In this document: positions 1 to 64,000 of the stretch, one piece after another | How the letters are laid out: each line of letters starts with the position of its first letter | Position numbering within the stretch: the first letter of the stretch is position 1 | Origin: an uncultured Verrucomicrobiae bacterium | GTDB taxonomy: Bacteria; Verrucomicrobiota; Verrucomicrobiia; Chthoniobacterales; Chthoniobacteraceae | Direction of reading: 5' to 3' | NCBI GenBank assembly: GCA_963769025.1 | Contig: CAVYKI010000006.1 | Span: 608,001 to 672,000, forward strand | Length of the DNA stretch: 64,000 nucleotides | The notes under the pieces: generated by a model | Seen by the model: only the letters and a program-made list of their open reading frames with translations | Database searches by the model: none | Told to the model about the DNA's origin: nothing | Program-made: the position numbers and the translations under genes

Positions 1-143
1 AATCCGATATCGCCGGTGATGCAGGATTCCTGCGCGACTTCCTTGACCGCTTTGACGGTCTTGGAGGTCCCAGCGTAGGCGTTGGAGCCCGCGAGGCAGG
101 CTGCCGCGAATGCTGCGACCGTAGTGATGGTGCGTGTGTTCAT
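1..143 (-). CDS. N-terminus of a secreted, probably outer-membrane protein (runs off window)
   Basis: Manual translation from ATG at 143: MNTRTITTVAAFAAACLAGSNAYAGTSKTVKAVKEVAQESCITGDIG; signal peptide ending AYA. Confidence 0.6.
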   Translation of the reverse strand, partial: MNTRTITTVAAFAAACLAGSNAYAGTSKTVKAVKEVAQESCITGDIG

Positions 144-345
144 GTGTTTAGTGGTGGTGTTTGGTGTTTGCTTGTTACATGCCTTTCGGCGGCGCGGTTT
201 GTAGCTGGGTTGACAGGAGGGCGCAACAAATTTTTTTAGGATTGTGAATTGGTGTTAATAACTCTCCGCGCCTCTGTAAAACCCGCGTTTGCCTGTGAAT
301 AACTTGCCGCTTATGCCCGGGGCTGAAAATGAGGCGCTGTTTTTT

Positions 346-1323
346 TCAGAATTTCGCCCCTGTTTGCAGGATGATTTTCCCCCGGTGCCCTCTTCCGAGG
401 ACCGCCTTTTGGGCTTCGGCTGCTTCTGCAAGGGGGAGGACTTGGCCGATCACCGGACTCAGCTTTCCCGATGCGAGCGCCTCGTTGATCGCCGCGTGGC
501 ACTCGGCGAGTTCCGGCGCGGGCGTATTGGACACCATCACTCCGCGGACGTCCGCATCGCGCAACATGAGGTCCCGGGGGTTGATTTCGATGCTCCCGCG
601 GTTCCCGACAACAACGACCCGCCCGTTCCGTCCGAGCACTCCGAGGTCGCGGGCAAGGTTCACGTTTGCGAGCATCTCTATGATCAATCCGACGCCCTGA
701 CCGTCAGTCGCCTTAAGGACCCCATCCATGTAACCGTCGGCCGTGTGGTCGAAGACCGCGCTCGCGCCCTGCTCGCCGAGCATCTTCCGCCCTTCCTCGC
801 TGCCGCCGGTCGCGAAGACCCGCAGCCCGGCAGCCTTTGCGAACTGGATCGCCGCCACCCCCACGCCGCCAGTCGCACCATGCACCAGCACCGTCTCGCC
901 CGACTTCGCCCCGCCGCGCTGGAAGAGCGCCCGGTACGCCGTGGAGTAGGGGATGCCCAGCGCCGCGCCCTGTTCGAAAGTCACGTGGTCTGGCAAGGCG
1001 AACACCCGTCCCGCGACGCACACCGTCTGCTCGGCATACGTCCCGCTCACGCTCCCGGCCACCCACACGCGCTGACCCGGTCGGAGCCGCGCCTCCACGC
1101 CCGTGCCCACGCTTTCCACCACGCCCGCACCGTCCGAGCCCGGCGTGTAGGGCAAAGGCGGCAGCTTCGCGTAAGTGCCCGCTCTTATATAGGTCTCCAC
1201 CGGATTCACGCCGGCTGCCATCAGGCGCACGAGCACCTGTCCGGGGCCGGGCTCCAGGTTGGGTTCGTCACTGAGTTCGAGGACTTCGGGGCCGCCAAAG
1301 GCCTTCATGCGGATTGCTTTCAT
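346..1323 (-). CDS. qor: NADPH:quinone oxidoreductase (zeta-crystallin/MDR family)
   Basis: MKAIRM..FGGPEVL, AAGVNPVE, PYTPGSDGAG, VLVHGATGGVG NADPH motif. Confidence 0.9.
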   Translation of the reverse strand: MKAIRMKAFGGPEVLELSDEPNLEPGPGQVLVRLMAAGVNPVETYIRAGTYAKLPPLPYTPGSDGAGVVESVGTGVEARLRPGQRVWVAGSVSGTYAEQTVCVAGRVFALPDHVTFEQGAALGIPYSTAYRALFQRGGAKSGETVLVHGATGGVGVAAIQFAKAAGLRVFATGGSEEGRKMLGEQGASAVFDHTADGYMDGVLKATDGQGVGLIIEMLANVNLARDLGVLGRNGRVVVVGNRGSIEINPRDLMLRDADVRGVMVSNTPAPELAECHAAINEALASGKLSPVIGQVLPLAEAAEAQKAVLGRGHRGKIILQTGAKF

Positions 1324-1371
1324 GCGCGCAGTCTTTGACAGAACGCACCTCCTCGTCCATCCCTTTGCACC

Positions 1372-1809
1372 GTGAGCGACTCCTGCTGCCAGCACCATTC
1401 ACCCGAACCCGATTCCGAAAAGCCCGGCGCCTTCGGCGTCGAAAATCCGCGCGGCCTCGACGCCCTCGCCTTTGACGGCGAGACCGGCGAAGCCGTCCTC
1501 ATTATGGTCGAGCCCCGTCCGTGGGACGGCTCCGAGCAGCGCCTCTTCCAGCTTCAGGAGAAAGTGAACGCCTACCTCAGCTTCGCCCTCGACGGCGAGA
1601 TGACCGACGCATTCCCCCACCTCGCCGGCAAGCCCGTCCGCCTCCAGCTCGACTGCGCCGCCCCGCCCGACTCGATGACCGAGCACCTCATCACCGCCGT
1701 CCGCGAGCACATCGCGCTGCAGGACATGAAATTCGCCGTCCGCATCGTCGGCGAGCCCGCTCCCGCCGGCGAGGGCAGCTGCGGCACCGGCTGCGGCTGT
1801 CATCCGTAG
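1372..1809 (+). CDS. conserved hypothetical protein (DUF6572-like) with Cys-rich termini
   Basis: LQEKVNAYLSFALDGEM motif; ends SCGTGCGCHP. Confidence 0.6.
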   Translation: MSDSCCQHHSPEPDSEKPGAFGVENPRGLDALAFDGETGEAVLIMVEPRPWDGSEQRLFQLQEKVNAYLSFALDGEMTDAFPHLAGKPVRLQLDCAAPPDSMTEHLITAVREHIALQDMKFAVRIVGEPAPAGEGSCGTGCGCHP

Positions 1810-1832
1810 CCCAGCGCGCAAGGCGGACCTTT

Positions 1833-2316
1833 TTACCTCTCTCCTCCCGCTGGAGCAGCAGCGCCGCGGATCTCCGCGTGCTGGATCGCACCGCCGAAAT
1901 TTGCCGCGCGCCCCATGAGGCCCACCGTGATCGCTGTGAGGACGAACACAGCCATCATGATGCGTCCGGACAACCGCTTTCCTCCGCGCCCGAGGATGAG
2001 CGCCGCGAGCGCCATTACTCCTGCGAGTGCAGCGGCGGCAAACGCGAACCCCGCCGCACTCTCATGTTTCTCGATGAGCGGGTCCTCATCCACCGGCGTC
2101 GCCTCGATGATTTCCATGATTCCCTCAAACGCCGGCTCGCCGGTCATGTAGGCTGGCACGGTCAGCAACGCCACCAGTACCGACCGCGCCGAGGGCGGCG
2201 CGCTTGAGTTCCTCGCTGCGCCGGAAAATCGCCCAACCCAGCAGGCCGAGCGCAAACGCAGAGCCGACCAGGGGAATGTGATTGAGCAGCAAATGCCAGT
2301 GAGCGGGATTGATCAT
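1833..2316 (-). pseudogene. DUF2231-like membrane protein, frameshifted near 2185
   Basis: MINPAHWHLLLNHIPLVG in one frame continues as VLVALLTVPAYMTGE...ANFGGAIQHAEIR in another frame. Confidence 0.65.
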
Positions 2317-2506
2317 GGCGTCGGGAATATGACACGCCCGCTTCGCTTGTTGGAGGATTTTCGATCTCAGCACATGCGAAAGTCGGGCGCGGCGTCGCGA
2401 TCCGTGAGCCGCTGGCCGCCGCATGCACTACGCAAACTCTGTCGCGAGGAGGAATCGCGGGCGTGCGCGATTGCATTCCGTTGCGGAGGGCGACAACATC
2501 CGGCCC

Positions 2507-3070
2507 ATGTCCACAGAACCAGTCCCCCCGGACCCACCTTCTGCGCCTGCCGCTGATCGCCGTGAATTTCTAAAATCCGCCGCGTGCGTCGCGCTCGGCG
2601 GCGCGTGTGTGCTGGTCCCGGCGCTTGCGGGTGTGACCGTGCTGGTCGGCCCGTTGAGCCGTCCCGCGCCGGACGGCTCGTGGGTGCAGCTCGTAAAGCT
2701 CGACGCCCTCCAGATCGGCGCTGCGCCACGACTTTTCCAAGTCTTCATCGAGCGCACGGATGCCTGGACGCGGCACGCGCGCAATGCCGTCGGCACCGTC
2801 TTCCTCGAACGGCTCAAGGATCAAACCGTGCGCGCTTTCCAGTCCGCGTGTCCGCACCTCGGCTGCGCGGTGGAATGGCGCGCCGAGCAGAAACATTTCT
2901 TCTGCCCGTGCCACAACAGCGCGTTTTCGCATGACGGGGAAATCATCCAGCCGAGCCCGTCTGCGCGCGGACTCGACACGCTGGAGGTATCGATCCACGA
3001 GGACGGTGGCGTGTGGGTGAAGTTCCAGGACTTCAAGGCGGGCGTGAAGGAAAAGATCCCCGTGGCATGA
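2507..3070 (+). CDS. Rieske 2Fe-2S subunit of cytochrome bc complex
   Basis: Tat motif RREFLK; CPHLGC and CPCHNS boxes. Confidence 0.92.
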   Translation: MSTEPVPPDPPSAPAADRREFLKSAACVALGGACVLVPALAGVTVLVGPLSRPAPDGSWVQLVKLDALQIGAAPRLFQVFIERTDAWTRHARNAVGTVFLERLKDQTVRAFQSACPHLGCAVEWRAEQKHFFCPCHNSAFSHDGEIIQPSPSARGLDTLEVSIHEDGGVWVKFQDFKAGVKEKIPVA

Positions 3071-4851
3071 AGGCGCTCTTCGACTGGTTCGACTCCCGCA
3101 CCGGCTACCGCAAGCTCGTAAGGACCGCGCTTTACGAGCATGTCCCCGGCGGCGCGCGCTGGCGCTACGTGTGGGGCAGCACACTCAGCTTCGCGATCGT
3201 CGTGCAGTTCATCACCGGCGTGTTCCTTTGGATGAACTACAGCCCGAGCGCGCAGACCGCTTGGGAAAGCGTCCACTACATCAACGACGTGATGCCCGGC
3301 GGATGGCTGCTGCGCGGCATCCACCACTACATGGCGCAGCTCATGGTGCCGCTGCTCGTGCTGCACTTCATGCAGGTCATCATCGACCGCGCCTACCAGG
3401 CTCCGCGCGAAGTGAACTACTGGTTCGGCCTCGGCCTGCTCGGACTCACGCTCGCGATTTCCGTCACGGGCTACCTGCTGCCTTGGGACCAGCGCGGATA
3501 CTGGAGCACGAAAGTGGTGACCAATCTGATCTCCGGCGTCCCGGTCGTGGGAGACAGCCTCCAGCGCCTCGTTGTCGGCGATGCGAACTACGGCCACCAC
3601 ACGCTCACGCGGTTCTTCGCGATGCACGCGGGGATTTTGCCCGCGCTCATGGTGCTGGTCATCATCGGCCACGTCGCACTTTTCCGGAAGCACGGCCTCA
3701 CGCCGAAGCTGCCGAAGAAGAAACGCGACTCGATGTTCTGGCCCGATCAGGTGCTCAAGGACGCCGTCGCGTGTCTCGCCGTGCTCGCTGCGGTGCTCGG
3801 CCTCGTGTGGTGGTTCAAAGGCGCGGAACTCGGTGCGCCCGCAAATCCGTCCGAGCCCTACAGCGCCGCGCGGCCCGACTGGTATTTCATGTCGCTCTTC
3901 CAGTTCCTGAAATTCTTCCAGGGCGAGGACATCATCTGGGGCTCGCTGATCATCCCGGGCATCATTTTCGGCCTGCTCATGCTCATGCCGCTGCTCGGCC
4001 GATGGCAGCTCGGGCATCGGTTTAATCTCTTCGTGCTCTTCGCCGGCCTCGCGGGATTCGGCGTGCTCACCGCGATGGCATTCACCCACGACGCGCGCGA
4101 TTCGCACTATCACGCCGCCGTCGCGCAGGCCCGCCGCGATGCCGCGCGCACCAAGGAACTCGCCGCCGCCAACAAGGGCATCCCGAACGAAGGCGCGCTC
4201 TCACTCCTGCGCAACGATCCGCACACGCAGGGTCCGCGTCTTTTCGCCAGCCAGTGTGCGAGCTGCCACACCTATGCCGGACACGACGGTCTCGGCGCGC
4301 CGCTCCCCGAGCCGCCCACCGCGCCCGACCTCGCCGGCTTTGGCTCGCGCGAATGGCTGCGCGGTTTCATGGACCCCGCGCAGATCGAGACGCCGAAATA
4401 TTTCGGCGGCACGGTCTTCGTGAATCCAAAGCCCGGCGACAAGAAGAGTCGCATGGTCCGCTTCATCCTCGAGGACGTGGCCGGGTACGGCGCGGAGGAA
4501 AAGGCGCAGCTCGAGAAAATCATCGCCGCCGTGAGCGCCGAGGCGAAACTTCCTGCGCAGAGCGAAGCCGACAAGCGCGACATCGCCATCATCGAGGAAG
4601 GCCGCAAGCTGCTCGCCGACCTCACGCTCGACTGTACCGACTGCCACACGTTTCACGCGACGGAGGGCGGCAAGGGCCCCGACTTCACCGGCTACGGCTC
4701 GCATGAGTGGCTGTCCGGCTTCCTGAAAAACCCGGCCCACGAGCGCTTCTACGGAAAGCGCAACGACCGCATGCCGGCATTCAGCGGCGAGGGCAGCCGC
4801 CTCACCGAGCGCGAACTCGACCTGCTCATCCGCTGGCTGCGCGGCGAGTGA
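3067..4851 (+). CDS. cytochrome b/b6 fused to a diheme cytochrome c domain
   Basis: TGYLLPWDQ, RPDWYF (PEWY-like); CASCH and CTDCH heme c motifs; ATGA overlap with the Rieske gene. Confidence 0.9.
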   Translation: MKALFDWFDSRTGYRKLVRTALYEHVPGGARWRYVWGSTLSFAIVVQFITGVFLWMNYSPSAQTAWESVHYINDVMPGGWLLRGIHHYMAQLMVPLLVLHFMQVIIDRAYQAPREVNYWFGLGLLGLTLAISVTGYLLPWDQRGYWSTKVVTNLISGVPVVGDSLQRLVVGDANYGHHTLTRFFAMHAGILPALMVLVIIGHVALFRKHGLTPKLPKKKRDSMFWPDQVLKDAVACLAVLAAVLGLVWWFKGAELGAPANPSEPYSAARPDWYFMSLFQFLKFFQGEDIIWGSLIIPGIIFGLLMLMPLLGRWQLGHRFNLFVLFAGLAGFGVLTAMAFTHDARDSHYHAAVAQARRDAARTKELAAANKGIPNEGALSLLRNDPHTQGPRLFASQCASCHTYAGHDGLGAPLPEPPTAPDLAGFGSREWLRGFMDPAQIETPKYFGGTVFVNPKPGDKKSRMVRFILEDVAGYGAEEKAQLEKIIAAVSAEAKLPAQSEADKRDIAIIEEGRKLLADLTLDCTDCHTFHATEGGKGPDFTGYGSHEWLSGFLKNPAHERFYGKRNDRMPAFSGEGSRLTERELDLLIRWLRGE

Positions 4852-4880
4852 GCGACACACCGTGCGCGGTCCCGTACCGA

Positions 4881-4959
4881 AACCACGGAGGACACGGAGA
4901 GCACGGAGGAGAAAGCGATCAGCTCCGTGATTTCCGTGTGCTCCGTGTGCTCCGTGGTT
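4881..4959. repeat. inverted array of 9-bp CACGGAG units (REP-like hairpin)
   Basis: aaccacggaggacacggagagcacggag ... ctccgtgtgctccgtgtgctccgtggtt. Confidence 0.75.
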
Positions 4960-5053
4960 AAAACCTTTGGCACCTCCCGAAATCCGACGCCACGTTCCGC
5001 GCGTGCGAGTTGACCGCCCGCACCGTTTCCGAAAAGACACCGCAACCTCATTC

Positions 5054-5902
5054 ATGATTCGCCCGCTTCTCGTCCCGCTCGTTCTCGCTTTCATCACGCT
5101 CACCACGGTCGCACGCGCGGGACTTCCGCAGGTCATCAATGTCTCGGCCTATGATCCCAAGGAGCGGCAGCGTTCCGGCAAGGGCTACTCGGAGCACGAT
5201 GTCTCCGCGCTCCGCGACAACGGCGCCAGCGCGCTCATCGCCCGCGCCGGAAAGGGCGGCGTGCTCGACGACAAATGCGGAAATTTCCTCGCCGCAGCGG
5301 ATCGGGTGAACCTGCTGCCCGGAGTTTACTATCGGCTGCAAAAGCACATCGATGCCGTGAAGCAGGCCGATCAATTCATCTCCCGCGCGCGGCAACTCGC
5401 ACGCAGCCGTGCGTGGAATGCGCCCGCGCTGCTGCTCTGCGGCGACTTCGACGCGGCCTCGAAACTCTCCGACATCCTGCGCTTCATGGATCGCGTGGAA
5501 TCGCGCACGGGCGTCTTCCCTGTCGCGTATCTCGAAAACAGCACGCACCTGAAAGTTCTCCTCAGCACCGCCAGCGCCTCCGAGAAGGCGAAGCTCCGCC
5601 GCATGCCATACTGGCTCGCCCTCTACTCGCACGAGAGCGGCGGCGGCTCGCAGTTTCCCGCGCCCGTGAATCCGCGCGGTCTCGTGAAGCAATACGACGT
5701 CTGGTCGGACTGGACGCTCTGGCAATATGGTGGCGTCGATTGGGAGCGCGGCGCTTCGCGTGCGAAAGTTTACAGCCACGGCCCGTACCGCTTCAGCCGC
5801 TATTTCGGCGACCTGGACCGCCCCATCGAGCGAAACGTCTTCAACGGCTCGCTCGCGTCGCTGCAGACCTTCTGGAAACGCCACGGCCTGCCGCTGAACT
5901 GA
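5054..5902 (+). CDS. secreted glycoside hydrolase, GH25 lysozyme-like
   Basis: Signal peptide; INVSAYD, GVYY, LCGDFD, YWLALY, WTLWQY, ERNVFNGS resemble GH25 motifs. Confidence 0.65.
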   Translation: MIRPLLVPLVLAFITLTTVARAGLPQVINVSAYDPKERQRSGKGYSEHDVSALRDNGASALIARAGKGGVLDDKCGNFLAAADRVNLLPGVYYRLQKHIDAVKQADQFISRARQLARSRAWNAPALLLCGDFDAASKLSDILRFMDRVESRTGVFPVAYLENSTHLKVLLSTASASEKAKLRRMPYWLALYSHESGGGSQFPAPVNPRGLVKQYDVWSDWTLWQYGGVDWERGASRAKVYSHGPYRFSRYFGDLDRPIERNVFNGSLASLQTFWKRHGLPLN

Positions 5903-5903
5903 C

Positions 5904-6425
5904 ATGAACAACGACTGGAAACTCGAATTTCGCAACGTGTGGGATCGCGCTGTCGCCGCGTGGAAAGCGGGACGCAATTCGCCGCAGACCATGTTCACGC
6001 CGGACGATGTGGCCTTCCTCGCAACCATCGGCTGCACCGCGCAGGAGTTGTTCGATTTCGTCGATGACTCGCTCGGTTACGACGATCTCGATTTTGAAAC
6101 CGCACTCGCCGTCACGGAGATCCGGCGCTCGTATTTCCTCGATGTGATGCACGGCAAGCCGACCGGCCGCGTCGTGCCGATGAGCGACCTCCCCGCAAAG
6201 TCCGCTGAAGTGGACGGCATCGCATGGCTCCCTCGCCTCATCGAAAAGGCGCGCATCAAGCTGCGCGGCGAGATGAACCCCGACCTCATGTACGGCTGCG
6301 CCGGCGACCGCCCGTTTCTGCGCGAGCACGGCATGACGCTCCCTCAATTCCTGCAACTCGTGTGGGACAAGGGCGACGATGACCGCGCGATCGTGGACGC
6401 GGTAAAGCACGCCGCGGGACGTTGA
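5904..6425 (+). CDS. DUF5069-like protein
   Basis: GIAWLPRLIEKARIKLRGE..YGC.GD motif. Confidence 0.65.
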   Translation: MNNDWKLEFRNVWDRAVAAWKAGRNSPQTMFTPDDVAFLATIGCTAQELFDFVDDSLGYDDLDFETALAVTEIRRSYFLDVMHGKPTGRVVPMSDLPAKSAEVDGIAWLPRLIEKARIKLRGEMNPDLMYGCAGDRPFLREHGMTLPQFLQLVWDKGDDDRAIVDAVKHAAGR

Positions 6426-6459
6426 TTTTGGCGAAAGCGCAGGCGCGTATGCGCCGCAC

Positions 6460-8406
6460 TCAGATCTCGAAGTCCGTCTCGAATTTCAGCCGCTCGCGCA
6501 GGAACTCCAGCACCTGCGCCGTGCTTTCGCCGACGGTGAGCTTGCTCGTCTCGACGACCATCTCCGGATCGCTCGGCGCTTCGTAAGGCGCGTCAATTCC
6601 GGTGAACTGTTTGATCTCCCCGGCGCGCGCTTTTTTGTAGAGGCCCTTCGTGTCGCGCTGCTCGCAGACTTCGAGCGAGGCGTTCACATACACCTCGTAA
6701 AAGTCCACGCCGCTCTCGCATGCGATGGCGCGCGCGCGGCGGCGGTCGGCCTGGTACGGCGAGATGAATGCGGTGATGACGACCACGCCCGCATCGGCCA
6801 TGAGCCGCGCAGTCTCCGCGACGCGGCGGATGTTTTCCACGCGGTCCTCGGGCGAGAAGCCGAGGTTCGAGTTCAGCCCGTGGCGGATGTTGTCGCCGTC
6901 GAGGATGTAGGTCTGCATCCCGAGGTTGAAGAGTTCGCGATCCAGTTCGTGCGAGAGCGTGCTTTTGCCGCTGCCGCTCAGGCCGGTGAACCACACGATC
7001 GCGCCCTTGTGCCCGTTGCGCGCGAAGCGCCGGACCTGCGTGACTGCGCCGTCACTCCAGAAAATGTTCGAGGACTTCGGCTGCGTGCGATCCGTGTAAA
7101 CGCCGCCGAAGATGATGCCGCCGCCCGCGACGTTGCGGTTGTCCACGATGACAAATCGCCCAAGCAGCGCGTTGCGATCCGCGTTGTCAAAAGCGAGCGC
7201 GCCGCGCGTCTGGATGGTGATTTCCGCGACGTCGTTCTTTGCGATGTAGCCGCGGTCGCCGGGGAGCGCGTCGAGCGTGGAGGCGTCGATGATGCGCTCG
7301 ATGCTCACGACCTCCGCATCGAGTTCCTGCGTCGTGAGCTTCAGCTTGTAGCGTTCGCCGACGGTGAGGTTTCGCTTGCCCATCCAGAACAGCCGCGCCT
7401 TGAAACGGTTCGATTCAATCGGCGATTCCTGCTCGTGCGAGGCGACGTGCCCGCGGTCCACGAAAATCTGCTCCGTGAGCGTGATGCCGATGCTTTCCCC
7501 CGCGGTCGCGGAAGTCTTCGGCGGCGCATTCCAGTTTTCGATGGTCTTGATGACCGCCGTCTTGTTGCCCGGCGAAAACACGAGCGTGTCGCCGACCTTC
7601 AGCGACCCCGCCTCGATGCGGCCCGCGATGATGCGCCGGTCGTCAAAACGATACACGTCCTGCACGGGGAACCGCAGCGGCAGATCGTTGAGCGGCTTCG
7701 GCGGCTCGAAGGAATCGAGCATGTCGGTGATCGTCGGCCCCGTGTACCAAGGCATCCCGGACTGCGGGTTACTCGCCGCAGAAGCTTCGCCCGCGCGGCT
7801 CGCGACATTGATCCCGCTGCGTGCCGAAATCGGAACGAACGCGCGCGCCTCCAGCCCGATCTCCTTCAGAAACGCCGAGTAGTTCTTCACCACGTCGTCG
7901 AAGACATCCTGCCGGAAATCCACGAGGTCCATCTTGTTCACCGCGACGACGACCTGTTTGATGCCGAGCAGCGACAGCAGGTAGCCGTGCCGCCGCGACT
8001 GTTCCTGCACGCCTTCGTTCGCCGCGATCAGCAGCACCGCCGCATCCGCGCTCGCCGCGCCGGTGATCATGTTTTTCAGGAACTCCTTGTGCCCCGGCGC
8101 ATCGATGATCACGTACGGCCGCTTCGCCGTCTTGAACTGAATCTGCGTCGTATCAATCGTGATATTTTGCGCCTGCTCCTCGAGCAGCGCATCGAGCAGG
8201 AACGCATACTCAAACTCCATGCCCTCCTCTTTGCACGCCGCCTGGATCTGCTCGACTTTGCCGTCCGGCAGCGACTTCGTGTCGTAGAAAATGCGCCCGA
8301 TGAGCGTGCTCTTGCCGTGGTCCACATGACCGACGAAGACGACGCGGAGGCGGCGGACGGAGTTGGTGCTTGAGGCGTTATCGGCTGAGGTGCTAGAAGT
8401 GGACAT
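6460..8406 (-). CDS. cysNC: bifunctional sulfate adenylyltransferase subunit 1 / APS kinase
   Basis: [18 protein letters not shown] GTPase motifs; [12 protein letters not shown] and [13 protein letters not shown] kinase motifs. Confidence 0.95.
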
Positions 8407-8608
8407 GACTTTCAAAGTGATAGTTCACCGCGCAGAGGAGGGCGGCTTTTGGGCAGAGGTGCCGGCGATTCCAGGCTGTGCCACGCAGGGCGAGACGCAC
8501 GAGGAACTCCTGGCGAACGTTCGCGAGGCCATCGAGGGGTGCCTCTCGGTGGACGTGACGGATTTCGAGCGGCATCCCGACGACGAGATCGTGCAGCTCG
8601 CGGTGTGA
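8405..8608 (+). CDS. hicB: HicB-family antitoxin (short form)
   Basis: [43 protein letters not shown]. Confidence 0.9.
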
Positions 8609-8811
8609 AAGCGATCTCCGGCAAGGATTTCGTGCGCCTTCTTCAGCAGAAGGGCTGGCAGCTCGCGCGTATCAACGGTAGCCATCACATTTTCACGAAG
8701 CCGGGCAGGCGTGAGCGCATCGTTGTTCCCGTTCACGGGAACCAGTCGCTGAAAATTGGCTTGCTGCGGCATCAGATGAAGATTGCTGGAATCGAGGAGA
8801 GCGAATTGTAG
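8605..8811 (+). CDS. hicA: HicA-family mRNA interferase toxin
   Basis: GTGA overlap with hicB; GW..ARINGSHHIF..VVPVH motif. Confidence 0.9.
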   Translation: MKAISGKDFVRLLQQKGWQLARINGSHHIFTKPGRRERIVVPVHGNQSLKIGLLRHQMKIAGIEESEL

Positions 8812-8817
8812 CGAGGC

Positions 8818-9762
8818 CTACATGAAGCCCTTCGCGCGGAGCTTCTGCATCGCGTTGCGTTCGTGGTGATCCTGCGCGCGGCCGGCGCGCTCGCTGGTCT
8901 TGGTGTGCGCGAGTTCGTCCACGATTTTGTCAATGGTGTCGGCCTCGCTCTCGACCGGGCCGGAGATGGGCCAGCAGCCGAGTGAACGGAAGCGGTAGCG
9001 GTGCCCGTCCTTCGCCTTGCGGGCGAAATACATCTTCGGGATCGGGATGCCTTCGCGCTGGATGTACATCCAGATGTCGCGTTCGCTCCAGTCGAGCAGC
9101 GCCTGCACGCGGACGTGCTCGCCCGGCGCGCAGCTCGTCGTGAACTGGTTCCAAAACTCCGGCGGCTGATCCTTGTAGTCCCACTCGAAGTCCTTTGTGC
9201 GCGGTGAAAAGTAGCGCTCCTTCGCGCGCGTCGGATCCTCGTCGCGGCGGATGCCGGTGATGAGCGCGTCCCACTTGTGCTCGGCCATCACCTGCTGGAG
9301 CGCGACGGTCTTCAGCTCGTGCGTCACCGTCACCGGGTCCGTCGTGTCGTAGCCGATGGGCCCGCGCTTTTCCCACTCGCCGCGTCCCGCGCGCGCGTCC
9401 TCGTTGATTTTCACGATGAGATTCAGCCCGTGATACTTCACCGCCCAGTCGCGGTACTCGATCATCTCGGGAAATTCGTAGGTCGTATCGATGTGCAGGA
9501 GCGGGTAGGGGATGTGCCCGCCGAACGCCTTTTTCGAGAGCCAGATGAGGACGTTCGAGTCCTTGCCCATGCTCCACGGCATGCAGATGTTTTTGAAATG
9601 ATGGAAAGCCTCGCGGATGAGGAACACGCTCTGCGCCTCGAGCTGGTCCAGGTGCTCCTGGTCGCTGTGCGCGATTTTCTCCGGGAAAAACGCAGCCGGT
9701 TCATCGGCCCCCGGCGCTGCGTAGAGCCGGGAGTAGGCGGGGTGCTTGGAAAAGTCGGACAT
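8818..9762 (-). CDS. cysD: sulfate adenylyltransferase subunit 2
   Basis: SMGKDS, HIDT, GIRRDE..RAKERYFS, RFRSLGC, SERAGR. Confidence 0.95.
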   Translation of the reverse strand: MSDFSKHPAYSRLYAAPGADEPAAFFPEKIAHSDQEHLDQLEAQSVFLIREAFHHFKNICMPWSMGKDSNVLIWLSKKAFGGHIPYPLLHIDTTYEFPEMIEYRDWAVKYHGLNLIVKINEDARAGRGEWEKRGPIGYDTTDPVTVTHELKTVALQQVMAEHKWDALITGIRRDEDPTRAKERYFSPRTKDFEWDYKDQPPEFWNQFTTSCAPGEHVRVQALLDWSERDIWMYIQREGIPIPKMYFARKAKDGHRYRFRSLGCWPISGPVESEADTIDKIVDELAHTKTSERAGRAQDHHERNAMQKLRAKGFM

Positions 9763-10162
9763 CGAAGGGTGAAAGGGCGGAGTTTTCGGAAAGGGGCGGG
9801 GAGAAAAGCAGTCAAAATGTTGATTGTCTATCGGGAAAATAGACTTTGTCCGTTTCAGTCGAGGATCGGGGGCGCGAAGATGCGGAACGGGTGTGAAAGT
9901 CCTGACGGCATTCCGAGTTGCGGTGTGCTTTGACCGGTTCCACCGTGAGGAAGCGTATCCCGCGATCGATTAGTGGTGCAATCAACCGTCTTACCGGGCT
10001 CATTTTCTCGGGCCACTCGGAGAGATGGTCCAAGGGGTCAATCCCCGGTGTCCAGATTCCTCAGGCAATGGCGGCGTGTCGCGCAACGCTTCGCATGCTT
10101 GCATTGAAAGGGCGCGCCGCGGATACTTCGAGCCCTTCTCTCAAATCAACCAAAACACAACC

Positions 10163-10801
10163 ATGGCATACGAACTACCTGCACTTCCCTACGCAACCAA
10201 CGCGCTCGAGCCGCACATCGATGCGCGCACGATGGAAATCCATCACGGCAAGCATCACAACGCGTATGTGACGAATCTCAACAACGCGCTGAAGGATCAC
10301 GCCGATCTCGCCGCGAAGACCATCGACGACCTTTGCAAGAGCATCGCCTCGGTGCCGGAAGCGATTCGCGGCCCGGTGCGCAACAACGGCGGCGGGCACT
10401 GGAACCATTCCTTTTTCTGGAAGCTCATGAAGGCGAATGCCGAGGGCAAGCCGGTGGGCAAGCCGGTGGGCAAGCTCGCGGAGGCGATCACGGCGACGTT
10501 CGGGAGCTTCGAGGCGTTTCAGGAGAAATTCGCGGCGGCTGCGGCGACGCGTTTCGGCAGCGGCTGGGCGTGGCTTTGCGTAAAGGACGGCAAGCTGGCG
10601 ATCTGCTCGACGGCGAACCAGGACAACCCGCTCATGGGCGAAGCGGTCGGCGGCTGCGGCGGCACGCCGGTGCTCGGACTCGATGTCTGGGAGCACGCCT
10701 ACTATCTCAACTACCAGAACCGCCGCCCCGACTACGTGAAGGCGTGGTGGAACGTGGTGAACTGGGCGCAGGCCGAGGCGAATTTCGCAGCGGCGAAGTA
10801 G
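10163..10801 (+). CDS. sodA: superoxide dismutase, probably Mn type
   Basis: [15 protein letters not shown] (GGG Mn signature), DVWEHAYY. Confidence 0.93.
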
Positions 10802-10821
10802 CGCCGGCGCGAGTCGTCTTC

Positions 10822-10857
10822 AAAAGCCCGGCTGTCCGAAAGGCGGCCGGGCTTTTT
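10822..10857 (+). terminator. intrinsic terminator, possibly bidirectional
   Basis: aaaagcccggctgtccgaaaggcggccgggcttttt. Confidence 0.85.
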
Positions 10858-10899
10858 GCTGCACGGACATCGGGAGCATCCGCGGAAAGGAGGAGTCTA

Positions 10900-11045
10900 T
10901 CCGCAGATTTCGCAGATGGAGGCAGATTGTCGGAGAGGAGCGGAGGGAAGCGCAAACGCATCCGCGGCGCATCCGGGGTGCAGCCGCGTGCTTCGGAGGC
11001 CGCTTGTTCGATTTTTCCTCTGCGAAAATCTGCATAATCTGCGGA
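10900..11045. repeat. inverted array of 9-bp GCAGAT units (REP-like)
   Basis: tccgcagatttcgcagatggaggcagatt ... tctgcgaaaatctgcataatctgcgga. Confidence 0.7.
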
Positions 11046-11065
11046 CAACCCCGCCGCTAGCTGGG

Positions 11066-12664
11066 TTACCCGAGCGAGGCGACGGAGGCGGCGGTGATCA
11101 GCGGAAGCAGCGCGTACCGGGAATCGCGGCGCGGCTTGTTCGGCTTCGGCTCGCGGGATTGCTGGGGCTGGCGCTGCTGCTGGGGACGGGATTCGGTATC
11201 AGCCGGCGCTTCGTGCATTCCCGCAGTCTCGGCGGCGATGTCGTGGCGATGGTCGTCCGCGTGCCCAGCTTCCTTGCGGGCGGGAGGGAGTTCCATGCAG
11301 CCATTCTGAAATTCCACGACGTAGCCGAGTTGGACGAGGTAGTGGAGGTCCGCGGCGAGCGCTGAGAGCTTTGCCTCGTGGGCTTGTTGGGCTTCCTCGG
11401 TCGCATCGGGCGGGAGTGTGCCGAGAAGCCGCGCGGCAAGCTGCGGACGCTTCATTCCGGGATGCTCGCCGACCGCGGTCAGGATGGCGCTGATGCCCTC
11501 GGAAAATGCCTGCTCGGGGTGCCGCTGCGGGCGGATGCCGGAGGCGTAGAGGATTTTCCGCTTCCACTTGAAGAGCTGCAGCCCGGCTTCGTTGAAGTAA
11601 GGACGCAGCGCATTCACCATTTGCACGGGCACCTCGCGCTCGCGCTCCACGGCGTCGCGCACGGTGAAGCCGATGCTCTTGTCCAGCAGTGAACCGGCGA
11701 TGGCACCGCCGACTTCGAGCGAGTTGCCGCTGGTCAGCAGCGAAGGAAGGTGCGTTTTGCGGAAGTGCTCCTCGGCCTCCTGCTCGGTCTTGAAAACAAT
11801 CGGCTCCTCGCCCTCGGCGACCTTGGTCTTGTAGGTAGTGACGCTGCTCGCCTGCTGCTTCCACTGCTCGACGGCGGCGGGGTCGGTGACGTTGTCGATG
11901 TTCCGCTGGAAGTCCTGGAACGACATCCGGCGCGCGTAGCGCTCCTCGTAAAGCTTGCGCAGCGCGACCTGGTAGCCGTGGTGACTCGACGGCCCGAGAA
12001 GTGCGCCGCTGAGACGGTCGCGCGCGACGCTCGTGTAGTTGCCCTTCGGCGGCTCGCCCTGCACGACTTCGGTGATGTAGTGCTTGTCGAAGTTCGCCTT
12101 GAACGCACCGCTCTCGACGGCGGAACGATCGAAGGAAAGCGGACCTTCGCAGATGCGATACATCACGGCATTTGGATCGAGCGCCGTCACACGCACGCGG
12201 AACCGGTCGAAGCGATCCATGAACATGTTCGCGACGCGGAAGACGCCGCAAGCGCGTGCGCTGGCCTTGATCTGCTTTGCGATCCCCGCCGCGGCTGCCG
12301 GTTCGGGAAGGATCTCCACTTTCACCACGGGAACACGCGGCGCCTGCGGCTCCGGCGGGCGCTGGTCGCGAAATCCACGGTCGTCGCGCTGCCCGCGGGG
12401 GCCTCCGAATCCGCCCGGTTTGCCCTGCCGTCCGCCCGGTCCGGAAGGGCGCCCGCCGCCACGGTCATCCCTGCGCGGCCCGCGATCCCGATCGCCCTGC
12501 GGCGGGCGCGGTCCACGGCTCGGACCCCGGCCCGGTCCGCGGCGGTCGTCACGTTCGCGACGCGGTTCTTCGCCCGCGAAATCCGCGTAGCGGTTCGGTG
12601 CAGGTGCCTCCTTCAGCCAGGCAGGCAGGAATTTCAAATCGAGTTCAACAGGCGAATCACTCAT
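11066..12664 (-). CDS. hypothetical protein with an Arg/Gly/Pro-rich N-terminal segment
   Basis: Long ORF with host-like codon use, starts MSDSPVELDLKFLPAW. Confidence 0.75.
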   Translation of the reverse strand: MSDSPVELDLKFLPAWLKEAPAPNRYADFAGEEPRRERDDRRGPGRGPSRGPRPPQGDRDRGPRRDDRGGGRPSGPGGRQGKPGGFGGPRGQRDDRGFRDQRPPEPQAPRVPVVKVEILPEPAAAAGIAKQIKASARACGVFRVANMFMDRFDRFRVRVTALDPNAVMYRICEGPLSFDRSAVESGAFKANFDKHYITEVVQGEPPKGNYTSVARDRLSGALLGPSSHHGYQVALRKLYEERYARRMSFQDFQRNIDNVTDPAAVEQWKQQASSVTTYKTKVAEGEEPIVFKTEQEAEEHFRKTHLPSLLTSGNSLEVGGAIAGSLLDKSIGFTVRDAVEREREVPVQMVNALRPYFNEAGLQLFKWKRKILYASGIRPQRHPEQAFSEGISAILTAVGEHPGMKRPQLAARLLGTLPPDATEEAQQAHEAKLSALAADLHYLVQLGYVVEFQNGCMELPPARKEAGHADDHRHDIAAETAGMHEAPADTESRPQQQRQPQQSREPKPNKPRRDSRYALLPLITAASVASLG

Positions 12665-12820
12665 GTGCGAAGACCGTAAAGCATTCCCGCGGGAATTGGC
12701 AACCACGGCGGAACATTGCGCGCGTTTCTCAGTGCGGAAATATTTTCGAACTTTCGTTGTTGCCAACCTGCGGAACGAACCATAAAGCAACCGCCCGTTT
12801 CGAAAACTACCATCTACGCC

Positions 12821-13066
12821 ATGTCCGAAAAATCCATCTCAGAAAAGGTCAAAGAAATCATCGTCGAACAACTCGGCGTGAACCCTGAACAGGTCACCGA
12901 ATCCGCATCGTTCATCGAGGATCTCGGCGCCGACTCGCTCGACACTGTCGAACTCGTCATGGCCTTCGAGGAGGTCTTCGGCGTGGAAGTACCGGACGAG
13001 GACGCCGAGAAGCTCCAGACCGTCGGCAACGTCGTCGATTACATCGAGAAAAAGACCGCGAAGTAA
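12821..13066 (+). CDS. acpP: acyl carrier protein
   Basis: [18 protein letters not shown]. Confidence 0.97.
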
Positions 13067-13100
13067 GCGCTTCGCGAACCCATTTCCCAACACGAAGGAG

Positions 13101-13129
13101 ACCCAGCCAGCCGGCTGGGTTTTCTTTTT
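13101..13129 (+). terminator. intrinsic terminator
   Basis: acccagcc-agcc-ggctgggt followed by T tract. Confidence 0.75.
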
Positions 13130-13212
13130 CCCGGCCGAGGTGCCGCCGGCTGGCAAATTTTTTTTGCAACGGCGCGCAACTACGGCGGACAGCGCGTGTT
13201 TCCCAGCCTCGT

Positions 13213-13671
13213 ATGAAACACTTCACACTCACCCTCAGTCTCGCCGCGACGGCGTTGCTCACCCTCCCCACGCTCAGCCTCGCGGCTGACGAAGCCAAAC
13301 CCGAGCGCAAGCGCCCCGAAGGCGCCGGCGGCCCCGGCGGCCAGCGCCCCAATCCCGAGGAGCGCCTCAAGCGCATGACCGAAACGCTCGGCCTCACGCA
13401 GGAGCAGCAGGACAAGGTCAAGGCGATCTTCGAAGGCGGCCGCGAAGAAATGGCGAAGCTGCGCGAAGTGCCGGAAGGCGAGCGCCGGGAGAAATTCGGC
13501 GAGTTCATGAAAGGTCAAAACGAAAAGGTCCTCGCGGTCCTCACGCCCGAGCAGCAGGAGAAGTATAAGGCTGCCGCTGCGGAGCGTGCGAAGCAGGCCG
13601 GCGACCGTAAGCCGGGCGACCGCAAGCCGGGCGACCGCAAACCGGGCGACCGCAAGCCGGAAGCGAAATAA
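13213..13671 (+). CDS. secreted Spy/CpxP-like (LTxxQ) protein with GDRKP tandem tail
   Basis: Signal peptide; LGLTQEQ and VLTPEQ motifs; four 15-bp repeats at ~13597-13660. Confidence 0.75.
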   Translation: MKHFTLTLSLAATALLTLPTLSLAADEAKPERKRPEGAGGPGGQRPNPEERLKRMTETLGLTQEQQDKVKAIFEGGREEMAKLREVPEGERREKFGEFMKGQNEKVLAVLTPEQQEKYKAAAAERAKQAGDRKPGDRKPGDRKPGDRKPEAK

Positions 13672-13699
13672 CCGAACCGAAACTTCAACCAATCTCACG

Positions 13700-13736
13700 A
13701 AGGGCGGGAAGCGTTGGCTTCCCGCCCTTTTCTTTT
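13700..13736 (+). terminator. intrinsic terminator
   Basis: aagggcgggaagc-gttg-gcttcccgccctt followed by T tract. Confidence 0.85.
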
Positions 13737-13908
13737 GGCTACGGACGATAGTTCGGACGAAGAACCGCGCCCGACGGGATTTCGGCTTGCGCGCGCCGGC
13801 GTCGATATTTGAACGGATGTGCCGGGGCATCCTTATCCCGACATCGCCAAGCGAAATCTTGCCGAGCATGATTTGTCCCTCTACAAGCTGCGCTCCGCTT
13901 TTCACACG

Positions 13909-15096
13909 ATGAATATCCACGAGTACCAAGCCCGCGAACTTTTCGGAAAATTTGGAGTCGCCACCCAACCGGGGCGCGTCGCCAGCACTGCGGAGGAGGC
14001 GGAGAAAGTCGCCGTGGAAGTCGGCACGAAGAACGTCATCGTGAAGGCGCAGATCCACGCGGGCGGACGCGGAAAGGGCACCTTCAAGAGCGGATTCAAG
14101 GGCGGTGTGCACCTCGCGAGTTCGCCGGCGGAGGCGCGGGATTTTGCGGGGAAGATGCTCGGCCAGACGCTCGTGACGCACCAGACGGGGCCGGACGGGA
14201 AACTCGTCGGAAAGGTCTTCGTCGGCGAGGCCGTGGACATCGCGAAGGAACTGTATTTTGCAATCCTCCAGGATCGCGCGACGAGCGGCTACACGATCAT
14301 CGCCAGCACCGAGGGCGGCGTGAACATCGAGGAGGTCGCCGAGCACACGCCGGAGAAAATCGCGCGCGAGCACATCCACCCGACGCTCGGCTTCCAGTCG
14401 TATCAGGGTCGGAAAATCGCGGCGGCACTCGGCCTCCGCGGACCGCTCATGACGCAGGCGGTGAAACTCTTTACGAATCTCTTCAAACTTTTCCTCAGCG
14501 CCGACTGCTCGATGGTGGAAATCAACCCGCTCGTCATCACGACGGATGGCCGGCTCATGGCGCTGGATGCGAAGTTCAACTTCGACGACAACGCGCTCTT
14601 CCGGCATCCGGAGATCGTTGCGATGCGGGACAAATCCGAGGAGGATCCGCGCGAGGTCGCCGCGAGCGAATTCAACCTCAACTACATCGGCCTCGATGGA
14701 AACATCGCCTGCCTCGTCAACGGCGCGGGCCTCGCGATGGCGACGATGGACATCATCCAGCACTACGGCGGCAAGCCCGCGAACTTCCTCGATGTCGGCG
14801 GCGGCGCGAGCAAGGAGCAGGTCACGGCGGCGTTCAAAATCATCCTGAGCGACACCGCGGTGCAGGGCATCCTCGTGAACATCTTCGGAGGCATCATGGA
14901 CTGCGACGTGATCGCCAACGGCATCGTCGCCGCCGCGAAGGAAGTTCACATCGCCATCCCGCTCGTCGTGCGACTCGAAGGCAACAACGTCGCCGCCGGG
15001 AAGAAAACGCTCGCCACGAGCGGCCTCGCGATCTTGAGCGCCGACACGCTCGACGACGCAGCGCAGAAGATCGTCGCCGCAGTCAAAGCCAGCTAG
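13909..15096 (+). CDS. sucC: succinyl-CoA synthetase beta subunit
   Basis: [36 protein letters not shown]. Confidence 0.97.
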
Positions 15097-15105
15097 CCGC
15101 GCACA

Positions 15106-15480
15106 GTGAAAGTCACCGAACTCGCCTTTGCCTCCTACCCTGTCACCGACGTGGCGCGGGCGCGCGCTTTCTACGAAGGCGTGCTCGGCCTCAAGGCGAC
15201 GATGGACCAGGACATGGGCGAGAAAGGCCACTGGATCGAATACGACATCGGCGCAGGCACGCTCGGAATCGGGCGGTACGAGGGCTGGAAGCCCACGGGC
15301 GACGGATGCGTCGTTGCGCTCGAAATGGACGATTTCGACACCGCCATCGCGGAACTCAAAAACGCGGGGACGCCATTCCGCATGGGCCCGTTTGAGACGC
15401 CCATTTGCCACATGGCGATGGTGAGCGATCCGGACGGCAACACACTCATCATCCACAAGCGCAAGCCGGGGCACCACTGA
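15106..15480 (+). CDS. VOC/glyoxalase-family protein
   Basis: [17 protein letters not shown] ... DPDGN. Confidence 0.85.
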
Positions 15481-15520
15481 CCCTCATCCTTCAAACTTTC
15501 TTCCTTCATCCTTTTTTCCA

Positions 15521-16429
15521 ATGGCCATCCTCGTCACACCACAGACTCGCATCCTCGTCCAAGGCATCACCGGCGACTTCGGCTCGCGACACGCGAAGCT
15601 CTCGCTCGACTACGGCACGCAGCTCGTCGCCGGCGTCACGCCGGGAAAAGGCGGGCAGGTTTTTGAACATAACGGACACAAGGTGCCCGTCTTCGACACC
15701 GTCGCCGAGGCCGCGAAGCAGACCGGCGCGACCGTGAGTGTCATCTTCGTCCCGCCGCCGTTCGCCGCCGATGCGATCCTCGAGAGCGTGGACGCGGGAC
15801 TCGATCTCGCCGTCGCGATCACCGAAGGCATCCCGGTGAACGACATGGTGCGTGCGAAGGCCGCGATGGCCGGCAGCAAGACGCGGCTCATCGGGCCGAA
15901 TTGCCCCGGCCTCGTCACGCCCGGCACGGGCAAGGATTCGCACGGCGGCTGCCGCATCGGCATCGCGCCCGGCTACATTCACAAGCGCGGCAATGTCGGC
16001 GTCGTCTCGCGCAGCGGCACGCTCACGTATGAGGCCGTGTGGCAGCTCACCTCGCGCGGCTACGGGCAGACCACGTGCGTCGGCATCGGCGGCGATCCCG
16101 TGAACGGCACCTCGCATCTCGACGTGATGAAGATGTTCAACGAAGACCCCGAGACCGAAGCCATCATCATGATCGGCGAAATCGGCGGCGAAGCCGAGGA
16201 GCAGGCCGCGGCCTGGGTGAAGGCGAATTGCAAGAAGCCCGTCGCCGCATTCATCGCCGGAGCCAGCGCGCCTCCCGGACGCCGCATGGGCCACGCGGGC
16301 GCGATCGTGAGCGGAGGAAAAGGCACCGCCGCCGCTAAGATCGCCGCGCTCAAGGACGCCGGCATCGCCGTCTCCGAAACGCCGAGTGCGATGGCGGACA
16401 CGCTGCTGCGGCATTGGGGCAAGGCGTAG
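15521..16429 (+). CDS. sucD: succinyl-CoA synthetase alpha subunit
   Basis: [28 protein letters not shown]. Confidence 0.97.
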
Positions 16430-16751
16430 CCGTTCAGGTCATCCACGCCGGACGCGCCGCGTCAGGGATTGTTTTTCGATTCCGCCGATAATGTAGGATT
16501 TCGCACATCCGGGATGTGCGTTCAAAGCGGTCATCGTCGTTCGATGCGCAGATGAATTGCCGATTTCGGCGGATCCATTTGAGTGACGATATGAAGGCTT
16601 TCCATGATCTCAAAGTCGGCAGCCAGATCGCGATCCGCGGGTGTCGCCGTGTTTGCTCCGGGCTTCGCCGACGCTTCGGTGAATCCTTGCTGGACGTCCG
16701 AACTGACAGCGGCAAAACACCAGCGCGCCAATGTCGCGCCCTTTTCCCCTC

Positions 16752-18260
16752 ATGAAATCCCTCCGCCTCCTCGCCGCATTCCTTCTCGCAGCCGCCGTCG
16801 CCCGTTCCGCCACGCACGCTGCGGAGAAGCCGAACGTCATCTTTCTCCTCGCCGACGACATCGGCTATGCGGACCTCTCGTGCTACGGCGCGAAGCACGT
16901 GAAGACTCCGAACCTCGACCGGCTTGCTGCGCAGGGGTGCCGGTTCACGGATGCGCATTCGCCGGCGTCCACTTGCACGCCCACGCGGCGCGCGTTCCTC
17001 ACCGGCGTGTATTCGTGGCGCCAGCAGCCGGGATCGAGCATCGCGCCGGGGGATGCGCCGCTGAGCATTCCTGTCGGCACGCCCACCGTGGCGTCCATCA
17101 TGAAGCAGGCGGGCTACCGCACGGGCATCGTGGGGAAGTGGCACATGGGACTCGGGCCTGAGGGCGGGCCGGATTGGAATGGCGACATCAAGCCGGGGCC
17201 GATGGAGATCGGTTTTGACTCGTCGTTCATCATGGCTGCCACTGGTGACCGTGTGCCGACGGTATACGTGGACGGGCACCGCATCGCCGGGCTCGATCCG
17301 AAGGATCCCATCACCGTCAGCTACAAGGCGAAAGTGGGCGCTGAGCCGACGGGTCGCGAGAATCCCGAGGTGCTGAAGCTCAAGCACACGCACGGCCATG
17401 ACATGACGATCGTGAATGGCGTGGGTCGCATCGGCTGGATGACGGGCGGCAAGGCAGCGCGCTGGAAGGATGAAGACATGAGCGACATCTTTGCCGGCAA
17501 GGCCGTGAAGTTCATCGAGGACAGCAAGGACACGCCGTTTTTCCTGTACTACGCCACGCATAATATCCATGTGCCCCGCGTCCCGCATCCGCGCTTCAAA
17601 GGCAGGAGCGGTGCGGGCACCCGTGGCGATGCGATCGCGGAACTCGATGACGCCGTCGGCAAGGTGATGGCGAAACTCGACGAGCTGAAACTCACGGAAA
17701 AGACGCTGTTCATTTTCAGCAGCGACAATGGCGGAGTGATGGATGACGGCTACGAGGACGTCGGCAGCTTCGACTACAATCCGAACACGCCGCTCAACGG
17801 CCGCAAGGGCAACGTCCTTGAGGGCGGCCACCGCGTACCCTTCATCGCGTGCTGGCCGGGACACATCAAACCCGGCACGAAGAGCGACGCACTCATCGCG
17901 CTGCTCGACATGCCCGCCACGTTTGCAGCGCTCACTGGCGTGAAAATCCCGCCCGGTGGCTGTCGCGATAGCGTCAACGTGCTCCCCGCGCTCCTCGGCG
18001 AAGCGAAGACCGCGCGCGAAACCTTCGTCGCCCACAACGGCGGGATGAGAGGTCCCTTCGGCTTTCGTGTCGGCAACTGGAAGCTCATCACCGCGGGCGC
18101 GAGCGCCTACGGGGGAGGAAAGAAAAACGCGAAACCCGGGGAGTCTGGCGTGCAACTCTTCGACCTCGCCGCCGACCTCGGCGAAACCAAAAACCTCGCC
18201 AGCGAAAAGCCTGAAAAGGTGAAGGAACTCGGCGACCTGCTCTCGAAGATCCGTGATTAG
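16752..18260 (+). CDS. arylsulfatase (Cys-type)
   Basis: KPNVIFLLADD, CTPTR (CxPxR), GKWH, SDNG. Confidence 0.93.
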   Translation: MKSLRLLAAFLLAAAVARSATHAAEKPNVIFLLADDIGYADLSCYGAKHVKTPNLDRLAAQGCRFTDAHSPASTCTPTRRAFLTGVYSWRQQPGSSIAPGDAPLSIPVGTPTVASIMKQAGYRTGIVGKWHMGLGPEGGPDWNGDIKPGPMEIGFDSSFIMAATGDRVPTVYVDGHRIAGLDPKDPITVSYKAKVGAEPTGRENPEVLKLKHTHGHDMTIVNGVGRIGWMTGGKAARWKDEDMSDIFAGKAVKFIEDSKDTPFFLYYATHNIHVPRVPHPRFKGRSGAGTRGDAIAELDDAVGKVMAKLDELKLTEKTLFIFSSDNGGVMDDGYEDVGSFDYNPNTPLNGRKGNVLEGGHRVPFIACWPGHIKPGTKSDALIALLDMPATFAALTGVKIPPGGCRDSVNVLPALLGEAKTARETFVAHNGGMRGPFGFRVGNWKLITAGASAYGGGKKNAKPGESGVQLFDLAADLGETKNLASEKPEKVKELGDLLSKIRD

Positions 18261-18427
18261 GGAAATCGGATCAGGAGCGGCGGGCCGTTGCCTTCCGCCG
18301 CCGCCGGTGTCGCTTTTCGGGTGGTGATTGGGCGGCGAACGCGAGGCAAATGTGCCAATTTTCGCCTCCGGCAAAAAAAGCCTTGCGTGCCAGCAGGGAC
18401 ATCTCCTACGTTCCCGCCCACGAAAAC

Positions 18428-18500
18428 GCGGGCGTAGCTCAGTTGGTAGAGCATCTCGTTGCCAACGAGAATGTCGAGAGTTCGAATCTCTTCGCCCGCT
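18428..18500 (+). tRNA. tRNA-Gly(GCC), CCA not encoded
   Basis: Acceptor stem GCGGGCG/CGCCCGC; D arm AGCTCAGTTGGTAGAGC; anticodon arm TCTCG-TTGCCAA-CGAGA; T loop GTTCGAAT. Confidence 0.95.
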
Positions 18501-18744
18501 CTCCTTTCGTCACAGGTGTCCCCGGCAGGGACGAGGCAGGGCATCGGGGGTGGGGAAACGGGATCCTCACCGGGGATTTGGTATGTCCAAATTCACCAAG
18601 GCGTCGAACTCATCGCGGGCGGGCGTGTCGCTGCGATGGGAAGGGGCAGGGGCGGAATTCCATCCATGCTCCGGTGTTGACGAAGGTCGCCAGCGTCCCT
18701 TTTATGCGCCGTTCTTTCTCCAGGCACTCAAAGAACCAACATAG

Positions 18745-19803
<1,059 letters not shown>

Positions 19804-19942
19804 GCACTCCGCGCCAGATGGCGCGCAAACATTCACCAAGACGCCGGGCGGGCCGCAGAGGCTCCCCGGCGTTTTGCTTTTCACGGCCGGCATCCGCGAC
19901 CCTTGACCCGGCGTATCCGGCAGTGCTTCGTTCCACTCCTTC

Positions 19943-21076
19943 ATGCTAAGGCTCGCGCTCAAGATGCTCTACGGTGACGTGGCGAAGTTCGTCATGCTTC
20001 TCGGCGGGCTCACATTTTGCGCCCTGCTGATGACCCAGCAGAGCGGGGTCTTCTGCGGGTTGATGCTCTGGACCACGTCCACACTGCGGAACATCAAGGT
20101 GCCGATCTGGGTCTGCGATGCAAAGGTCGAGCAGGTCAACGAAGTGATCCCGCTGCGCGACATCGAGGTGAACCGCGTGCGCAGCATCGAGGGCGTGGAC
20201 TGGGCGGTGCCGCTTTACTGGGGAATCATCCAGGCGCGCCTGCGCGACGGCTCATTCCAACCGGTGCAGCTCACCGGGCTCGACAGCGCGACGATGGTCG
20301 GCCGCCCGGCACGCATGACTGCGGGCAACATCGAGGATTTGCGGCTGCCGAACGCGGTCATCGTCGATCAGATCGCGATCAAGAAATTCAAGCGCAAGGG
20401 CTTCGACCTCAAACTCGGCGACACTTTCGAGATCAACGACAAGGAGGCTCGCGTCGTCGGCATCTGTTACGCCGAGCAGAGCTTTCTCGGACAGCCGTAC
20501 GTTTACACGACCTACGAGCGCGCGCTCGAATACGCGCCGCCGCAGCGCAAGCTGCTCTCGTTCGTGCTGGTGAAGCCGCGTGACGACGTGGCGGCCGCCG
20601 ACGTCGTCCGGCGAATCCGTGCGATCCCCGGGCTCAATGCGTTCACCGATCAGGAATTCAACGACCGCACCATCGACTGGTATATCAAGTACACCGGCAT
20701 CCCGATTTCCTTCGGCACCGTGGTCATCCTCGGCGCGCTCGTGGGCATCGCGATCGCGGGGCAGACCTTCTACCTTTTCGTGCATGAAAATGTGCGGCAC
20801 CTCGCCGCGCTGAAGGCGATGGGCGCGGACAACACGCTGCTCGCCGAGATGGTATTCCTGCAGGCGTTCACCGTCGGCACGATGGGCTACGGCCTGGGCA
20901 CGGGACTCACCGCCATCTTCGGGAACATCTTCCTGAAAACGGGCGAGCCGCCGTTCTTCCTCCCGTGGCAGGTGCTCGCGTTCACGGGATCGATCATCGT
21001 TTTCATCTGCCTCTTCTCGGCCTCGATCGGGCTGCTCAAAGTCATCCGCGCCGAGCCGGCGATCGTATTCCGATGA
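19943..21076 (+). CDS. ABC exporter permease (DevC/FtsX/MacB-like)
   Basis: N-terminal TM, periplasmic domain, LKAMGA motif, three C-terminal TMs. Confidence 0.88.
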   Translation: MLRLALKMLYGDVAKFVMLLGGLTFCALLMTQQSGVFCGLMLWTTSTLRNIKVPIWVCDAKVEQVNEVIPLRDIEVNRVRSIEGVDWAVPLYWGIIQARLRDGSFQPVQLTGLDSATMVGRPARMTAGNIEDLRLPNAVIVDQIAIKKFKRKGFDLKLGDTFEINDKEARVVGICYAEQSFLGQPYVYTTYERALEYAPPQRKLLSFVLVKPRDDVAAADVVRRIRAIPGLNAFTDQEFNDRTIDWYIKYTGIPISFGTVVILGALVGIAIAGQTFYLFVHENVRHLAALKAMGADNTLLAEMVFLQAFTVGTMGYGLGTGLTAIFGNIFLKTGEPPFFLPWQVLAFTGSIIVFICLFSASIGLLKVIRAEPAIVFR

Positions 21077-21798
21077 TCGAGAACGGAAAACAGACCGCCG
21101 TGCTCACACGCGGCGTCACGAAGACGTTTGGCCGCGGCGACAACGCCGTGCGTGCGCTCAAGGGCGTGGATTTTGAAGCGCGCTGCGGCGAGATGGTGAT
21201 GATCGTCGGCCCGTCCGGCTGCGGGAAGACGACCTTCCTCAGCGTCATCTGCGGCACGATGAAGGCCGACGCGGGCAGCGTGGATGTCTTCGGCACCGAC
21301 CTCATCCATCTCCGCGCCGGCAGGCTCACGGAGTTTCGCGGGCGGAACGTCGGGTTCATCTTCCAGCAGTTCAATCTCATCCCGACCTGGAACATCCTCG
21401 AGAACGCGAGCATCCCGCTGCTCCTGCAGGGCCAGAGCCGGCGCAAGGCTGAGGACACCGCGGCGGCGATGCTCACCGAGGTCGGCCTCGGCGAGCGGCT
21501 CGGCGCGCATCCGCAGCAGCTCTCCGGCGGCCAGCAGCAGCGCGTCGCCATCGCCCGCGCGCTCGTGCATGAGCCGCGCCTGCTCATCTGCGACGAGCCC
21601 ACCGCGGCGCTCGACGCCGCGACGGGGCACAAGGTTCTCGAACTCCTCAAGGCCAGTGCCTGCCGCGCGGATCGCTGCGTCATCGTCGTCACCCACGACA
21701 GCCGCATCTTCAGCTTCGCGGACCGCATCGCGGAAATGGAGGACGGCATCGTGAAAAGGATCCACGACGCCGGGCAGTATAACGCCCAATACGTCTGA
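21073..21798 (+). CDS. ABC transporter ATP-binding protein
   Basis: GPSGCGKT, LSGGQQQRVAIARAL, DEPT, VTHD. Confidence 0.95.
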   Translation: MIENGKQTAVLTRGVTKTFGRGDNAVRALKGVDFEARCGEMVMIVGPSGCGKTTFLSVICGTMKADAGSVDVFGTDLIHLRAGRLTEFRGRNVGFIFQQFNLIPTWNILENASIPLLLQGQSRRKAEDTAAAMLTEVGLGERLGAHPQQLSGGQQQRVAIARALVHEPRLLICDEPTAALDAATGHKVLELLKASACRADRCVIVVTHDSRIFSFADRIAEMEDGIVKRIHDAGQYNAQYV

Positions 21799-21816
21799 GT
21801 TGCGCCCGCATTTTCC

Positions 21817-22770
21817 ATGAAACGCCTCATCTTCTGGCTCCTCATTGTCACCGCGATTGTCGGTGCATTCGCGTCCGTGCGGCTCGTGCTCACGTCGCGG
21901 AAAACCATTCCCGCCGCCACCGCACTCAACGAACCGCCGCGCGCGCCATTTCCGAAATCCATCGGCGGCCGCGGCCTCGTCGAGAGCGTGAACGAAAACG
22001 TCCGCATCGCCCCGGCCGTCGCCGCGCTGGTCGCGAAGGTGAATGTGAAGGTCGGTGACGACGTGAACAAAGGCGACGTCCTCATCGAGCAGGACACGCG
22101 CGACGCCGCGGCGCTCGTCACCGCGCAGGAGGCGGAATTCGAAGCGCTGCAAAAGCAGCTAGCGGAGGCGGAGGTGGGTCTCGCCGACAAGCGCGACCAG
22201 TGGGAGCGCATGCAAAAGCTGATCGCGACCGGCGTCGCCAGCGAGGACGAGAAACAGCGCAAGCTATTCGCCGTGCAGAGCGCGGAGGCGCAGTTTGGCA
22301 GCATGAAGGCGCGCATCGCGGGCGCGGAGGCGCAACTCCATCGCGCAAAGGTCCAGCTCGACCTCCTCACCATCCGCGCGCCGCGCGACGGCCGCATCCT
22401 TCAGGTCAACATCCGTGCCGGGGAATACGCGTCGCCGATGACGCTCATGGCCGGCGCGACGGACCCCATCCTCATCCTCGGCCAGACCGAGCAGCTCCAG
22501 CTCCGCGCAGACATCGACGAGGACAACGCCTCGCGCGTCCGTCCCGGCATGGAGGCGAAGGCATACATCAAGGGCCGTCGCGACGTGGAGATCCTGTTGC
22601 GGTTCGTTCGCATCGAGCCGTACATCGTTCCGAAACGATCGCTCACCGGCGACAGCAGCGAACATGTGGACACCCGCGTGTTGCAAATCATCTACCGCTT
22701 CGACCGCCCCCAGGGCGCCAGCATTTACGTCGGCCAGCAGATGGATGTCTTCCTCGACGCAGGGAAATAG
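21817..22770 (+). CDS. HlyD/DevB-family membrane fusion protein
   Basis: VKVGDDVNKGDVL lipoyl half, coiled coil, IRAPRDGRIL, DTRVLQ. Confidence 0.9.
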   Translation: MKRLIFWLLIVTAIVGAFASVRLVLTSRKTIPAATALNEPPRAPFPKSIGGRGLVESVNENVRIAPAVAALVAKVNVKVGDDVNKGDVLIEQDTRDAAALVTAQEAEFEALQKQLAEAEVGLADKRDQWERMQKLIATGVASEDEKQRKLFAVQSAEAQFGSMKARIAGAEAQLHRAKVQLDLLTIRAPRDGRILQVNIRAGEYASPMTLMAGATDPILILGQTEQLQLRADIDEDNASRVRPGMEAKAYIKGRRDVEILLRFVRIEPYIVPKRSLTGDSSEHVDTRVLQIIYRFDRPQGASIYVGQQMDVFLDAGK

Positions 22771-23706
22771 ATGCGCACTATCGGAGCCGTGAATCCCGTG
22801 TTCCTCCTCCTTCGTTCCCGTGCTGCTGCGGTTCTCGCCGTTTCGTTTTTTCTCACCCGCGGCGTGTATGCCGATGATGCCGCCGTCGCGAAGCAGCTCG
22901 AAGCGATCGGCGGCAAGGTCACGCAGAGGGATGGCGTCGTGTCTCAGGTGGAATTCCGGGATTGCACCAAAATCGGCGACGCGGAATTGCGCGCAATCGG
23001 GCAGCTCTCGCACCTGAAAAGCTTGACGCTGTACGGCAAGCTTCACGGCTTGAACGACTCAACTGTCGGGCATCTCAAGGGACTTCAGGAGCTCGAATCG
23101 CTCTCCACCGACGGCGCGCAACTGAGCGATGCCGGCCTCGCGCAGCTCGCTGCGCTGTCCAGCCTGCGCTCCGCGGCATTCTTTCACCTGTCGTTCCGCA
23201 TGGAGGGTTTCACCGGCAAGGGTTTCGCCGCATGGAAGGTGCTGCCGAAACTGGAGCGGCTCACCGTCGCGGGCATGACCATGGGCGATGAAGGGTTCGC
23301 CGCCATCGCGACTCTCACCGGCTTGCGCGATCTCTCGACGTGGCACACCTATCAGACCGAGGCCGGCAACGCCGAGATCGCAAAGCTGCCGAGCCTCACG
23401 AGCCTGAAGCTCGGCCAGCGCCTCCCGCACGCCGGGGCGAAGGCGCCGAGCCTTAGCGACGCGTCGCTGCCGACGCTCGCAATAATCAAAACCCTCGAGT
23501 CGCTGAAGATCGGCGAGGCGCAGTTCACCCTTGAAGCTTTGCGGGCTCTGAAAGCGCTGCCGAAGCTGAAGCAGCTCGCCATCTACGAATCCAACATCGC
23601 TGCCACCGACGTGGAGAAGCTTCGCGCGGAGATGCCGGGCGTGAAGATTGACTTCCAGCCGCTCACGGATGAACAGCGCAAGAAGCTGGAGTCGTATCTG
23701 AAGTGA
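22771..23706 (+). CDS. leucine-rich repeat protein (PVC type); start uncertain
   Basis: Repeated LxxLxxLxL and 'SDAGL' units. Confidence 0.75.
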   Translation: MRTIGAVNPVFLLLRSRAAAVLAVSFFLTRGVYADDAAVAKQLEAIGGKVTQRDGVVSQVEFRDCTKIGDAELRAIGQLSHLKSLTLYGKLHGLNDSTVGHLKGLQELESLSTDGAQLSDAGLAQLAALSSLRSAAFFHLSFRMEGFTGKGFAAWKVLPKLERLTVAGMTMGDEGFAAIATLTGLRDLSTWHTYQTEAGNAEIAKLPSLTSLKLGQRLPHAGAKAPSLSDASLPTLAIIKTLESLKIGEAQFTLEALRALKALPKLKQLAIYESNIAATDVEKLRAEMPGVKIDFQPLTDEQRKKLESYLK

Positions 23707-23764
23707 TCGTCTCCGGCGACATGCGGAGCGAAAAACCGGCAGCTTTCTGAAACCACCGCAACGG

Positions 23765-25549
23765 TCAGCCCTGGGTGGTGGGCATGTAGCGGTAGAAGAC
23801 CTCGAGCATGAGGATGCAGAGCGAGGTGCGGTAAACGGCGCCGGTCATACTTTCTGATCGCTCCGGGCCGATGCCGCGGCCACCGGTGGCCGGCCAGCTT
23901 CCGTCGCGGTTTTGCGCGTCGCAGATCTCGTCCTGGAACCAGCCGTTCCATTTGGTCCACGCTTCACCGCCAAACATCAGGCAGGCCTGCGTGTGATAAT
24001 ACCAGGCGTAGAGGTCCGCGCTGTCCCCATGGTATTTCACCGGCATTCGCGTCTCGGTTTGATCGAGCAGCCATTCCATGCCTTTGCGGAGCGCGGCGCG
24101 GTCGGCGCGCCAGAAGAGCTGACAGAGGATTCCGACGCCGGTGAGGCTGTACTTGTCCCCGGCCTCGCGGTATCCGTATCCGCCTCTCGGGCCGCGCACG
24201 CGCTCAATGTAGGCGATGGCCTTGTCGAGCGCGACATCGACTCCGGCGATTTTGATCTGGCTGAGGTGCGCGGCCTTGAGCGCCTGGATCTGCCAGCCGC
24301 TCACCGAGAGGTCGTCCTCGCTTTGGTCGTAGGAATACATCCACCCGCCGCCGGGGCCCTGGCCTTGGACGATGTAGCCGATGGCCTGCTTGAAAAGTGC
24401 GGCGACGCGTTCGTCCTTGGTCATCGTGTAGTACTCACCGAGCGCGTAGGCGCAGATGGCGTGCTCATAGACGCCGGACTGATTGAAGGAACTGGCCATG
24501 TGCAGCCGGCCTTCGTGCTTGGTGCCGTTGTCGAGGATCCACTGGACGGCACTTTTCACCGTCGAGCCGAATCCCGGCGACGTCGGCGTTTCGCCATGCC
24601 CGAGGAAGCAGAGCAGGCCGAGGCCGGTCATCGCTCCCTTGTTGCTGTCGCCCCACGAACCGTCCGCGTTCTGGTTCTGCATCAGCCAGACGAGGCCGTT
24701 CAGGACCGCCTGCTCGGACTTGGGCTTCATACCGTTCAGCGCCATCGCCTTTGCCATGCCGACGCCGGTGCGGCCACCCATGGCGCCGGGGAGGCTGCCG
24801 GCAAATCCCCGCGCCGCCGCGACCCTCACCTTCACTTGCGGGATGGCGACCTTGAAATTGCTGGCCGGGGTCGCGGTGGTGATCACGTTCACCGTCGGCG
24901 CGTCGAGGTTCGGCGTCGGTTGCACGACCTTCTCCGTGGGCACCGAGTCAGCGGGCGTCTCCGGCGGTGCCAAAAGGTCGTCCGTCGACGCAATCAGCCC
25001 GTTTCCACCCTCGGCGACGAAATCCGGCGGCTCCACGGCCACTTTGTAAAAGACGAACGTCCCCGCGAGAATCACGATGATCGTATGGATGACCAGCGAG
25101 AGCATGAAGTAGCGCGACTCGGCGAGAGTCTGCTGCAGCCGTTGCGCAAAGGTCAGCGACTCGACCGGTTCGATCGGTTCGATCGGCTTGACCGATTCGG
25201 CGCGTTGCTCGGCCTTCGCGGTGACCGGGATGGGGGGCGGCATGTCCGCGGCGGACTGCTTTTCGCGGCGGTAATAGCAGACGATCGGGCCAAAGCGAAT
25301 CTCGTCTCCCTCCGAGAGCGGCGCTTCGCTGATCCGTTTCCGGTTCAGTTTGGTCCCGTTGGATGACGTCAGATCCCGGAGCAGCGTCTTGCCGTCCTTG
25401 GTGGTGACTTCGGCGTGAAAAATCGAAACGAACTCGTGATCCAAGACGACGGTGTTCTTCGGATGGCGCCCGATGGAAATCAGATCACCAGCGACCGGAA
25501 AGGTCCGGGATTTGCCGGTGTCAGATTCGAAAACTAGCTGGTGGGCCAT
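23765..25549 (-). CDS. FHA domain + TM + prenyltransferase/squalene-oxidase-repeat protein
   Basis: [17 protein letters not shown] (FHA); [30 protein letters not shown] repeats. Confidence 0.85.
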
Positions 25550-25779
25550 ACGAGGGGCGTATGAGAGTCATGAATTCAGCCGTCGAGGAAGCGAACGCAA
25601 CCGAAATATCCCGCACGAGTCGCGGGAACGGCGGACGCGTCATGGGATGGTTGCGAAGGGCTGGCCGTTCGCCCGCGCAACCGTGCAGGAGATCAGCATC
25701 AAGTTCGCCGCGCGGCTTTGCGACAAGCCGCGGGCGCCACGCGATGCCATCCATGTCGGCCGACTTCGGAGGCAACTCG

Positions 25780-26393
25780 CTCATCGGCGCCATGACGCCG
25801 CGGCGCTGTCGCAGGTGCCGATGTTGCCGGATGAATTTGCGGCGCAGAAGGATCTCTTCCCGGAGGGGCGCCTCGACCAGGACATGCAGCAGGTCGATCT
25901 GCGCGAGCGCAACTCATGGCGGCTCATGCTCGCCGAGGTGCCGGCCGTGGAACTGCTGGAGGTCCAGCTCGTGAATGCCATCGCGCCTTTCATCCTGAAC
26001 GCCCGGCTGAAGCCGCTCATGCTGCGGTGCCCGGAGCGCGACAAGCACATCGTGAATGTCTCCGCCGTCGAGGGGCAGTTCTACCGCAGTTTCAAGACGA
26101 CGCGGCATCCGCACACGAACATGGCCAAGGCCGCGCTCAACATGATGACGCGCACTTCGGCCACGGATTACTTCGCCGATGGCATCCACATGAACAGCGT
26201 GGACACCGGCTGGGTGACGGACGAAGACCCCGCGCACATCGCTGCGCGCAAGGTCGAGGAACACCGCTTCCATCCGCCGCTCGACATCGTGGACGGCGCG
26301 GCGCGGATCGTGGACCCGATCATCGCCGGCTTTAACACTGGCGAGCACGTGTGGGGAAAATTCCTGAAGGACTACAAGCCCGCACACTGGTAG
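25780..26393 (+). pseudogene. C-terminal fragment of an SDR oxidoreductase
   Basis: [26 protein letters not shown] present; no N-terminal GxxxGxG Rossmann motif; upstream sequence abuts the divergent FHA gene. Confidence 0.65.
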
Positions 26394-26555
26394 CAGGGCG
26401 GGGATACCAGATTTGCGGGCAGCGTAATCTGAGATACACGACGTTGTACCGCCAAACGCACTCCTTCCTCGCAACCGTGAACCATATCCGACACGAACTG
26501 TTCCTCACATGGCGCCCGACCAATGAAGCGGGCGACTTCGATTCAGTTTTTGACA

Positions 26556-26987
26556 ATGAGCATGTTCGCTTGGAATTGGGAAAATAGCGCGTTGCAGCTT
26601 GGAAAGCTGCTCGCGGCTTTCGTCGTGACGCTGCCTGTGGCTTGGAATCGCGAGCGCGCAGATCGCGTAATGGGGTTGCGGACGTTTCCGCTCGTTGCGA
26701 TGGCGAGCTGCGGGTTTATGCTTCTTGCGGAAAGTGCGTTTGCCTCCCATCCGGACGCTCAGGCGCGGGCTCTCCAAGGAATCATAACCGGGATCGGATT
26801 CATCGGAGCGGGCGCGATTTTGAAGCAGGACGGGAGCGTGAAAGGGAGCGCTACGGCGGCGAGCATTTGGAACGTTGGAGCGATCGGAGCGGCGGTTGCG
26901 CTCGGGCGCTATGAGATCGCAGTCCTGCTTGGCTTGGCCGATTTTCTCATCCTTCGTTACCTGTCGAAGTTGAAGCATGAAAAATAG
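26556..26987 (+). CDS. MgtC/SapB-family membrane protein
   Basis: GLRTFPLV, GIGFIGAGAI, TAASIW. Confidence 0.9.
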   Translation: MSMFAWNWENSALQLGKLLAAFVVTLPVAWNRERADRVMGLRTFPLVAMASCGFMLLAESAFASHPDAQARALQGIITGIGFIGAGAILKQDGSVKGSATAASIWNVGAIGAAVALGRYEIAVLLGLADFLILRYLSKLKHEK

Positions 26988-27051
26988 ACGTTCGCTGCTT
27001 CGCATCCTGAAGGGTGAGGGAAGACCTGGATGCGGGTCGAGGAAACCGATC

Positions 27052-28512
27052 ATGCGAGAGCTTTTGCGGGTTGTTTTTGTGTGCGGCTTGTTGGCCTCCG
27101 CGGGTTCGGCTCAGGTGCCCGGAGCCAAGCCCGGCGAGCCGCCATCACCCACTTCCGCGAAGGAAGAACTTTCGCTGGCTCCGGCGAAGGTGGTCGTCAA
27201 CCCCGTGGCGCGGGACGAAGAAATTCGCAAACGTCTCCAGAGTGTCATGGATGCAACCGAGTGGTTCACCGTGCCGGAAGTCCGGGTCCAGGAGGGCGTC
27301 GTTTTTCTCAAGGGGAGGGCGGCAACCGCGGAGCTTAAAAAGTGGGCCGGCGATCTGGCTCGCAACACGCAGGACGTCGTCGCGGTCGCCAATCGGATGG
27401 AAGTGGCGGAGCCATCGACTTGGGATATGAGTCCAGCGTGGAATGGCCTTCTCGCACTCTGGCGTGATTTCCTCCGCTCGCTTCCATTGCTTGCTTTCGG
27501 CATCCTTATCCTCGCCTTGTCTGTGGGGGCGGCTATCTTTGCCACACGGAAATCGCGTTCACTTTTAGTGGAGCGCATTCAGGCCAAACTCCTCCGGAAT
27601 GTCGTCGCAGGAATCATTGGCGCGTTCGTGTTTCTTTTCGGGACCTACATCGTTCTCAGGGTCTCCGGTCTGACCCAGCTGGCATTGACCATCATAGGTG
27701 GAACGGGCCTCGTTGGGTTGGCCGTGGGTATCGCCTTCCGGGACATTACTGAGAACTTTCTGGCCAGCATTTTTCTGAGCATCCAGCGGCCTTTTGAAAT
27801 GGGCGACCTCGTTGAGGTCTCGGGGGTGACCGGTTACGTGCAGCAATTGAATGTGCGCACGACGATCTTGATGACCCTTGATGGCAACTTGGTGCAGATC
27901 CCAAACGCCAGCGTTTACAAGAGCAACCTTCGCAACTTCACCACCAACGCCAATCGTCGGGAGGTCTTCGACGTCGGGATCGGTTACGATGACTCGATTG
28001 GTGAGGCGCAGGAGATTGCGCTCAAAGTGCTCACGGACCATCCGGCTGTATTGAATGACCCCGAGCCGTCGGTGCTGGCCGAAAGCCTGGGGAAAGCGAC
28101 CGTCAACCTCCGGGTTTATTTTTGGGTCAACGGCCGCGAGCACAGTTGGATGAAAGTACGATCTTCGCTCATCCGCCTCGTGAAACGGGCGTTTCAAAAG
28201 CATGGCATCTCGATGCCCGACGAAGCCCGCGAGGTTGTCTTTCCCCGTGGAATTCCGGTCACGATGCTGAACGCGAAACCAGAGGAGGAGGCTGATGGCG
28301 CGACGGAAAAAAGCCCCAAGACCGGGCCAACGGCTGAAGAACCTGAGGCGACTTCCACGAAAGCGGAAGCCGGCTTGTATAGCGAAGAGGGCGTCATCAA
28401 GGAACAGGCTCGCCAAGCTCAACCACTGCCTGCAGCGGACAATCTTTTGGCCGGTGCACCGGACGCGCCTCCTCGTCGGGAACCGGATCCTCGAGGTTCG
28501 CGAGCTTCGTAG
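27052..28512 (+). CDS. BON domain + MscS mechanosensitive channel
   Basis: VRVQEGVVFLKG..VVAVANRM (BON); GLAVGIAFRD, RPFEMGD, IPNASV. Confidence 0.9.
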   Translation: MRELLRVVFVCGLLASAGSAQVPGAKPGEPPSPTSAKEELSLAPAKVVVNPVARDEEIRKRLQSVMDATEWFTVPEVRVQEGVVFLKGRAATAELKKWAGDLARNTQDVVAVANRMEVAEPSTWDMSPAWNGLLALWRDFLRSLPLLAFGILILALSVGAAIFATRKSRSLLVERIQAKLLRNVVAGIIGAFVFLFGTYIVLRVSGLTQLALTIIGGTGLVGLAVGIAFRDITENFLASIFLSIQRPFEMGDLVEVSGVTGYVQQLNVRTTILMTLDGNLVQIPNASVYKSNLRNFTTNANRREVFDVGIGYDDSIGEAQEIALKVLTDHPAVLNDPEPSVLAESLGKATVNLRVYFWVNGREHSWMKVRSSLIRLVKRAFQKHGISMPDEAREVVFPRGIPVTMLNAKPEEEADGATEKSPKTGPTAEEPEATSTKAEAGLYSEEGVIKEQARQAQPLPAADNLLAGAPDAPPRREPDPRGSRAS

Positions 28513-28746
28513 CAGTGGTCGTGGGGCGGATTTTCTGGCTGTCATCGACCAGCCGAGCAAACGAAAAGGTGTCCCGCCGCTCCGACTGGCCATTCCGAAG
28601 GGATGAGCCCTGACGCCTGTCGCGAGCAATCTCGAAACGGAGCAGTGGTGGGACGAAAACAGGGTGTAGTGGCGCCGCGACAGTGATGTCGGATTTCACG
28701 ACGATTTTCCAGCTGCCTGCCTCGGTCCTACAGGGTAGCGGGCGCT

Positions 28747-28762
28747 TGGCACGGGGAACGCA
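28747..28762 (+). promoter_or_regulatory. putative sigma-54 -24/-12 promoter
   Basis: TGGCACGGGGAACGCA (GG-N10-GC), about 35 bp upstream of the ECF sigma ATG; lacks the usual TT before GC. Confidence 0.45.
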
Positions 28763-28796
28763 AAGGACGGAAGGCGAACCCAAAACCCAACCATTT

Positions 28797-29510
28797 ATGC
28801 TCCATTCATTCGAACAAGCTTGCGGTAAAAGTCTCGTCACCCTCGTCATCGGACCGACCGACGAGCAGCTCATGGAACGTATCCAGCAAGGAGACGAAAC
28901 GGCCTTGGCGGCCCTTCATCGTCGGCATCGCGCGCTCATTCGCACGATTATCGGCCGCATGATCTACAACGACCACGATGTTGACGAACTCGTTCAGGAT
29001 TGTTTCCTCGATCTTTGGCGCCATGCGTCCAATTTCGACGGCACGAAAGGCCAGGTGCTGGGTTGGATCGTGACGCTTGCCCGCCGTCGGACGATCGATC
29101 GCATCCGTCGCAAGTCGGCCTACTCTAGGGCGCAGGATCGTTTCCGCGAGGAATGCTCAATGACCTGTGAAAGCGAACATGGGGGGGCCGATGAAGAAGC
29201 CGCCGGCAGTGATCGGGCCGAGGCGGTATCCCGCCTGATCGGCCGGCTTCCGGAAGCGCAGCAGGAGGCGGTGCGCCTTGCGTTTTTCAATGGCATGACC
29301 CAGCGCCAGATCGCCGCCCATACCGGCATCCCGCTCGGCACGATCAAGACGCGGCTTGAACTCGCCCTCCGGAAACTCCGCTCGTCTGTCCTCGCCTTCG
29401 GGGAATTGCATGATCCGGTCCGGACCCCGGCGGTTCGTCCGCAATGTCACGCGCACCAGAACGCCGGAAGCGCGCCTGAGGCATTGGATGTGGAGCTGGC
29501 AGCGGCTTAA
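28797..29510 (+). CDS. ECF sigma-70 factor (SigK-like)
   Basis: DELVQDCFLDLW, LARRRTIDRIR, IPLGTIKTRL. Confidence 0.92.
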   Translation: MLHSFEQACGKSLVTLVIGPTDEQLMERIQQGDETALAALHRRHRALIRTIIGRMIYNDHDVDELVQDCFLDLWRHASNFDGTKGQVLGWIVTLARRRTIDRIRRKSAYSRAQDRFREECSMTCESEHGGADEEAAGSDRAEAVSRLIGRLPEAQQEAVRLAFFNGMTQRQIAAHTGIPLGTIKTRLELALRKLRSSVLAFGELHDPVRTPAVRPQCHAHQNAGSAPEALDVELAAA

Positions 29511-30898
29511 GCAGACAGTCCGAATTGTCGGAGCTTCGCGTAGACCGTCGCGCGATGAATGCCGAGAAGCCGGGCGGCGTGCGCCTTGTTGCCGTTTGCG
29601 CGGCGCAGCGCCTCGATCAAGGTTTCACGCGCTGCGTCGGCGAACGAGACCGGGGATGCCGCGCGGACCAGCGGCAAAGGCGCAAGGTCGGGCCGCTGGA
29701 TTTCCCGTGGGAAATGGCGAGGGCTCAATATCGGTTCATCGCAAAGCACGAGCGCGTGCTCGATGGCATTTTGAAGTTCCCGCACGTTGCCTGGCCAGGG
29801 ATATCCCCGCAGCATCTCGAGCACTTCGAGATCAAGCTTCGGCGGCACTTTGCCCAGTTGCTTTGCGAACCGACGCAGGAAAGTGTCCGTGAGCTTTGGC
29901 AGATCTTCCCAGCGTTCGCGCAGTGGCGGAATCTCGATTTCGAACGTCTTCAATCGGAAATACAAATCCTGGCGGAGCCTGCCTTCCTGCACGGCTTTCG
30001 CGGGAGGGCGATTGCATGCAGCGATGAGCCGGAAATCGACGGGTCGGCTCTTCGTGGTTCCGAGCGGCCGATACTCGCGATCCTGAAGCACGCGCAGGAA
30101 CCGGGTCTGCAGTTCGATCGGCATCTCCGTGATCTCATCGAGAAAAAGCGTTCCGCCATTTGCTTCCGCGACCATGCCGGGAAATGCCGACACCGCTCCG
30201 GTGAAGGCTCCCTTGGCGTAGCCGAAAAGTTCTCCCTCGATCATATTCGCGGGAAAGGCTCCGCAGTTCAGCTTCACCATCATGGCGCGCACCCGCGCGC
30301 TGCCCGCGTGCAGCCGGGCGGCGACGACTTCCTTGCCGACTCCGCTCTCACCCGTGAGCAACACATTCGAATCGCTGGGAGCGATGCGGGCGACGAGCTG
30401 CTCGACTTCGCGCATCCTTCGGCTCAGCGCCACCGGCGCGAGCTGTTCTTCTGCCGCGCGCAGCTTTATCTGCAATTGCGCCTTTTCCTTTTCGAGCGCA
30501 GCCGTTCTTTCCACGAGGGCTCGTTGCTCCAGGGCACGGCCGCACAGGCTGACGAGTTCTTCCACCGCATACGGTTTTGCCAGAAAATGGAATGCTCCGA
30601 GCTTGATGGATTCCACTGCGTTCGCGAGCGAATCATGCGCAGTGAGGATCATCACCGGGACTTCCGGTTGCTCGGCTTTGAGGTCCTTCAACACAGCGAG
30701 CCCGTCCGCATCGGGCAGACCCAGGTCGAGCAGAACGAGGTCCGGCTTCAATTCCGCCACCTTCCGCCGGCCCTGCGCGGCGGTCGGGGCAATCTCCACG
30801 GCAAACCCATTGCGTCGCAGCACCGCCGTCAGCGTTGCCTGCGCATTGCGCTCATCATCGATGACGACAATCGTTGGAATTCGTTCATTCATGCGCAT
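29507..30898 (-). CDS. sigma-54-dependent response regulator (NtrC family)
   Basis: Receiver LLDLGLPD; GESGVGKE, GAFTGA, WPGNVREL; Fis-type HTH. Confidence 0.95.
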   Translation of the reverse strand: MRMNERIPTIVVIDDERNAQATLTAVLRRNGFAVEIAPTAAQGRRKVAELKPDLVLLDLGLPDADGLAVLKDLKAEQPEVPVMILTAHDSLANAVESIKLGAFHFLAKPYAVEELVSLCGRALEQRALVERTAALEKEKAQLQIKLRAAEEQLAPVALSRRMREVEQLVARIAPSDSNVLLTGESGVGKEVVAARLHAGSARVRAMMVKLNCGAFPANMIEGELFGYAKGAFTGAVSAFPGMVAEANGGTLFLDEITEMPIELQTRFLRVLQDREYRPLGTTKSRPVDFRLIAACNRPPAKAVQEGRLRQDLYFRLKTFEIEIPPLRERWEDLPKLTDTFLRRFAKQLGKVPPKLDLEVLEMLRGYPWPGNVRELQNAIEHALVLCDEPILSPRHFPREIQRPDLAPLPLVRAASPVSFADAARETLIEALRRANGNKAHAARLLGIHRATVYAKLRQFGLSA

Positions 30899-31075
30899 TG
30901 CGGGACTCGTCCGAAAGCTGTGGACGCCAATAGCGCGAACCGTGGCGCGAAGGGGAAGAAGGCGAGTGCTGTAACCTGCATGACCTACGGGAAGGAACCG
31001 AATGAAAGGTGATAAAAAGAAAGCGGCGCAGACTCGTGCGAGACCGCGCCGCTGCTCCGAAACGAATGGACGAGA

Positions 31076-31261
31076 CTACAGCGCCTCAATTTCGTCGCGG
31101 ATCTGGTCCTTCGTACGGCCGAGCTTCTTTTGCAGGCGTCCCAGCAACTCGTCGTCCTTACCTTCGGCGAACGTGAGATCGTCGTCGGTGAGGTTAGCGT
31201 ATTTCTGCTTCAGCTTGCCTTTGAGCTCGTTCCAAGAGCCTTTGAGTTGGAGTTTATTCAT
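31076..31261 (-). CDS. CsbD-family general stress protein
   Basis: [23 protein letters not shown]. Confidence 0.92.
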
Positions 31262-31669
31262 AGCAAACGTGGATCGCCACTCGCGCGCGGGATGGATGGG
31301 TGAAACTTTGCCGATGCTCCCGTCACGAACGTCGGGGGCTTTTCTTCTCTCCCAACTGCTTGCTTTCCTTCGTCAGTTTTTCCCGCTCGCGTCCGCTGGC
31401 GTGCTCGGCCTCGGCTTGCAGGTCGAGTGCTCGCTTTTGCCGCTCGGCGAGATGTCGGGTCTCACGAGGTTTGGACGCTCCAGTTCGTGTCGTCTCTTTT
31501 TCATCAGGCATAGCGCTCCGGGATCGAAATCAGCGCTCTGTTGGCCGTATGCAAATGGAGGATTTGCGGGTCCCCTGTCCGGTTTTGCCGCGATCGTGCA
31601 TGCCGTTTTGGATCGTGAAATACGTCCAGGGCACGAGTCCCGGGCGATGGTACCAGAAAAGCCGCTCTT

Positions 31670-31924
31670 ATGACACCCAGAGGAGACAAACGCAGCTACA
31701 CCGCCAAACAGAAGCGTCAAGCCGAGCACATCGAGGAAGGCTACGAAGATCGGGGTGTGCCAAAAAAAGAAGCTGCCGCCCGCGCGTGGGCCACCGTGAA
31801 CAAAATGGACGGTGGAGGAAAGAAGAGCGGCTCGGGCCGGGGTAAGAAAACCAACAAAGCACGGGCCAAAAAAGGCGGTCGCAAGGGTGGGCGCTCGGGA
31901 AGCAAGCGGAAGACCAAAGCTTGA
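31670..31924 (+). CDS. small basic conserved protein (stress-regulon type)
   Basis: GDKRSYTAKQKRQAEHIEEGYE..AWATVNK..GGGKKSGSG. Confidence 0.8.
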   Translation: MTPRGDKRSYTAKQKRQAEHIEEGYEDRGVPKKEAAARAWATVNKMDGGGKKSGSGRGKKTNKARAKKGGRKGGRSGSKRKTKA

Positions 31925-33380
31925 ACCCGCGATCACTCAGGCAGAGCGCTCCGACTTCGGGGCTGCAAGATCGGCAACTGCCAGCGCTTATGAGTGGCCG
32001 CAGTTTGGGCGGAGGTTGGATGAGGAAAGTTTCATCGGACGAATACATCCAAAATCGGGACATTCTGCGTTCGGAGGTTGCTATGAAAAAGTCAACGCAA
32101 TCCACCAATCCCGAACCCTCTCACGACGAAATTTCCGCACGCGCGCAGCAGATTTACGAAGAACAGGGCTGCCCATGCGGGAAAGCTGAGGAGCACTGGC
32201 GCGAAGCCGAGTGCCAATTGCGGGAGGCGAAGGCCAGTGACGCAGAGATGGGTGTTGTAGGTGCCCCGGCGCCGACAAAACCCGTGGCGGGCGCTTAACA
32301 GACCGGCCAGTTCGAAAACTTCTGCCAGCAACTCTCCGAGCAGAAGCCCGGAGTCTGCTTCTGGTCCCGCCAAAGCTGCTCAGCCAACACAGGCCGCGGC
32401 GCGGTGCGCCTCGGAATCTGTTGAAATGAGCCAACGCCAATTCTTCCGCCTATTTGGCCGCGAGCTGCGAATTCGTTGTGGATGAAATCACTTCCATCGA
32501 TATTTCGGGACGCCTTCGCCTCGTGGATGGCGCACAAGGGTCCCAAAATGGGCGCGGCTCTGGCGTATTACACGGCGTTCTCGCTGGCACCTCTGCTCGT
32601 GCTTCTTGCGGGCATTTTAGGATTGGTGATTGATAATGATACGGCACGGACAGCGCTTGTGGGTCAGATTCACGACCTCATGGGCGACGAGGGCGGTGCA
32701 ATGGTCGAAGCGATCCTCCAACGCTCAGCACCGCACGAAAAGGGCGTATTGGCGACAATCATTGGCTCAGTGGTCTTGCTGTTAGGGGCGTCCGGCGTAT
32801 TTGTTGAACTGCACGACTCGCTGAACACCATCTGGGAAACCCCGCCGCGCTCCCGGCCATGGGTTGCATTCATCTGCGAGCGGCTGCTGTCGTTCGCGAT
32901 GGTGTTCGCCCTTGGCTTCCTCGTGCTGGTGTCGCTCGTCGCGTCGGCGATCCTCGCAGCGGTAGGTTCCTACGTGAAAGGCTGGGCACCTGGATTCGAG
33001 GTGCTCTTGGAAGCCGCCAACTCGCTGGTGTCGTTCGTGGTGGTCACGATGCTGTTCGGGGGACTGTTTCGGTTCCTGCCGGATGTGAAGGTCGCATGGC
33101 GCAATGTCTGGGCGGGAGCGGTCATCACGGCGGCGCTCTTCATTCTCGGAAAATTCCTCATTGGGTTCTACATCGGACGAAGCAGTTTCGCATCGGCGTA
33201 CGGTGCCGCAGGATCCCTTGTGATCGTCCTGGTGTGGGTTTTCTATTCAGCGCAGATTTTCTTTTTCGGCGCGGAATTCACCCGGGCATTCGCACGCACG
33301 AACGGAGGCGTTCGAACGGCTCGGCATTCTGACCGCACGACATCCCTCGCTGCGATGCCTGCAGCACCGGAGGGCAACTT
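31867..33380 (+). repeat. copy 1 of a ~1514-bp direct duplication
   Basis: Matches 42822-44335 at offset 10955; only two substitutions seen by eye. Confidence 0.95.
32083..32298 (+). CDS. DUF2934-like small protein
   Basis: ISARAQQIYEEQGCP.G...HWREAE. Confidence 0.8.
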   Translation: MKKSTQSTNPEPSHDEISARAQQIYEEQGCPCGKAEEHWREAECQLREAKASDAEMGVVGAPAPTKPVAGA

Positions 33381-33384
33381 ATGA
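32482..33384 (+). CDS. YihY/BrkB-family membrane protein
   Basis: GAALAYYTAFSLAP, LNTIW, YGAAGS, FFGAEF. Confidence 0.92.
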   Translation: MKSLPSIFRDAFASWMAHKGPKMGAALAYYTAFSLAPLLVLLAGILGLVIDNDTARTALVGQIHDLMGDEGGAMVEAILQRSAPHEKGVLATIIGSVVLLLGASGVFVELHDSLNTIWETPPRSRPWVAFICERLLSFAMVFALGFLVLVSLVASAILAAVGSYVKGWAPGFEVLLEAANSLVSFVVVTMLFGGLFRFLPDVKVAWRNVWAGAVITAALFILGKFLIGFYIGRSSFASAYGAAGSLVIVLVWVFYSAQIFFFGAEFTRAFARTNGGVRTARHSDRTTSLAAMPAAPEGNL

Positions 33385-34064
33385 ACCCAAATATCAATGG
33401 CGCATCGAAGCGGCTGCTCGTGGTGGACGCCCATCCGATCGTGCGATACGGCATCCGGCACATGTTCGAGCAAGTCCCCGAGGTGACGGTCTGTGGCGAG
33501 GCCGAAAATGGACGGTCGGCGCTCGAGGCTATGCGGGCTTTGAATCCGGATCTCGTGCTGATGGAAGTCGCGATGCCAGGAATGAACGGCATCGAACTCA
33601 TAAAGCTCATGCTCTCTGAACGCCCGCTGCTGAAGATACTGATGCTCTCGAACCACGATGAGTCCCTGTATGCCCTCCGGGCCCTCCGCGCGGGGGCAAA
33701 AGGCTATCTTACCAAGGCGCAACCCCTCGAACATATCGGCGACGCCCTCCGCAGCATCATCGAAGGTGCTACCTACGTGAGCCGTGAGTTCAGTGAGAGG
33801 CTGGTGTTCAAAGCCGTGCAGGGGAGCGAGAGCGATCTGGGCACTCCGGTGGACAAACTCTCGGACCGCGAACTCGAGGTCCTCCAACTGCTCGGGTGCG
33901 GGAAAACGACGCGGGAGATCGCTGCCGAACTCCATGTGAGCGTAAAAACGATCGAGACCCATCGAGCACACATCAAGGAGAAGCTGGGCTTCAAGGATGC
34001 AAAGGAATTGGTGCGCTTCGCGACCGAATGGAGGGCCTCTGGCGAGGGTGTGAACGGCGGCTGA
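33381..34064 (+). CDS. NarL/LuxR-family response regulator with atypical receiver
   Basis: LSDRELEVL..VSVKTIETHRAHIKEKLG; receiver reads DAH and MEVAMPG. Confidence 0.92.
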   Translation: MNPNINGASKRLLVVDAHPIVRYGIRHMFEQVPEVTVCGEAENGRSALEAMRALNPDLVLMEVAMPGMNGIELIKLMLSERPLLKILMLSNHDESLYALRALRAGAKGYLTKAQPLEHIGDALRSIIEGATYVSREFSERLVFKAVQGSESDLGTPVDKLSDRELEVLQLLGCGKTTREIAAELHVSVKTIETHRAHIKEKLGFKDAKELVRFATEWRASGEGVNGG

Positions 34065-34145
34065 AACTCGCAGCGGGTTCCGCTTTTCCGAATTCCAGGT
34101 TCCGATGCTCCCGCGCGGAGACCGATCAAGGCTGCGTTCCGGCAG

Positions 34146-36197
34146 TCATCCTGCGGGATTTTCATCGCGATTCTCCGTCACCCGCCGGATTGCTGCGATG
34201 AGCAGCGGGACTTCGATGGGCTTTACCAAGTGCTCGCTGAAACCCGCCATGCGGCTGCGGCGCACGTCCTCATCCATTCCGTAGCCGCTCATCGCGATGC
34301 AGGGGATGGCGCGGGTCGCCCGGATGCGCTGTATCAGTTCACACCCGCTCCCATCGGGCAGGCCGAGATCGCTCACTACCACATCAAAGTGTGCCTGCTC
34401 GGCGATGGCGAGAGCGTCGGCGACACTGCTGGCTCCGGTGACAAGGCAGCCGGCAGCGCGCAGGAGCCGGGTGAGCGTGCGAGCGGTGTCGGCGTGATCC
34501 TCCACCAGGAGCAGCCGGATGACTCCCGGGCGGCCCGCGGCCTCGGCCAATTCAGGCGGCAGACTTGCGGCAGTGGCATTGAGACCCGGGAGTTCGATGA
34601 CAAACGTCGCGCCGTGGCCCGGGCCGTCGCTTTCGGCGCGAATCGTGCCGCCTTGCAATTCGACCAGCGCACGGGAGATGGCGAGGCCGAGGCCCATCCC
34701 GCCGAAGCGTCGGGTGACACTGCCGTCGCCCTGCTCGAAGGCCTCGAAGATGCGTGGTAACGCATCGGGCGGTATTCCGATTCCCGTGTCGCTCACGCGT
34801 ACTTCGCGGCGATCGTCGAGAAGCGCCGTGCTCACGCGGACGATGCCATCAGCGGGCGTGAACTTGACCGCGTTTTTGAGCACGTTCCAAAGCACCTGCT
34901 GGAGGCGGGCTGGGTCGGCCGCGACGAAACCGACTTCACCGGAAAATTGGGTTTCGAGGCGTACGTTTTGTTCGAGGAGCTGCTGGTGGCAGATGCCGCA
35001 GACACTGCGGATTGCGGCATTCAGATCGACGGCTTCAGTTTTCAATTCGATTTTCCCGCTGGCGATGCGGTTGAGATCCAGCAGGTCATCGATGAGCTTC
35101 GTCTCCAACTCGACGTTGCGCTTGATCATGATGATGTCTTCGCGCACGTCGGGCCGCAGGCCGGGATCGTGCTCCAGCGCACCTACGGCCATGAGAACGG
35201 GCGTAAGCGGGGTTCTCAATTCGTGGCTGAGCACGGCGAGGAAGCGGTCCTTCGCCTGGTTCGCAGTTTCCGCGAGGTTCTTGGCCGCATGTAGCGCCTC
35301 CTCGGCGCGCTTTCTCTCGGTGATATCCCCGAAATAAACCGAGAGCCCGTCCTCCGATGGATAGCAGCGGCATTCGATCCACCGCGCGATGGGATCCGGG
35401 TAGAATTCCTCGAAATGGAGCGGTTGCCGGGTCTCCACGGCCCGGTGGAATTCCGCGAAGAACTTCCTCTCTTTCGCGCCCGAAAAAACATCCCACACGC
35501 ACCCGCCGATCATGTCTTCGGGACTCACGCCGAGCAATTGCGCTCCTTGCTTGCTGAAATAGGAAAAGCGCCACTCCTTGTCCATGACTGCGAGCCCATC
35601 GGTGATGCTGCCGAGCACGGTCTGCAGTCTGAGGTGGGCCTTGGCCAACGCCTCATCCGCGAGCTTGCGCCCGGTGATGTCGCGGATGGCGGCGAGCCTG
35701 CCCACTGACTGGCCGGCGGTGTCCCGCAGCACGCTGACACTGGACTCCACATGCAAACGGCGACCATCCCGCCGGATGTGGATGCTTTCCCCCCGCCATT
35801 CGCCGTGTTCGCGCAACGCGTCGGTCGCAGCGGCCTCGTCCTCAGCGCGCAGCCAGCGGGTTTCGTGGATCCTCGCCACGTGGCGGCCGAGGACTTCGGA
35901 AGCTGTCACACCGTATTGCCGTTCGGCGGCGGCATTAAGGAAGGTCACGCGTTTGTCGTCATCCACTACGATGACGGCATCGCTGACCTGTGCGAGGATC
36001 TCGCCGCGGAACCGGTTCGATTCTGCGTCCACGCCCTGGAGCGTGAAGACCCGCGGGCCCGACTCGCCGTCGATGACGAGCGCATCCACCTCGCCGCAGC
36101 GGATGGCGCGCAAAGCCTCCTCCGCCTCTTCCAAGCGCGCGCGCAACTCCGCGTTCTCGGCGAGAAGCGATTGGTCGGGGGTGGCGTTTGCGGCCAT
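34146..36197 (-). CDS. PAS-PAS hybrid sensor histidine kinase with receiver
   Basis: SHELRTPL, NAVKFT, DTGIG, GMGLGL, SDLGLPD. Confidence 0.95.
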   Translation of the reverse strand: MAANATPDQSLLAENAELRARLEEAEEALRAIRCGEVDALVIDGESGPRVFTLQGVDAESNRFRGEILAQVSDAVIVVDDDKRVTFLNAAAERQYGVTASEVLGRHVARIHETRWLRAEDEAAATDALREHGEWRGESIHIRRDGRRLHVESSVSVLRDTAGQSVGRLAAIRDITGRKLADEALAKAHLRLQTVLGSITDGLAVMDKEWRFSYFSKQGAQLLGVSPEDMIGGCVWDVFSGAKERKFFAEFHRAVETRQPLHFEEFYPDPIARWIECRCYPSEDGLSVYFGDITERKRAEEALHAAKNLAETANQAKDRFLAVLSHELRTPLTPVLMAVGALEHDPGLRPDVREDIIMIKRNVELETKLIDDLLDLNRIASGKIELKTEAVDLNAAIRSVCGICHQQLLEQNVRLETQFSGEVGFVAADPARLQQVLWNVLKNAVKFTPADGIVRVSTALLDDRREVRVSDTGIGIPPDALPRIFEAFEQGDGSVTRRFGGMGLGLAISRALVELQGGTIRAESDGPGHGATFVIELPGLNATAASLPPELAEAAGRPGVIRLLLVEDHADTARTLTRLLRAAGCLVTGASSVADALAIAEQAHFDVVVSDLGLPDGSGCELIQRIRATRAIPCIAMSGYGMDEDVRRSRMAGFSEHLVKPIEVPLLIAAIRRVTENRDENPAG

Positions 36198-36229
36198 GGC
36201 GGTTCGGCGGATTTCGACGACGGAATTAT

Positions 36230-36592
36230 TTACTGAGGCCTGTCCTTGGCGGCCTTGCGAAGATCGAGCCCGAGGAGAATGCGTTCAGTCTGCGACATGT
36301 CTCCAATGAAGCGCCGCAGTGGAAGCGGCAGTTTTTTGATCAGGGTTGGGGCGGCGAGGATCTGTTCGCCTTTTGCCAGCGCGGGCTTTTTGGAGATGTC
36401 CACGACCTCGAGTTCGTAGCGGCCTTCCAGATATTCCTCGCAAATCTTGCGGATGTTCACGATCGCCTTTGCGGAATGTGCCGTCATGCCAGTGATGTAG
36501 AGCAGCAACACGTAGCGCGAAGTGTCCTGCGCGACTGCGGCGGCCTCAAAGTCGGCGACGGCGCCCGGATCGCTGGCGGTCCTTTTCATCAC
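36230..36592 (-). CDS. kaiB: KaiB-family protein
   Basis: [35 protein letters not shown]. Confidence 0.92.
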
Positions 36593-36921
36593 TCCCTGTC
36601 CTTCAACGGCTGAAGGTTCAGGCCAACGAGTACCCGTTCCTCATTGGACAGGTCCCCGATGATCTTTTTGATCGGTTCGGGCAGCCGGCGCACGAGGGTG
36701 GGGACGGCGAGGATTTGATCGCCCGCTGCGAGTTGGGGTGTTTTCAGGAGGTCGATGACTTCGATGCGATACTTGCCGGCAAGGTGCGTTTCGCAGATGC
36801 GCTTGAGGTTCTTGAACGCCGCGAGCGATTTCGGAGTCTGTCCTGCGACGTAGAGCCGCAGCTCGATCTGCGATGGCATGGCCGCGGCCGCTCGTTTCAT
36901 TTTGGAGGGGGTGTCGATCAT
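36589..36921 (-). CDS. kaiB: KaiB-family protein
   Basis: [35 protein letters not shown]. Confidence 0.93.
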
Positions 36922-38663
36922 GGTTTTCCGTTGGTTCGTCGTTTGCCGTCCATTGCCCCGCCGCGCAAGCGGGCCATGGCTTCGGTGTTTTTCTGCTCGG
37001 CTTCTTCCTCCACGGCCTCCCGTGCGGTTGCGAGGGAGACATCGAGCGATCCCGCCTCCACTTCGGCCTGCAACGCCGCGATCTGTGCTTCGATTGCCTT
37101 CCGCTTTCCGGCGAACTGGCGCAACATCCGTTCGTGCTCCTGCCGGCGCAGGTCTGCAGCGGCGCGCTCCCGGCCTTGCTGCACGACACGTGCGGTGCCA
37201 GTGAGCACCCGGTCCGCGCCGAGGTAGACATCCACGAGGTCGATGCCCTTGTCCGTCAGGACGAACTCCCGCACTTGATTCGAGTGGGCCATGCCGCGCG
37301 CCTTCAGGACGTAAATGGTGCGGTTGCGCTCGCCATTGGTTTCCACGTTCCGCAGCAGCAGCCAAGCATCCATGAGGGACGACACACCCACCTGCGAATC
37401 CTCAGGCGAAGCCGTCGCGCCGCCTCCGGTTGTCAGGCTGGTAAAAAGCGCGGTGATCTGCTGCTGCTTCAGAAAATCGATCAGCCGCATGAGCGTCGGC
37501 TTCACCTCCCATTCGCTGCGCTCGAGCGTGAGATTGCTGATCGGATCGACCGCGACCACGCTCGGGCGGAACGCGCGCACCGTGTCGTGCATCATGACGA
37601 GATGCTGCTCCAGCCCGTGCATCGTCGGGCGGGATGAATGAATCTGGAGAAGTCCCTTTTTCACCCACCGGGCGAGGTCGATGCCGATGGCGCTCATGTT
37701 GCGGATGATCTGCGCGCTGGACTCCTCGTAGGCAAAAAGGAGCGCCCGCTCGCCGCGCTTGCATGCGGTTTCCACGAACTTTGCGGCGATACTGCTTTTG
37801 CCGGTGCCGGGGGAACCGGAGATGAGCATGCTGCTCCCGCGGAAGATGCCCTTGCCGCCGAGCATCTCATCGAGCCGTGCGATTCCGGTGGGGATGCGCT
37901 CCGCCGGGGCTTTGTGATCGAGCTGAAGCGAAGTGATGGGCAGCACCGAGAGGCCGCGCTCACCGATGAGGAAAGGGTACTCATTCGTGCCGTGCGCGGT
38001 TCCGCGATACTTCAGCACCCGCAGGCGTCGGGTGGAAATTTGCTCCTGAAGCCGCTGGTCGAGGACGATCACACAATCGGCCACATACTCCTCCAGCCCG
38101 AATCGCGTGAGCGAAGCCTCACCCTTTTCGCAAGTAATGACTGCCGTCATGCCCCGGTCCTTCAGCCAGCGGAAGAGCCGCCGCAATTCCGCACGGAGGA
38201 TGCCGTGGTTCGGAAGTCCGGAAAAAAGCGCCTCGAGAGTGTCGAGGACCACGCGTTTTGCGCCGATGGAATCAATGGCATGCGCGAGGCGGACGAAGAG
38301 ACCTTCAAGATCGTATTCGCCGGTCTCCTCGATCTCGCTGCGCTCGACGTGAACGTGGTCGAGGACGATCTTTTTCCGGGCAACGAGCTTGTCGAGGTCG
38401 AAACCGAGCGAGCGGACATTGGCGGTCAGTTCCGCGGCGCTTTCCTCGAACATCATGAATACACCCGGCTGGCCAAACTCCGTCGCGCCGCGGATGAGGA
38501 ATTCCATCGCGAGCATCGTCTTTCCGCTCCCGGCGCTCCCGCAGACCAGCGTGGGACGGCCTTTTGGCAGTCCGCCGCGGGTGATTTCATCGAGGCCCAC
38601 GATGCCTGTCGGCGCCTTTGGAAGGGTGGGGGGCTTATGCATTGTCTGTTTCTTGCCTTTCAT
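36918..38663 (-). CDS. kaiC: double-domain KaiC-family ATPase/autokinase
   Basis: Two Walker A motifs GSAGSGKT and [18 protein letters not shown] and KARG; SS at the phosphosite position. Confidence 0.95.
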
Positions 38664-38979
38664 ATCGTGCTCGCTGGGAAATCGGTCGTCTCGGGGTTGG
38701 GGGCACCGTTGTTTGTGATTCGCCGGATCGCTGCGATGAGCTGGGAGACTTCGATCGGTTTTAGGAGATGCTCGGGAAAGCCAGCCTCCCGGCTCCGGTG
38801 AATGTCCTCATCCATTCCATAGCCGCTCACGGGATCTCCGCAATTCCAAATCGAACGGTTTGCGCCCGATGGCTGCCACGGCGGATGCCACGGCGGATGC
38901 GATGCCGACGATGCGACCCACCTTTTGCAGCAGGCGGCTGAGCTTGCGGGGCGCGGCCGGGGCGTCGTCGTTCCGCAGT

Positions 38980-39405
38980 TCAGTCCGGCAGTTGAGTTGG
39001 AGCGCGACCTTCATCTCCCGGCGCCCACGTAAAGTGACAGGAGGTGCAGTAGAACTGCCGTTCGGCGAGTCCGAGGGCCGCGGCCGCCGCGGGAATGAAC
39101 GCCCCAACGATGGTGTTTCGCGAGAACTGCGGAAACTCCACCTGGGTGGAATTGCAGGAGGGACACTTGATGGCGAACTGAAGCCCCGAAGCCGCGGCGT
39201 CCATGGCGTGCAAGCGCGCCAAAGCTGCGTCCAGCTTGTCGGGAGGGACCAAGACATGCCATTGTCCGTGGGGGTGAGGATTGCAGAATCGGAGCAGTTG
39301 TTCAGCCGCATCGTTGTCTGTGATGGCGCCGAACCCTTCCTCGCAAAGCATGCGGGCGAGCTTCTCGGCAGGCGCGGAATCGTCGAAAGAGGCGATCGGA
39401 GTCAT
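38980..39405 (-). CDS. hypothetical protein with CxxC..CxxC zinc ribbon
   Basis: KCPSCNS ... YCTSCHFTW. Confidence 0.65.
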   Translation of the reverse strand: MTPIASFDDSAPAEKLARMLCEEGFGAITDNDAAEQLLRFCNPHPHGQWHVLVPPDKLDAALARLHAMDAAASGLQFAIKCPSCNSTQVEFPQFSRNTIVGAFIPAAAAALGLAERQFYCTSCHFTWAPGDEGRAPTQLPD

Positions 39406-39516
39406 ACCCCTGTTTCGCCCGAATCAGGCGGTTTGGGCGTATGCGAAGTGCGCCGTTCTGCCGGTCTTATCGGGTTCGGGGCGTCCTGATGCGCACTAGA
39501 ACGCGATACCCCGGGC

Positions 39517-40209
39517 ATGAAAACCTCCAGCCGGGACCCTGTATGCGGGATGGATGTGGACAAAGCCACCGCGGTCCGGACAACGCACGACAGGATCACC
39601 TTTTTCTTTTGCAGTGAAAAATGCCGACAGCAGTTTGAGCGTGACCCTGATGAGTTCGCAGGCGCGCCCGACGGCGAGAGAAAGCGAGGTCATGGCGAAA
39701 AGACGCGGCAGGAGGGGAGGGGCACGAAATTTTGGGACTACATCCCCCTCATAGTCGTTGTCGTTCTCACGTTGCTTTCGGCATGCGCGAAACAATACGC
39801 CTACGCTGGAGGATGGTGATGGATGGCATGGATGCACGATTTCATGGGCTTCTTCCTCGTCGTCTTTTCCATGTTCAAGTTCTTCAATATGGAAGGTTTC
39901 GCCGACGGCTTTCAGATGTATGACCTCCTCGCCAAACCCTTTCGTCCGTACGCATATTTTTACCCCTTCATGGAGGCCGCCCTCGGGCTGGGCTATCTCG
40001 CCCACTGGAATCCGACCTTTGTCTATGCGGCCACCGTCGCGGTGATGGTTGTCGGATCGCTCGGGGTCTTCAACGCGCTACGAAAAGGCCTCGATTTGGA
40101 ATGCGCGTGCATGGGGACGGTGCTGCATGTCCCGCTTTCGACCGTGGCCTTGGTGGAAGACCTCGGCATGGCGGCGATGGCTGTCGGAATGCTCATCTTC
40201 GCGCATTGA
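39517..40209 (+). pseudogene. YHS + MauE/DoxX-like membrane protein with in-frame TGA at 39817
   Basis: DPVCGM..FCSEKC (YHS); frame continues GW*WMAWMHDFMG..FQMYDLLA..CACMG. Confidence 0.75.
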
Positions 40210-40441
40210 GACGCCCCACAGCCAGGGCGAAGAACTGCAATCGCGGGCGTCGGCTTTGTGCGGAGCGCCGTATGGAAATCGGGACGTCCACCGGCGACTT
40301 TGGCGGCGATTCATCAGCGACCCACATGAGAAAACATCCCCTCCTTCCGCGCCTCGATCCTCTTGGTCTCAAAACAGGAATCGAACTCGCTGCCGGTGGG
40401 TTGGTGGCTTTGGTCCTGATGCGGTGGCTCGGGATGTAAAT

Positions 40442-40636
40442 ATGAAGCGCATCGAATTCACCATCGCCGGCGAGGACGGCAAGTCCCTCCATGAGCCGGG
40501 ATTCGTGGAAGATTGCACCGAATTGCCCGTGGCAGTGATGCGGGCCATGGAAGATTTTCTGGAAGCCCACAATGGACACCCACACTTGCCAATTACAATC
40601 TTGGTGCGGCGCAGCATCGGAACAGCGACCTGTTGA
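40442..40636 (+). CDS. small hypothetical protein
   Basis: MKRIEFTIAGEDG ORF inside a gene-dense island. Confidence 0.35.
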   Translation: MKRIEFTIAGEDGKSLHEPGFVEDCTELPVAVMRAMEDFLEAHNGHPHLPITILVRRSIGTATC

Positions 40637-40658
40637 AACCCGGAGGGTGCCGCCGTCT

Positions 40659-40961
40659 GTGAAGGAATTCGACATCTACGTGCCGTGCCGGAAAAACGAC
40701 GGAACGCTCGTTGAACTGGCCGATATCGAGTCCATCAAAAGCACTCTCATCAAGACGTTCGGCGGCTTCACCCATCTGCAACAGCGTAACAAGGGTGCTT
40801 GGAAAGTGGGAGGGACTACATTCCACGATGATGTGACCATTCTGCGCGTTTTGGACGACGGTTCCGCCGCTTTTGATATGCGGAAATTCAAGGAAACTCT
40901 CGAACGCACGCTGAAGCAGGACAGCGTTTTGATCGTTGAGCGCGAGGTCAGATGTGTTTGA
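40659..40961 (+). CDS. hypothetical protein
   Basis: GTG start VKEFDIYVP..NDG..FGGFT..LKQDSVLI. Confidence 0.6.
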   Translation: MKEFDIYVPCRKNDGTLVELADIESIKSTLIKTFGGFTHLQQRNKGAWKVGGTTFHDDVTILRVLDDGSAAFDMRKFKETLERTLKQDSVLIVEREVRCV

Positions 40962-40997
40962 GGCGGCTTTTGCCAACCTACGATGCGATGGTCCTAC

Positions 40998-41492
40998 ATG
41001 CGTGAACAGAATCACCCCAACGGGCCAGTGCGACTGAACCGCATCGAGGAAGATCCGAAGAGTGCGTTGCTCGCAAAACTGATGGATTCGGCTTTCGTCG
41101 TTCCAGGGACCAAAATTCGATTCGGGGTGGACGCCCTTATCGGTCTGTTTCCAGGCGTCGGCGACTCGCTGGGTGCCCTTATTTCCACATTCATCATCGC
41201 CCAAGCCTCCCGAATGGGCGTGCCGCGGGTAATTCTGGCGAGGATGGCCATGCACATTCTCATTAACACCGTCGTGGGAGCGGTTCCCATCGTGGGTGAC
41301 ATGTTCTCAATGTTTTATCGTTCCAACCTGAAGAATTACGAGCTGCTACGCCGTTACGCGGGTCAGCGGCGAATTCCGACGGCCCGCGATTGGCTTTTCG
41401 TGCTGGGATTCGCCCTGCTAATGCTCGTGCTCGTGTCGGCGTTCGTCGCGGGTGCTGTCATAATCGCGAAAAAACTGATCGGAAGCTCGTGA
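40998..41492 (+). CDS. DUF4112-family membrane protein
   Basis: MDSAFVVPGTKIRFGVDALIGLFPGVGD, GAVPIVGD. Confidence 0.88.
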   Translation: MREQNHPNGPVRLNRIEEDPKSALLAKLMDSAFVVPGTKIRFGVDALIGLFPGVGDSLGALISTFIIAQASRMGVPRVILARMAMHILINTVVGAVPIVGDMFSMFYRSNLKNYELLRRYAGQRRIPTARDWLFVLGFALLMLVLVSAFVAGAVIIAKKLIGSS

Positions 41493-41556
41493 AGTGGGGG
41501 GCGTAAAATGAGCAAAGCTTCCCGCCGGTCGGGGTGAGAATGATGCGCAAAAATCC

Positions 41557-41892
41557 ATGCACGCAGCCGATGTTGTAGAGCGATTCATTTTGAAGTTTAT
41601 CCCCCCGAAAATGGAACCCGAACAAGCGTGCGAACAACTGGCCGGTGAATTGGAAGATGCCGCCCGTTGGTTGTCAGCAGGTGGGTTGAGCGAAAGGGAA
41701 TTCTGCAACCTTTTATCCATTGTTGGAAAACGGAAGTTGAATGGGTCGGGCTTAAAGCTTGCAGGCTTCCGCGGCGGAGACGGGGGTGTACACTTCACGT
41801 TGAGGACTGCCGCCGATGATCTTTGCATCATCATGGATATGGACCCATGCACTGGCAGGCTGGTCACGCGATCACCGTGCTGGGGAGCGTAA
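41557..41892 (+). CDS. hypothetical protein
   Basis: 111-aa ORF, no recognised motif. Confidence 0.4.
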   Translation: MHAADVVERFILKFIPPKMEPEQACEQLAGELEDAARWLSAGGLSEREFCNLLSIVGKRKLNGSGLKLAGFRGGDGGVHFTLRTAADDLCIIMDMDPCTGRLVTRSPCWGA

Positions 41893-42134
41893 ACTAAATT
41901 TCACAACGAATCAGTCTACGACCCCTCGGACTTGATCGAACACGGCGTTCTTCCCACTCAGTCGGTGCTTTTCGGATAACCGCGGGTTCCCGTAAAGGCC
42001 GCAATCGAGTAAACCAGAAGGGAGGGCTTACTCTCGCGTGTGCGGAACAGCATGAATAGCCACTTAATCATAATGCGCTTGTGTTCAGATCCTATTCGTT
42101 TCGGAAGGAGCGGACGGTTGCTCAGATTTCCATC

Positions 42135-42569
42135 TCAGGATTTCGACTTCATCGCCTGAATTGAGATTCGTGACGGGACCGAGGCAGCTAGCCGCGTCAA
42201 ACGTTCAGAAAAGGCGATGTGGCACCTCGCCGAACAAAAGGAATTGAAAGGCCCCCGCTCGAAACGCCGGTATACGACCTCGTCACTTGTGGGCGAAAGC
42301 GGTTTGCCGCAATTGTCACACGTGGTTTGGCTGTCGAGATGCGCGCCTCTCGCAATGGCGGCGGTGCCGTGGCCCCCAACGCATTGTTGGTGTGGATTGA
42401 GCAAGCGATGCGTTTCATCCGGTGCAGGTTCCCTCTCGGGGTGCACAAGTTTTGCGCTCCTAGTGAAAAGCCGCCAAGCGGCCAAACCGAGCGCTGCTCC
42501 AACCCCGGCAATCGTCCAGAACGGAGATCGGGCTGAAATGGAGTGTGAATGGCCGAAGCGGTTTTTCAT
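42135..42569 (-). CDS. hypothetical protein with TM and CxxC...FCS..C (TRASH-like) motif
   Basis: TCDNCGKP ... FCSARC. Confidence 0.45.
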   Translation of the reverse strand: MKNRFGHSHSISARSPFWTIAGVGAALGLAAWRLFTRSAKLVHPEREPAPDETHRLLNPHQQCVGGHGTAAIARGAHLDSQTTCDNCGKPLSPTSDEVVYRRFERGPFNSFCSARCHIAFSERLTRLAASVPSRISIQAMKSKS

Positions 42570-42821
42570 CTCAACCGGCTATCGGTCTTCAATTCACGGA
42601 TGCGGGTAACGATTTCCTTCTTTTTGCAGAACGCCACCGTGGCGAACGGGGATGGCGGGGTACGACCAGAAATCGGCGGGGGTTTCGGAATCTGGCGCTT
42701 TGGCGGCGGGCAGAACCTTTGAAGAACACACGCCCAAGTTTTGAGCGACGTGCGAACCACCCCCGAGAAAGCGATCCCCCACTCATCCTGAGGATCGCAA
42801 ACCTAAAATCAAAACCATGAA

Positions 42822-44335
42822 CAAAAAAGGCGGTCGCAAGGGTGGGCGCTCGGGAAGCAAGCGGAAGACCAAAGCTTGAACCCGCGATCACTCAGGCAGA
42901 GCGCTCCGACTTCGGGGCTGCAAAATCGGCAACTGCCAGCGCTTATGAGTGGCCGCAGTTTGGGCGGAGGTTGGATGAGGAAAGTTTCATCGGACGAATA
43001 CATCCAAAATCGGGACATTCTGCGTTCGGAGGTTGCTATGAAAAAGTCAACGCAATCCACCAATCCCGAACCCTCTCACGACGAAATTTCCGCACGCGCG
43101 CAGCAGATTTACGAAGAACAGGGCTGCCCATGCGGGAAAGCTGAGGAGCACTGGCGCGAAGCCGAGTGCCAATTGCGGGAGGCGAAGGCCAGTGACGCAG
43201 AGATGGGTGTTGTAGGTGCCCCGGCGCCGACAAAACCCGTGGCGGGCGCTTAACAGACCGGCCAGTTCGAAAACTTCTGCCAGCAACTCTCCGAGCAGAA
43301 GCCCGGAGTCTGCTTCTGGTCCCGCCAAAGCTGCTCAGCCAACACAGGCCGCGGCGCGGTGCGCCTCGGAATCTGTTGAAATGAGCCAACGCCAATTCTT
43401 CCGCCTATTTGGCCGCGAGCTGCGAATTCGTTGTGGATGAAATCACTTCCATCGATATTTCGGGACGCCTTCGCCTCGTGGATGGCGCACAAGGGTCCCA
43501 AAATGGGCGCGGCTCTGGCGTATTACACGGCGTTCTCGCTGGCACCTCTGCTCGTGCTTCTTGCGGGCATTTTAGGATTGGTGATTGATAATGATACGGC
43601 ACGGACAGCGCTTGTGGGTCAGATTCACGACCTCATGGGCGACGAGGGCGGTGCAATGGTCGAAGCGATCCTCCAACGCTCAGCACCGCACGAAAAGGGC
43701 GTATTGGCGACAATCATTGGCTCAGTGGTCTTGCTGTTAGGGGCGTCCGGCGTATTTGTTGAACTGCACGACTCGCTGAACACCATCTGGGAAACCCCGC
43801 CGCGCTCCCGGCCATGGGTTGCATTCATCTGCGAGCGGCTGCTGTCGTTCGCGATGGTGTTCGCCCTTGGCTTCCTCGTGCTGGTGTCGCTCGTCGCGTC
43901 GGCGATCCTCGCAGCGGTAGGTTCCTACGTGAAAGGCTGGGCACCTGGATTCGAGGTGCTCTTGGAAGCCGCCAACTCGCTGGTGTCGTTCGTGGTGGTC
44001 ACGTTGCTGTTCGGGGGACTGTTTCGGTTCCTGCCGGATGTGAAGGTCGCATGGCGCAATGTCTGGGCGGGAGCGGTCATCACGGCGGCGCTCTTCATTC
44101 TCGGAAAATTCCTCATTGGGTTCTACATCGGACGAAGCAGTTTCGCATCGGCGTACGGTGCCGCAGGATCCCTTGTGATCGTCCTGGTGTGGGTTTTCTA
44201 TTCAGCGCAGATTTTCTTTTTCGGCGCGGAATTCACCCGGGCATTCGCACGCACGAACGGAGGCGTTCGAACGGCTCGGCATTCTGACCGCACGACATCC
44301 CTCGCTGCGATGCCTGCAGCACCGGAGGGCAACTT
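42822..44335 (+). repeat. copy 2 of the ~1514-bp direct duplication
   Basis: Matches 31867-33380; ends exactly at the IS left end. Confidence 0.95.
43038..43253 (+). CDS. DUF2934-like small protein (duplicate)
   Basis: Same protein as 32083-32298. Confidence 0.8.
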   Translation: MKKSTQSTNPEPSHDEISARAQQIYEEQGCPCGKAEEHWREAECQLREAKASDAEMGVVGAPAPTKPVAGA

Positions 44336-44387
44336 GAGACCTCTGCGAAAAGCGAGTTTGCGCATGATAGGCAGGCATGAAAGCTAA
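43437..44387 (+). CDS. YihY/BrkB-family protein (duplicate; C-terminus extended into the IS)
   Basis: Same as copy 1 except one M->L change and the IS-derived tail RPLRKASLRMIGRHES. Confidence 0.88.
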   Translation: MKSLPSIFRDAFASWMAHKGPKMGAALAYYTAFSLAPLLVLLAGILGLVIDNDTARTALVGQIHDLMGDEGGAMVEAILQRSAPHEKGVLATIIGSVVLLLGASGVFVELHDSLNTIWETPPRSRPWVAFICERLLSFAMVFALGFLVLVSLVASAILAAVGSYVKGWAPGFEVLLEAANSLVSFVVVTLLFGGLFRFLPDVKVAWRNVWAGAVITAALFILGKFLIGFYIGRSSFASAYGAAGSLVIVLVWVFYSAQIFFFGAEFTRAFARTNGGVRTARHSDRTTSLAAMPAAPEGNLRPLRKASLRMIGRHES

Positions 44388-45528
44388 ACGGCGGAAATTT
44401 GCGGGCGGGGCTCGGCGCAGACGGAGTGGGAACAGCCGGACGGGTGGTGAAAAGCCAAGGTCATCGTCCCGGTGGGGGCGCTCCGGGGTGTGCGGCGGGT
44501 GGTTTTCATGCGGTGCACAGGGTCACGAGACGCTTGAGGTTCCAGGCCACGCTCTTGAGCTGGAGTTCGAGGGTGCCTTTGCGCAGGCCGGTGTAGCGCA
44601 TCCGCCGCCAGCCGAGTACGCGCTTCCAGTGGCCGAAGATTTTCTCGATGCCGGCGCGCGTGGCAGCCAGCCAGCCGTTGACCTCCTGCTGCTCGTCGGT
44701 GAGCGGGCGGTTGCGGCGCGCGGGCTCCATCAGCCCGCTGTGGATGCCTCGGGCGGCCAGCCATGCCTCGTGCTCGGCGCTGTAGTAGGCTTTGTCGGCG
44801 ATGGCCATCTCGGTGTCCGCCGGGCACACGTCCTTGAATTTTCGGCTGTCATGCACATTAGCTGCCGTCAGTTCCGCGGTGCGGATGAGCGTGTGCTCCT
44901 CGTCGGCGGCGACGTGTGCCTTGAACCCGTAATAGGCCCGGCCTCCCTTGGTCGCGTAGCCGGCCTCGGGGTCGCCCTGCGTGCCGTCGGCGCGCTCGGC
45001 ATGGGTGGGCTTGCGCCGCGCACTCTCGACGATGGTCGCATCCACGAGCGTGACGCTTTTGACCATCAGCCCGCGCGCTTCGAGTTGGGCATTCACCAGT
45101 CCGAGCAGCCGCGTGTGCAGCCCCCTCGCCACCAGCCGTGCGCGATACCGAACAAGCGCCGTCTCGTCCGGCACGCGATCCGCCAGGCCCAGCCCGCAGA
45201 ACTCCCGGAAGCTGCGCCGGTCGGCCACCTGCGCCTCGCACTCCGGGTCGCTCAAGTCATAGAAGTGCTGCAGCAGCGTCATCTTGAACATCACCAGCGG
45301 GTCGTGCGGGTCGCGCCCGCGCGTGGCCGTGTATGCCTCACGCAGCGCTGCCTCGATCGGCGTGAAGTCCACCACACTCTCCAGCTTGCCGAGGAATCTC
45401 GCCGTGCGGTTGCCCCGGTTCTCACGGTTGGCCATCTCATCCACGAAGTTCATCTGACGTTCGCTTTTGCTCATGCGTTCTTCGATCCCTCTCCCTCACA
45501 TGCCTTGGGGGATTTTCGCAGAGGTCTC
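44336..45528 (-). mobile_element. IS5-family insertion sequence (IS1106-like ends)
   Basis: Perfect 16-bp terminal inverted repeats GAGACCTCTGCGAAAA (44336-44351 and 45513-45528) around one transposase gene. Confidence 0.93.
44506..45474 (-). CDS. IS5-family DDE transposase
   Basis: LSDP..E...DRRSFR.FCGL..VPDET, VDAT, GFKAH, ADKAY, RAGIEKIFG..KR. Confidence 0.95.
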   Translation of the reverse strand: MSKSERQMNFVDEMANRENRGNRTARFLGKLESVVDFTPIEAALREAYTATRGRDPHDPLVMFKMTLLQHFYDLSDPECEAQVADRRSFREFCGLGLADRVPDETALVRYRARLVARGLHTRLLGLVNAQLEARGLMVKSVTLVDATIVESARRKPTHAERADGTQGDPEAGYATKGGRAYYGFKAHVAADEEHTLIRTAELTAANVHDSRKFKDVCPADTEMAIADKAYYSAEHEAWLAARGIHSGLMEPARRNRPLTDEQQEVNGWLAATRAGIEKIFGHWKRVLGWRRMRYTGLRKGTLELQLKSVAWNLKRLVTLCTA

Positions 45529-45764
45529 AGAATGTTTGCAAATATAGGGTTTTGCGCGGCATGACGCAGGAGGAGCTCGCGGCGAAGGCGGAAATGGACC
45601 GGAGCTACCTCGCGCGGATCGAGTCCGGCAATGCGAAGGCGTCGGTGGACCTCATCGAGCGCCTCGCGATGGGGCTGGAGGTCGCCCCGGAGAAATTGCT
45701 TCACGGCTATGCCCGGAGCGCCGGGGCCTTGCGGTCGCGGAATGGGAGCCATCAGCCGGCGTGA
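45529..45764 (+). pseudogene. XRE-family HTH regulator, 5' end probably cut by the IS
   Basis: Frame reads (Q)NVCKYRVLRGMTQEELAAKAEMDRSYLARIESG..SVDLIERLAMGLEV from the IS end onward. Confidence 0.75.
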
Positions 45765-45859
45765 TCCCCGGGCCATGCGTTTCATAGTGTCAGCCAATGG
45801 GAACGGGACGGGCGGGAACGGGGGGATTCCTGCGCAGGACACGCTGCTCCCCGGTCTCA

Positions 45860-46392
45860 TTAGGCAATCATTCCTGAGGGATGGGAGGGTCCGGGTCGCG
45901 GCCGGACAATCGTTCCCGGCAGACAACTCGCTCCGGGAGGCGGGCAGACAATCGTTTTCAAGGGACAACCCGCTCCGGCATCCCGAAACACAATCGTTTT
46001 CGGGGGACGACCGGCTCCGGCGGGTGAAAACACAATCGTTCCTGAGAGTCACCCGGCTCCGGTCTCTCAGGAATGATTGTGTTTTGGCACCCGCCGCTCT
46101 CAGTCCCGTCAAAACGCAATCAGTCCTGAGAGTCCCCACCCTGCCGGGTGAGAAAAGACAATCGTTATTGAGAGTCCCGAGCCGGTTGTCTGCCAATTTT
46201 GATTGTCGGGCGAGGCTCCGGAGCGAGGTGTCTGCCAATCCGGATTGTTTCCTGAGGTCCCGGAGCGGGGTGCCCCCCGAAAACGATTGTGTCCTGACGT
46301 TCCCGGGTCTCCTGCCGGTCAAAAATGATTGTTTTGCGGCGTTCCCAAGCGGGTCGCCGGTCGGGACGGATTGGTTTCCCGCCTCCCGGAGC
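45860..46392. repeat. 42-bp-period array of 13 degenerate units with orientation-switching CAATC/GATTG core
   Basis: Cores at 45865, 45907, 45949, 45991, 46033, 46075, 46117, 46159, 46201, 46243, 46285, 46327 and 46369. Confidence 0.92.
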
Positions 46393-46526
46393 CTTCCGTC
46401 CCCCGGGAAGCTTTGCGGATCGGGAGGGTCCAGTCTCAAGACGGCCAGGACCGAAAGCGGATGCGGCGAACGGGACTGTGGCATCGGCGCGCAGGCGCGT
46501 GGCGCAGTGAAGCGTGGCGGAGCCTT

Positions 46527-46659
46527 TGGACTGCGGCGGCTTGACGCCGCTTTCCGTTTCGAGGCTTGCCGAGAAGCCGGTGGTGCGGGGCTTCCCGATG
46601 GCCTCCCACGCTCGCCAAGGCTCGCCATACCCAAAGCGGCGTCAAGCCGCCGCACTCCA
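46527..46659. repeat. REP/MITE-like palindromic element
   Basis: tggactgcggcggcttgacgccgcttt ... aaagcggcgtcaagccgccgcactcca. Confidence 0.85.
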
Positions 46660-46702
46660 TGGGCTCCGCCCATCCTGCCGCGTGCCCGTTTTCCACTCCG
46701 TC

Positions 46703-47731
46703 ATGAGCCGCTGGGATGATCCGTCCACGACGTGGGACTCCTTTTTCTGGGATGCGCCGGATGCCCCGGTGCCGCCCCCGACCAAACACAGGAAAACAAA
46801 CCGACGAACCATGAGCAGCAACCCCACCCCGGACAACAACGACATCCTCCGCGCCCTGGCCGATCGCATCGCGGACGGGTGCAATACCCATGAAACGGCC
46901 ATCGGCATCAAGCAGAACACGGAGGCGGCCATCCGCGCGGCGCTCGCGGTCCTCGATGCGGCGCAGTACCAGCTCGGCCAGAAGCGGGCCGCGGTGGATG
47001 CCGGCTACGGAGCCATGCAGGCGGCGGATGTGGCCGGACAGACGACAGTCACGAACTGCAAGCTGCGCCTCCGGCAGAAGCTCGGCGAACGCTGGAGCGC
47101 GGCATGGGAGCCGACCGGCTTCCCGCACCAGTCCACCGCCGTGCCCGGCACGCAGGACGAGCGGTTCACGCTGCTCAAGAAGCTGAACACCTACTTCACC
47201 AATGTGCCTGCGAACGAAAGCGCCGACATGGGAGCGACCGCCGCGCTGTGCCTGGCGGCGTGGGACGCCCTCTCGAATGCCCGGCAGTCGGTGGCGGACG
47301 CCGAGGCCGCTGAGACCGGCGCCGCGAGCGCCCATGCCGCCGCCGCGGAAGCCCTTCGGAAGCGGGTGCGCGGGCTCATCAATGAGCTGGGCGGCCTGAT
47401 CGAGGACGACGACCCGCGCTACGAGGCGTTCGGCCTGAACATCCCGGCAAACCCGAGCGCGCCGGAGCCGGTGTCCGGCGTCACGCTGGCGCCGCTGGGC
47501 AACGGGCGCTTCTCGGCGAGCTGGCCCTACGCGACGCGGGCGGTGCGGTTCCGCGTGGAGACATTAGTCATGGGCACGGATACGGAATGGCAGAACAAGG
47601 GGAGCTTCCGGGACCTGGAGGCGATCCTGAAGAACTTCGCCGCGGGGCAGACCGTGAAGGTGCGGATCGTCGCCGGAAACGACGGCGGCGACGCCGCGCC
47701 GAGCCCGGAGGGGAGCGTCGTCGTCGCGTAA
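46703..47731 (+). CDS. hypothetical protein: WD-rich leader, Ala-rich helical region, C-terminal FN3-like domain (alternative start 46811)
   Basis: MSRWDDPSTTWDSFFWDAP; C-terminus PEPVSGVTL..SASW..FRV..VRIVAGNDGGDAAPS. Confidence 0.75.
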   Translation: MSRWDDPSTTWDSFFWDAPDAPVPPPTKHRKTNRRTMSSNPTPDNNDILRALADRIADGCNTHETAIGIKQNTEAAIRAALAVLDAAQYQLGQKRAAVDAGYGAMQAADVAGQTTVTNCKLRLRQKLGERWSAAWEPTGFPHQSTAVPGTQDERFTLLKKLNTYFTNVPANESADMGATAALCLAAWDALSNARQSVADAEAAETGAASAHAAAAEALRKRVRGLINELGGLIEDDDPRYEAFGLNIPANPSAPEPVSGVTLAPLGNGRFSASWPYATRAVRFRVETLVMGTDTEWQNKGSFRDLEAILKNFAAGQTVKVRIVAGNDGGDAAPSPEGSVVVA

Positions 47732-47756
47732 CGACGGGGGCGGGGCGGGGCGGGGT

Positions 47757-47913
47757 GAGAGTTGAGGGTTGAGGGTTGAGAGATGAGAGGCTGACTCGGC
47801 CGGCTAACAGTCCCCTTCCCTTTCAATAGCCTGCGTCCATCTCCGCATTGCATCAGTTCCCAGCTTCCGCCTCCTAACTTCCGCCTCTCCACTCTTAACC
47901 CTCAACTCTCAAC
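47757..47913. repeat. inverted heptamer repeats (GTTGAGR / YCTCAAC)
   Basis: gagagttgagggttgagggttgagag ... ctcttaaccctcaactctcaac. Confidence 0.7.
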
Positions 47914-47919
47914 TGAAGA

Positions 47920-48519
47920 ATGTTCGACCCTTCCCTCCCCGCCGATGCCACCAAGGCCACCGCCGCAGAGATGCGCGCGCAACTCACCGGGCTGAAGGCG
48001 GAAATCGACGCCATCCCGGGCATCACCTCGGCGGTGGTGGATTCGGTGACGACGACCGGTCCCGGCGAGCCGGCGACGGTGAGCGTGTCCGTGATCGGGA
48101 CGGTGTTGCATATTAGCCTTGCGCTGCCGCGCGGGGCGGATGGCGTCCCCGGCATGCAGGGCGAACAGGGGTTGCAAGGTCCGCCATTTGCCAGTGCGGT
48201 CATCGACAGCGTCGGCACGCTGAATCCCGGGGAGAATGCGACGGTGTCGGTGTCCTTCGACGGGAGCACGGTGCATTTCAGCTTTGGCATCCCGCGCGGG
48301 GCGCAGGGGGAGCAGGGCATCCAGGGCGAGTCGGGCCAGGTGACGACCGAGGCGCTCAACGGGGCGATTTCCTCTGCTCTCGCGGGCACCTCGAACAACA
48401 CGAACGGGGTCGCCGCCATGGACACGCCTTTCACCAACGACCCGCCGACCCTGGCCGACCTGGAGCTGATGCGGGCGAACTACAACCTGCTGGTCGCGGC
48501 GCTGCGCCGGCAGGTGTAG
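47920..48519 (+). CDS. collagen-like / fibre-like repeat protein
   Basis: Two ~35-aa beta-rich repeats (AVVDSV..PGEPATVSVS..HISLALPRG and AVIDSV..PGENATVSVS..HFSFGIPRG), each followed by G-X-Y triplets. Confidence 0.75.
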   Translation: MFDPSLPADATKATAAEMRAQLTGLKAEIDAIPGITSAVVDSVTTTGPGEPATVSVSVIGTVLHISLALPRGADGVPGMQGEQGLQGPPFASAVIDSVGTLNPGENATVSVSFDGSTVHFSFGIPRGAQGEQGIQGESGQVTTEALNGAISSALAGTSNNTNGVAAMDTPFTNDPPTLADLELMRANYNLLVAALRRQV

Positions 48520-48870
48520 CCCCTGGACTGCGGCAGCTCGCTGCCGCTTTCGGCTTCGAGGCTTGCCGAGAAGGGGGTGGGGCGTGTGACCGGATGCCAC
48601 CCCGCGCTCGCCAAGGCTCGCCGGCCACAAAGCGGAGGCGAGCCTCCGCAGTCCAGGGCTACGCGACACCTTTGAAGTTCGGGTCGTCGATTCCCTTCAG
48701 CTCGCTGCCGCTTTCGGCTTCGAGGCTTGCCGAGAAGGGGGTGGAGCGTGACCTTCGGCACGCTTCGCAGGGCAAGTCTTGCAAACGGAAACCCGGCCCG
48801 GACACCGCACCACGCTCGCCAAGGCTCGCCGGCCACAAAGCGGAGGCGAGCCTCCGCAGTCCAGGGCTAC
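48516..48870. repeat. two tandem REP/MITE-like elements separated by a duplicated gene end
   Basis: gtagcccctggactgcgg ... ccgcagtccagggctac; internal blocks shared with 46527-46659. Confidence 0.8.
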
Positions 48871-50264
48871 GCGACGCCTTTGAACTTCGGGTCGTCGATG
48901 CCCTTCAGCTCGCCGGTGCTGTCGGCGAAGCGGTCCAGCGGGACGCCGGCGCGCAGCAGCATCGAGTGCCATAGGTTCGCGAGCGGCGTTTTCTTTTCGT
49001 GGATGACGTGGCGGCCCGTGGCGATGGTTCCGCCGCCGCGGCCGGCGAGGACGATGGGAAGATTCTTCGGGCTGTGCGCGTTGCCGTCCCGGATTCCCCC
49101 GCCGAGCACGATCATGCAGTGGTCGAGCAAAGTGCCGGAACCTTCGCGGATGCTCCGGAGCTTTTCGACGAAGTAGGCGTACTGCTCGACGTGCCACTGG
49201 TTGATCTGCTGGTAGTGCGCCAGCTTGTCGGGCTTGTTTTCGTGGTGCGAAGTCTCGTGGTGGCCGCCGAAGTTCGCCCCGAGGAAGGCGAAGCTGCGGC
49301 TGCTCACGGCGTTGCCAAACATGAACGTGGAGATGCGCGTCGTGTCGGTCCAGAAGGCGAGCGCCATGAGGTCGAGCATGAGCCGCGTGTGCTCGGTGTG
49401 GTTGCCCGCGCGCTCGCTGAGGCGCGCGGGATCGGAATAGGCGTCGATGCGCCGGCCGAGATCATCGACCGCCGCGCGCGCCGCGGGATCTTCGTCCGCG
49501 TGCTCACGCTGCCTTTTCGCATCCCACTCGATGCGGCGTTCGACGGCACGGACGCTCTCCAGGTATTCGTCGAGCTTCGCGCGGTCGTTCGAGCCGAGCT
49601 TTTGCTGGAGGCGCTTCGCATCGCCGGCGACGAGGTCGAGCACGCTGCGGTCGCGGGTCGCCGCGAGGTCGGCGGCTGCGCGGCCGGTGGCCGCCTGCGG
49701 ACGGAAGATGCGGTCGAAGGCGAGCTTCGGGTTGATTTCCTTCGCGAGCGGCGTGGTCGGCTGGCTCCACGAGATGTGCGCGCCGTAGAGCTGCGTGTAG
49801 CCGACGTTCGTATCGACGCCGGTCGCGGGCGGCTCGATGCCGAGTTCCAGCGACGGCAGCCGGGTGAGGATGCCCACGCGCTTCGCGGCGACCTGATCCA
49901 TCGAGATGCCGTTGCTGTTCAGCTCGTCGCCGGTCGTGTGCGTGATCGTCGTGCTGGTGAGGTAGCCGCCGGTCTTCACGTAATGGCCGTCGCCGGTGTC
50001 GCTCGCGGCGTTCCACAGTTCGCTGAGCACGAGGATGTCGTCTTTCACCCCCGCAAGCGGGGCGAGCGTGGGCGAAAGCTCGAAGTCCGATCCCGTGCCC
50101 TTCGGCGTCCACATGCCGGGATGGACTCCATTGGCCATGTAAAGCTGCGCCATCCGCACGGGGAAGCGGGTGCTGGCGGCGGGGAGCATGGCCTCGAGCA
50201 CGGGAAGCGCGAGCGTGGCCCCGAGGCCCTTGAGCAATGTGCGGCGGCTGATGGCTGGGTTCAT
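48867..50264 (-). CDS. DUF1552 (PVC) protein
   Basis: ISRRTLLKGLG..LALPVLEAM, SMDQVAA, SLELG, EGSGTLLD, AHSPKNLP. Confidence 0.88.
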   Translation of the reverse strand: MNPAISRRTLLKGLGATLALPVLEAMLPAASTRFPVRMAQLYMANGVHPGMWTPKGTGSDFELSPTLAPLAGVKDDILVLSELWNAASDTGDGHYVKTGGYLTSTTITHTTGDELNSNGISMDQVAAKRVGILTRLPSLELGIEPPATGVDTNVGYTQLYGAHISWSQPTTPLAKEINPKLAFDRIFRPQAATGRAAADLAATRDRSVLDLVAGDAKRLQQKLGSNDRAKLDEYLESVRAVERRIEWDAKRQREHADEDPAARAAVDDLGRRIDAYSDPARLSERAGNHTEHTRLMLDLMALAFWTDTTRISTFMFGNAVSSRSFAFLGANFGGHHETSHHENKPDKLAHYQQINQWHVEQYAYFVEKLRSIREGSGTLLDHCMIVLGGGIRDGNAHSPKNLPIVLAGRGGGTIATGRHVIHEKKTPLANLWHSMLLRAGVPLDRFADSTGELKGIDDPKFKGVA

Positions 50265-52134
50265 GGAACGATTGCAGTGACCGACACCTCGGCGGGTTTG
50301 CGAAACTGGAACGGCCGGCTGCGCGCGATTTCGAGCACGAGGCGCTGCGTCCGGTATCCGTCCTTCGCGACGGCGCGCGCGATTTGCCGGATGGTCAGCC
50401 AGTCGGTCTGCTCGACGCCGCGGCCGAGCGCGTAGCTGAACATGCGCTCGGTGACGTTGCGCGTGAACTCATCCTTGCGATCGAGCAGCAGGCGCTTGAG
50501 TTCCGCCGGGCCGGTGAACTTGCTGCCATCGGGCAGCTCGCCGGAGGAGTCCACGGCGACATTCGCGACCGTCGTCCTCCAGGCGCCGATGGGATCGAAA
50601 TTTTCCAGCCCGAAGCCGAGCTGATCCATCGTCTTGTGGCATGCGGCGCACTCGGCCCTGCTGCGGTGCACCTCGAGTTGCTGGCGCAAGGTGAGGCCGT
50701 TGCGCGCCTTGTCGGATGTCGGCAGCGCCTTGATCATCGGCGGAGGCGGAGGCGGAGGAGTGCCGAGGATTTCCTCCATCAGCCACTTTCCGCGCAGCAC
50801 CGGACTGCTCCGGCGCGGGTAGCTCGTGAGCGTGAGCACGCCGGCCATCGTGAGCACGCCGCCGCGATTCCGATCCGTGACCGGCACCCGCTGGAAGCCT
50901 TCGCCCTCCACCTCGCCGAAGCCGTAGAATTTCGCGAGCTCCGCATTCGCGTAGGTGTAGTCGGCGTCGATGCACTCGGTGAGCGGGCGGTTCTCGCGCA
51001 GCAGCGCGTGGAAAAATGCGACCGGCTCGCCGGCCATCGCGTCGCGCAGCGCGGGAGTGAAGCCGGGGAACCTGTCCTGTCGCCGGCCGGACGCTCGTCT
51101 GCAGTTCCCTCGTCCGCAGCCACTGGCTGGCGAAATTCTCCGCAAAGGTGCGCGCCTTCGGGTCCGCGAGCATCCGGCCCACCTGCGCCTCGAGGGTCGC
51201 GGCGATCCGAAAGTTTGCCGTCCTGCGCGAGCGCGAACAGCGGCTCGTCGGGCATCGAGGACCACAGGAAGTAGCTCAGGCGCGACGCGAGTTCCCAATC
51301 GCTGATCCGCTGCGGCTGGATGCCCGGGCGATCCTGCTCGGCGCGGAAAAGGAACGATGGCGAGACCAGGAGCACGCGCACGCATTGCCGCATCGCGTCC
51401 TCCCACGAGGCGCCCTGCTTGCGCGATTCCTCGTGGAGTGCGAGCAGCGGGGCGAGTTCGTCGTCCGCCACCGGACGGCGGAAGGCCCGCGGCGCCAGCC
51501 ATGCGAGATTTTCCCGCGCAGCGGAGTAATCGTCCTTCCCCGCGCCCGGCCGCACGTGAAAGAGGCGCTCGGGCTTCGCCGCCGTGACGATGTCCGTCGC
51601 CGCGGCGAGATATTTCTCCATCAGGATGGGCGGGACGAAGAGCGTCGCGGCGTTGTTGTCGAATCCGCCGCCGCCGCCGGCGTCGGGCGGAAAGCGGTCC
51701 GCGGGATGCGATTCCACGCCGAGCAGGTCGCGCACGGTGTTGTTGTATTCGAGCCGGCTGAGGCGGTGGATGAGCTTGCGGCCGACATCGGACGGCACCA
51801 GGAGCGGGTCAGGATTGTCCAGCGTCGAGGAAAGCCACGCCGTGACCAGCGCGCGTTCCGCAGGCGTCGGCTGCGCCTTTTTGGCCGGCGGCATCGAGGC
51901 GTCGCGGACGGCATTGAGCGTCTTTTCCCAAGTCTTCGGCTCGCTCCAAAACGCGCCCTTCGCCGACAGAGCCTCCAGATTCACGCCACCCTTCGCCGTG
52001 TCGTCATGGCAGCCGAAGCAGTAGTTTTGCAAGACCGGCAAGACATCCTTCCCGAAGTCAGAGGCGACGACTCCCCTCTGTAAGGCGCTCACCCCGAGCG
52101 CCGCCACTGACAGGATGAGGGTTGCTCTCGTCAC
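50261..52134 (-). pseudogene. cytochrome c + PSD-domain (DUF1587/1595/1592/1588/1585-type) protein, frameshifted
   Basis: CFGCH, RLSRLEYNNTVRDL, ELASRLSYFLWSSMPD, SPVLRGKW, CAACH spread over three frames (shifts near 51200 and 51080). Confidence 0.8.
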
Positions 52135-52318
52135 GGGCGGAATCTTTGGGACTCCATTTAAGCTTAAAGTATGCGACCCGCGGAAAAAGGGAAGCGGAAA
52201 CTTTGACCCTCCCGTTCCATCCGGCCAAGGGACAGGCACTTCCGATTATGAATTTTCCATAAGAAAAAATCTGCGTGTCATTTCTGCGACGAACCTGAAC
52301 CGGGCCGACGGCCGCAAC

Positions 52319-54131
52319 CTACCGGTGTAACTCGTTGAAAACCCGTCCGAGCGCTCCCGTGGTCCAGATGAGCGGATAGAGCCGTTCGTGATACCACAGA
52401 CGCGCGAAGTAAAAGCCGATCGGCGCCGGTTCGCGCCATTCGCCGGATTCGACACGCTCGATGAGCCAGCGCACGCCCCGTTCGATGACTTCCCGGTGCG
52501 ACGTCCCGGCCAGCGCCTCCACCGCGAGCGCCGTCTCCTCGACGCTCGAAGGCACGCCGCGCACGCCGCCCCAGCCGCCGTCGTCGTTCTGCGCCGCCGC
52601 AAGCCAGGCGGCCCCGCGCGCCGCGGGAGCCATCGCCGGCATCATGCCCGACTCCGCGAGTTCCCGGAGCGCGGAGACGACAAGCGCCGTTCCGTAGAGC
52701 GGATTCTCGTCGCCGGGGGCATGCTCATTCCCGAACCACAGCGGCACCCACGCGCCATCGTCGCGCTGCGTACGGATGAGATATGCAAGGCCGCGGTTCA
52801 TCCCGCGCACAAGCGCGGGACGCGCACGCGGATCGACTTCGGTTCGCCATGCATTCCACGCGCGAAGCACATGCGCCGTGAGATCCTGCGAACTCCGATC
52901 AAACGGCAGCGCGCCCCAGCCGCGGCAGAATGTCGGGATGCCGCCGTCGCGATTTTGCAGCCCCATCAGCCATCGCACGCCCGCGAGCCCCGCGGCGTGA
53001 GTGGCCGGATCGAGTGGCCCGAGCCTTCGCAATGCGATCAACGCGCCCGGCGTGTCGTCCGCGTCCGGAACGCCGCCGGGCAGATCCGTCCACGCCCAGC
53101 CGCCGGGCGCCGCGTGGGTGTAAGGATGCTCCACGCGCCACTGCTGGCCCAGCAGCCAACCGCGAAGCACGGCGCACTGTTCCGATGCGAGCACATCGGC
53201 CTGATGCGCCAGCGCCTTGATCGCGAGCGTCGTGGTCCACGTCGCGAGATTGGTATCGATCGGCCAGCTCCCGTCGGCGCGCACCGACGCGACCAGAAAC
53301 TCCGCACCTTTTTTCGCGACGATGTGCGAAGCATGCCCCATCGAGGCGAGGCTCATCGTGACGAATGACGTGAGCGGTGTTGCTTCGAGAAATCCCCCGT
53401 TCGGCGGCTGCAACGTCTCAAGCACACGCAGCGTCTTCTTTCGCGCCATCGTCGCGCAGCGCGCCGGTGAGCGGATTCCTCGTCGGCGCGTGATGGTGGA
53501 TCGCCTGCCCGATCGCGATGAGCGCGGGCAATGCGTAGCTGACCACCGGCAGCCGGAGCGCGCCCCAGAAACGATGCGACATCGCGGCGAGCTCGAACGG
53601 CAGCTTCGGCACGAGGCGCCAGCCGTCCGGACCGAGGCGTCCGGAGAGCGCGAGCGTCATCAGGATCGGGACGGAAAAGGTGCGGTCCTTTCCGTAGCGC
53701 CGCGCGATGACTTCCGGCAGGAGAGCGGTGCGCCAGCCATCCTGCGAGGCCGGAGCCGGGGACTCGTCGGCTCCACATTGTCGCCGAATCCACGCCTCGG
53801 CGTTCTCAACGACCTTGGGGAAATCCGAGTCGGCGTCCGCGGCGCCGAGCGCGGCCCAGCAGAGTGCGGTGGTGGAGATGTTCGACTTGCTGCGCGTCGT
53901 GTCGCCCCAGCCGCCGTCGGCGTTCACATTCTGCGCGAGCCACGCCAGCCCGCGGCGGATCAATTCCGCATGCCGCGCGCGATCCGCCGTCGCCAGCGCC
54001 GTCACGGCGGTCGCGGTCGAGAGCGCGCTCGCAGAGAGTTCGCCGGTCCAGTGCCCGGCGGGATTCATCTCCGCGAGCAAGGCGGAGGTCGCACGCTGCA
54101 ACGCGGCGGCGAGCCGATCCCGGTCGGTCAT
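52319..54131 (-). pseudogene. squalene-hopene cyclase-like protein, frameshifted near 53450
   Basis: GHWTGELS, NADGGWG, PDADDT (DxDD), QNRDGG, QNDDGGWG repeats. Confidence 0.8.
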
Positions 54132-54196
54132 CGCGCGGATTGCGCGCCATTCCATCGCGCGGATTGCGCGCTACCCGATCGCGCGGATTGCGCGCC
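54130..54196. repeat. three copies of an 18-bp unit at 24-bp period
   Basis: ATCGCGCGGATTGCGCGC at 54130, 54154 and 54178. Confidence 0.85.
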
Positions 54197-54198
54197 GC

Positions 54199-55357
54199 TC
54201 ATACCTCCAGCAGCAGTCGCGAAGGCTGTTCGATCGCTTCCTTCACCCGGACGAGGAACGTCACCGCCTCGCGCCCGTCCACGACACGATGGTCGTAGCT
54301 CAGCGCGAGATACATCATCGGCCGCACGACGACCGCGCCATTCACGGCGACCGGGCGCTCCTGAATCTTGTGCATCCCGAGGATGCCGCTCTGCGGCGGG
54401 TTCAAAATCGGCGTGCTCAGCAGGCTCCCGTACGTTCCGCCATTGCTGATCGTGAAAACTCCGCCGGACAGATCGTCGAGCCCGATCTTCCCGTCGCGCG
54501 CCTTCGCGGCGTACGCGACGAGATCGCGCTCGATCTCGGCGAAGGACTTCCGGTGTGCGTCGCGGACGACCGGAACCATCAGCCCGCGCTCGGTGCCCAC
54601 CGCGACGCCGATGTCGTAGAAATGGTTTTGCACGAGGTCATCGCCATCGACGCGCACGTTCACCTGCGGCACGGCCTTCAGCGCGGCGACGACGGCCTTG
54701 ATGAAAAACGACATGAAGCCGAGCTTGATGCCGTGCTGCTTCTGGAAGTCCTCGCCCATCGACTTGCGCAGCGCCATCACCGCCGACATGTCGGCCTCGT
54801 TGAAGGTCGTGAGGATCGCCGCGGTGTGCTGCGCCATCACGAGCTGCGCGGCGATTTTCCGGCGAAGGGGCGACAGGCGCTTGCGCGTGACCCGTTCGGT
54901 TTCCTGCGCGGCTGGCTTTTCTGAAATCACAGCGGGCTGCTGCCTCCTCGGCGGCGCTTTTCTCGGCAACGGGTGCCGCAGCCGCAGCTGGCGCAGGCTC
55001 AGGTTTCGCCGCTTCCTTCGCCGGCTTCGCCGCACCTTTCGCGGACTTCGCCGCCTCCTTCGCAGGCTTCGGCGCTTCCTTGGGCGCTTCCGCCTCGGCG
55101 GTTTTCGGTGCAGGTGCGGCTGCGCCGTCCTCGATGGTCCCGACCACTTCGCCGATTTTCACCTCCGCGCCAGCCTGAGCCTTGATGCGCAGCGTGCCAT
55201 CCGCATCGGCGGTGATTTCCGTGGAAACCTTGTCCGTATCGAGCGTCAGGAGCGTGTCCCCCTTGGCGACCATATCGCCATCATTTTTCAGCCACGCGGA
55301 GATCACTCCGCTCGTCACCGATTCGCCGACCGCAGGGATTTTGACTTCAAGACTCAT
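54199..55357 (-). CDS. sucB: 2-oxoglutarate dehydrogenase E2 (apparent frameshift near 54930)
   Basis: [19 protein letters not shown] lipoyl domain; [24 protein letters not shown]. Confidence 0.9.
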
Positions 55358-55436
55358 GTGCTTCGCTTTGGATTGGGTCCGGAGCAATGCAGCATCGCCG
55401 CCGCCGTGACAAGCGCATCGTTTCCGCCGCTGCCGG

Positions 55437-58219
55437 TCACATCTCGAACGCCCGGCGCACGAGTTGCGCCTGTTCGAGGTCGCTGATTTTCTTTGAGCCC
55501 ACTGCCGTGCTCGCTGCCTCGTCGCGCCCGGCGTAAAACGGGCTTTGTCCCGCGAGGTGGCGCAGGCGCGGAGCGATGGTAGCGCCACGCGCCCATGTTC
55601 TCCGGTTCCTCCTGGCACCAGACGAATTTCTTCGCCTTCGGGTACTGCGCGATGGCGTCGGCAATCGCAGTCTCGTGCAGCGGGTAGAGCTGCTCGACCC
55701 GTACGAACGCCGTGCGGCTGATCTGGTTTTCGTCGCGGAATTTGATCAGGTCGTGGAAGACTTTCCCCGAGCTGAAAATGATGCGCGTCACGTCCTCCCG
55801 CTTGCAGTTCAGCGACTCGGTGCCGTCGAAAATTTCGTGGAAACGGCCGTCGGTGAAGTCGCCGAGTTTCGACGCGGCGGCATCGAGACGCAGCATGGAC
55901 TTCGGCGTCATCAGGACGAGCGGCTTGCGGAATTCGCGCATCATCTGGCGGCGCAGAATGTGGAAGTACTGCGCCGACGTGGTGAGGTTCGCGACCTGGA
56001 TGTTGTCCTCCGCGCAGAGCTGGAGGAAGCGTTCCAACCTCGCGCTGGAATGCTCGGGCCCCTGGCCTTCGTAGCCGTGCGGGAGCAGCAGGACGATGCC
56101 GCTCGGCCTTTGCCATTTGCTCTCGGCGCTCACGATGAACTGGTCGATGATCACCTGCGCGCCGTTTACGAAATCGCCGAACTGCGCCTCCCACTGGCAG
56201 AGCATCTCCGGGTAATTCAGCGAGTATCCGTAGTCGAACCCGAGCACCGCCGCCTCGCTGAGCAGCGAGTTGTAAATGCAGAGCTTTCCCTGTTTCCCGG
56301 GATTCAGCAGTTCGAGCGGGCACCAGCGCTGCTGCGTGTTCACATCGTAATAATACGCGTGCCGCTGGCTGAACGTGCCGCGGCGGCAGTCCTGACCGCT
56401 GAGCCGGATGTGTTTTCCCTCGAGCAGCAGCGAACCCCACGCGAGCGCCTCGGCGGTCGCCCAGTCAAAGCCTTCGCCGCGCTCGAACGCCTGCCGCCGC
56501 TTGTCGAGGACGAACGTCTTCACGCGCGGATGGATGTTGAAGCCTTCCGGAACCGTCGTGATGCCGGCGATGATTTTGCCGAGCACGTCCTTCGGGACGG
56601 CCGTTTTCACCGGATCGTGTGTGTAGGGCGGCTGGAGCACGTAGTTGCTGCCCTCGAGCGTCGCGAGTTTCTTCTCCTTGCCCTGCTTGCGATCCTTCGC
56701 GGTCTCCTGCGCCTCGGCGAGCGCGGCTTCGAGGAGCGACCGGATCTTCTTTTGCTCGGCAACGGCGGCGTCCTCGGTGAGCACGCCCTCGGCGACGAGT
56801 CGCTCCTTGAAAATCGTGCCGACCGGCGGATGCGACGAAATCTCGCGGTACATGACCGGGCTGGTGAAGGCCGGCTCGTCGTTCTCGTTGTGCCCGTGGC
56901 GGCGGTAGCAGACGATGTCCACGACGACGTCGCGCTTGAACTCCTGCCGGAACTCGAACGCCAGCTCCGCGCAGAAGCGCACCGCGAGCGGGTTGTCGCC
57001 GTTCACGTGGAAGACCGGCGCATCGACCATCTTCGCGACATCCGTGCAGTACTGCGAGGAACGCGCATCCGCGGGCAGCGTGGTGAAGCCGATCTGGTTG
57101 TTCGAGATGATGTGGATCGTGCCGCCGACGTGATAGCCCGCGAGCTGCGACATGTTAAAAACCTCCGCCACGATCCCCTGCCCGGCCATCGCCGCGTCGC
57201 CGTGGATCAAAATCGGGACGACCTTGGAGCGTTCGGTCATGTCCTGCCGGTGGCGCTGGCGCGCGCGGGTCATGCCCATGACGACCGGGTCCACCGCCTC
57301 GAGATGGCTCGGATTCGCGCTCAGGCGCACCTCGATTTGTGCCTTCGACGGCAGCACTTCGCGCGTGTTCACGTAGCCGAGGTGGTACTTCACGTCGCCG
57401 TCGCCGTACACGGAGTCCGGCATGAAATTCGGATCGAACTCCTGGAACATGAGGCGGTAGGGCTTCCGGAGAAACTGCACGATGATCGCCAGCCGCCCGC
57501 GGTGCGCCATGCCCATGGTGATCTCCTCCACGCCGAGGCGCGGACAGTTTTCCAGCACGGCATCCAGCGCGGAGATGAGCGACTCGCCGCCCTCGACGCT
57601 GAAGCGCTTCTGGCCCTTGTAGGCGACCGTGTGCAGGAAGTTCTCGAACGCCTCGACCTCGTGGATATGCCGCAGCATCCGCGCCTTCGTCGGCGCATCC
57701 ACGCTCCACTCCGCGCGGTTCTCGATGCGCTTGCGCAGCCAGCTCCTCACGCGCGGGTTCGCGATGTGCATGAACTCGAAGCCGATGTCGTCCGAATAGA
57801 TCGCCTCCAGCTTTTCGCGCAGTTCGCGCAGCGGCATCGCGGCGCCGCCGAGGAAGTAATTTGAGGCGACCACCAGATCGAGGTCCTTCTCCTCAAAGCC
57901 CAGTTCACGCAGGCTCAGCAGTTCATTCTCCGGGGCGCTGCTCCGCGAGCGGGTTCGTCCACGCGATCGTATGGCCGAGCGTCCGGTAGGCGTACACGAG
58001 GCCGTCCACGCGCGTTTGCAGCGAGGCGTCGCCGGCAGCGCGCTTCGCCTCCGGCGCCGAGCCATTCGCGCCCGGCGCATGATGCTCAAACTTTTCAAAG
58101 CCGAGCTGAAACCCCTCGCAGAACGCGCGGAGCGACGGCTCCACGGAGGCGGGCTCCTTCAGCCAGCGCTCATAGGTTTCCTCGAGAAGTTCCGCGTTTG
58201 GACGGGTCGCTAAGTTCAT
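55437..58219 (-). CDS. sucA: 2-oxoglutarate dehydrogenase E1 (apparent frameshifts near 57930 and 55570)
   Basis: KRFSVEGGE, GMAHRGRL, GDVKYHLG, HGDAA, WEAQFGDF, HGYEGQGPEHSSAR. Confidence 0.93.
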
Positions 58220-58288
58220 TGCCTTGAAAAATGGACACGCATGCTAATGGCCGTCGCGCAAATTGCAATCTCCGCGCCCGGCGCCGGT

Positions 58289-58720
58289 TCACTCCTCCTC
58301 GCGGGAATCGCGGGGCGGGTAGCGGACCATCGAGGTGAACTTGTGCGGCCCGAAGCCGAACGACCGGTAAAACTCCTGCGCGTCGCGCGTGAACAGATCG
58401 ATGCGGCAGCCGCGAAGCTCCGGGTGTTCGAGGATGCGGGTGAGCATCCACCGCCCGATCCCGGCGCCGCGGTACTCCTTTCCGATCACGAAATCGCACA
58501 GGTAGCCGACCGTCGCCGCGTCCGTGACGACCCGCGCAAAGCCCGCGAGCTTCCCCTCGCGCAGCAGCGCAAAGGACAGCGACCGCCGCACGCTCCGCTC
58601 GATCACTTCGCGCCCGCGCGCCTCCGCCCAGTACGTGCCCCACAGCAGCGAGCACAGCTCGGCAAAATCAATCCGCCCGGGATCGTCGGTCAGAGTGAAA
58701 TCGTCGCGGGTCCATTCCAT
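58289..58720 (-). CDS. GNAT-family N-acetyltransferase
   Basis: GFARVVTD, EYRGAGIG, FYRSFGF. Confidence 0.9.
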   Translation of the reverse strand: MEWTRDDFTLTDDPGRIDFAELCSLLWGTYWAEARGREVIERSVRRSLSFALLREGKLAGFARVVTDAATVGYLCDFVIGKEYRGAGIGRWMLTRILEHPELRGCRIDLFTRDAQEFYRSFGFGPHKFTSMVRYPPRDSREEE

Positions 58721-58814
58721 GCCGGGCGACGCTGCCGCATCCCGCGCCGCGCGTCCATCCCGCAAAAAACACGGCGATTGCACACCGCCGGCCCGCTCTG
58801 CCAGCGTGTGGGCA

Positions 58815-59600
58815 ATGAAAGTTCCCTACTTCCAAGTGGACGCGTTCACCGAGCGCCCGTTCAGCGGCAATCCCGCCGGCGTGTGCCTGCTCGACCGCTG
58901 GGTGCCCGATGCCGTGCTCCAGCAAATCGCCGAGGAGAACAACCTCTCCGAAACCGCATTCCTCGTCGGCGGCGGCAGCTCGTGGGATCTGCGCTGGTTC
59001 ACTCCCACGGTCGAGGTGGACCTCTGCGGCCACGCCACGCTCGCCGCAGCCTTCGTCATTTTCACCGAGCTCGGCCATTCCGCCTCGGCGGTATATTTCA
59101 AGACCTCGAGCGGCGAACTCGGCGCCACCTTCGCGGACGGCGTGGTGATGATGGATTTCCCGTCGCGCCCCGGCCAGCCGTGCGCCGCGCCGCCGGGGCT
59201 CATCAGCGGCCTCGGCCACATCCCGCGCGAAGCGCGCAAGAGCCGCGACTTCCTCGCGCTCCTCGGCAGCGAGGAGGAAGTGCGCACGCTCACGCCCGAC
59301 CTCCCGCAGCTCGCGACGCTCGACTGCCTCGGCATCATCGCCACCGCACGCGGAAGCGACGTTGATTTTGTCTCCCGCTTCTTCGCCCCGCGCGCGGGCA
59401 TCGCGGAGGATCCCGTCACCGGTTCCGCGCACTGCACGCTCATTCCGTATTGGGCGGAAAAGCTTGGCAAGCAGCGTCTCATCGCCCGCCAGCTCTCGCG
59501 CCGTGGCGGCACCATCCACTGCGAGATGCGCGGCGAACGTGTCGGCATCGGCGGAAGCGCAGCGCTCTACAGCCGCGCGCAGCTCCAGATTCCGGACTGA
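58815..59600 (+). CDS. PhzF-family isomerase
   Basis: QVDAFT..GNPAGV, LSETAF, EVDLCGHATL, EDPVTGSAH. Confidence 0.93.
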   Translation: MKVPYFQVDAFTERPFSGNPAGVCLLDRWVPDAVLQQIAEENNLSETAFLVGGGSSWDLRWFTPTVEVDLCGHATLAAAFVIFTELGHSASAVYFKTSSGELGATFADGVVMMDFPSRPGQPCAAPPGLISGLGHIPREARKSRDFLALLGSEEEVRTLTPDLPQLATLDCLGIIATARGSDVDFVSRFFAPRAGIAEDPVTGSAHCTLIPYWAEKLGKQRLIARQLSRRGGTIHCEMRGERVGIGGSAALYSRAQLQIPD

Positions 59601-59677
59601 GCGGCCTCCTTGCGGGAAAAAAAGCGCCGCACCCATTTGCACAGGTGCGGCGCCGTGGGAATCAGGAGAGCGGCTGG

Positions 59678-59956
59678 CTACTTCTTCTTGCCCTTGGCGG
59701 TAAACTCTTCCTTCGTGAGCTTGCCGTCGTTGTTCGCGTCCTTCTTGGCAAAGGTCGCAGCGGCCTTGTCCTTGTCCTTGGCGTTGGCGGTGAACTCGTC
59801 CTTGGTGACGGATTCCTTGCCGCCGGAGATCTTGGCCCATGCGGCCTCGGGATCGGCCTTTTTCTTTTCGCCCTTGGCGGCGTCCGCCGCGGAGGCGGTC
59901 TGGACAAACGCGATGCTGATGGCGAGCGCTGCAATCGTGGAGATGATACGTTTCAT
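59678..59956 (-). CDS. small secreted EF-hand-like protein
   Basis: Signal peptide; DANNDGKLTKEEF. Confidence 0.8.
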   Translation of the reverse strand: MKRIISTIAALAISIAFVQTASAADAAKGEKKKADPEAAWAKISGGKESVTKDEFTANAKDKDKAAATFAKKDANNDGKLTKEEFTAKGKKK

Positions 59957-60148
59957 TTTCTTTTGGGGTTGTTGTTGATGTTGTCGTCGCCCGCGCCACC
60001 GCTTCAAACAGCAGCGGGATGACGTCGAGAGGGAAACCTTTCGCACGTCCGGCAGCAACAGACTAATTTGCCAAAAAGTTGCCCTCGCTTGTCCTAAACC
60101 TCTAACGTCCGGCTATCGCCTGACTTCCGATCCGAAGTGACCTGACCC

Positions 60149-61660
60149 GTGATTCCCGTGCGCGCCCTCCTCCCATTGCTCGCTGTTTTCGCCTCGGCGG
60201 AAGCACCAACGCTTTGTGCCGCCCCCCGTCCGCCCGTCCTGAAAGCCGAGCGCTTTGACCGGGATCCCGGCTGGGAGGGGCACAACAACCGCATCGTTCC
60301 GAAAAGGACGCAGATGGTGAAACAGGACTTCGGCTACAGCGGGACGCACTTCGCGGGCAAGGCCGCGGGCGAAATGGGCGGCGTCATCCAGCGCGCCACG
60401 ACACCCGCGCAATACGCGGCCCCGCTCGCTCCGGCGAAGACGCTCGACGACAGGCTCACGGCTTCCGGGACGTTCGCCATCAGCGGCGCGACGCCGGGCG
60501 CGGGCGTGTTCTTCGGATTCTTCCATTCGCAGCAGCCCGGTGGCAGCGGCAGGCCCATCGGTTCGCTCGGACTGCATTTTGACTTCGAGGGGAAAGGCGG
60601 GCGCCTCGCCGTGCGACTGATCACCGGCTCGAACAAATCGTGCGGCACGTTCACCACGCCGTATCTCCCCGGCAAGTTCCGCCCCACTCCGCTCAAGCTC
60701 GACGGCACGCGCTACCATTGGACGCTCGATTACGATCCGCAGGGCGCCGAGGGCAACGGGCGTTTCACCTTCACGATGCGCAGCGACACGCATACGGCGC
60801 AGGACTACGGCCCGCTGCCGCCGGCATCGCAGAAGGAAGCGCAGGCGCGGTTTCCGAACACGAAGACCTTCACCGTGGACCTCACGCCCGGATTGAAGAT
60901 GGAAAACGCGACCTTCGACCGCTTCGGAGTGTGCAACATGATGAAGTCGGGCGGCACGGCGACGATGTTCTTCGACGACCTGCAGTTCAACGGACAGGCG
61001 CAGGATTTCTCCCATGACCCGGGGTGGATCGGCGCGGGCAATCGCGCGGGCTACGAGGATCGCGAAATCACCGGCGCGCACAACTTCGGCTACAGCGCGG
61101 AGACGAATTTCGCGGGCGGCGCGCCGGGAGAAGTCGGCGGCGGCCTGTGGCGCAGCGGCGACTTTGGCTACTACGCAGACCGCGTCGGCCCGCTGAATCT
61201 CGACCAGCGCCTGGAAGCGCGCGGAAGGGTGAAGCTCGTGACCGCCGGGCCGGATTCCGACATGCAAATCGGCTGGTTCAACAGCGCCGCAAAAGACAAG
61301 GGCGCAGGCGATGCGGAAAATTTCGTCGGCATCCACGTGGGCGGGCCGACGCGCATCGGCCATTATTTCATCCCCGCATGTGCGACCGCGAAAGGAACGA
61401 AGGGCAAGGTGGACAAAGGCCCGATCCTCACTCCGGGAAAAGTCCTCGACTGGTCGCTCCTCTACGATCCCGCCGCGAACGGCGGCGGCGGCGAGATGCG
61501 CGTGACGCTCGGCACGGAGTCCGTGACGCTCGCGCTAAAGCCGGGCCAGAAGGCGCAGGGGGCGACGCTGGATCGCTTCGGCATCTTCACCTCCACCGCA
61601 GGCGGGCAGATGGTGAAAATCTACCTCGACGACTTGCAATACACCGCCGGCCGACCGTAA
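60149..61660 (+). CDS. secreted hypothetical protein with internal two-fold repeat
   Basis: DPGW..N..FGYS..FAG...GE.GG occurs twice; FDRFG/LDRFG..DDLQ occurs twice. Confidence 0.75.
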   Translation: MIPVRALLPLLAVFASAEAPTLCAAPRPPVLKAERFDRDPGWEGHNNRIVPKRTQMVKQDFGYSGTHFAGKAAGEMGGVIQRATTPAQYAAPLAPAKTLDDRLTASGTFAISGATPGAGVFFGFFHSQQPGGSGRPIGSLGLHFDFEGKGGRLAVRLITGSNKSCGTFTTPYLPGKFRPTPLKLDGTRYHWTLDYDPQGAEGNGRFTFTMRSDTHTAQDYGPLPPASQKEAQARFPNTKTFTVDLTPGLKMENATFDRFGVCNMMKSGGTATMFFDDLQFNGQAQDFSHDPGWIGAGNRAGYEDREITGAHNFGYSAETNFAGGAPGEVGGGLWRSGDFGYYADRVGPLNLDQRLEARGRVKLVTAGPDSDMQIGWFNSAAKDKGAGDAENFVGIHVGGPTRIGHYFIPACATAKGTKGKVDKGPILTPGKVLDWSLLYDPAANGGGGEMRVTLGTESVTLALKPGQKAQGATLDRFGIFTSTAGGQMVKIYLDDLQYTAGRP

Positions 61661-61669
61661 GCGCTCCGC

Positions 61670-62659
61670 ATGAAATTCCCCGCCCTCGTCCTCACGCTCT
61701 GCACGCTGTTCGCTGCTGAAACAGTCATCGCCGATGATGCCCCGAAAGCGCTCTCCGCCACTCCGGGCGTCCGGATTCTGGAGGGGCATGGCAGCTCAGT
61801 GCTGGCCGTCGCCTTCTCGCGGGATGGAAAGACCCTGGCCACAGGCAGCCGCGACAAGACGATCAAATTGTGGGACGCGGCGACCGGGAAATTGAAACGC
61901 ACCCTGACCGAGCACACGGGGGACGTGTATGATCTCGCCTTCTCTCCGGGTGGCGAATCGCTCGCGAGCTGCGGGACGGACAAAACGATTCGCATTTGGG
62001 ACGCGGCCACCTTCGAGACGAAGTCCGTGCTCGAAGGGCACACCGACATTGTCCGCTCGATCGCCTTTTCGCCCGACGGCAAACGCCTCGCGAGCGTCAG
62101 CCTGGACCTGACTGTGCGAGTGTGGGACGTGGCGGAGGCGCGCCTGGCGCAAACGCTCCCCGGCCACACGGCGCGGGTGAAATCCGTCGCATGGTCCCCG
62201 GATGGCCGCACGATCGCCAGTGCGAGCAGCGACCGGAGCATCCGCCTTTGGGATGCCGTGTCGGGCGGGCTGAGGTTGGAAATCAAAGGCCATAGCGGCG
62301 ACTTGGAAGAACTGGCGTTTTCACCCGATGGCAAAACGATCGCGAGCAGCAGCAATGACACCACCGTCCGGCTTTGGGACGCGGAGACGGGCAAACCGGT
62401 GAGGACACTGGAAGGTCACACCGCCGAGGTGGATTCGGTGACATTTGCCCCGGACGGAAAAGTGCTCGTCAGCGGTTCCAAGGACAAAACGATCAAGTTC
62501 TGGGACGCGGAGACGGGAAAATTGCTGCGCACGCTGACGGGCGCCACCGGCCGGATCGAGTCGCTCACTTTTTCTCCCGACGGGAAGATCCTGGCGACGG
62601 GCGGCGGCGGCGGCGACACGGCGGTGAGGATGTGGGATCTGAGCGGCACGCACGAATAA
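61670..62659 (+). CDS. secreted WD40 beta-propeller protein
   Basis: Seven GH..V..FSPDG...WD repeats. Confidence 0.93.
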   Translation: MKFPALVLTLCTLFAAETVIADDAPKALSATPGVRILEGHGSSVLAVAFSRDGKTLATGSRDKTIKLWDAATGKLKRTLTEHTGDVYDLAFSPGGESLASCGTDKTIRIWDAATFETKSVLEGHTDIVRSIAFSPDGKRLASVSLDLTVRVWDVAEARLAQTLPGHTARVKSVAWSPDGRTIASASSDRSIRLWDAVSGGLRLEIKGHSGDLEELAFSPDGKTIASSSNDTTVRLWDAETGKPVRTLEGHTAEVDSVTFAPDGKVLVSGSKDKTIKFWDAETGKLLRTLTGATGRIESLTFSPDGKILATGGGGGDTAVRMWDLSGTHE

Positions 62660-62733
62660 GCCTCACTCCCAAACATGCGTCTCATCGCGATTTTCGAAAG
62701 ACGCCCTGAAAACTCATCATCCACATCGAACCC

Positions 62734-63402
62734 ATGAAAACCCCCGCCCTCCTCCTCGCGCTCTGCGCACTCGCCACCGCCGCCTTTGCGCAGACGCCCG
62801 CAAAACCCAACGCGCTCGCGCCGATCGAAGATCAGCCCGGCCTGCCGCGCGTGCTGCTCATCGGCGATTCCATTTCGATCGGCTACACGCCGCCCGTGCG
62901 CGAACTGCTCAAGGGCAAGGCGAACGTCCATCGCATCCCGACGAACGGCGGCCCGACGAAGAACGGCACGGCCAGCATCGAGAAGTGGCTCGGGAACGGA
63001 AAATGGGACGTGATCCACTTCAACTGGGGCATCCACGATCTGAAATTCATGCCCGACGGAAAGCGGCAGGTGGAGCCCGAGGACTACGAGAAAAACCTCC
63101 GCGCGCTCGTGGCACGGATGAAGGCGACCGGCGCGAAGCTCGTCTGGGCGACCACCACGCCGATTCCCGACGGCGAACTCAATCCGCCGCGTTCCTTTGG
63201 GAAGGTGCCGGAGTACAACGCGATCGCGAAAAAGGTGATGACCGAACATGCCGTCGCCATCGACGACCTCAACGCGGCCATCACGCCGCACCTCGCGAAA
63301 CTTCAGAATCCCAAGGACGTCCACTTCAAGCCCGAGGGCTCGGCATTGCTCGCAAAGCACGTGGCCGCGAGCATCGAAGCCGCGCTGCAGCCGAAGAAGT
63401 GA
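62734..63402 (+). CDS. SGNH/GDSL-family hydrolase
   Basis: IGDSISIGY, NWGIHD, DVHF. Confidence 0.9.
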   Translation: MKTPALLLALCALATAAFAQTPAKPNALAPIEDQPGLPRVLLIGDSISIGYTPPVRELLKGKANVHRIPTNGGPTKNGTASIEKWLGNGKWDVIHFNWGIHDLKFMPDGKRQVEPEDYEKNLRALVARMKATGAKLVWATTTPIPDGELNPPRSFGKVPEYNAIAKKVMTEHAVAIDDLNAAITPHLAKLQNPKDVHFKPEGSALLAKHVAASIEAALQPKK

Positions 63403-63436
63403 CGCGCCTTGCGCGTCCGGGCTTGCGGATGTGGGC

Positions 63437-64000
63437 CTACAGTTCCAGCGACCGGAGCAGCTCCTTGTCCACCCTGCCGGTGACCTCCAGATTGTTCTCT
63501 TCCTGATAGGCGCGGATGGCAGTGCGGGTGTTCGCGCCGATTTCGCCGTCCACCTTGTCCGTGTAGTAACCGAGCTTCTTGAGCTTGCGCTGCACCAGGC
63601 CGACGATGGAATCGGAAGTCGTTTCCCTCGTCGAATACACGACCCGCGGCGCAACCGGCTCCGGCGGATGCGGCGGGATGATGAGCGTCAGCGGGTCACG
63701 GCGCGGACGCGGCGCGGGAATCGGCGGGCGCGGCTCAGGACCCGGGCCGGGATCGAATTGAGGACCGGGACGAATGGTGATCCCAAGCCCGCCGGGCCCT
63801 TGGATCGTCGCCGAGGGTCCGCCGGGGCGCTGAGGGGCCGTAGGTCCGCCGGGACGTTGCGTCGTCGTCGGGCCGCTGGGACGCTGCTGCGTCGGCGGGC
63901 CGCTTGGCCTTTGCGGGGCGGCCGGCGCGGACGGTGCCGCTGGCGCTGCTTGTCCTTGCCCCGGTGCCTGGCCTCGGCCTTGCGGCGCGGTTGGCGGCTG
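63437..64000 (-). CDS. Pro/Gln-rich protein with C-terminal peptidoglycan-binding domain (5' partial)
   Basis: VQRKLKKLGYY...DGEIGANTRTAIRAYQ..NLEVTG; frame stays open to the window edge with QRPxGP repeats. Confidence 0.85.
   Translation of the reverse strand, partial: QPPTAPQGRGQAPGQGQAAPAAPSAPAAPQRPSGPPTQQRPSGPTTTQRPGGPTAPQRPGGPSATIQGPGGLGITIRPGPQFDPGPGPEPRPPIPAPRPRRDPLTLIIPPHPPEPVAPRVVYSTRETTSDSIVGLVQRKLKKLGYYTDKVDGEIGANTRTAIRAYQEENNLEVTGRVDKELLRSLEL

Follow-up and report, generated by a model that had tools for sequence, protein, structure and literature searches.

A recurring regulator, repeat-array, adaptor and fibre cassette with a 42-bp-period array in Verrucomicrobia

Runs of short repeats, direct or inverted, are bound by the omega protein of pSM19035, a plasmid global repressor. 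BclA, the protein of the Bacillus exosporium hair, is a collagen-like trimer without a signal peptide. It is assembled in the cell, and its short N-terminal region docks on an anchor partner.

The present window, the whole stretch of 64,000 nucleotides that was analysed, contains one damaged copy of a cassette that invites comparison with both. A Cro/C1-type regulator is followed by a 42-bp-period array, a 342-residue adaptor, a hairpin spacer and a 199-residue collagen-like fibre. The array and the omega operators are both contiguous repeats of mixed orientation upstream of promoters. However, the omega operators have a 7-bp unit and belong to a plasmid, whereas the cassette array has a 42-bp unit and no plasmid context. 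The proposed fibre and adaptor would work in a similar way to BclA and its anchor, with no sequence relationship claimed. The cassette host, however, is Gram-negative and from a lineage that does not sporulate, and its fibre partner is folded differently.

The sopC centromere of the F plasmid, which functions with SopB, comprises 12 direct 43-bp repeats, each with a 16-bp inverted repeat (PMC3177203). Both sopC and the cassette array run head to tail for about 10–12 units of approximately four helical turns, and the tandem units of the array, like those of sopC, are close to 43 bp long and contain an inverted repeat. A short palindrome in every unit of sopC and of the cassette arrays would thus offer phased sites for a dimeric HTH protein. 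ParABS/SopABC systems also have adjacent ParA ATPase and ParB genes, and none was found in the cassette or its flanks. Unlike sopC, the cassette arrays are chromosomal, multi-copy and directly 5′ of a structural gene; their unit sequence is locus-specific, and some have a period of 21 bp.

Layout and recurrence of the cassette

The features are listed below with their window coordinates and, where assigned, their strand.

44335..45529, minus strand: IS element with a DDE transposase (44506–45474), abutting and truncating the regulator gene; context, outside the cassette
45552..45764, plus strand: Cro/C1 (XRE) helix-turn-helix regulator (Pfam HTH_3), 5′-truncated
45865..46340: helically phased tandem array of 12 units in mixed orientation, exact 42-bp spacing
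46516..46670: REP-like palindromic dispersed element in the array-adaptor gap (inverted repeat I2, 38-nt arms, 92% complementary)
46703..47731, plus strand: adaptor, 342 residues (Trp-Asp leader, acidic helical bundle, FN3)
47756..47914, plus strand: intergenic hairpin in the adaptor-fibre gap (inverted repeat I4, 35-nt arms, 86% complementary)
47920..48519, plus strand: fibre, 199 residues (two beta units, with a short G-X-Y run after each)
48521..48866: two more REP-like elements, in the gap that separates the fibre gene from the convergent DUF1552 gene (repeat families D2–D4 and D7; inverted repeats I6 and I7)

The first-pass annotation had proposed an undescribed module here. All the parts it named were found, at or close to their proposed positions, and the module is real and recurring. 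Our literature search turned up no published description of the cassette. The co-occurrence of genes and array had been set beforehand as a test, and both the genes and a 42-bp-period array are found together in other genomes as well.

These data establish the anatomy of the cassette and its recurrence in its own genome and in relatives. The own genome harbors four adaptor copies of type A and seven fibre genes. All seven are preceded by a gene for a Trp-rich leader with a basic patch, carried by four different protein bodies. The adaptor is present in 16 of the 41 genomes drawn among relatives (the own genome, 14 of 24 of the same genus, and 1 of the remaining 16), with up to 13 matches per genome, and in 2 of 300 other genomes sampled across the phylum. 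Many copies of the cassette occur in soil Verrucomicrobia. In one genome (G014) a 2626-bp unit, in which 560 bp precede the array and the genes for adaptor and fibre, is duplicated 31 kb apart with 99.9% identity.

No nuclease, reverse transcriptase or recombinase had been seen in the cassette, and no such family was found among its proteins. The two structural proteins had also been said to lack an obvious signal peptide. When 15-residue windows beginning at any of the first 45 residues are compared, Kyte-Doolittle hydropathy peaks at −0.27 in the adaptor and at 1.23 in the fibre. Neither therefore displays a signal-peptide-like stretch by this measure, which is a hydropathy check and not a dedicated predictor.

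The IS transposase scores 91.7 bits with Pfam DDE_Tnp_1 and 71.9 bits with DUF772, and the terminal inverted repeats of the element are perfect over 17 bp (44335–44351 and 45513–45529). The left flank, 44201–44335, is a 100% duplicate of window nt 33246–33380. The inverted repeat stops 22 bp before the regulator ORF, and the in-frame sequence just 5′ of the regulator remnant is the IS end. The remnant passes the HTH_3 cut-off (44.5 bits versus 23, E 1.6e-11), yet matches only profile positions 8–55 of 55. The first helix is missing, and the window regulator has no complete five-helix HTH_3 domain with its own start. Its intact counterparts in relatives are 93–214 residues long. An IS-associated rearrangement may have taken away the promoter and first helix of the regulator, and the window copy would therefore probably be misregulated.

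The cassette regulators match HTH_3, HTH_31 and HTH_19, the same HTH families as the Cro/C1 (XRE) repressors. They differ in being very divergent, with 18–47% identity for most of the non-orthologous pairs compared, and in the window copy being without its first helix. Of 13 close loci, 11 have an XRE gene that runs in the same direction as the cassette. Upstream of distant adaptor homologues XRE genes were not found.

The array period is conserved while its sequence turns over

A motif scan places the 12 array cores at 45865 + 42k (k = 0 to 11), with a net indel of zero over 462 bp. Units 1–5, 7 and 8 point one way, and units 6 and 9–12 are inverted. Tandem Repeats Finder calls only 2.8 copies (45922–46040, period 42, 76% matches). 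The array is not a coding repeat, because 41-bp periods occur. Two long ORFs spanning it have a GC content at codon position 3 of 0.66–0.67, versus 0.88–0.89 in the three cassette genes, and are without a coding GC3 signal. A CRISPR array was ruled out: the units are contiguous without spacers, Rfam gives no match at E ≤ 1, and no Cas family is found among the scanned cassette and flanking proteins.

In 26 of the 34 loci with a full helical domain, the adaptor is preceded by an array whose period is 20–22, 40–44, 63, 84 or 126 bp, a count that covers 900 bp upstream and includes phylogenetically non-independent near-copies (L024/L025, L009/L010/L022 and L045/L050). Two of the 8 loci without an array had less than 700 bp of upstream sequence. 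Between loci the unit sequence varies and the period stays, demonstrating that the period is conserved while the sequence is replaced. The unit number ranges from 2 to 12. A GAGNCTC palindromic core, usually inside GGAGNCTCC, is common to 17 of 24 arrays, and the shared box can point either way with respect to the gene. In addition, 13 of 24 consensus units contain a palindrome peculiar to their locus, its arms 5 bp or longer.

Arrays also occur away from the cassette. A copy of the window-type array stands by itself upstream of mfd, and one 21-bp unit is present at three genomic places, only one of which adjoins a cassette. Among the 79 tandem arrays in 5.3 Mb of the own genome, 15 have period 42 and 6 have period 21, with 42 the commonest tandem period genome-wide. 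Seeing that solo arrays exist and that period 42 is the commonest, the arrays may belong to the genome at large, or be selfish repeats that merely accompany the cassette. They might then be selfish or neutral minisatellites, or by-products of palindrome recombination, that hitch-hike with a plain two-gene operon and its regulator. It would also agree with this explanation that array similarity closely follows neither that of the XRE (Spearman 0.05) nor that of the adaptor (0.40, weak). We nevertheless hold it to be unlikely. The period is held through the turnover of unit sequence between loci, even in other families of the phylum, and in the 26 loci above the array is placed directly 5′ of the adaptor start. 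The orthologous array in another species (L007) keeps the 42-bp register, as does a solo copy (G000:C9:1222533-1223139) in which the register is visible over the first part only. In three diverged copies of the window-type array the register survives about 25–40% unit divergence without indel accumulation, save for single 41- and 83-bp steps. Register kept in such diverged arrays counts against neutrality, because neutral decay should bring accumulating indels.

Another reading is that the array is transcribed within an XRE-adaptor-fibre operon and acts as RNA, the string of hairpins being a regulatory leader or a protein-binding RNA. The XRE gene is co-directional and the array occupies almost the entire XRE-adaptor spacer. 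Many units contain perfect palindromes able to form hairpins of 8–9 bp, no sigma-70-like promoter was detected in nt 45400–48950, and the adaptor leader includes a basic patch. Against these points, a 21- or 42-bp period is meaningful for the DNA helix and not for RNA, and the units and the shared box are found in both orientations. The missing Rfam match, the acidity of both structural proteins (the adaptor has a pI of 5.5, with 5.1 in its helical part, and the fibre one of 4.3) and the arrays that precede unrelated genes, such as mfd, further make a role as RNA very unlikely. It is close to the nucleoprotein idea of the first-pass annotation, in which a filament or particle is built on the periodic nucleic acid. 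That idea is not supported: besides the acidity of both proteins, arrays also stand alone, and distant adaptor homologues keep the array while the fibre gene is absent.

What binds the array is probably a factor other than the XRE of the cassette, judging by the array and XRE similarities compared above. Loci L006 and L021 have XREs of 63% identity and a common palindrome just 5′ of the XRE gene, and their arrays are dissimilar. From this one locus pair, the XRE appears to regulate itself at a separate palindrome directly 5′ of its gene.

The adaptor, the fibre and their relation to phage

The adaptor consists of a disordered Trp-Asp leader with a basic patch (residues 1–36), an acidic helical bundle (residues 37–250) and an FN3 domain (residues 252–342). 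Lengths of 306 and 405 residues were rejected, since the start codon that is conserved is the ATG at 46703 and relatives match residues 1–341. The structure model, with a mean pLDDT of 88, has helices over residues 46–243 and the FN3 at 252–342. Pfam searched with the single adaptor sequence gives nothing at E ≤ 0.1. The C-terminus is nonetheless an FN3 beta-sandwich: the family profile matches titin FN3 with E 9e-21, and the model superimposes on FN3 structures over 89 residues with Z 15.3 and rmsd 1.4 Å. The helical part falls outside every family of Pfam, NCBIfam, PADLOC and PHROG, and has relatives in 1276 representative clusters (50% identity) at E ≤ 0.001.

Of 17 loci with an aromatic adaptor leader, 14 have a fibre gene downstream, compared with none of 17 without such a leader. 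Here too the loci are phylogenetically non-independent. The former comprise 12 of 15 loci with a Trp-Asp leader, the other 3 having no fibre gene, and both of the two loci with another aromatic leader. Three of the 17 loci that have neither fibre nor aromatic leader possess a different leader of Trp-Gly type. The aromatic leader of the adaptor is therefore linked with the presence of the fibre gene.

The fibre has a conserved N-terminal helix of about 35 residues, two beta/G-X-Y units and a conserved C-terminal helix. Its two G-X-Y runs are each about 5–6 triplets long, and it scores 20.7 bits with Pfam Collagen (PF01391), under the cut-off of 27.2. It is therefore termed collagen-like, and a triple helix is putative. 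A fibre paralogue on contig C2 scores 53.7 bits. At least 981 fibre relatives were found, and the Atlas lead for the protein is to collagen/Phage_head_fibr clusters. None of these relatives, and none of the 1276 adaptor-helical clusters, has a functional name.

The beta/collagen unit of the fibre matches predicted fibre proteins in 6 IMG/VR loci with 26–56% identity over 33–111 residues (tblastn E 5e-8 to 8e-4), making the shaft homologous to those of phage. By this comparison, the shaft unit is of phage-fibre ancestry. The predicted phage tail-fibre shafts (IMG/VR L056, L058, L059, L057 and L055) have the beta unit and the G-X-Y run in common with the window fibre. The phage proteins, however, are 345–1103 residues long with other ends, whereas the window fibre has 199 residues, its own N- and C-terminal helices and a location outside any phage. 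The C-terminal tail of the fibre proteins of L056, L058 and L059 was read by eye, and we take it to be chaperone-like.

The cassette might thus be an ordinary decayed prophage tail-fibre remnant. Besides the shared shaft unit, the fibre gives weak PHROG matches to tail, minor-tail and tail-fibre families (E from 1.8e-5 upward), and an IS adjoins the cassette. The prophage explanation is nevertheless highly improbable. The same compact architecture is found at dozens of loci, with intact ORFs 60–78% identical across species. The ORF listings of 20 extended loci, read by eye with selected ORFs scanned, contain no recognisable phage structural gene. Sheath, HK97 capsid, baseplate J, portal, encapsulin, T4 gp19 and TerL have no matches in the 83%-complete own genome, the gp19 marker being uninformative as it matched no control genome. 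The possibility of ordinary prophage tail remnants, raised in the first-pass annotation against its own proposal, is thereby answered. Phage structural or lysis genes do not lie alongside, and the flanking genes are unrelated at 9 places in the own genome and at the 20 extended loci, as judged mostly by reading flank ORFs by eye and by Pfam scans of selected ones. The adaptor has no PHROG family, its IMG/VR match is limited to a leader-like stretch of 17 residues, and adaptor and array were absent from complete phage genomes in the scans made.

Free phage-like fibres or adaptor-fibre complexes could also block receptors or disturb the assembly of infecting phages, as an anti-phage or decoy module. 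The phage ancestry of the fibre would fit such a role, as would the multi-copy, patchy and fast-diverging nature of the cassette. The XRE regulator, of a kind present in many defence loci, matches the generic PADLOC models 'Control_protein' and 'capH', and locus L031 adjoins TIR and PIN/MazE genes. However, neither adaptor nor fibre matches a family of PADLOC-DB 2.0 at E ≤ 1, in a library of systems described by 2023. The cassette is without an enzymatic effector, and neighbours of TIR/PIN/MazE type occur at only 1 of 27 loci with Pfam-scanned upstream ORFs (56 ORFs), the flanks of the extended loci having been judged by eye. We regard a defence function, with an arms race behind the many divergent copies, as quite unlikely.

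Proposed working of the cassette and its palindromic elements

We tentatively read the cassette as a self-regulated, duplicating fibre cassette of phage ancestry, in which the array is a helically phased protein-binding platform at the DNA level. This function, which we infer, could well be right, though we stop short of calling it probable. The array would act as double-stranded DNA, its units setting one or two short palindromes on one helical face at intervals of 21 or 42 bp, which is two or four turns. The phased palindromes may form a multi-site platform for a dimeric DNA-binding factor that sets transcription into the adaptor-fibre pair, and gain or loss of units would alter the number of sites and leave the phase unchanged. 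The Trp-Asp leader of the adaptor is proposed to dock the collagen-like fibre trimer by its conserved first 35 residues. The product would be a whisker that is put together in the cytoplasm without need of Sec, and that derives from phage but no longer depends on a phage particle.

A version that takes the parallel with sopC further appears doubtful. In it, the array would be a bacterial control element of a new kind, a sopC-like nucleation track before a structural operon, and a protein would polymerise on sites that recur every two or four helical turns. By gaining or losing entire 42-bp units (arrays have 2 to 12), the array would serve as a phase-preserving, heritable rheostat for fibre production. 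The cassette would duplicate itself without a recombinase, and its product would be a phage-independent cell appendage or released whisker, docked by a hitherto undescribed Trp-Asp peptide.

The array is a cis element that keeps its period, in multiples of 21 bp, across species and even classes as its sequence is replaced, and genome annotation currently passes over such elements. If the platform reading holds, the phased array would correspond to a plasmid centromere, but on the chromosome and close to a gene, and might be a new type of contingency locus. Docking of the fibre by the leader, if true, would provide a portable peptide tag to attach trimeric fibres. The seven phage-type fibre genes in a genome without detectable phage particle genes call for caution when prophages or host range are deduced from fibre-like genes.

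The REP-like elements and the long hairpin had gone unmentioned in the first-pass annotation. The REP-like element at 46516–46670 has 41 blastn matches genome-wide and is also found at the equivalent position in L007 and L021; the stretch 48521–48866 has 108. The arms of the intergenic hairpin are complementary heptamer repeats, and the 3′ arm stops 5 nt short of the fibre start codon. Despite an uninterrupted 23-bp stem, the window hairpin is no better than dinucleotide shuffles (z 0.18). In a run over counterpart spacers, in which the window spacer gave z −0.9, 9 of 14 loci reached z ≤ −3.7. The spacer of the paralogue L023 gave z −8.2.

The cassette and its chromosomal setting

The cassette runs in one direction through an XRE regulator, a phased 42-bp array, an adaptor gene (a helical/FN3 protein of 342 residues), a hairpin spacer and a fibre gene (a collagen-like protein of 199 residues). 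The interval is bounded by an insertion sequence (IS) on one side and a convergent DUF1552 gene on the other. The first-pass annotation had noticed this arrangement, and the present analysis confirms and extends the observation. We consider it very probable that both the cassette and its recurring layout are genuine. The accompanying claim that the module has no published description was borne out: judged by title and abstract, none of the papers listed for 42-bp repeats, phased operators, FN3 or collagen-like proteins, or for Verrucomicrobia, describes the cassette.

Features in and around the cassette interval
44335-44351 and 45513-45529: terminal inverted repeats of the IS, 17 bp, perfect
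44506-45474, minus strand: DDE_Tnp_1 transposase of the IS (Pfam family match)
45552-45764, plus strand: Cro/C1-type regulator ORF (HTH_3, 44.5 bits)
46516-46670, 48521-48658 and 48700-48866: REP-like palindromic dispersed element, about 155 bp
48867-50264, minus strand: DUF1552 gene, convergent with the cassette (345 bits)

The regulator was rightly labelled an XRE remnant. HTH_3 is matched over profile positions 8-55 only, and the sequence in frame upstream of the ORF is that of the IS end. The 135 bp on the left flank of the IS (44201-44335) repeat without mismatch positions 33246-33380, where a BrkB-like gene has its 3' end, and this duplicate stops exactly at the IS inverted repeat. This duplication suggests that an IS-associated rearrangement, rather than a simple insertion, removed the 5' end of the regulator. 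The IS had no match among the plasmids searched.

Rfam matched nothing at E<=1 across 45400-48950. A promoter and terminator scan was uninformative: it returned 0 promoters of the sigma-70 type, and 6 terminator-like sites where 2.9 were expected. Among the sequencing runs listed, four DNA runs contain small shares (0.06-0.20) of the words of the stretch, and none is an RNA run. Beside the DUF1552 gene, the minus-strand ORFs 50261-51502 and 50779-52239 overlap by about 700 bp in different frames; they look like a single frameshifted gene or an assembly error.

Recurrence in the genome and in relatives

Seven fibre genes are present in the own genome (5.34 Mb in 13 contigs, 83% complete), along with four adaptor copies, a frameshifted one included. 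The upstream neighbour of each of the seven fibre genes encodes a protein that starts with a leader rich in Trp, together with a proline-rich stretch and a basic patch, and this leader is found on four different protein bodies. The arrays of the paralogues have periods of 42 (8.7 and 10 copies, 91-94% matches), 21 (18.7 copies), 21/42 (11 copies) and 22/44 bp (8 copies). A frameshifted adaptor paralogue lies 11 kb before the window (contig C6, 596209-597355), with its N- and C-terminal parts in different frames.

Protein bodies carrying the Trp-rich leader in the own genome
342-aa helical/FN3 type: three
About 285-aa type: two, one frameshifted
199-aa type
291-aa helical/FN3 type

Among 41 genomes of the relatives draw, own genome included, the adaptor is present in 16. 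It was found in 14 of 24 same-genus genomes and in 1 of 16 further genomes from the order, and a single genome has as many as 13 matches. A wider draw from the phylum found it in just 2 of 300 other genomes. The source names of homologues indicate Verrucomicrobiaceae, Chthoniobacteraceae and Prosthecobacter.

One script scored 38 loci, and the 34 with a near-full helical domain were kept; three fragment-only loci and one without a match were left out of the counts. Within 900 bp upstream of the adaptor, 26 of the 34 loci have an array with a period of 20-22, 40-44, 63, 84 or 126 bp, 4 of these arrays being weak (2.2 copies or fewer). For two of the eight array-less loci, the upstream sequence was shorter than 700 bp. 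Only 15 of the 79 arrays of the own genome (score >=80) have period 42 and only 6 have period 21, so that chance falls far short of explaining the association. These locus counts overstate the independent support, since the loci are related and some are near-copies of one another. No tandem period is commoner in the genome than 42, and period 21 is joint second with period 150.

Of the 13 close-homologue loci with at least 1 kb of upstream sequence, 11 have a co-directional XRE gene ahead of the array. One of the two exceptions shows a LuxR-type gene on the opposite strand, and the other gave no Pfam match. No XRE gene was found upstream of distant adaptor homologues.

The relative G014 carries, on its contig C21, a 2626-bp unit duplicated at 99.9% identity 31 kb apart (L067:4916-7541 and L068:4831-7456). 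The unit begins with 560 bp of upstream sequence, composed at its 5' end of REP-like sequence, and continues with a 41-bp array and the genes for adaptor and fibre. Read from the sequence, this duplication gives sharp borders to a putative duplicating unit without a recombinase gene. The REP-like elements of the window have 41 and 108 genome-wide blastn matches. The relatives L007 and L021 have the same element between array and adaptor gene.

The spacer between the adaptor and fibre genes is 188 nt in the window. It contains complementary heptamer repeats and 35-nt arms that are 86% complementary; it folds with an uninterrupted 23-bp stem, and the 3' arm stops just before the fibre start codon. 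The window hairpin is no better than dinucleotide shuffles (z 0.18), and its z against mononucleotide shuffles is -0.9. Nine of 14 loci reach a z of -3.7 or lower against mononucleotide shuffles, and the spacer of the paralogue L023 has a z of -8.2 against dinucleotide shuffles. In three loci the spacer, 36-68 nt long, has no hairpin. The hairpin is common among the cassettes without being universal.

The phased array and its possible binders

Tandem Repeats Finder reports only 2.8 copies of the 42-bp unit in the window, whereas a scan for the core motif finds 12 cores, placed at 45865+42k for k = 0 to 11. Of these, seven point one way and five are inverted, with no net indel across 462 bp. 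The register is kept despite a unit-to-unit identity of just 62-77%. The orthologous array of L007, a locus from another species, holds the 42-bp register across 546 bp, with one 41-bp step at an orientation flip. A solo array of the window type, 81% identical over 416 nt, is located upstream of the mfd (TRCF) gene (contig C9 of the own genome, 1222533-1223139) with the cassette genes absent nearby. Its register is held through the first 294 bp, with one 83-bp step.

The palindromic core GAGNCTC is common to 17 of 24 arrays, usually inside GGAGNCTCC, and the shared box containing it is found both ways round relative to the gene. In 13 of 24 consensus units there is a further palindrome, specific to the locus, whose arms measure 5-9 bp. 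The GGAGNCTCC box is scarce in the own genome (80 sites versus about 189 expected from base composition), and 22 of the 80 sites fall within three arrays.

The idea that the array codes for a repeat of 14 residues was rejected on account of the 41-bp periods, the mixed orientation and the absent GC3 signal: GC at the third codon position is 0.88-0.89 in the three plus-strand cassette ORFs and 0.66-0.67 in both long ORFs spanning the array. The mixed orientation, together with a period of two or four helical turns, argues for the array working as duplex DNA rather than RNA. It would then act as a helically phased platform for protein binding at the DNA level.

The XRE regulator was considered as the binder of the variable palindrome and set aside, for XRE and array similarities do not track each other (Spearman 0.05 over 55 locus pairs). 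At the loci L006 and L021 the XREs are 63% identical and their recognition helices almost alike, but the arrays are unlike; L006 and L009 have similar arrays, but their XREs are unrelated. L006 and L021 have in common another palindrome, immediately upstream of the XRE gene, which in this one locus pair fits autoregulation of the XRE at a palindrome upstream of its own gene. The XRE of the cassette is probably not the array binder. Similarity of array and adaptor is weakly correlated (Spearman 0.40, 55 locus pairs). Binding of the array by the adaptor or the fibre is unlikely, since both proteins are acidic.

The F-plasmid centromere sopC has 12 direct 43-bp repeats, each with a 16-bp inverted repeat bound by SopB (PMC3177203), and sopC is the closest formal analogue of the array. 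Unlike the sopC system, the cassette has no ParA or ParB gene.

The arrays may instead belong to these genomes in general, or be selfish repeats, because solo arrays occur and period 42 is the commonest genome-wide. We prefer a phased binding platform combined with docking of the fibre by the adaptor leader, a mechanism put forward tentatively, as possible and somewhat short of probable. On the present evidence, the filament built on the repeat that the first-pass annotation had proposed is not borne out.

A particular 21-bp unit recurs at three sites of the own genome (C10:337034, C9:210326 and C13:22037), and a cassette adjoins only one of them. Elsewhere in the same genome (contig C2, 176310-178164), a 42-bp array of four copies lies immediately upstream of a 510-aa ORF. 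This ORF has a Trp-Gly-type leader like some distant adaptor homologues, and the adaptor profile gives no match to it.

The adaptor, the fibre and phage ancestry

The conserved start of the adaptor gene is the ATG at 46703, giving 342 residues. Relatives match residues 1-341, and many database homologues are about 342 aa long. In the AlphaFold model (32-row alignment, mean pLDDT 88.1), residues 1-29 form a disordered leader, a helical bundle that includes two helices of 53-54 residues (74-127 and 180-232) comes next, and residues 252-342 form a C-terminal FN3 domain. The FN3 assignment is confirmed by profile search (titin FN3, E 9e-21) and by structure comparison (Z 15.3, rmsd 1.4 A, 89 residues). 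Foldseek (PDB, BFVD) and VIA-align wide were run with the whole model, and the matches were all taken up by FN3, so that the helical bundle was barely probed. The helical part is acidic (pI 5.1) and has no family in Pfam, NCBIfam, PADLOC or PHROG. Among 7997 candidates, none was a longer, fused version of it, which is weak evidence. Hydropathy reveals no signal-peptide-like stretch at the N-terminus of the adaptor or the fibre.

The fibre has a conserved helix at its N-terminus and another at its C-terminus, and each of its two beta units leads into 5-6 G-X-Y triplets. The first 35 residues and the C-terminal helix are conserved in all variants. Its match to Pfam Collagen (20.7 bits) is under the 27.2 cut-off, and the monomer model is unusable (mean pLDDT 47.9).

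A fibre gene lies downstream in 12 of the 15 loci whose adaptor has a Trp-Asp leader and in both loci with another aromatic leader. It is downstream in none of the 17 loci with neither kind of leader, which include three with a Trp-Gly-type leader and some with just 500-1000 bp of downstream sequence. We infer from these sequences that the adaptor leader may dock the N-terminus of a trimeric collagen-like fibre.

The beta/collagen unit matches predicted fibre proteins of six IMG/VR loci at 26-56% identity; these proteins are 345-1103 aa long, and their termini differ from those of the cassette fibre. In the protein Atlas the fibre sits among Verrucomicrobial collagen-like clusters, and a viral cluster with Phage_head_fibr and Collagen is a lead only. 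The sole match of the adaptor to viral contigs is a leader-like stretch of 17 residues in one podovirus-like IMG/VR contig, where a 687-aa structural protein (L061:3392-5455) is 71% identical to the Trp-Asp leader over this stretch. The match may be due to chance or to a shared docking motif. Sheath, HK97 capsid, baseplate J, portal, encapsulin, T4 gp19 and TerL gave 0 matches in the own genome at its 83% completeness; the control for T4 gp19 was uninformative, with no match in any control genome. Around 20 extended loci the flanking genes are unrelated ones, for example sulfatases, transporters and helicases. On the best-supported reading, the cassette would be a self-regulated, duplicating fibre cassette of phage ancestry.

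With no other match to the fibre profile, a 529-aa open frame of the own genome (contig C12, 168047-169633) ends in the C-terminal 70-residue domain of the fibre.

Follow-up and report, generated by a model that had tools for sequence, protein, structure and literature searches.

The self-complementarity of the repeat array studied here is a geometric by-product of the layout of its units, and the array is a member of a gene-linked family of 42-bp arrays that is apparently undescribed so far. Full-text literature searches, judged from titles and opening lines of abstracts, turned up nothing on such arrays. The array occupies positions 45847-46391 of the window, i.e., the whole stretch of 64,000 nucleotides that was analyzed, and a position-weight map resolved it into thirteen 42-bp units with the orientation FFFFF-R-FF-RRRRR (F, forward; R, reversed). 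We propose, with moderate confidence, that it is a dsDNA-level array of helically phased sites, which would act as the DNA-level control array of the module that contains the downstream gene ORF342, through putative protein binding and regulation. The features of the locus are the following.

44506-45474, minus strand: IS transposase (DDE_Tnp_1, DUF772; Pfam), beside the module
45552-45764, plus strand: XRE-type HTH gene that reads toward the array (Pfam HTH_3, 1.6e-11; 71% nucleotide identity to the HTH of the sibling locus in genome G026)
45847-46391, no strand: whole array, 13 units of 42 bp each; core CAATC at unit positions 19-23, CTCCGG-like element at positions 1-6, GC 0.60
45847-46056, plus strand: units 1-5, forward (position-weight map; start-to-start spacing 42)
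46056-46097, minus strand: unit 6, the lone reversed unit, kept in 5/5 homologous arrays; pairs with units 5 and 7 as inverted repeats of 22 and 26 bp
46099-46182, plus strand: units 7-8, forward (position-weight map)
46182-46391, minus strand: units 9-13, reversed, decaying toward the edge (position-weight unit scores down to 26.8)
46516-46670, no strand: palindromic dispersed element of 155 bp between array and gene (38-nt arms, 92% complementary; 41 BLAST rows in the genome)
46703-47731, plus strand: ORF342, 342 aa; N-terminus disordered and basic, long hairpins of helices, FN3 domain at the C-terminus (AlphaFold model)
47920-48519, plus strand: small collagen-like ORF, the third gene of the module (weak Pfam Collagen match)

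Six of the 13 units are flipped. Units of the same orientation start 42 bp apart, start offsets of 41 and 43 occur at the orientation flips, and the core centres remain on a 42-bp lattice throughout. The same forward/reverse plan and 42-bp spacing are shared by five homologous arrays: the window array, a second copy on contig C9 of the source genome (G000), those of genomes G014 and G004, and one on a metagenome contig (MG). Over the 69 units of these five arrays the asymmetric core CAATC was nearly invariant, with frequencies of 0.89-0.98, and it was conserved equally in forward and reverse units. Several unit positions beyond the core were semi-conserved, e.g., CTCCGG at positions 1-6; pairwise identity between units was 0.95 in the core vs 0.49 at the other positions. 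The source is a metagenome-assembled genome, in which the repeat copy number is possibly mis-assembled; contigs from four DNA runs gave fragmentary cover over the window array and revealed no joints.

The window array is non-coding. A coding 14-aa repeat was rejected on account of stops in all six frames in three of the five arrays (C9, G004 and MG). Two frames are open across the array in the window and in G014, and the upstream arrays of the gene family are generally not in frame with the ORF342-family gene.

The original prediction had claimed that the array pairs with itself in several mutually exclusive registers, and had read this as a branched, pseudoknotted or switching ssRNA/ssDNA architecture, or as the record of repeated inversion or conversion between units. 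The pairings themselves are real. Positions 46027-46048 pair with 46064-46085 over 22 nt (95% complementary, the sole exception being G46038 opposite T46074), and unit 6 can alternatively pair with unit 7 through the 26-nt arms 46061-46086 and 46110-46135 (88% complementary). Furthermore, 45988-46006 and 46274-46292 are perfect reverse complements over 19 nt, and 45918-45936 is complementary to 46218-46236 at 18 of 19 positions. The symmetry centres at 46056, 46077 and 46140 differ by multiples of 21, as does the midpoint of units 6 and 7 at 46098. These multiple registers and centres arise because 13 homologous 42-bp units run both ways with their cores on the 42-bp lattice, and midpoints between forward and reverse cores on such a lattice are therefore necessarily multiples of 21. 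The complementarity also reaches into the variable spacers, as had been claimed, which is explained by the semi-conserved non-core positions and by the identities between units. In the window, mean unit identity was 23.4/42 for forward-reverse pairs vs 24.2/42 for forward-forward pairs, and in all five arrays the forward-reverse value was at or below the forward-forward value, which argues against a switching fold.

The MFE of the window array appeared to favor such a fold, being -277.1 kcal/mol vs -216.3 +/- 5.75 kcal/mol for dinucleotide shuffles (z -10.6; 0/100 as good). An excess of ~30 kcal/mol was also left over column shuffles, which preserve the composition of each unit position and the orientation pattern: these gave -247.5 +/- 12.4 kcal/mol when all units were pooled (5/228 as good as the window) and -246.6 +/- 8.4 kcal/mol when shuffling was confined to the orientation class (0/227 as good). 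In addition, the inverted-repeat layout of units 5, 6 and 7 is present in all five arrays. The column shuffles indicated that half of the fold excess is shared consensus. When whole units were permuted among the slots, however, the window MFE was no better than the controls (z -0.2; 47/114 as good). The same permutation gave z +0.48 for G014 (60/95 as good), z -1.03 for MG (8/65 as good) and z +2.4 for C9, where the real array was worse than all 94 permutations. Since the column-shuffle excess was gone once whole units were preserved, it reflects unit subtypes and not chosen partners.

Covariation was not detected for the four proposed helices on the alignment of five arrays, a number that gives limited power. 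For helices a, c and d, 77.7% of the cells were paired vs 78.1% in shuffled alignments (334/500 shuffles as high), with a covariation score of 0.117 vs 0.106 (138/500 as high); for helix b, 83.8% of the cells were paired vs 83.4% shuffled. Where the columns of the four helices vary, many cells are unpaired, and the RNAalifold covariation term over the five arrays was +10.0, i.e., a penalty. An Rfam search gave no match in the array region, the sole match in the window being a tRNA at 18428. The original prediction had itself named folding against core-preserving controls and covariation as the checks on a branched, pseudoknotted or switching architecture, and that architecture failed in both. 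Its other reading, a record of inversion or conversion, is compatible with the array as history, the flipped units being real, but not as ongoing flipping. Because the forward/reverse pattern is identical in all five arrays, the flips are old, and it is as old history that this alternative is plausible.

The array is only one case of a recurrent arrangement. An upstream array with a period of 41/42 bp was found at 19 of 21 loci of the ORF342 family. All loci of a first set of 14 carried one, with 3.5-13 copies, 70-320 bp upstream of the gene, as did both of two further full ORF342 copies in G000. A sample of 300 other genomes across the phylum, two of which had distant members, together with one partial copy in G000 gave five more loci; a 41/42-bp repeat lay upstream in three of these, with two other families of the phylum represented; at one distant locus the array lay ~760 bp upstream of the gene. 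Copy number across loci ran from 1.9 to 17. The unit sequences are unrelated between loci, and within most arrays the units are 88-95% alike. Most units consist of a short GGAG-N-CTCC or GCTCCGG-like element and a locus-specific, often palindromic core, and they often hold two elements ~21 bp apart. The equivalent locus of G026 (cas9, XRE HTH, array, ORF342) has an unrelated unit, the period being again 42. Many family members lie on contigs of 1-4 kb. In G000 as a whole, 42 is the commonest tandem period (21 TRF rows with a score of at least 80), followed by 21 bp (15 rows). Examples of such period-42 arrays are C2:337633-337880, C3:868806-869192 and C12:519553-519908; the first of them precedes another fn3-domain gene, and its unit recurs in near-identical form at C2:421895, with an ISL3 transposase after it.

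The genes around the array are also shared. An XRE HTH gene with Pfam support lies directly upstream and co-directional at 11 of the 17 loci with upstream sequence, the other six having no Pfam-supported HTH; all 9 loci of the clade nearest to the window have it. A collagen-like ORF follows the ORF342-family gene in the module. The window locus has the 41/42-bp period, ORF342 with the collagen-like ORF downstream, and the XRE HTH upstream, where the N-terminus of the HTH gene may have been cut by the IS on its left. The ATG of ORF342 (46703) lies 311 bp from the array end. The AlphaFold model of ORF342 has a pLDDT of 85.7, and its structural matches cover the FN3 part only; the whole protein gave no Pfam match, and a search of the ESM Atlas with the helical part gave unnamed clusters only. 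The protein family, which is surface-protein-like, has at least 314 metagenome members, of which the named ones are called 'fibronectin type III domain-containing protein', and homologs are present in many genomes of the genus. For the collagen-like ORF, the Pfam Collagen match is clear in the sibling L152 (1e-10), and PHROG matches to collagen-like tail fibres were also obtained.

Between array and gene the spacers are poorly conserved. A sigma-70 scan of 45400-46900 yielded 0 sites. A sigma-54-type -24/-12 scan of the array-gene spacers, strict in spacing, with GG/GC fixed and at least 9/11 key positions of the consensus, yielded 0 matches in 19, and a sigma-54 enhancer (UAS) array was set aside on this basis. 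The 155-bp palindromic element lies between array and gene at several sibling loci, and occurs again at 48518-48664 of the window. Its genomic copies cluster on C13 and C10, and it forms the end of many metagenome contigs. Another dispersed stretch, of ~100 nt (L109 1307-1407, a metagenome contig), is 89-95% identical to multiple sites in many genomes of the genus, one G028 contig carrying four consecutive copies, and ARAGORN finds no tRNA in it. At two loci, in G014 (L020 10604-14959) and G026:C328 (L125/L150), cas9 (HNH + RuvC) followed by cas1 of a type II CRISPR-Cas system lies directly left of the XRE-array-ORF342 module. A link of the array to cas9 was dropped, since a search of G000 and G004 with the G014 query gave no cas9. 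A CRISPR array as such was rejected because it is the entire 42-bp unit that recurs, in both orientations, and because the 'spacers' of different arrays are homologous.

The homologous CAATC-type arrays allowed us to ask which parts of the unit are retained. The second copy in the source genome (C9:1222526-1223153) is 81% identical to the window array over 416 bp with unrelated flanks; it begins ~170 bp past a tRNA-Gln gene, ahead of mfd. Homologous arrays were found in 2 of 29 other genomes of the genus (G014 and G004) and in none of 121 genomes of other genera of the family, so that 3 of 151 family genomes carry one. A three-unit pattern scan of genome contigs returned 86 loci, of which only the two already-known arrays are homologs; nearly all the others were rejected as unrelated 21/42-bp tandem repeats caught by the pattern itself, the look-alikes L041 and L063 included. 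Elsewhere in the genome the CAATC motif is not above chance: 25 of 32 matches of at least 16 bits fall in the two arrays and 7 elsewhere, permuted matrices giving 3-11 matches. A dispersed regulon or REP-like family was rejected because of this confinement of the motif to two arrays.

The window and G014 arrays have a common right flank and are therefore orthologous. Between them, identity was 78% at unit positions 16-36, 66% at the remaining positions and 63% at the four-fold degenerate sites of the adjacent gene, and no indel was present over 538 aligned columns. Unit positions 20-23 were invariant in 8/8 aligned units of four arrays. Since identity of the core exceeded that of the four-fold sites and the 538 columns were free of indels, the core and the spacing are constrained, with the spacers drifting at about the neutral rate. 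As forward and reverse units hold the core equally well, this constraint is strand-symmetric, which fits recognition of duplex DNA better than recognition of one RNA strand.

Not all of the sequence of these arrays is old. Five reversed units of the C9 copy (G000:C9:1222860-1223069; L022 9860-10069) are nearly identical, this block having expanded recently in tandem whereas the rest of the array is old; a duplication of three units is seen at the left end of the MG array. No ORF342 gene adjoins the CAATC-type arrays of C9, G004:C119 and the metagenome contig, three of the five, so that the array can persist away from the module. The array flanks are not contiguous in any relative, synteny in the genus being short-range (no empty site identified).

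The module is ordered as XRE regulator, array, helical+FN3 protein and collagen-like protein. A period of 42 bp corresponds to four turns, which places all sites on one helix face. Most likely, a sequence-specific DNA-binding protein would occupy these in-phase sites and assemble into a higher-order complex, through which the operon downstream would be controlled. One candidate binder is the XRE protein next to the array. HTH type and array core do not go together, however: the window and G014 have the array in common and HTHs that cannot be aligned, related HTHs occur with different arrays in the window and G026:C328, and L154 and L155 have a common core and different HTH types. More broadly, and only tentatively, these arrays can be pictured as rulers. 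Pairs of helical+FN3 and collagen-like genes across Verrucomicrobiota could be governed by an element conserved only in its four-turn 42-bp period, with a site sequence private to each paralogue and a predicted protein or filament assembling along a single DNA face; in this picture the window copy would be an old member in which constraint on duplex DNA and on spacing can be seen.

The array could instead act as RNA, being transcribed as a leader or ncRNA of the ORF342 operon in which each unit supplies a hairpin and a short constant motif that binds a protein or stabilizes the message. We consider this unlikely, although the gene layout is compatible with it: the left neighbour reads into the array at 4/4 loci where it was identified, and the right neighbour is co-directional at 3 of 4 distinct loci. 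Sibling arrays mostly have palindromic cores, and 8 of 10 folded as RNA hairpins better than shuffles (z -2.7 to -6.4) because these cores are palindromes, which vary in sequence and arm length by locus as a structure-only constraint would allow. However, the siblings L125 (z +1.31) and L160 (z -0.56) folded no better than shuffles, and neither did the same-orientation stretches of the window array (z -1.3 and +0.36). Flipped units would give the complementary RNA motif, yet their core is equally conserved. The lack of covariation and of an Rfam match also speaks against an RNA leader, as does the position of the G004:C119 array between convergent genes. The related class of type III toxin-antitoxin RNA arrays was set aside because the model of the downstream protein consists of long helices and FN3, its fold matches FN3 only, and no ToxN-like endoribonuclease is present.

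A functionless minisatellite (VNTR), turned over by slippage and unequal crossing-over and merely travelling with the gene family, would account for units that are unrelated between loci and 88-95% alike inside most arrays, for the range of copy number, for the decay of edge units, for the recent duplications in C9 and MG, and for the patchy occurrence of CAATC-type arrays. We hold this to be rather improbable, since the 41/42-bp period recurs at 19/21 loci across families of the phylum despite unrelated units, and the old window-type arrays hold their core well above the four-fold sites and their spacing without indels.

A replicon or segregation site (iterons, a sopC-like centromere) or mobile-element ends (MITEs, transposase-binding subterminal repeats) is very improbable. 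Such elements would fit the many phased, oriented sites in two opposed blocks, the presence of CAATC-type copies in four unrelated genomic contexts, including the one that follows a tRNA gene by 170 bp, and the IS beside the window copy. Against this, no Rep, Par or transposase gene is consistently linked to the arrays, which are only two in the genome and gave no match in phage, plasmid or viral collections. An iteron origin was rejected because the neighbours are the XRE HTH, the FN3 protein and the IS, with no plasmid or phage match. MITE or transposon ends were rejected because the genome has only two copies and the edges are fuzzy and decaying, without sharp or shared termini or target duplications. 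A ParB/SopB-type centromere was rejected because ParB, single-copy in three carrier genomes, is encoded in G000 at C9:1146456, which is 76 kb away from the C9 array, the window being part of another contig, and parS-like sites lie elsewhere, on C3 and C5. No canonical parS 16-mer was found in the genome within two mismatches; the parS-like palindromes, with three mismatches, are at C3:1175853 and C3:1176861, 78 kb from dnaA, duplicated on the small contig C5 (20151 and 22088), apart from parB on C9. A replication terminus or fork trap was rejected as well, since the GC-skew peak of C6 lies ~5 kb right of the array with only 36 kb of contig beyond it, and the C9 copy does not coincide with a skew switch. 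Along C6 the cumulative GC skew climbs for 660 kb before declining from ~51000-53000 of the window (C6 ~660 kb), and a clear switch is seen at ~650 kb of C9.

The branched, pseudoknotted or switching ssRNA/ssDNA with alternative pairing registers, the excess of which vanished under whole-unit permutation, is hardly tenable.

Left of the module, the window also contains a direct duplication of 1,036 bp (32345-33380 and 43300-44335; 99.9% identity) that covers a whole BrkB-family gene. It brackets a ~10-kb segment of lower GC with a KaiC-like ATPase, a sensor kinase and a response regulator, and the IS beside the module follows the right copy. Possible explanations are segmental duplication, the boundary of an island or an artefact of assembly.

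With the readings as a large riboswitch-like element or a recombining element set aside, what is left is a genome architecture that recurs in a poorly studied phylum and has apparently not been described, in which a strict 42-bp period is kept before one gene family while the sequence of the repeat is replaced. If the arrays are control sites, they would allow the influence of helical phasing and copy number on expression, and the means by which paralogous modules stay separate, to be studied in a natural system. If they are neutral, they would be a striking case of period-preserving minisatellite turnover in bacteria. In practical terms, the arrays break metagenome assemblies.

Several known systems come close to these arrays. 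The ToxI-like RNA arrays of type III toxin-antitoxin systems consist of ~36-45-nt tandem units directly upstream of a partner gene, with locus-specific sequence. Unit length, position and locus specificity are alike here, but the downstream protein is helical+FN3 and not of an endoribonuclease fold, the window has flipped units, and the copy numbers are much higher. Mycobacterial MIRU-type VNTRs are 40-100-bp intergenic tandem repeats between co-directional genes; the arrays described here share the unit size, the intergenic position between co-directional genes and the variable copy number, and differ in having one exact period at unrelated sequences before one gene family, with a constrained core in old arrays. 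The sopC centromere of the F plasmid has twelve 43-bp direct repeats bound by SopB. In unit length and number it is very close to the window array (13 x 42 bp), and both have one site per unit, whereas the window array has no adjacent ParA/ParB, has units that run both ways, and accompanies a family of structural-protein genes. The iterons and operator arrays of plasmids and phages are direct repeats bound by Rep or a repressor, spaced by about two turns and placed upstream of the controlled gene. Unlike iterons, with their period of ~22, the window array has a period of 42 bp, has neither a Rep-type gene nor an AT-rich unwinding element, is chromosomal and multi-copy, and precedes a helical+FN3 gene; like iterons and operator arrays, it is composed of tandem, phased, specific sites directly upstream of a gene, with a locus-private sequence and occasional inverted units.

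Follow-up and report, generated by a model that had tools for sequence, protein, structure and literature searches.

We analysed a 64,000-nt window of DNA from an uncultured Verrucomicrobiae bacterium (assembly GCA_963769025.1, contig CAVYKI010000006.1, positions 608,001 to 672,000), in which an array of 42-bp units lies upstream of two genes on the same strand (Table 1). The first of these, which we call the FN3 gene, is the constant partner of the array. Its product belongs to a family with 314 relatives at E <= 0.001 and 930 representatives at 50% identity and E <= 1e-10. The AF2 model of the protein had a mean pLDDT of 82.6, and fold searches against PDB and BFVD, as well as a PDB sequence profile, matched the FN3 domain alone. 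The protein had no match in Pfam, PHROGs, PADLOC or NCBIfam, and a search of the Atlas returned only unnamed Verrucomicrobiota clusters. We fetched 80 loci encoding relatives of this protein; the window's own genome was not among them, and the best identity was 75%. By tblastn, the second gene of the cassette, encoding a collagen-like, tail-fibre-like protein, was found 3' of the FN3 gene in 43 of the 80 loci. The protein itself showed weak matches to PHROG tail-fibre and minor-tail families (1.8e-5 to 1e-3), and at the DNA level just the first roughly 50-190 nt of the gene are conserved (L003, L004, L005, L007).

Table 1. Features of the array locus, in window coordinates.
Feature	Position	Strand	Remarks
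IS5-family insertion sequence	44335..45529	-	context, outside the module; DDE transposase 44506-45474
XRE-type helix-turn-helix gene, 5'-truncated	45552..45764	+	first in-frame ATG 45561; HTH_3 1.6e-11
G-rich tract	45799..45825	+	sense strand, five G3+ runs, just 5' of the array; similar tracts before relatives' arrays
Whole array	45865..46410	.	13 units x 42 bp, zero indels
Units 1-5, forward	45865..46074	+	core (A)CAATC(GTT); GCTCCGG 24 nt past core start
Unit 6, inverted	46038..46079	-	core GATTG at 46075; reverse-complement identity 0.65 vs 0.43 direct
Units 7-8, forward	46117..46200	+	
Units 9-13, inverted	46164..46373	-	GATTG cores 46201, 46243, 46285, 46327, 46369
Palindromic MITE/REP-like element	46516..46670	.	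155 bp, between array and gene; terminator-like hairpins
FN3 protein gene	46703..47731	+	342 aa; disordered N-terminus, long helical bundle, C-terminal FN3 domain
Inverted repeat (I2, I5)	47756..47914	.	spacer between FN3 and collagen-like genes
Collagen-like, tail-fibre-like protein gene	47920..48519	+	199 aa; conserved N-terminus, rest variable

Several elements surround the module. The transposase of the insertion sequence matched the Pfam families DDE_Tnp_1 (6.7e-26) and DUF772, and the element is bounded by perfect 17-bp terminal inverted repeats (44335-44351 and 45513-45529, 100% complementary). Its end at 45529 lies just upstream of the XRE gene, whose 5' end it has removed; the HTH_3 match spans profile positions 8-55 and begins at residue 2. 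An XRE gene was present at the equivalent position and strand in 21 of 53 loci scanned. Over 21 nt, the G-rich tract at 45799-45825 pairs with 46382-46402 at 71% complementarity (I9). The MITE-like element, which has 38-nt arms that are 92% complementary and a terminator-like site at 46533-46550, is a dispersed repeat separate from the array, with more copies at 48521-48658 and about 48700-48866. Between the two cassette genes, the inverted repeat consists of a G-rich arm with GTTGAGG-type heptads and a C-rich mirror that stops just before the next start codon; the equivalent spacer in locus L009 contains 7-bp arrays of 20 and 8.3 copies. A sigma-70 scan of 45400-48900 returned no sigma-70-like promoter, and a sigma-54-like spacing that could be seen by eye upstream of some arrays did not fit the consensus spacing.

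The array itself is built on 13 short cores that occupy a single exact 42-bp grid. Forward cores (CAATC, F) start at 45865, 45907, 45949, 45991, 46033, 46117 and 46159, and inverted cores (GATTG, R) at 46075, 46201, 46243, 46285, 46327 and 46369, giving the orientation order FFFFFRFFRRRRR, or FFFFF R FF RRRRR. Our recount of positions bore out the preliminary description, which had reported 13 such cores between 45865 and 46369 at exact 42-bp spacing without an indel. The 64-kb window holds 50 CAATC and 51 GATTG in all, and in 200 Markov-1 simulated windows the longest phased run was 1 (149/200) or 2 (51/200), compared with the 13 observed. Lag-42 identity was 0.589 in the array versus a mean of 0.261 (sd 0.057) across lags 1-129; 101 of 124 direct 7-mer pairs in the array were spaced by a multiple of 42, and a single phase was common to 109 of 147 inverted 7-mer pairs.

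A second motif, also described at the outset as flipping between the cores, was found at every position given for it: CTCCGG at 45931, 45973, 46015 and 46057 (offset 24 from the grid) and CCGGAG at 46218, 46260 and 46386 (offset 17, with units 9-13), with one more CTCCGG at 46216. The inversion affects entire units, beyond the cores alone. When the core columns were left out, all six R units resembled the F consensus more closely as their reverse complement (identity 0.49-0.65) than directly (0.30-0.46), and all seven F units behaved in the opposite way, with the better match in direct orientation. The core is constant in 13/13 units, as are G15 and G29, and the unit-to-unit identity of the window copy is 59%. 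At the junction of units F5 and R6 there is an inverted repeat with 22-nt arms (46027-46048 and 46064-46085) that are 95% complementary.

We then compared the 69 blocks upstream of related FN3 genes that were long enough to test with 346 control blocks from those loci. At least 3 units of 42-bp periodicity were present in 54 of the 69 upstream blocks and in 1 of the 346 controls, and that single positive control block was a 7-bp array. Within the range 15-69, the best period was 42 in 63/69 upstream blocks, and the best lag was 42 or 84 in 64/69. The flanks of the homologues thereby upheld the suggestion that the array is tied to the adjacent gene. These data show that the window array, diverged and with part of its units inverted, belongs to a conserved non-coding 42-bp tandem-array family, and that this family sits directly 5' of a cassette composed of a helical/FN3 gene and a collagen-like/tail-fibre-like gene in Verrucomicrobiota. 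In the majority of related arrays the units are near-identical direct repeats, and identity at lag 42 or 84 reaches 0.99. The initial statement that the array is no slippage VNTR therefore stands for the window copy and fails for many related arrays, which are near-perfect tandem repeats.

Each unit of the family contains two palindromes 21 bp apart: Pal1, which is locus-specific and has an A/T-rich centre, and Pal2, which is GGAGnCTCC-like. In the window, Pal1 is aACAATCGTt and Pal2 is degenerate, (C)CGGCTCCGG. Pal1 sequences are unrelated between loci (for example CAGCCGAGAtTCTCGGCTG, TTCGGAtTCCGAA, TGGAAAActcTTTTCCA and GCCCAatcTGGGC), and their arms range from 4 to 12 bp while the period is fixed at 42. 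Of the 17 loci callable for both, 12 had Pal1 and Pal2 centres 21 bp apart (computed as 20.5, which equals 21 bp under the half-base convention). Pal1 centres measure 1-3 nt, and Pal2 has arms of 4-6 bp around a 1-nt centre. Down to about 30% protein identity, relatives keep the period, the arrangement of two palindromes and the placement of the array, with the unit sequence replaced; it is the geometry that is conserved, not the sequence. Unit number varies among close relatives, being 4.0 in L010 and 9.8 in L014, which have an identical Pal1. Multiple copies can occur per genome (L003, L007 and L035 all come from one MAG), and what the window has in common with its close relatives is confined to the array, the FN3 gene and the 5' portion of the collagen-like gene, with differing flanks.

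Across the Pal1 arms of 31 arrays, we counted 1335 Watson-Crick pairs among 1555, the rest being 63 sense-strand G·T, 65 A·C and 92 others. An A·C mismatch on the sense strand is a G·T on the antisense strand and, with wobble counts of 63 versus 65, a strand-specific RNA signal is absent. The Pal1 centres do lean towards one strand (t 11 vs a 3; atc 3 vs gat 0, counted on consensus units from loci that are not independent), which hints at polarity.

The order of orientations had also been presented as mirror-symmetric about unit 7. Formally the symmetry is there, but it is unsupported as a designed feature. The orthologous array of L003, which aligns to the window array without gaps (identity 74% over the whole length and 95% within the core), has the order FFFFFFF R FF RRRRR; the tail R FF RRRRR is common to both arrays. 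Because L003 keeps the flip order yet has two extra F units, and so 7 F units before that tail, the mirror symmetry is incidental. In-phase flips were seen elsewhere as well, in L015 and L022, where CCGAAgatTTCGG and CCGAAatcTTCGG alternate on one grid. The flip pattern fits in-phase inversions between palindromic cores, and the mirror pattern itself would then be meaningless. With a palindromic core, every core would be both a direct and an inverted repeat of every other, so that recombination between two cores would invert the intervening segment and leave the 42-bp register unchanged. Starting from an all-forward array, two nested inversions, of units 6-13 first and of units 7-8 second, would yield FFFFF R FF RRRRR. 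Such flips may be tolerated because symmetric sites would work whichever orientation they have.

We propose as the best explanation, and one with about an even chance of being correct, that the array is a double-stranded protein-binding platform within the control region of the FN3/tail-fibre-like cassette, with a putative binder. The array would act as double-stranded DNA, and sites recurring every 21 bp, about two helical turns, would all lie on one helix face. Dimeric DNA-binding proteins could assemble on them side by side, forming a putative cooperative nucleoprotein array that would control transcription of the downstream cassette. A helically phased protein platform had been one of the options raised in the preliminary description, and the evidence leans in its favour: the 21-bp spacing held in 12/17 loci, the period remained 42 with arms of 4-12 bp, and the wobble pairs had no strand bias. 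As in a generic phased binding array, the sites are symmetric, lie at integral turns and are independent of strand (63/69, 12/17 and 63 vs 65, respectively). Only the sites are constant in diverged arrays (core 13/13 in the window; 95% vs 74% in L003), which we counted in favour of the binding platform. The 155-bp MITE-like element between the window array and the gene is a poor fit to a strictly promoter-proximal operator. The lean of the Pal1 centres towards one strand and the empty sigma-70 scan likewise weigh against the platform, as do the relatives in which the array nearly reaches the start codon.

The XRE protein was considered as the reader of Pal1 and main binder and was dropped, as Pal1 and the XRE recognition helix do not co-vary. 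One Pal1 is found in L004 and in L010/L014, yet their XRE recognition helices differ; one Pal1 accompanies three XRE types; and similar XREs occur with differing Pal1 (L002 vs L007; L003 vs L035). Near the arrays of the distant relatives L045-L080 no XRE gene was present, with 0 Pfam HTH matches.

An alternative that we regard as unlikely, and one in line with the structured or processed nucleic acid also raised in the preliminary description, is a role as RNA. The array would form the 5' leader of FN3 or a non-coding RNA of its own, a string of hairpins with one Pal1 stem per 42 nt, which might bind protein, influence mRNA stability or translation, or be processed to unit-length RNAs. In some relatives the array does extend to the ribosome-binding site, and in L021, L059, L062, L064 and L069 its end lies within about 10-40 nt of the start codon, so that transcription must begin upstream of the array or inside it, and at least some of it may be RNA. 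Pal1 stems differ between loci but remain paired (1335/1555 positions), upstream G-rich tracts could pair with C-rich mirrors that immediately precede the start codon to form a large closing stem (L017, L019, L007; I9 in the window), and the strand bias of the Pal1 centres points in the same direction. Terminator-like hairpins (GGCTCC-TATA-GGAGCC plus a T run; L015, L022) lie at the ends of some XRE genes, so that the array would need a transcription start of its own. Against transcription into hairpins, G·U-compatible mismatches were about as frequent on one strand as on the other (63 sense vs 65 antisense), Pal1 centres of 1-3 nt and 4-bp Pal2 arms around 1 nt would make poor hairpins, and a unit fixed at 42 nt despite changes in stem length is left unexplained. 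The inverted blocks, conserved in both the window and L003, would make a transcript fold into an extended imperfect duplex (about -300 kcal/mol) in which the loop sequences are all reversed. Folding of single spacers gave z scores of -1.61 to +1.02 against shuffles, with the exception of the F5/R6 junction (z -3.98), and a hairpin-plus-linker model was dropped since the 37-nt spacers fold like shuffles except at that junction. With Rfam 15 at gathering score, the sole match across the window was a tRNA (18428-18500), and at E <= 10 in the array region the best in-array E was 0.43, far below gathering; membership of the array in families known to Rfam is rejected.

Rather unlikely, in our estimate, is a role for the array as a DNA element driven by structure or recombination. 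Its cruciform-prone palindromes would serve in recombination or integration, act as a boundary or hot spot for the exchange of defence cargo, or provide a small mobile cassette, comprising the array and the two genes, with its origin or packaging site. The restriction of the common segment to the array, the FN3 gene and the collagen-like 5' part, with differing flanks, is consistent with this, as are the several copies in one MAG (L003, L007, L035), and A/T-rich-centred palindromes without sequence conservation fit recognition by shape. Homogenisation within loci, the difference in unit number between L010 (4.0) and L014 (9.8) and the inversions that have occurred all argue for recombination, although repeat numbers in metagenome assemblies may be collapsed. 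Varied defence systems also lie on the upstream side only (27/46 vs 5/91 ORFs). However, neither the clusters nor Pfam revealed a conserved recombinase, Rep, terminase or partition gene in the module, an integrase adjoins the array in L067 only, and recombination alone does not explain Pal2 or the exact 21/42-bp phasing.

The defence genes are those of the closer relatives, in which Cas9, Cas12b and restriction-modification genes occur on the upstream side only of the module; class 2 CRISPR-Cas or restriction systems directly adjoin it there, each time on that side. Cas9 or Cas12b is next door in 9 related loci and a type II Cas1 in a tenth; the ORF counts just given refer to PADLOC matches at <= 1e-20 upstream and downstream. 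It is conceivable, if quite improbable, that the array serves as the sensor of a defence-island module not yet described, offering a landing pad with multiple sites to a DNA-binding protein encoded outside the module, for example a phage transcription factor. We are equally doubtful of the joint picture in which Pal1 would be tuned per copy and the binding protein would either activate a tail-fibre-like cassette directed against the invader or be sequestered next to it. The same low probability attaches to that picture with the module marking a fixed island edge at which cargo (Cas9, Cas12b, restriction-modification, Lamassu, BREX-like) would be swapped.

We consider it highly improbable that the array is a functionless satellite that arose once beside the gene and was kept by concerted evolution and hitch-hiking. 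Many arrays are near-identical, as is typical of unequal exchange, and drift has lowered the identity between units of the window copy to 59%; but period, layout and position are kept to about 30% protein identity despite unit turnover, cores are fixed in drifted arrays (13/13 in the window; 95% between the window and L003), and 42-bp arrays are nearly absent elsewhere in the loci (1/346 blocks).

That the array codes for a protein of 14-residue repeats, in ORF 45631-46719 (+), which terminates 17 nt inside the FN3 gene, or in ORF 45471-46673 (-), is almost certainly wrong even though long open frames span it on both strands and at least 6 relatives have a CCATG-started ORF running through the array and ending 3-16 nt into the FN3 gene: we rejected it on GC3 (0.66-0.68 vs 0.86-0.89 in the window's real neighbouring genes), on the reading of one DNA palindrome in two frames (LSRDSRLA in L004, RQPRFSAG in L014) and on the lack of relaxation at third positions (window-L003 identity 142/182, vs 130/182 and 130/182 at first and second positions), and, in addition, open frames in the non-repetitive gap were 57 sense and 49 antisense with 52.9 expected from shuffles, 134/189 frames were open across arrays, about as a stop-free 14-codon unit yields, and neither ORF matches Pfam.

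Among known systems, the array resembles CRISPR in its regular period, its palindromic constant part and, in drifted copies, its variable part of fixed length. It differs in its period, 42 rather than about 66, and in that most relatives are without any spacers. The stretches between cores are diverged copies of one unit (G15 and G29 in 13/13), on which ground a CRISPR array was rejected, and cas genes were absent among the window ORFs scanned. The initial judgement that this is not CRISPR was corroborated by L031, which has a true CRISPR array elsewhere, with a 66-bp period; its 36-nt repeat lies at the opposite end of the cas operon and is unrelated to the 42-bp array.

Replication iterons have a period of about 20-22 bp and lie beside a rep gene and an AT-rich unwinding element. 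The array shares with them phased tandem binding sites, at times in two orientations. Its G+C content is 61%, the combination of a rep gene and an AT-rich region that defines iterons was not found, and no rep or primase family was present among the conserved clusters and Pfam matches of relatives.

The omega/parS repeats are contiguous 7-bp units to which a ribbon-helix-helix protein binds. Like the array, they have sites in both orientations on one grid and tolerate changes of orientation; the array differs in having 42-bp units with two palindromes, and no ribbon-helix-helix protein was found. The omega/parS repeats of pSM19035 are an example of arrays whose short operator sites run in both directions (PMC9499535).

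REP and BIME elements are short extragenic palindromes (PMC3733652) whose clusters, like the array, contain both orientations. REPs are dispersed, high in copy number and share one family sequence, whereas the arrays are gene-tied and locus-specific. The extended core ACAATCGTT, allowing up to 1 mismatch, occurred 14 times in the window versus 10.3 expected, and 8 of the 14 were inside the array. A dispersed REP was rejected because the arrays are bound to one gene family (1/346 control blocks). No RAYT (IS200-like) transposase, the usual associate of REPs, was seen in the 64 kb of the window.

The sopC centromere of plasmid F has 12 direct 43-bp repeats, and SopB binds a 16-bp inverted repeat within each of them (PMC3177203). 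The array is similar to sopC in the length of its unit (42 vs 43 bp), in having one palindromic site in each of about ten tandem copies that adjoin the genes served and in providing a platform for a dimeric DNA-binding protein, which is presumed for the array. It differs in its second palindrome half a period off, its locus-specific core, its inverted unit blocks and its chromosomal context, and in having an FN3 protein and a tail-fibre-like protein encoded by its partner genes. ParA/ParB domains were absent from the window neighbours and from the relatives' upstream ORFs scanned. The gene content of the window is chromosomal, and the array had no blastn match in the plasmid or phage collections.

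The accessible literature on 42-bp or palindromic intergenic repeats, Verrucomicrobia, Cas9/FN3/collagen-like proteins and defence islands held no published description of this element. A large gene family (930 representatives) thus carries a strictly phased two-palindrome array that is undescribed in the literature searched. Since geometry is kept as sequence turns over, natural variants, the drifted and partly inverted copy in the window among them, would mark the positions that matter. Identification of whatever binds the array could bring to light a level of regulation or sensing in the defence islands of a little-studied phylum. Metagenome contigs frequently break at the FN3 gene because of the array.

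An exact 42-bp grid spans 45865 to 46369 in the window, and each of its 13 consecutive points carries the core sequence CAATC (F orientation) or GATTG (R orientation), in the order FFFFF R FF RRRRR, as the preliminary description had claimed. In 200 Markov-simulated windows, the longest phased run of cores was at most 2. Identity at lag 42 was 0.589 versus a mean of 0.261 (sd 0.057), and 101 of 124 direct 7-mer pairs in the array region were separated by multiples of 42. The second motif that had been reported between the cores was found where it had been placed, with CTCCGG at offset 24 and CCGGAG at offset 17 from the grid. When the core was masked, all 6 R units fit the F consensus better as the reverse complement (0.49-0.65 versus 0.30-0.46), and all 7 F units showed the opposite preference, direct over reverse complement; because the reverse-complement fit of the R units extends beyond the core, whole units are inverted. 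With the 13 units stacked in one orientation, G15 and G29 were constant in 13/13 and G11, C17 and C24 were each present in 12/13, all of them outside the core. Tandem Repeats Finder detected just 2.8 copies in this array because its units are only 59% alike. Each unit pairs Pal1, a locus-specific palindrome with an A/T centre (here aACAATCGTt), with a degenerate form of the GGAGnCTCC-like palindrome Pal2, (C)CGGCTCCGG, about 21 bp off, on the same plan as in relatives. The strongest local palindromes of the array were its inversion junctions (inverted repeats I7, I6 and I15).

We compared this array with its ortholog at L003, a locus whose protein is 73% identical to that of the window. The two arrays aligned without gaps over their full length, being 74% identical as a whole and 95% identical in the core, and the order in L003 was FFFFFFF R FF RRRRR. 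Since the same tail occurs in L003, the R FF RRRRR tail is inherited and common to both. The mirror-symmetric order that had been described is present in the window, but the symmetry is apparent only, arising because there are five, not seven, leading F units. Because every core forms an inverted repeat of its own, exchange between cores would invert the intervening segment with the register kept, and we infer that two nested inversions would suffice for the observed order.

Among the candidates scored, 314 relatives of the 342-aa FN3 protein were found at E ≤ 0.001, with 57-75% identity to it and many on very short contigs; a profile search of 1.84 billion representatives gave 930 at E ≤ 1e-10. 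An alignment of 32 members served as the query for a scan of GTDB species genomes, in which 155 pattern matches led to 88 confirmed and 80 loci kept (L001-L080), almost all from Verrucomicrobiota MAGs. In 6 of the 80, the window's own core also lay on a 42-bp grid in front of the gene. Upstream sequence of 300 bp or more was available for 69 loci (the remaining 11 run off the contig). With no core assumed, 64 of these 69 had their strongest periodicity over the first 1.5 kb upstream at 42 or 84 bp, and the best period within 15-69 was 42 in 63 of the 69 upstream blocks. A fixed detector found at least 3 units in 54/69 upstream blocks versus 1/346 other 1.8-kb blocks of the same loci, the repeat counts being derived from metagenome assemblies, in which tandem repeats may be collapsed. 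The one control block that scored contains a 7-bp array, located in L009 between the FN3 and collagen-like genes. Homologous loci lacking a periodic array had been named beforehand as grounds for refutation; given the upstream periodicity in relatives, that refutation therefore fails.

The majority of arrays consist of 5-12 near-identical direct units. Each unit holds one Pal1, in which arms of 4-12 bp flank an A/T-rich centre 1-3 nt long, and the arm sequences are wholly different from locus to locus. Pal2 also lies within each unit in many loci, the two centres being 21 bp apart in 12 of the 17 loci where both could be called. Some relatives' arrays have drifted as in the window, retaining the sites alone, and in L015 and L022 CCGAAgatTTCGG and CCGAAatcTTCGG alternate on one grid. 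By the same detector, the close relatives L010 and L014, which share the same Pal1, held 4.0 and 9.8 units in assemblies that may collapse repeats. The array of L072 (7686-7917) is bracketed by a 21-bp inverted repeat.

We filed the family as a kind of phased tandem binding-site array, putative in function. There is, in our estimate, an even chance that it forms a double-stranded DNA platform for putative binding, offering a two-fold-symmetric target with all sites on one helix face. Such a target is favoured because the period stays at 42 while arm length varies, because Pal2 lies exactly half a period from Pal1, and because inversions are tolerated. That the array acts as RNA seems unlikely. 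Two points speak against the DNA platform: the start codon is only ~10-40 nt from the array end in L021, L059, L062, L064 and L069, so that some units must fall within or beneath the stretch where transcription starts, and Pal1 centres are biased toward one strand. Pal1 arm positions in 31 arrays comprised 1335 Watson-Crick, 63 G·T (sense strand), 65 A·C and 92 other pairs; G·T was no commoner than A·C, and this lack of a sense-strand G·U excess argues against RNA selected on one strand.

Coding was rejected. GC3 was 0.66-0.68 in ORFs crossing the array versus 0.86-0.89 in neighbouring genes, one palindrome falls in a different reading frame in L004 than in L014, third positions are no less conserved than others between the window and L003, and open frames in the non-repetitive gap numbered 57 sense and 49 antisense, with 52.9 expected. 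A CCATG(A/C) motif lies between the stop codon of the XRE gene and the array (45773-45777 in the window, ~40-140 nt upstream of the array in relatives) and was matched by a loose pattern in 37 of 55 loci. In the six loci examined, an ORF from this motif crosses the array and overlaps the FN3 gene by its first 3-16 nt, but coding finds no support in the statistics. The array has no unique spacers and, as had been proposed, is not CRISPR; L031 has a separate array of 66-bp period beside cas1-cas2-cas9, whose 36-nt repeat is unrelated to the 42-bp unit. This genuine CRISPR array (251 to ~1700) adjoins a fused cas1-cas2 gene and cas9 and is separated from the 42-bp array by 5.8 kb. A dispersed REP element was dismissed, 42-bp periodicity occurring in a single one of the 346 control blocks. 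We found no Rfam family match for the array and no similarity to plasmid or phage records.

The nearest described architecture is sopC of plasmid F, reported to have 12 units of 43 bp and a 16-bp inverted repeat in each (PMC3177203). Unlike sopC as described there, the 42-bp arrays are without partition genes, add a second palindrome, have cores whose sequence changes from locus to locus, and tolerate inversions. Our literature search found no description of a 42-bp two-palindrome element.

In 21 of 53 loci (117 upstream ORFs scanned), the array has an XRE gene in front of it on the same strand, and all 21 belong to the closer group of relatives, L001-L044. None was found in the distant group, where arrays are present nonetheless, and XRE types do not track Pal1; XRE was therefore rejected as the Pal1 reader. 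In the predicted structure of the FN3 protein (pLDDT 82.6), a disordered N-terminus is followed by a long helical bundle and then the FN3 domain; the protein's structural relatives share the FN3 domain only.

What the window and its relatives have in common is limited to the array, the FN3 gene and the first part of the collagen-like gene; the flanks differ, even between the window and L003. At least 3 copies of this module occurred in one MAG for L003, L007 and L035. Within L001-L047, PADLOC models matched (E ≤ 1e-20) 27 of the 46 upstream ORFs that were 300 aa or longer, a count that excludes three long ORFs because of their size. The matching ORFs came from 18 of 26 loci. They were Cas9 in 7 loci (4 of these also Cas1), type II Cas1 in L029, Cas12b in 2, restriction-modification in 6, LmuB in 1 and PglX/DrmD in 1. 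Downstream, where 91 of 103 candidate ORFs were scanned, 5 matched at E ≤ 1e-20, 3 of them generic sigma-54-activator ATPases. Because the matches are upstream-sided, the closer modules lie at the edge of defence islands, always the same one; of 28 upstream ORFs in the distant group, 1 matched. Defence genes (class 2 CRISPR-Cas with Cas9 or Cas12b, restriction-modification, Lamassu, BREX/DISARM-like) lie upstream of the XRE gene in L002, L003, L005, L007, L019, L025, L026, L027, L029, L031 and others. The window has an IS element and a BrkB gene on that side, and no defence gene was found among the window ORFs scanned.

Features surrounding the array in the window
Feature	Position	Remarks
IS5-family element	44335-45529	perfect 17-bp terminal inverted repeats
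G-rich, quadruplex-prone tract	45799-45825	sense strand, between XRE gene and array
Palindromic MITE/REP-like element, ~155 bp	46516-46670	arms 30-38 nt, terminator-like hairpins; between array and gene
FN3 gene, 342 aa	46703-47731	
Collagen-like gene, 199 aa	47920-48519	weak phage tail-fibre matches

One end of the IS5-family element abuts the XRE helix-turn-helix gene, removing its first helix, and the other overlaps the 3' end of the BrkB ORF (43431-44387). Sense-strand G-rich tracts also lie upstream of the arrays of L003, L005, L007, L035, L059, L060 and L064, often made of GGAGACT-like words resembling Pal2 half-sites, and C-rich mirrors lie downstream of the array in L007, L017 and L019. 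Two more copies of the MITE/REP-like element follow the collagen-like gene (48521-48658 and ~48700-48866), and similar sequence separates array and gene in L003 and L007.

The DNA of the collagen-like gene and its homologues is conserved between loci over the first ~50-190 nt only and variable thereafter, a pattern typical of receptor-binding tail fibres. The spacer preceding it contains an inverted repeat (47756-47914), whose G-rich arm has GTTGAGG-type heptads and whose C-rich mirror arm extends to the next start codon. The corresponding spacer of L009 (1470-1679) carries 20 copies of GAACTGA and 8 of GCCTACC.

The window has a G+C content of 63% and carries the chromosomal genes KaiC/KaiB, histidine kinases, 2-oxoglutarate dehydrogenase and DUF1552. 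Within 34146-38663, the KaiC and KaiB pair adjoins a PAS histidine kinase/response-regulator hybrid and a LuxR-type response regulator. G+C falls to 0.55-0.60, versus ~0.64, in 26000-34000 and 39000-44000, where few ORFs have the genome's usual third-position bias, and a second BrkB paralogue lies at 32476-33384.

Follow-up and report, generated by a model that had tools for sequence, protein, structure and literature searches.

Why would a bacterial locus hold a repeated element to a spacing of exactly 42 bp while the sequence between the repeats drifts? The question is raised by an array in the window, as we call the whole stretch of 64,000 nucleotides analysed here, taken from the genome of an uncultured Verrucomicrobiae bacterium. 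The array occupies 45846..46392 and has no assigned strand. Its cores, CAATC (F) or GATTG (R), are found 13 times out of 13 at 45865+42n, in exact 42-bp steps and in the order FFFFFRFFRRRRR, and a second motif lies at all seven positions claimed for it in the original prediction, as CTCCGG at 45931, 45973, 46015 and 46057 and as CCGGAG at 46218, 46260 and 46386. One extra CAATC falls off phase, at 46236. CAATC/GATTG occurs about once per 830 bp of the genome (1.2e-3 per base); a chain of 13 cores is expected by chance at ~1e-28, and core chains of at least four at lags of 15–99 are present at two loci in the 5.3-Mb genome, the window array and a copy at C9:1222544. Core-chain statistics and the arrays at homologous loci rule out chance or an assembly artefact as the origin of the array.

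Does the order of the cores carry meaning? Inversion takes in entire 41-bp units, with a single junction base as pivot, and not the core alone; over their full length the units are 41–73% alike. The order had been described as mirror-symmetric about unit 7, and formally it is. A special meaning of this mirror is rejected: units in mirror positions agree at 23.8 of 41 bases and the 36 other F-R pairs at 22.8±2.9, and the exact mirror is not preserved in relatives. Three other copies of the array family (the homologous locus L001, the C9 copy and L047) follow the scheme F..F R FF R..R with different unit numbers, L001 and the C9 copy being clearly unequal and L047 reading FFFFRFFRR. That the window array reads as an exact mirror is an accident of how many units it happens to have.

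To which genes does the array belong? It had been assigned to its neighbours, and the flanks of homologous genes, inspected for periodic arrays as had been suggested, bear this out. The linkage set comprised 40 genome loci with homologs of the gene at 46703..47731, 29 of them full-length with at least 500 nt upstream. In 27 of the 29, 42 or 84 is the top upstream period (scores 57–246, other lags at most 28); no 42-bp array was found at L020 and L033, in the seven partial distant matches, or in any downstream control. Both close paralogs in this genome carry arrays, as do 15 of 22 metagenome loci, the remainder being short or truncated. When units were compared over lags of 33–51, all 169 comparisons gave 42 as the best lag, and 39 and 45 were not seen. 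As the homolog loci are related by descent, P values are overstated. Unit number among cluster representatives ranges from 3 to 13, and alignments of close orthologs show length differences of 42 or 210 bp; the view that the array is unlike a slippage VNTR is thus not supported. The gene homologs come from Verrucomicrobia and are patchy there: of 301 genomes sampled from the phylum, 3 have one, this genome included.

The period outlasts the sequence that carries it. It is retained beside proteins only 31% identical, at a median similarity between array consensus sequences of 0.48, compared to a null of 0.45, and arrays adjoining ~74%-identical proteins can fall to chance similarity. Array similarity tracks the downstream gene (rho 0.39) more than the helix-turn-helix (HTH) gene upstream (rho 0.19). 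At L005 and L012 the HTH proteins are 98% identical and the array similarity is 0.45 (null 0.447), whereas L001 and the window share an HTH identity of 14% and an array similarity of 0.76. We therefore rejected the HTH protein as a reader of core or unit sequence, since 98%-identical HTHs adjoin unrelated arrays.

The cassette runs, in order, XRE-family HTH gene, array, helical-bundle/FN3 gene and collagen-like gene. Outside it lies an IS5-family element (44336..45528, minus strand; Pfam DDE_Tnp_1 and DUF772; terminal inverted repeats) with its DDE transposase at 44506-45474. This element is present as a single full copy in the genome, shows no visible target duplication, and apparently stands in place of two lost gene ends, 3' in yihY (43431-) and 5' in the HTH gene. 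The latter, 5'-truncated by the insertion (45529..45764, plus strand; HTH_3, E 1.6e-11), is controller (C-protein)-like, its top PDB matches being restriction-modification controller proteins and QseC; at the same cassette position, 17 of 19 homolog ORFs tested have a Pfam HTH_3/HTH_31 match. Flanking genes vary by locus. In the 84 ORFs examined beside 29 loci, no gene for a recombinase, Rep, Par, Cas1/2 or reverse transcriptase recurs; a single HD plus helicase (Cas3-like) ORF lies upstream of one cassette (L073:414-1763, minus strand), and restriction-modification or AAA_21 genes adjoin four (L002, L014, L025, L086).

The FN3 gene (46703..47731, plus strand) encodes 342 aa and matches no Pfam or NCBIfam family. 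Its N-terminal 36 aa are Trp-Asp-rich and then basic; the whole protein is acidic (pI 5.2), like others of the family (pI 4.7–6.2). The 306-aa core is modelled by AF2 at pLDDT 94.5 as two long helical hairpins and a C-terminal FN3 domain, which finds a fold match at Z 15.2 (rmsd 1.4, 89 aligned); the helical part alone, searched with a single-sequence model (pLDDT 62), retrieves generic coiled coils at Z of at most 10.3. The Trp-Asp-rich N-terminus has a pN/pS of 0.25, and this protein-level selection identifies 46703 as a real start. A second in-frame ATG follows at 46811, preceded by an A/C-rich run. The family conserves both starts, which in the window have 36 codons between them, so that a long and a short isoform may be made.

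Between this gene and the next lies a heptamer-repeat hairpin (47752..47914), probably a separate selfish insert. The collagen-like protein (47920..48519, plus strand; Collagen, E 3.6e-4) resembles phage head and tail fibres, and tblastn places its gene downstream of the FN3 gene in 24 of 40 loci. It matches an Atlas cluster with Phage_head_fibr at 75% (score 0.94, low recognition value) and also PHROG tail families; the head-fibre cluster is its nearest non-bacterial look-alike, to be taken as a lead only. PADLOC returned nothing for the FN3 and fibre proteins, and searches of viral contigs, phages and plasmids returned no homolog. REP-like hairpins of one family stand on both sides of the FN3-collagen pair, at 46516-46670 and ~48518-48870. 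In the window, an Rfam search gave two sub-threshold chance matches, both outside the array, and a sigma-70 scan found no promoter; one TGGCAC, a sigma-54-type box, lies inside the array and none was seen at the start of the leader frame described below. Further tandem repeats of the window are at 54129-54196 (24 bp) and 55000-55081 (21 bp), both within ORFs, and at 13593-13660 (15/30 bp) and 63819-63903 (27 bp).

What ties the array to the gene behind it? The array lies inside an ATG-started frame that ends over the FN3 start codon, a conserved, sequence-neutral and coupled frame that the original prediction had missed. This leader ORF of 314 codons (45775-46719, plus strand) begins just after the HTH stop, runs through the array and a non-repetitive spacer, stays open through the REP-like hairpin (inverted repeat I3, 46516..46670; 39 BLAST segments of at least 40 nt across the genome), and overlaps the FN3 gene start by 17 nt. 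Across the loci, the position of the leader stop relative to the following start ranges from −2 to +20, with ATGA, GTGA or longer overlaps. An antisense open frame of 400 codons (45471..46673, minus strand) mirrors the leader frame; it has no Pfam match, and there is no evidence for its being a gene.

Because motifs of the array could themselves favour one frame, the frame was fixed by the dyad axis of the units and the non-repeat parts were scored; this rule was chosen after the first 30 loci had been viewed. With one locus taken per 85% cluster (all 43 loci were also scored), the stretch from ATG to gene is free of stops in the dyad-defined frame for 25 of 26 homolog clusters, and in the other two frames for 0 and 5. 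Non-repeat spacers of at least 60 nt are open in this frame in 23 of 23 cases (others, 11 and 10), and an upstream ATG is reached before any stop in 25 of 26 (others, 7 and 8). At least one plus frame leads from array to gene without a stop in 30/30 loci, against 11.2 expected from shuffles; a minus frame is open in 21/30, a number raised by palindromy. In loci fetched afterwards, a plus frame is open in 13/13 and a minus frame in 7/13; two of these loci, L079 and L083, are near or exact duplicates and were kept out of the 43-locus and cluster tests. The register of frame to dyad is identical in 27 of 28 loci, L025 alone using another (L029 and L031 conform), and the base after the leader ATG is A in 20/28, compared to 76/213 for other ATGs. 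In four loci (C9a, C9b, L023, L078) the dyad frame is fused in frame to the FN3 gene; in L026 the leader ATG is absent. Leader lengths, pN/pS and register counts were obtained from a hand-picked list of ATGs, of which the open-frame counts are independent. Left out of the frame counts were loci with too little upstream DNA (L009, L022, L027, L034, L076, L088, L090, L092), loci in which no array was called (L020, L032, L033, L035-L040, L077, L084, L087, L098), and the distant loci L095, L096, L099 and L101, which were viewed by eye. Three of these last (L095, L096, L099), homologs without the Trp-Asp leader, have arrays and, by eye, no clear coupled frame.

Is the encoded peptide itself selected? 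Within arrays, pN/pS is 0.80 in the leader frame and 0.79 and 1.12 off frame. In eight ortholog pairs it is 0.56–1.61 for the leader, compared to 0.09–0.43 for the FN3 gene, and the purifying selection on amino acids that marks a repeat protein gene is not seen. A gene-less copy of the array in this genome (G000:C9:1222544-1223131; ~6545-7130 of L041), situated directly after tRNA-Gln and before mfd, is 81% identical, contains one 41-bp unit and has stops in all three frames. Another copy (L047:1527-1862, G004:C119) lies between convergent genes, with no FN3 gene seen adjacent, and has one 41-bp spacing. With pN/pS near 1, an open frame conserved and the gene-less copy frameshifted, we conclude that the leader peptide is not under selection, while the frame is kept. 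At the level of sequence comparison, this demonstrates selection for an open frame and not for its amino acids.

Translational coupling through overlapping stop and start codons is established, as are leader ORFs. Like known coupled leaders, the array leader has a start codon, a conserved open frame and a stop/start overlap or fusion; it differs from them in being 95–325 codons long, repeat-built, protein-neutral and laid over phased dyads. Taken alone, coupling of the leader to the FN3 gene is very probable.

Does the array act as DNA or as RNA? Core dyads are centred at 45867+42n, and junction dyads, of the type GAG-N-CTC, at 45846+42n, where they fall on third codon positions of the leader ORF. 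In 245 units taken from 30 loci, complementarity has exactly two maxima, on axes separated by 21 bp (0.58 and 0.50, compared to 0.19–0.32 elsewhere); a unit thus consists of two 21-bp halves in opposite orientation. The junction GAG-N-CTC is the sole motif widely common across arrays, the core dyad being variable. Bases adjoining the dyad centre are complementary (0.52, 0.60), G-U and A-C counts at the two dyads are 424/404 and 453/428, without bias, and arms pair as well across units as within their own (10.73 in both cases), with no unit-specific compensation; in the window array own-unit pairing is 5.6/19. These three observations disfavour a strand-specific RNA hairpin. Both strands nevertheless fold strongly as RNA (z −8.2 for the array strand, −9.9 for the antisense), and given this folding the array may have a role as RNA. 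The dyads may also be a relic of the origin of the array by inverted duplication of a 21-mer. Of the two options initially offered, a helically phased, double-stranded platform has gained from dyads that show no strand bias, and a structured or processed nucleic acid has lost ground.

The comparisons thus establish the geometry, the link to the gene, and selection that keeps an overlapping frame open whatever peptide it encodes. As the reading that best combines them we tentatively propose, at a probability of roughly 0.45, that the array is a double-stranded, helically phased docking track for a putative binder, placed inside a translationally coupled leader. It would act in cis, as a series of 21-bp half-units that each span two turns of DNA and alternate in orientation, in the transcribed leader of a small operon for a helical/FN3 protein and a trimeric fibre. 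Ribosomes would start at the ATG just after the HTH gene, traverse the 0.3–1 kb leader and reinitiate at the overlapping FN3 start. Translation protects a transcript from Rho, and translation of this leader would shield it in the same way. In some Verrucomicrobia few Shine-Dalgarno sites are in use, according to the portion of the source drawn on here (PMC10783764), and for this reason coupling could be useful.

The second half of the docking proposal is the weaker one. As double-stranded DNA, the array would expose dyads at two-turn intervals along the same side of the helix, where a putative two-fold symmetric protein would line up with little base specificity. Any reader of the array must be nearly sequence-blind, since arrays at chance similarity are found beside ~74%-identical proteins. 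The likeliest candidate is the long FN3 isoform of the operon, which would need its basic N-terminal arm to bind because the protein is acidic; a host nucleoid protein is an alternative. The outcome may be feedback on transcription, or the seeding of an assembly. Against the docking track, the exact 42 is partly accounted for by the need to keep frame.

Known phased systems offer the closest analogy. The sopC centromere of the F plasmid and plasmid iterons consist of tandem units whose length comes close to a whole number of helical turns, with a dyad in each and a protein gene adjacent, and their sites are sequence-specific for ParB or Rep. Helically phased dyad units are common to these and to the array. 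The array differs in that its sequence turns over to chance level and does not track the HTH, that neither the cassette nor the recurring genes among the flanking ORFs include Rep or ParA/ParB, and that it sits inside a coupled reading frame. By analogy, it would work most like a sopC-type track placed in a coupled leader.

How do other explanations fare? In one that we consider unlikely, the leader is a ladder of hairpins unwound by ribosomes, and synthesis of the FN3 and fibre proteins reports translation speed or supply in an attenuation-like manner. Such a gate would be consistent with the strong folding of the array strand, with dyads in every array and a conserved coupled frame, and with a terminator-like hairpin at 46533 within the frame; however, this hairpin is part of the REP insert, the antisense strand folds too, the G-U bias and unit-specific compensation are absent, and the gate supplies no reason for exactly 42.

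Somewhat less credible is the leader peptide as the product, a low-constraint repeat of 14 residues that would set the length of a fibre-tipped helical/FN3 filament, like a tape measure, or scaffold it. The near-constant register to the dyad, the A after the ATG, the in-frame runs into the FN3 gene and the fibre-like partner gene all agree with it, but a pN/pS of ~1 and the switched frame of L025 do not, and selection on a peptide leaves the dyad symmetry of the DNA unexplained. Stops often block the other frames, so that the register may be merely inherited. About equally doubtful is a variant of the docking proposal in which a putative polymer of the FN3 protein forms on its own array, as a self-assembling nucleoprotein element without a mobility enzyme of its own. 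Here one subunit or dyad per 21 bp would be read by geometry, and the FN3 domains would bear phage-like fibres; how large the structure grows would depend on the length of the array, and the neutral frame would tie subunit synthesis to an array in phase.

The array could also be a neutral or selfish minisatellite, BrickBuilt- or REP-like, that settled in a leader, its 42 bp being historical and its open frame tolerance; we rate this a shade lower still. Unit number does vary, gene-less copies exist, and a 95–98%-identical strain differs at 18 of 366 array-side bases, compared to 19 of 898 in the FN3 gene. Nevertheless, the period survives complete sequence turnover, the sequence family has only two copies in the genome, and the position of the array in the cassette is constant. 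BrickBuilt of Porphyromonas gingivalis, a minisatellite-MITE, has in the portion of its description used here a 23-nt unit in 19 copies, inverted-repeat ends and a range of one species (PMC4596501). It resembles the array as an intergenic tandem array with leader and tail and with stand-alone copies (PMC4596501); the array is not dispersed in this way, and throughout Verrucomicrobia it accompanies a single gene family. REPs with GTAG/CGTC tags and BIME-like clusters, palindromic units in opposite orientations, occur in Verrucomicrobia according to the excerpted source (PMC3733652). As compared with the features given there (PMC3733652), the array has no GTAG and no phased CGTC, is not high-copy or dispersed, and keeps a strict period. 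The match to a REP class or a protein-selected repeat gene that had been named as a possible outcome was thus sought and not obtained, pN/pS being ~1.

A guide or small-RNA array, CRISPR- or TIGR-like, whose transcripts would be cut into RNAs of 21 or 42 nt for use by the adjacent protein, is very improbable. In its favour, the arrays of the window, L001, L011 and L015 have variable stretches between two conserved motifs that take turns, but many homolog arrays are near-identical tandem copies. The window array was correctly judged not to be CRISPR: it has no constant direct repeat with unrelated spacers, its units being alike throughout with two dyads each, and cas genes are absent from the cassette. 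TIGR-Tas, in the sections of its description considered here, is built of 36-nt units with box C/D motifs and variable spacers and is accompanied by a Nop-domain protein (PMC12045711), and shares with our array the two alternating conserved motifs per unit and the adjacent protein gene (PMC12045711). Compared with that partial description, the array has 42-bp units, is often homogeneous, lacks the box C motif TGATG in the window and has CTGA in 5 of 13 units; the adjacent 342-aa protein, modelled as helical hairpins and FN3 and without a Pfam match, shows no sign of a Nop domain, and no Nop, Cas1/2 or nuclease family is found in the cassette or recurs among the 84 flanking ORFs. Equally remote is a shufflon-like recombinational switch of invertible units: complete units are inverted about dyads with the frame preserved, and inverted units turn up now and then in L011, L013 and L015, but unit order is inherited in four copies and not variable, no recombinase was found among the 84 flanking ORFs of 29 loci, and four DNA sequencing runs of patchy cover (none at 45935-46148) showed no strand-change joints. 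Active flipping of units is hence not upheld; flips in this array family are rare, inherited and old.

Other arrays of this genome (G000) deserve mention. Lags of the 21/42-bp type occur at 17 of its 30 periodic loci. Among six other gene-adjacent arrays of this type, that of C3 has an ATG-to-ATGA frame, that of C13 an open frame that ends on the gene start but lacks an ATG, those at C9:148381 and C12 have frames ending a few to ~27 nt short of the gene, and two in C2 have no coupled frame; coupling as a general rule is therefore clear for only some of them. Arrays of 21 or 41–42 bp precede Trp-Asp-rich or MPxRxLP-type gene starts at C13:21828, C2:176132 and C2:337517, and arrays of the same type do so at C3:3885, C12:519400 and C9:147881; several of them are followed by the collagen-like gene. 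Homology of the FN3 family to the C13 and C2:338476 genes is weak (hhalign probability 44 and 60, mostly in the WD leader), and a comparison of this kind detected none to the C12, C9:148381 and C2:176632 genes. At C10:336723, C9:210123, C9:1126397, C2:421681, C3:868650 and C6:467097 no such gene was found adjacent to a 21/42-bp array, that of C2:421681 being followed by a transposase-like ORF. Extra collagen-like gene copies stand beside other partner genes at C10:392278, C3:5197, C13:20233, C2:339329 and C12:169385.

By its sequence features, then, the array fails the defining tests of CRISPR, TIGR-Tas, REP, BrickBuilt, iteron/sopC and repeat-protein genes. A literature search, incomplete in coverage and with most subscription journals outside it, yielded no description of such an array, and the system of array, leader and FN3 gene is apparently undescribed.

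What does this mean for the family? What defines the known phased arrays is a sequence recognised by a cognate protein. The arrays described here keep their period and symmetry even where their sequences have diverged to chance similarity, and this suggests that geometry is what is read. In the coupled, peptide-neutral leader, selection clearly acts on translation itself, across up to 1 kb of repeats, and the FN3 family linked to these arrays is large and unnamed, with 666 clusters at 50% identity (E at most 1e-30).
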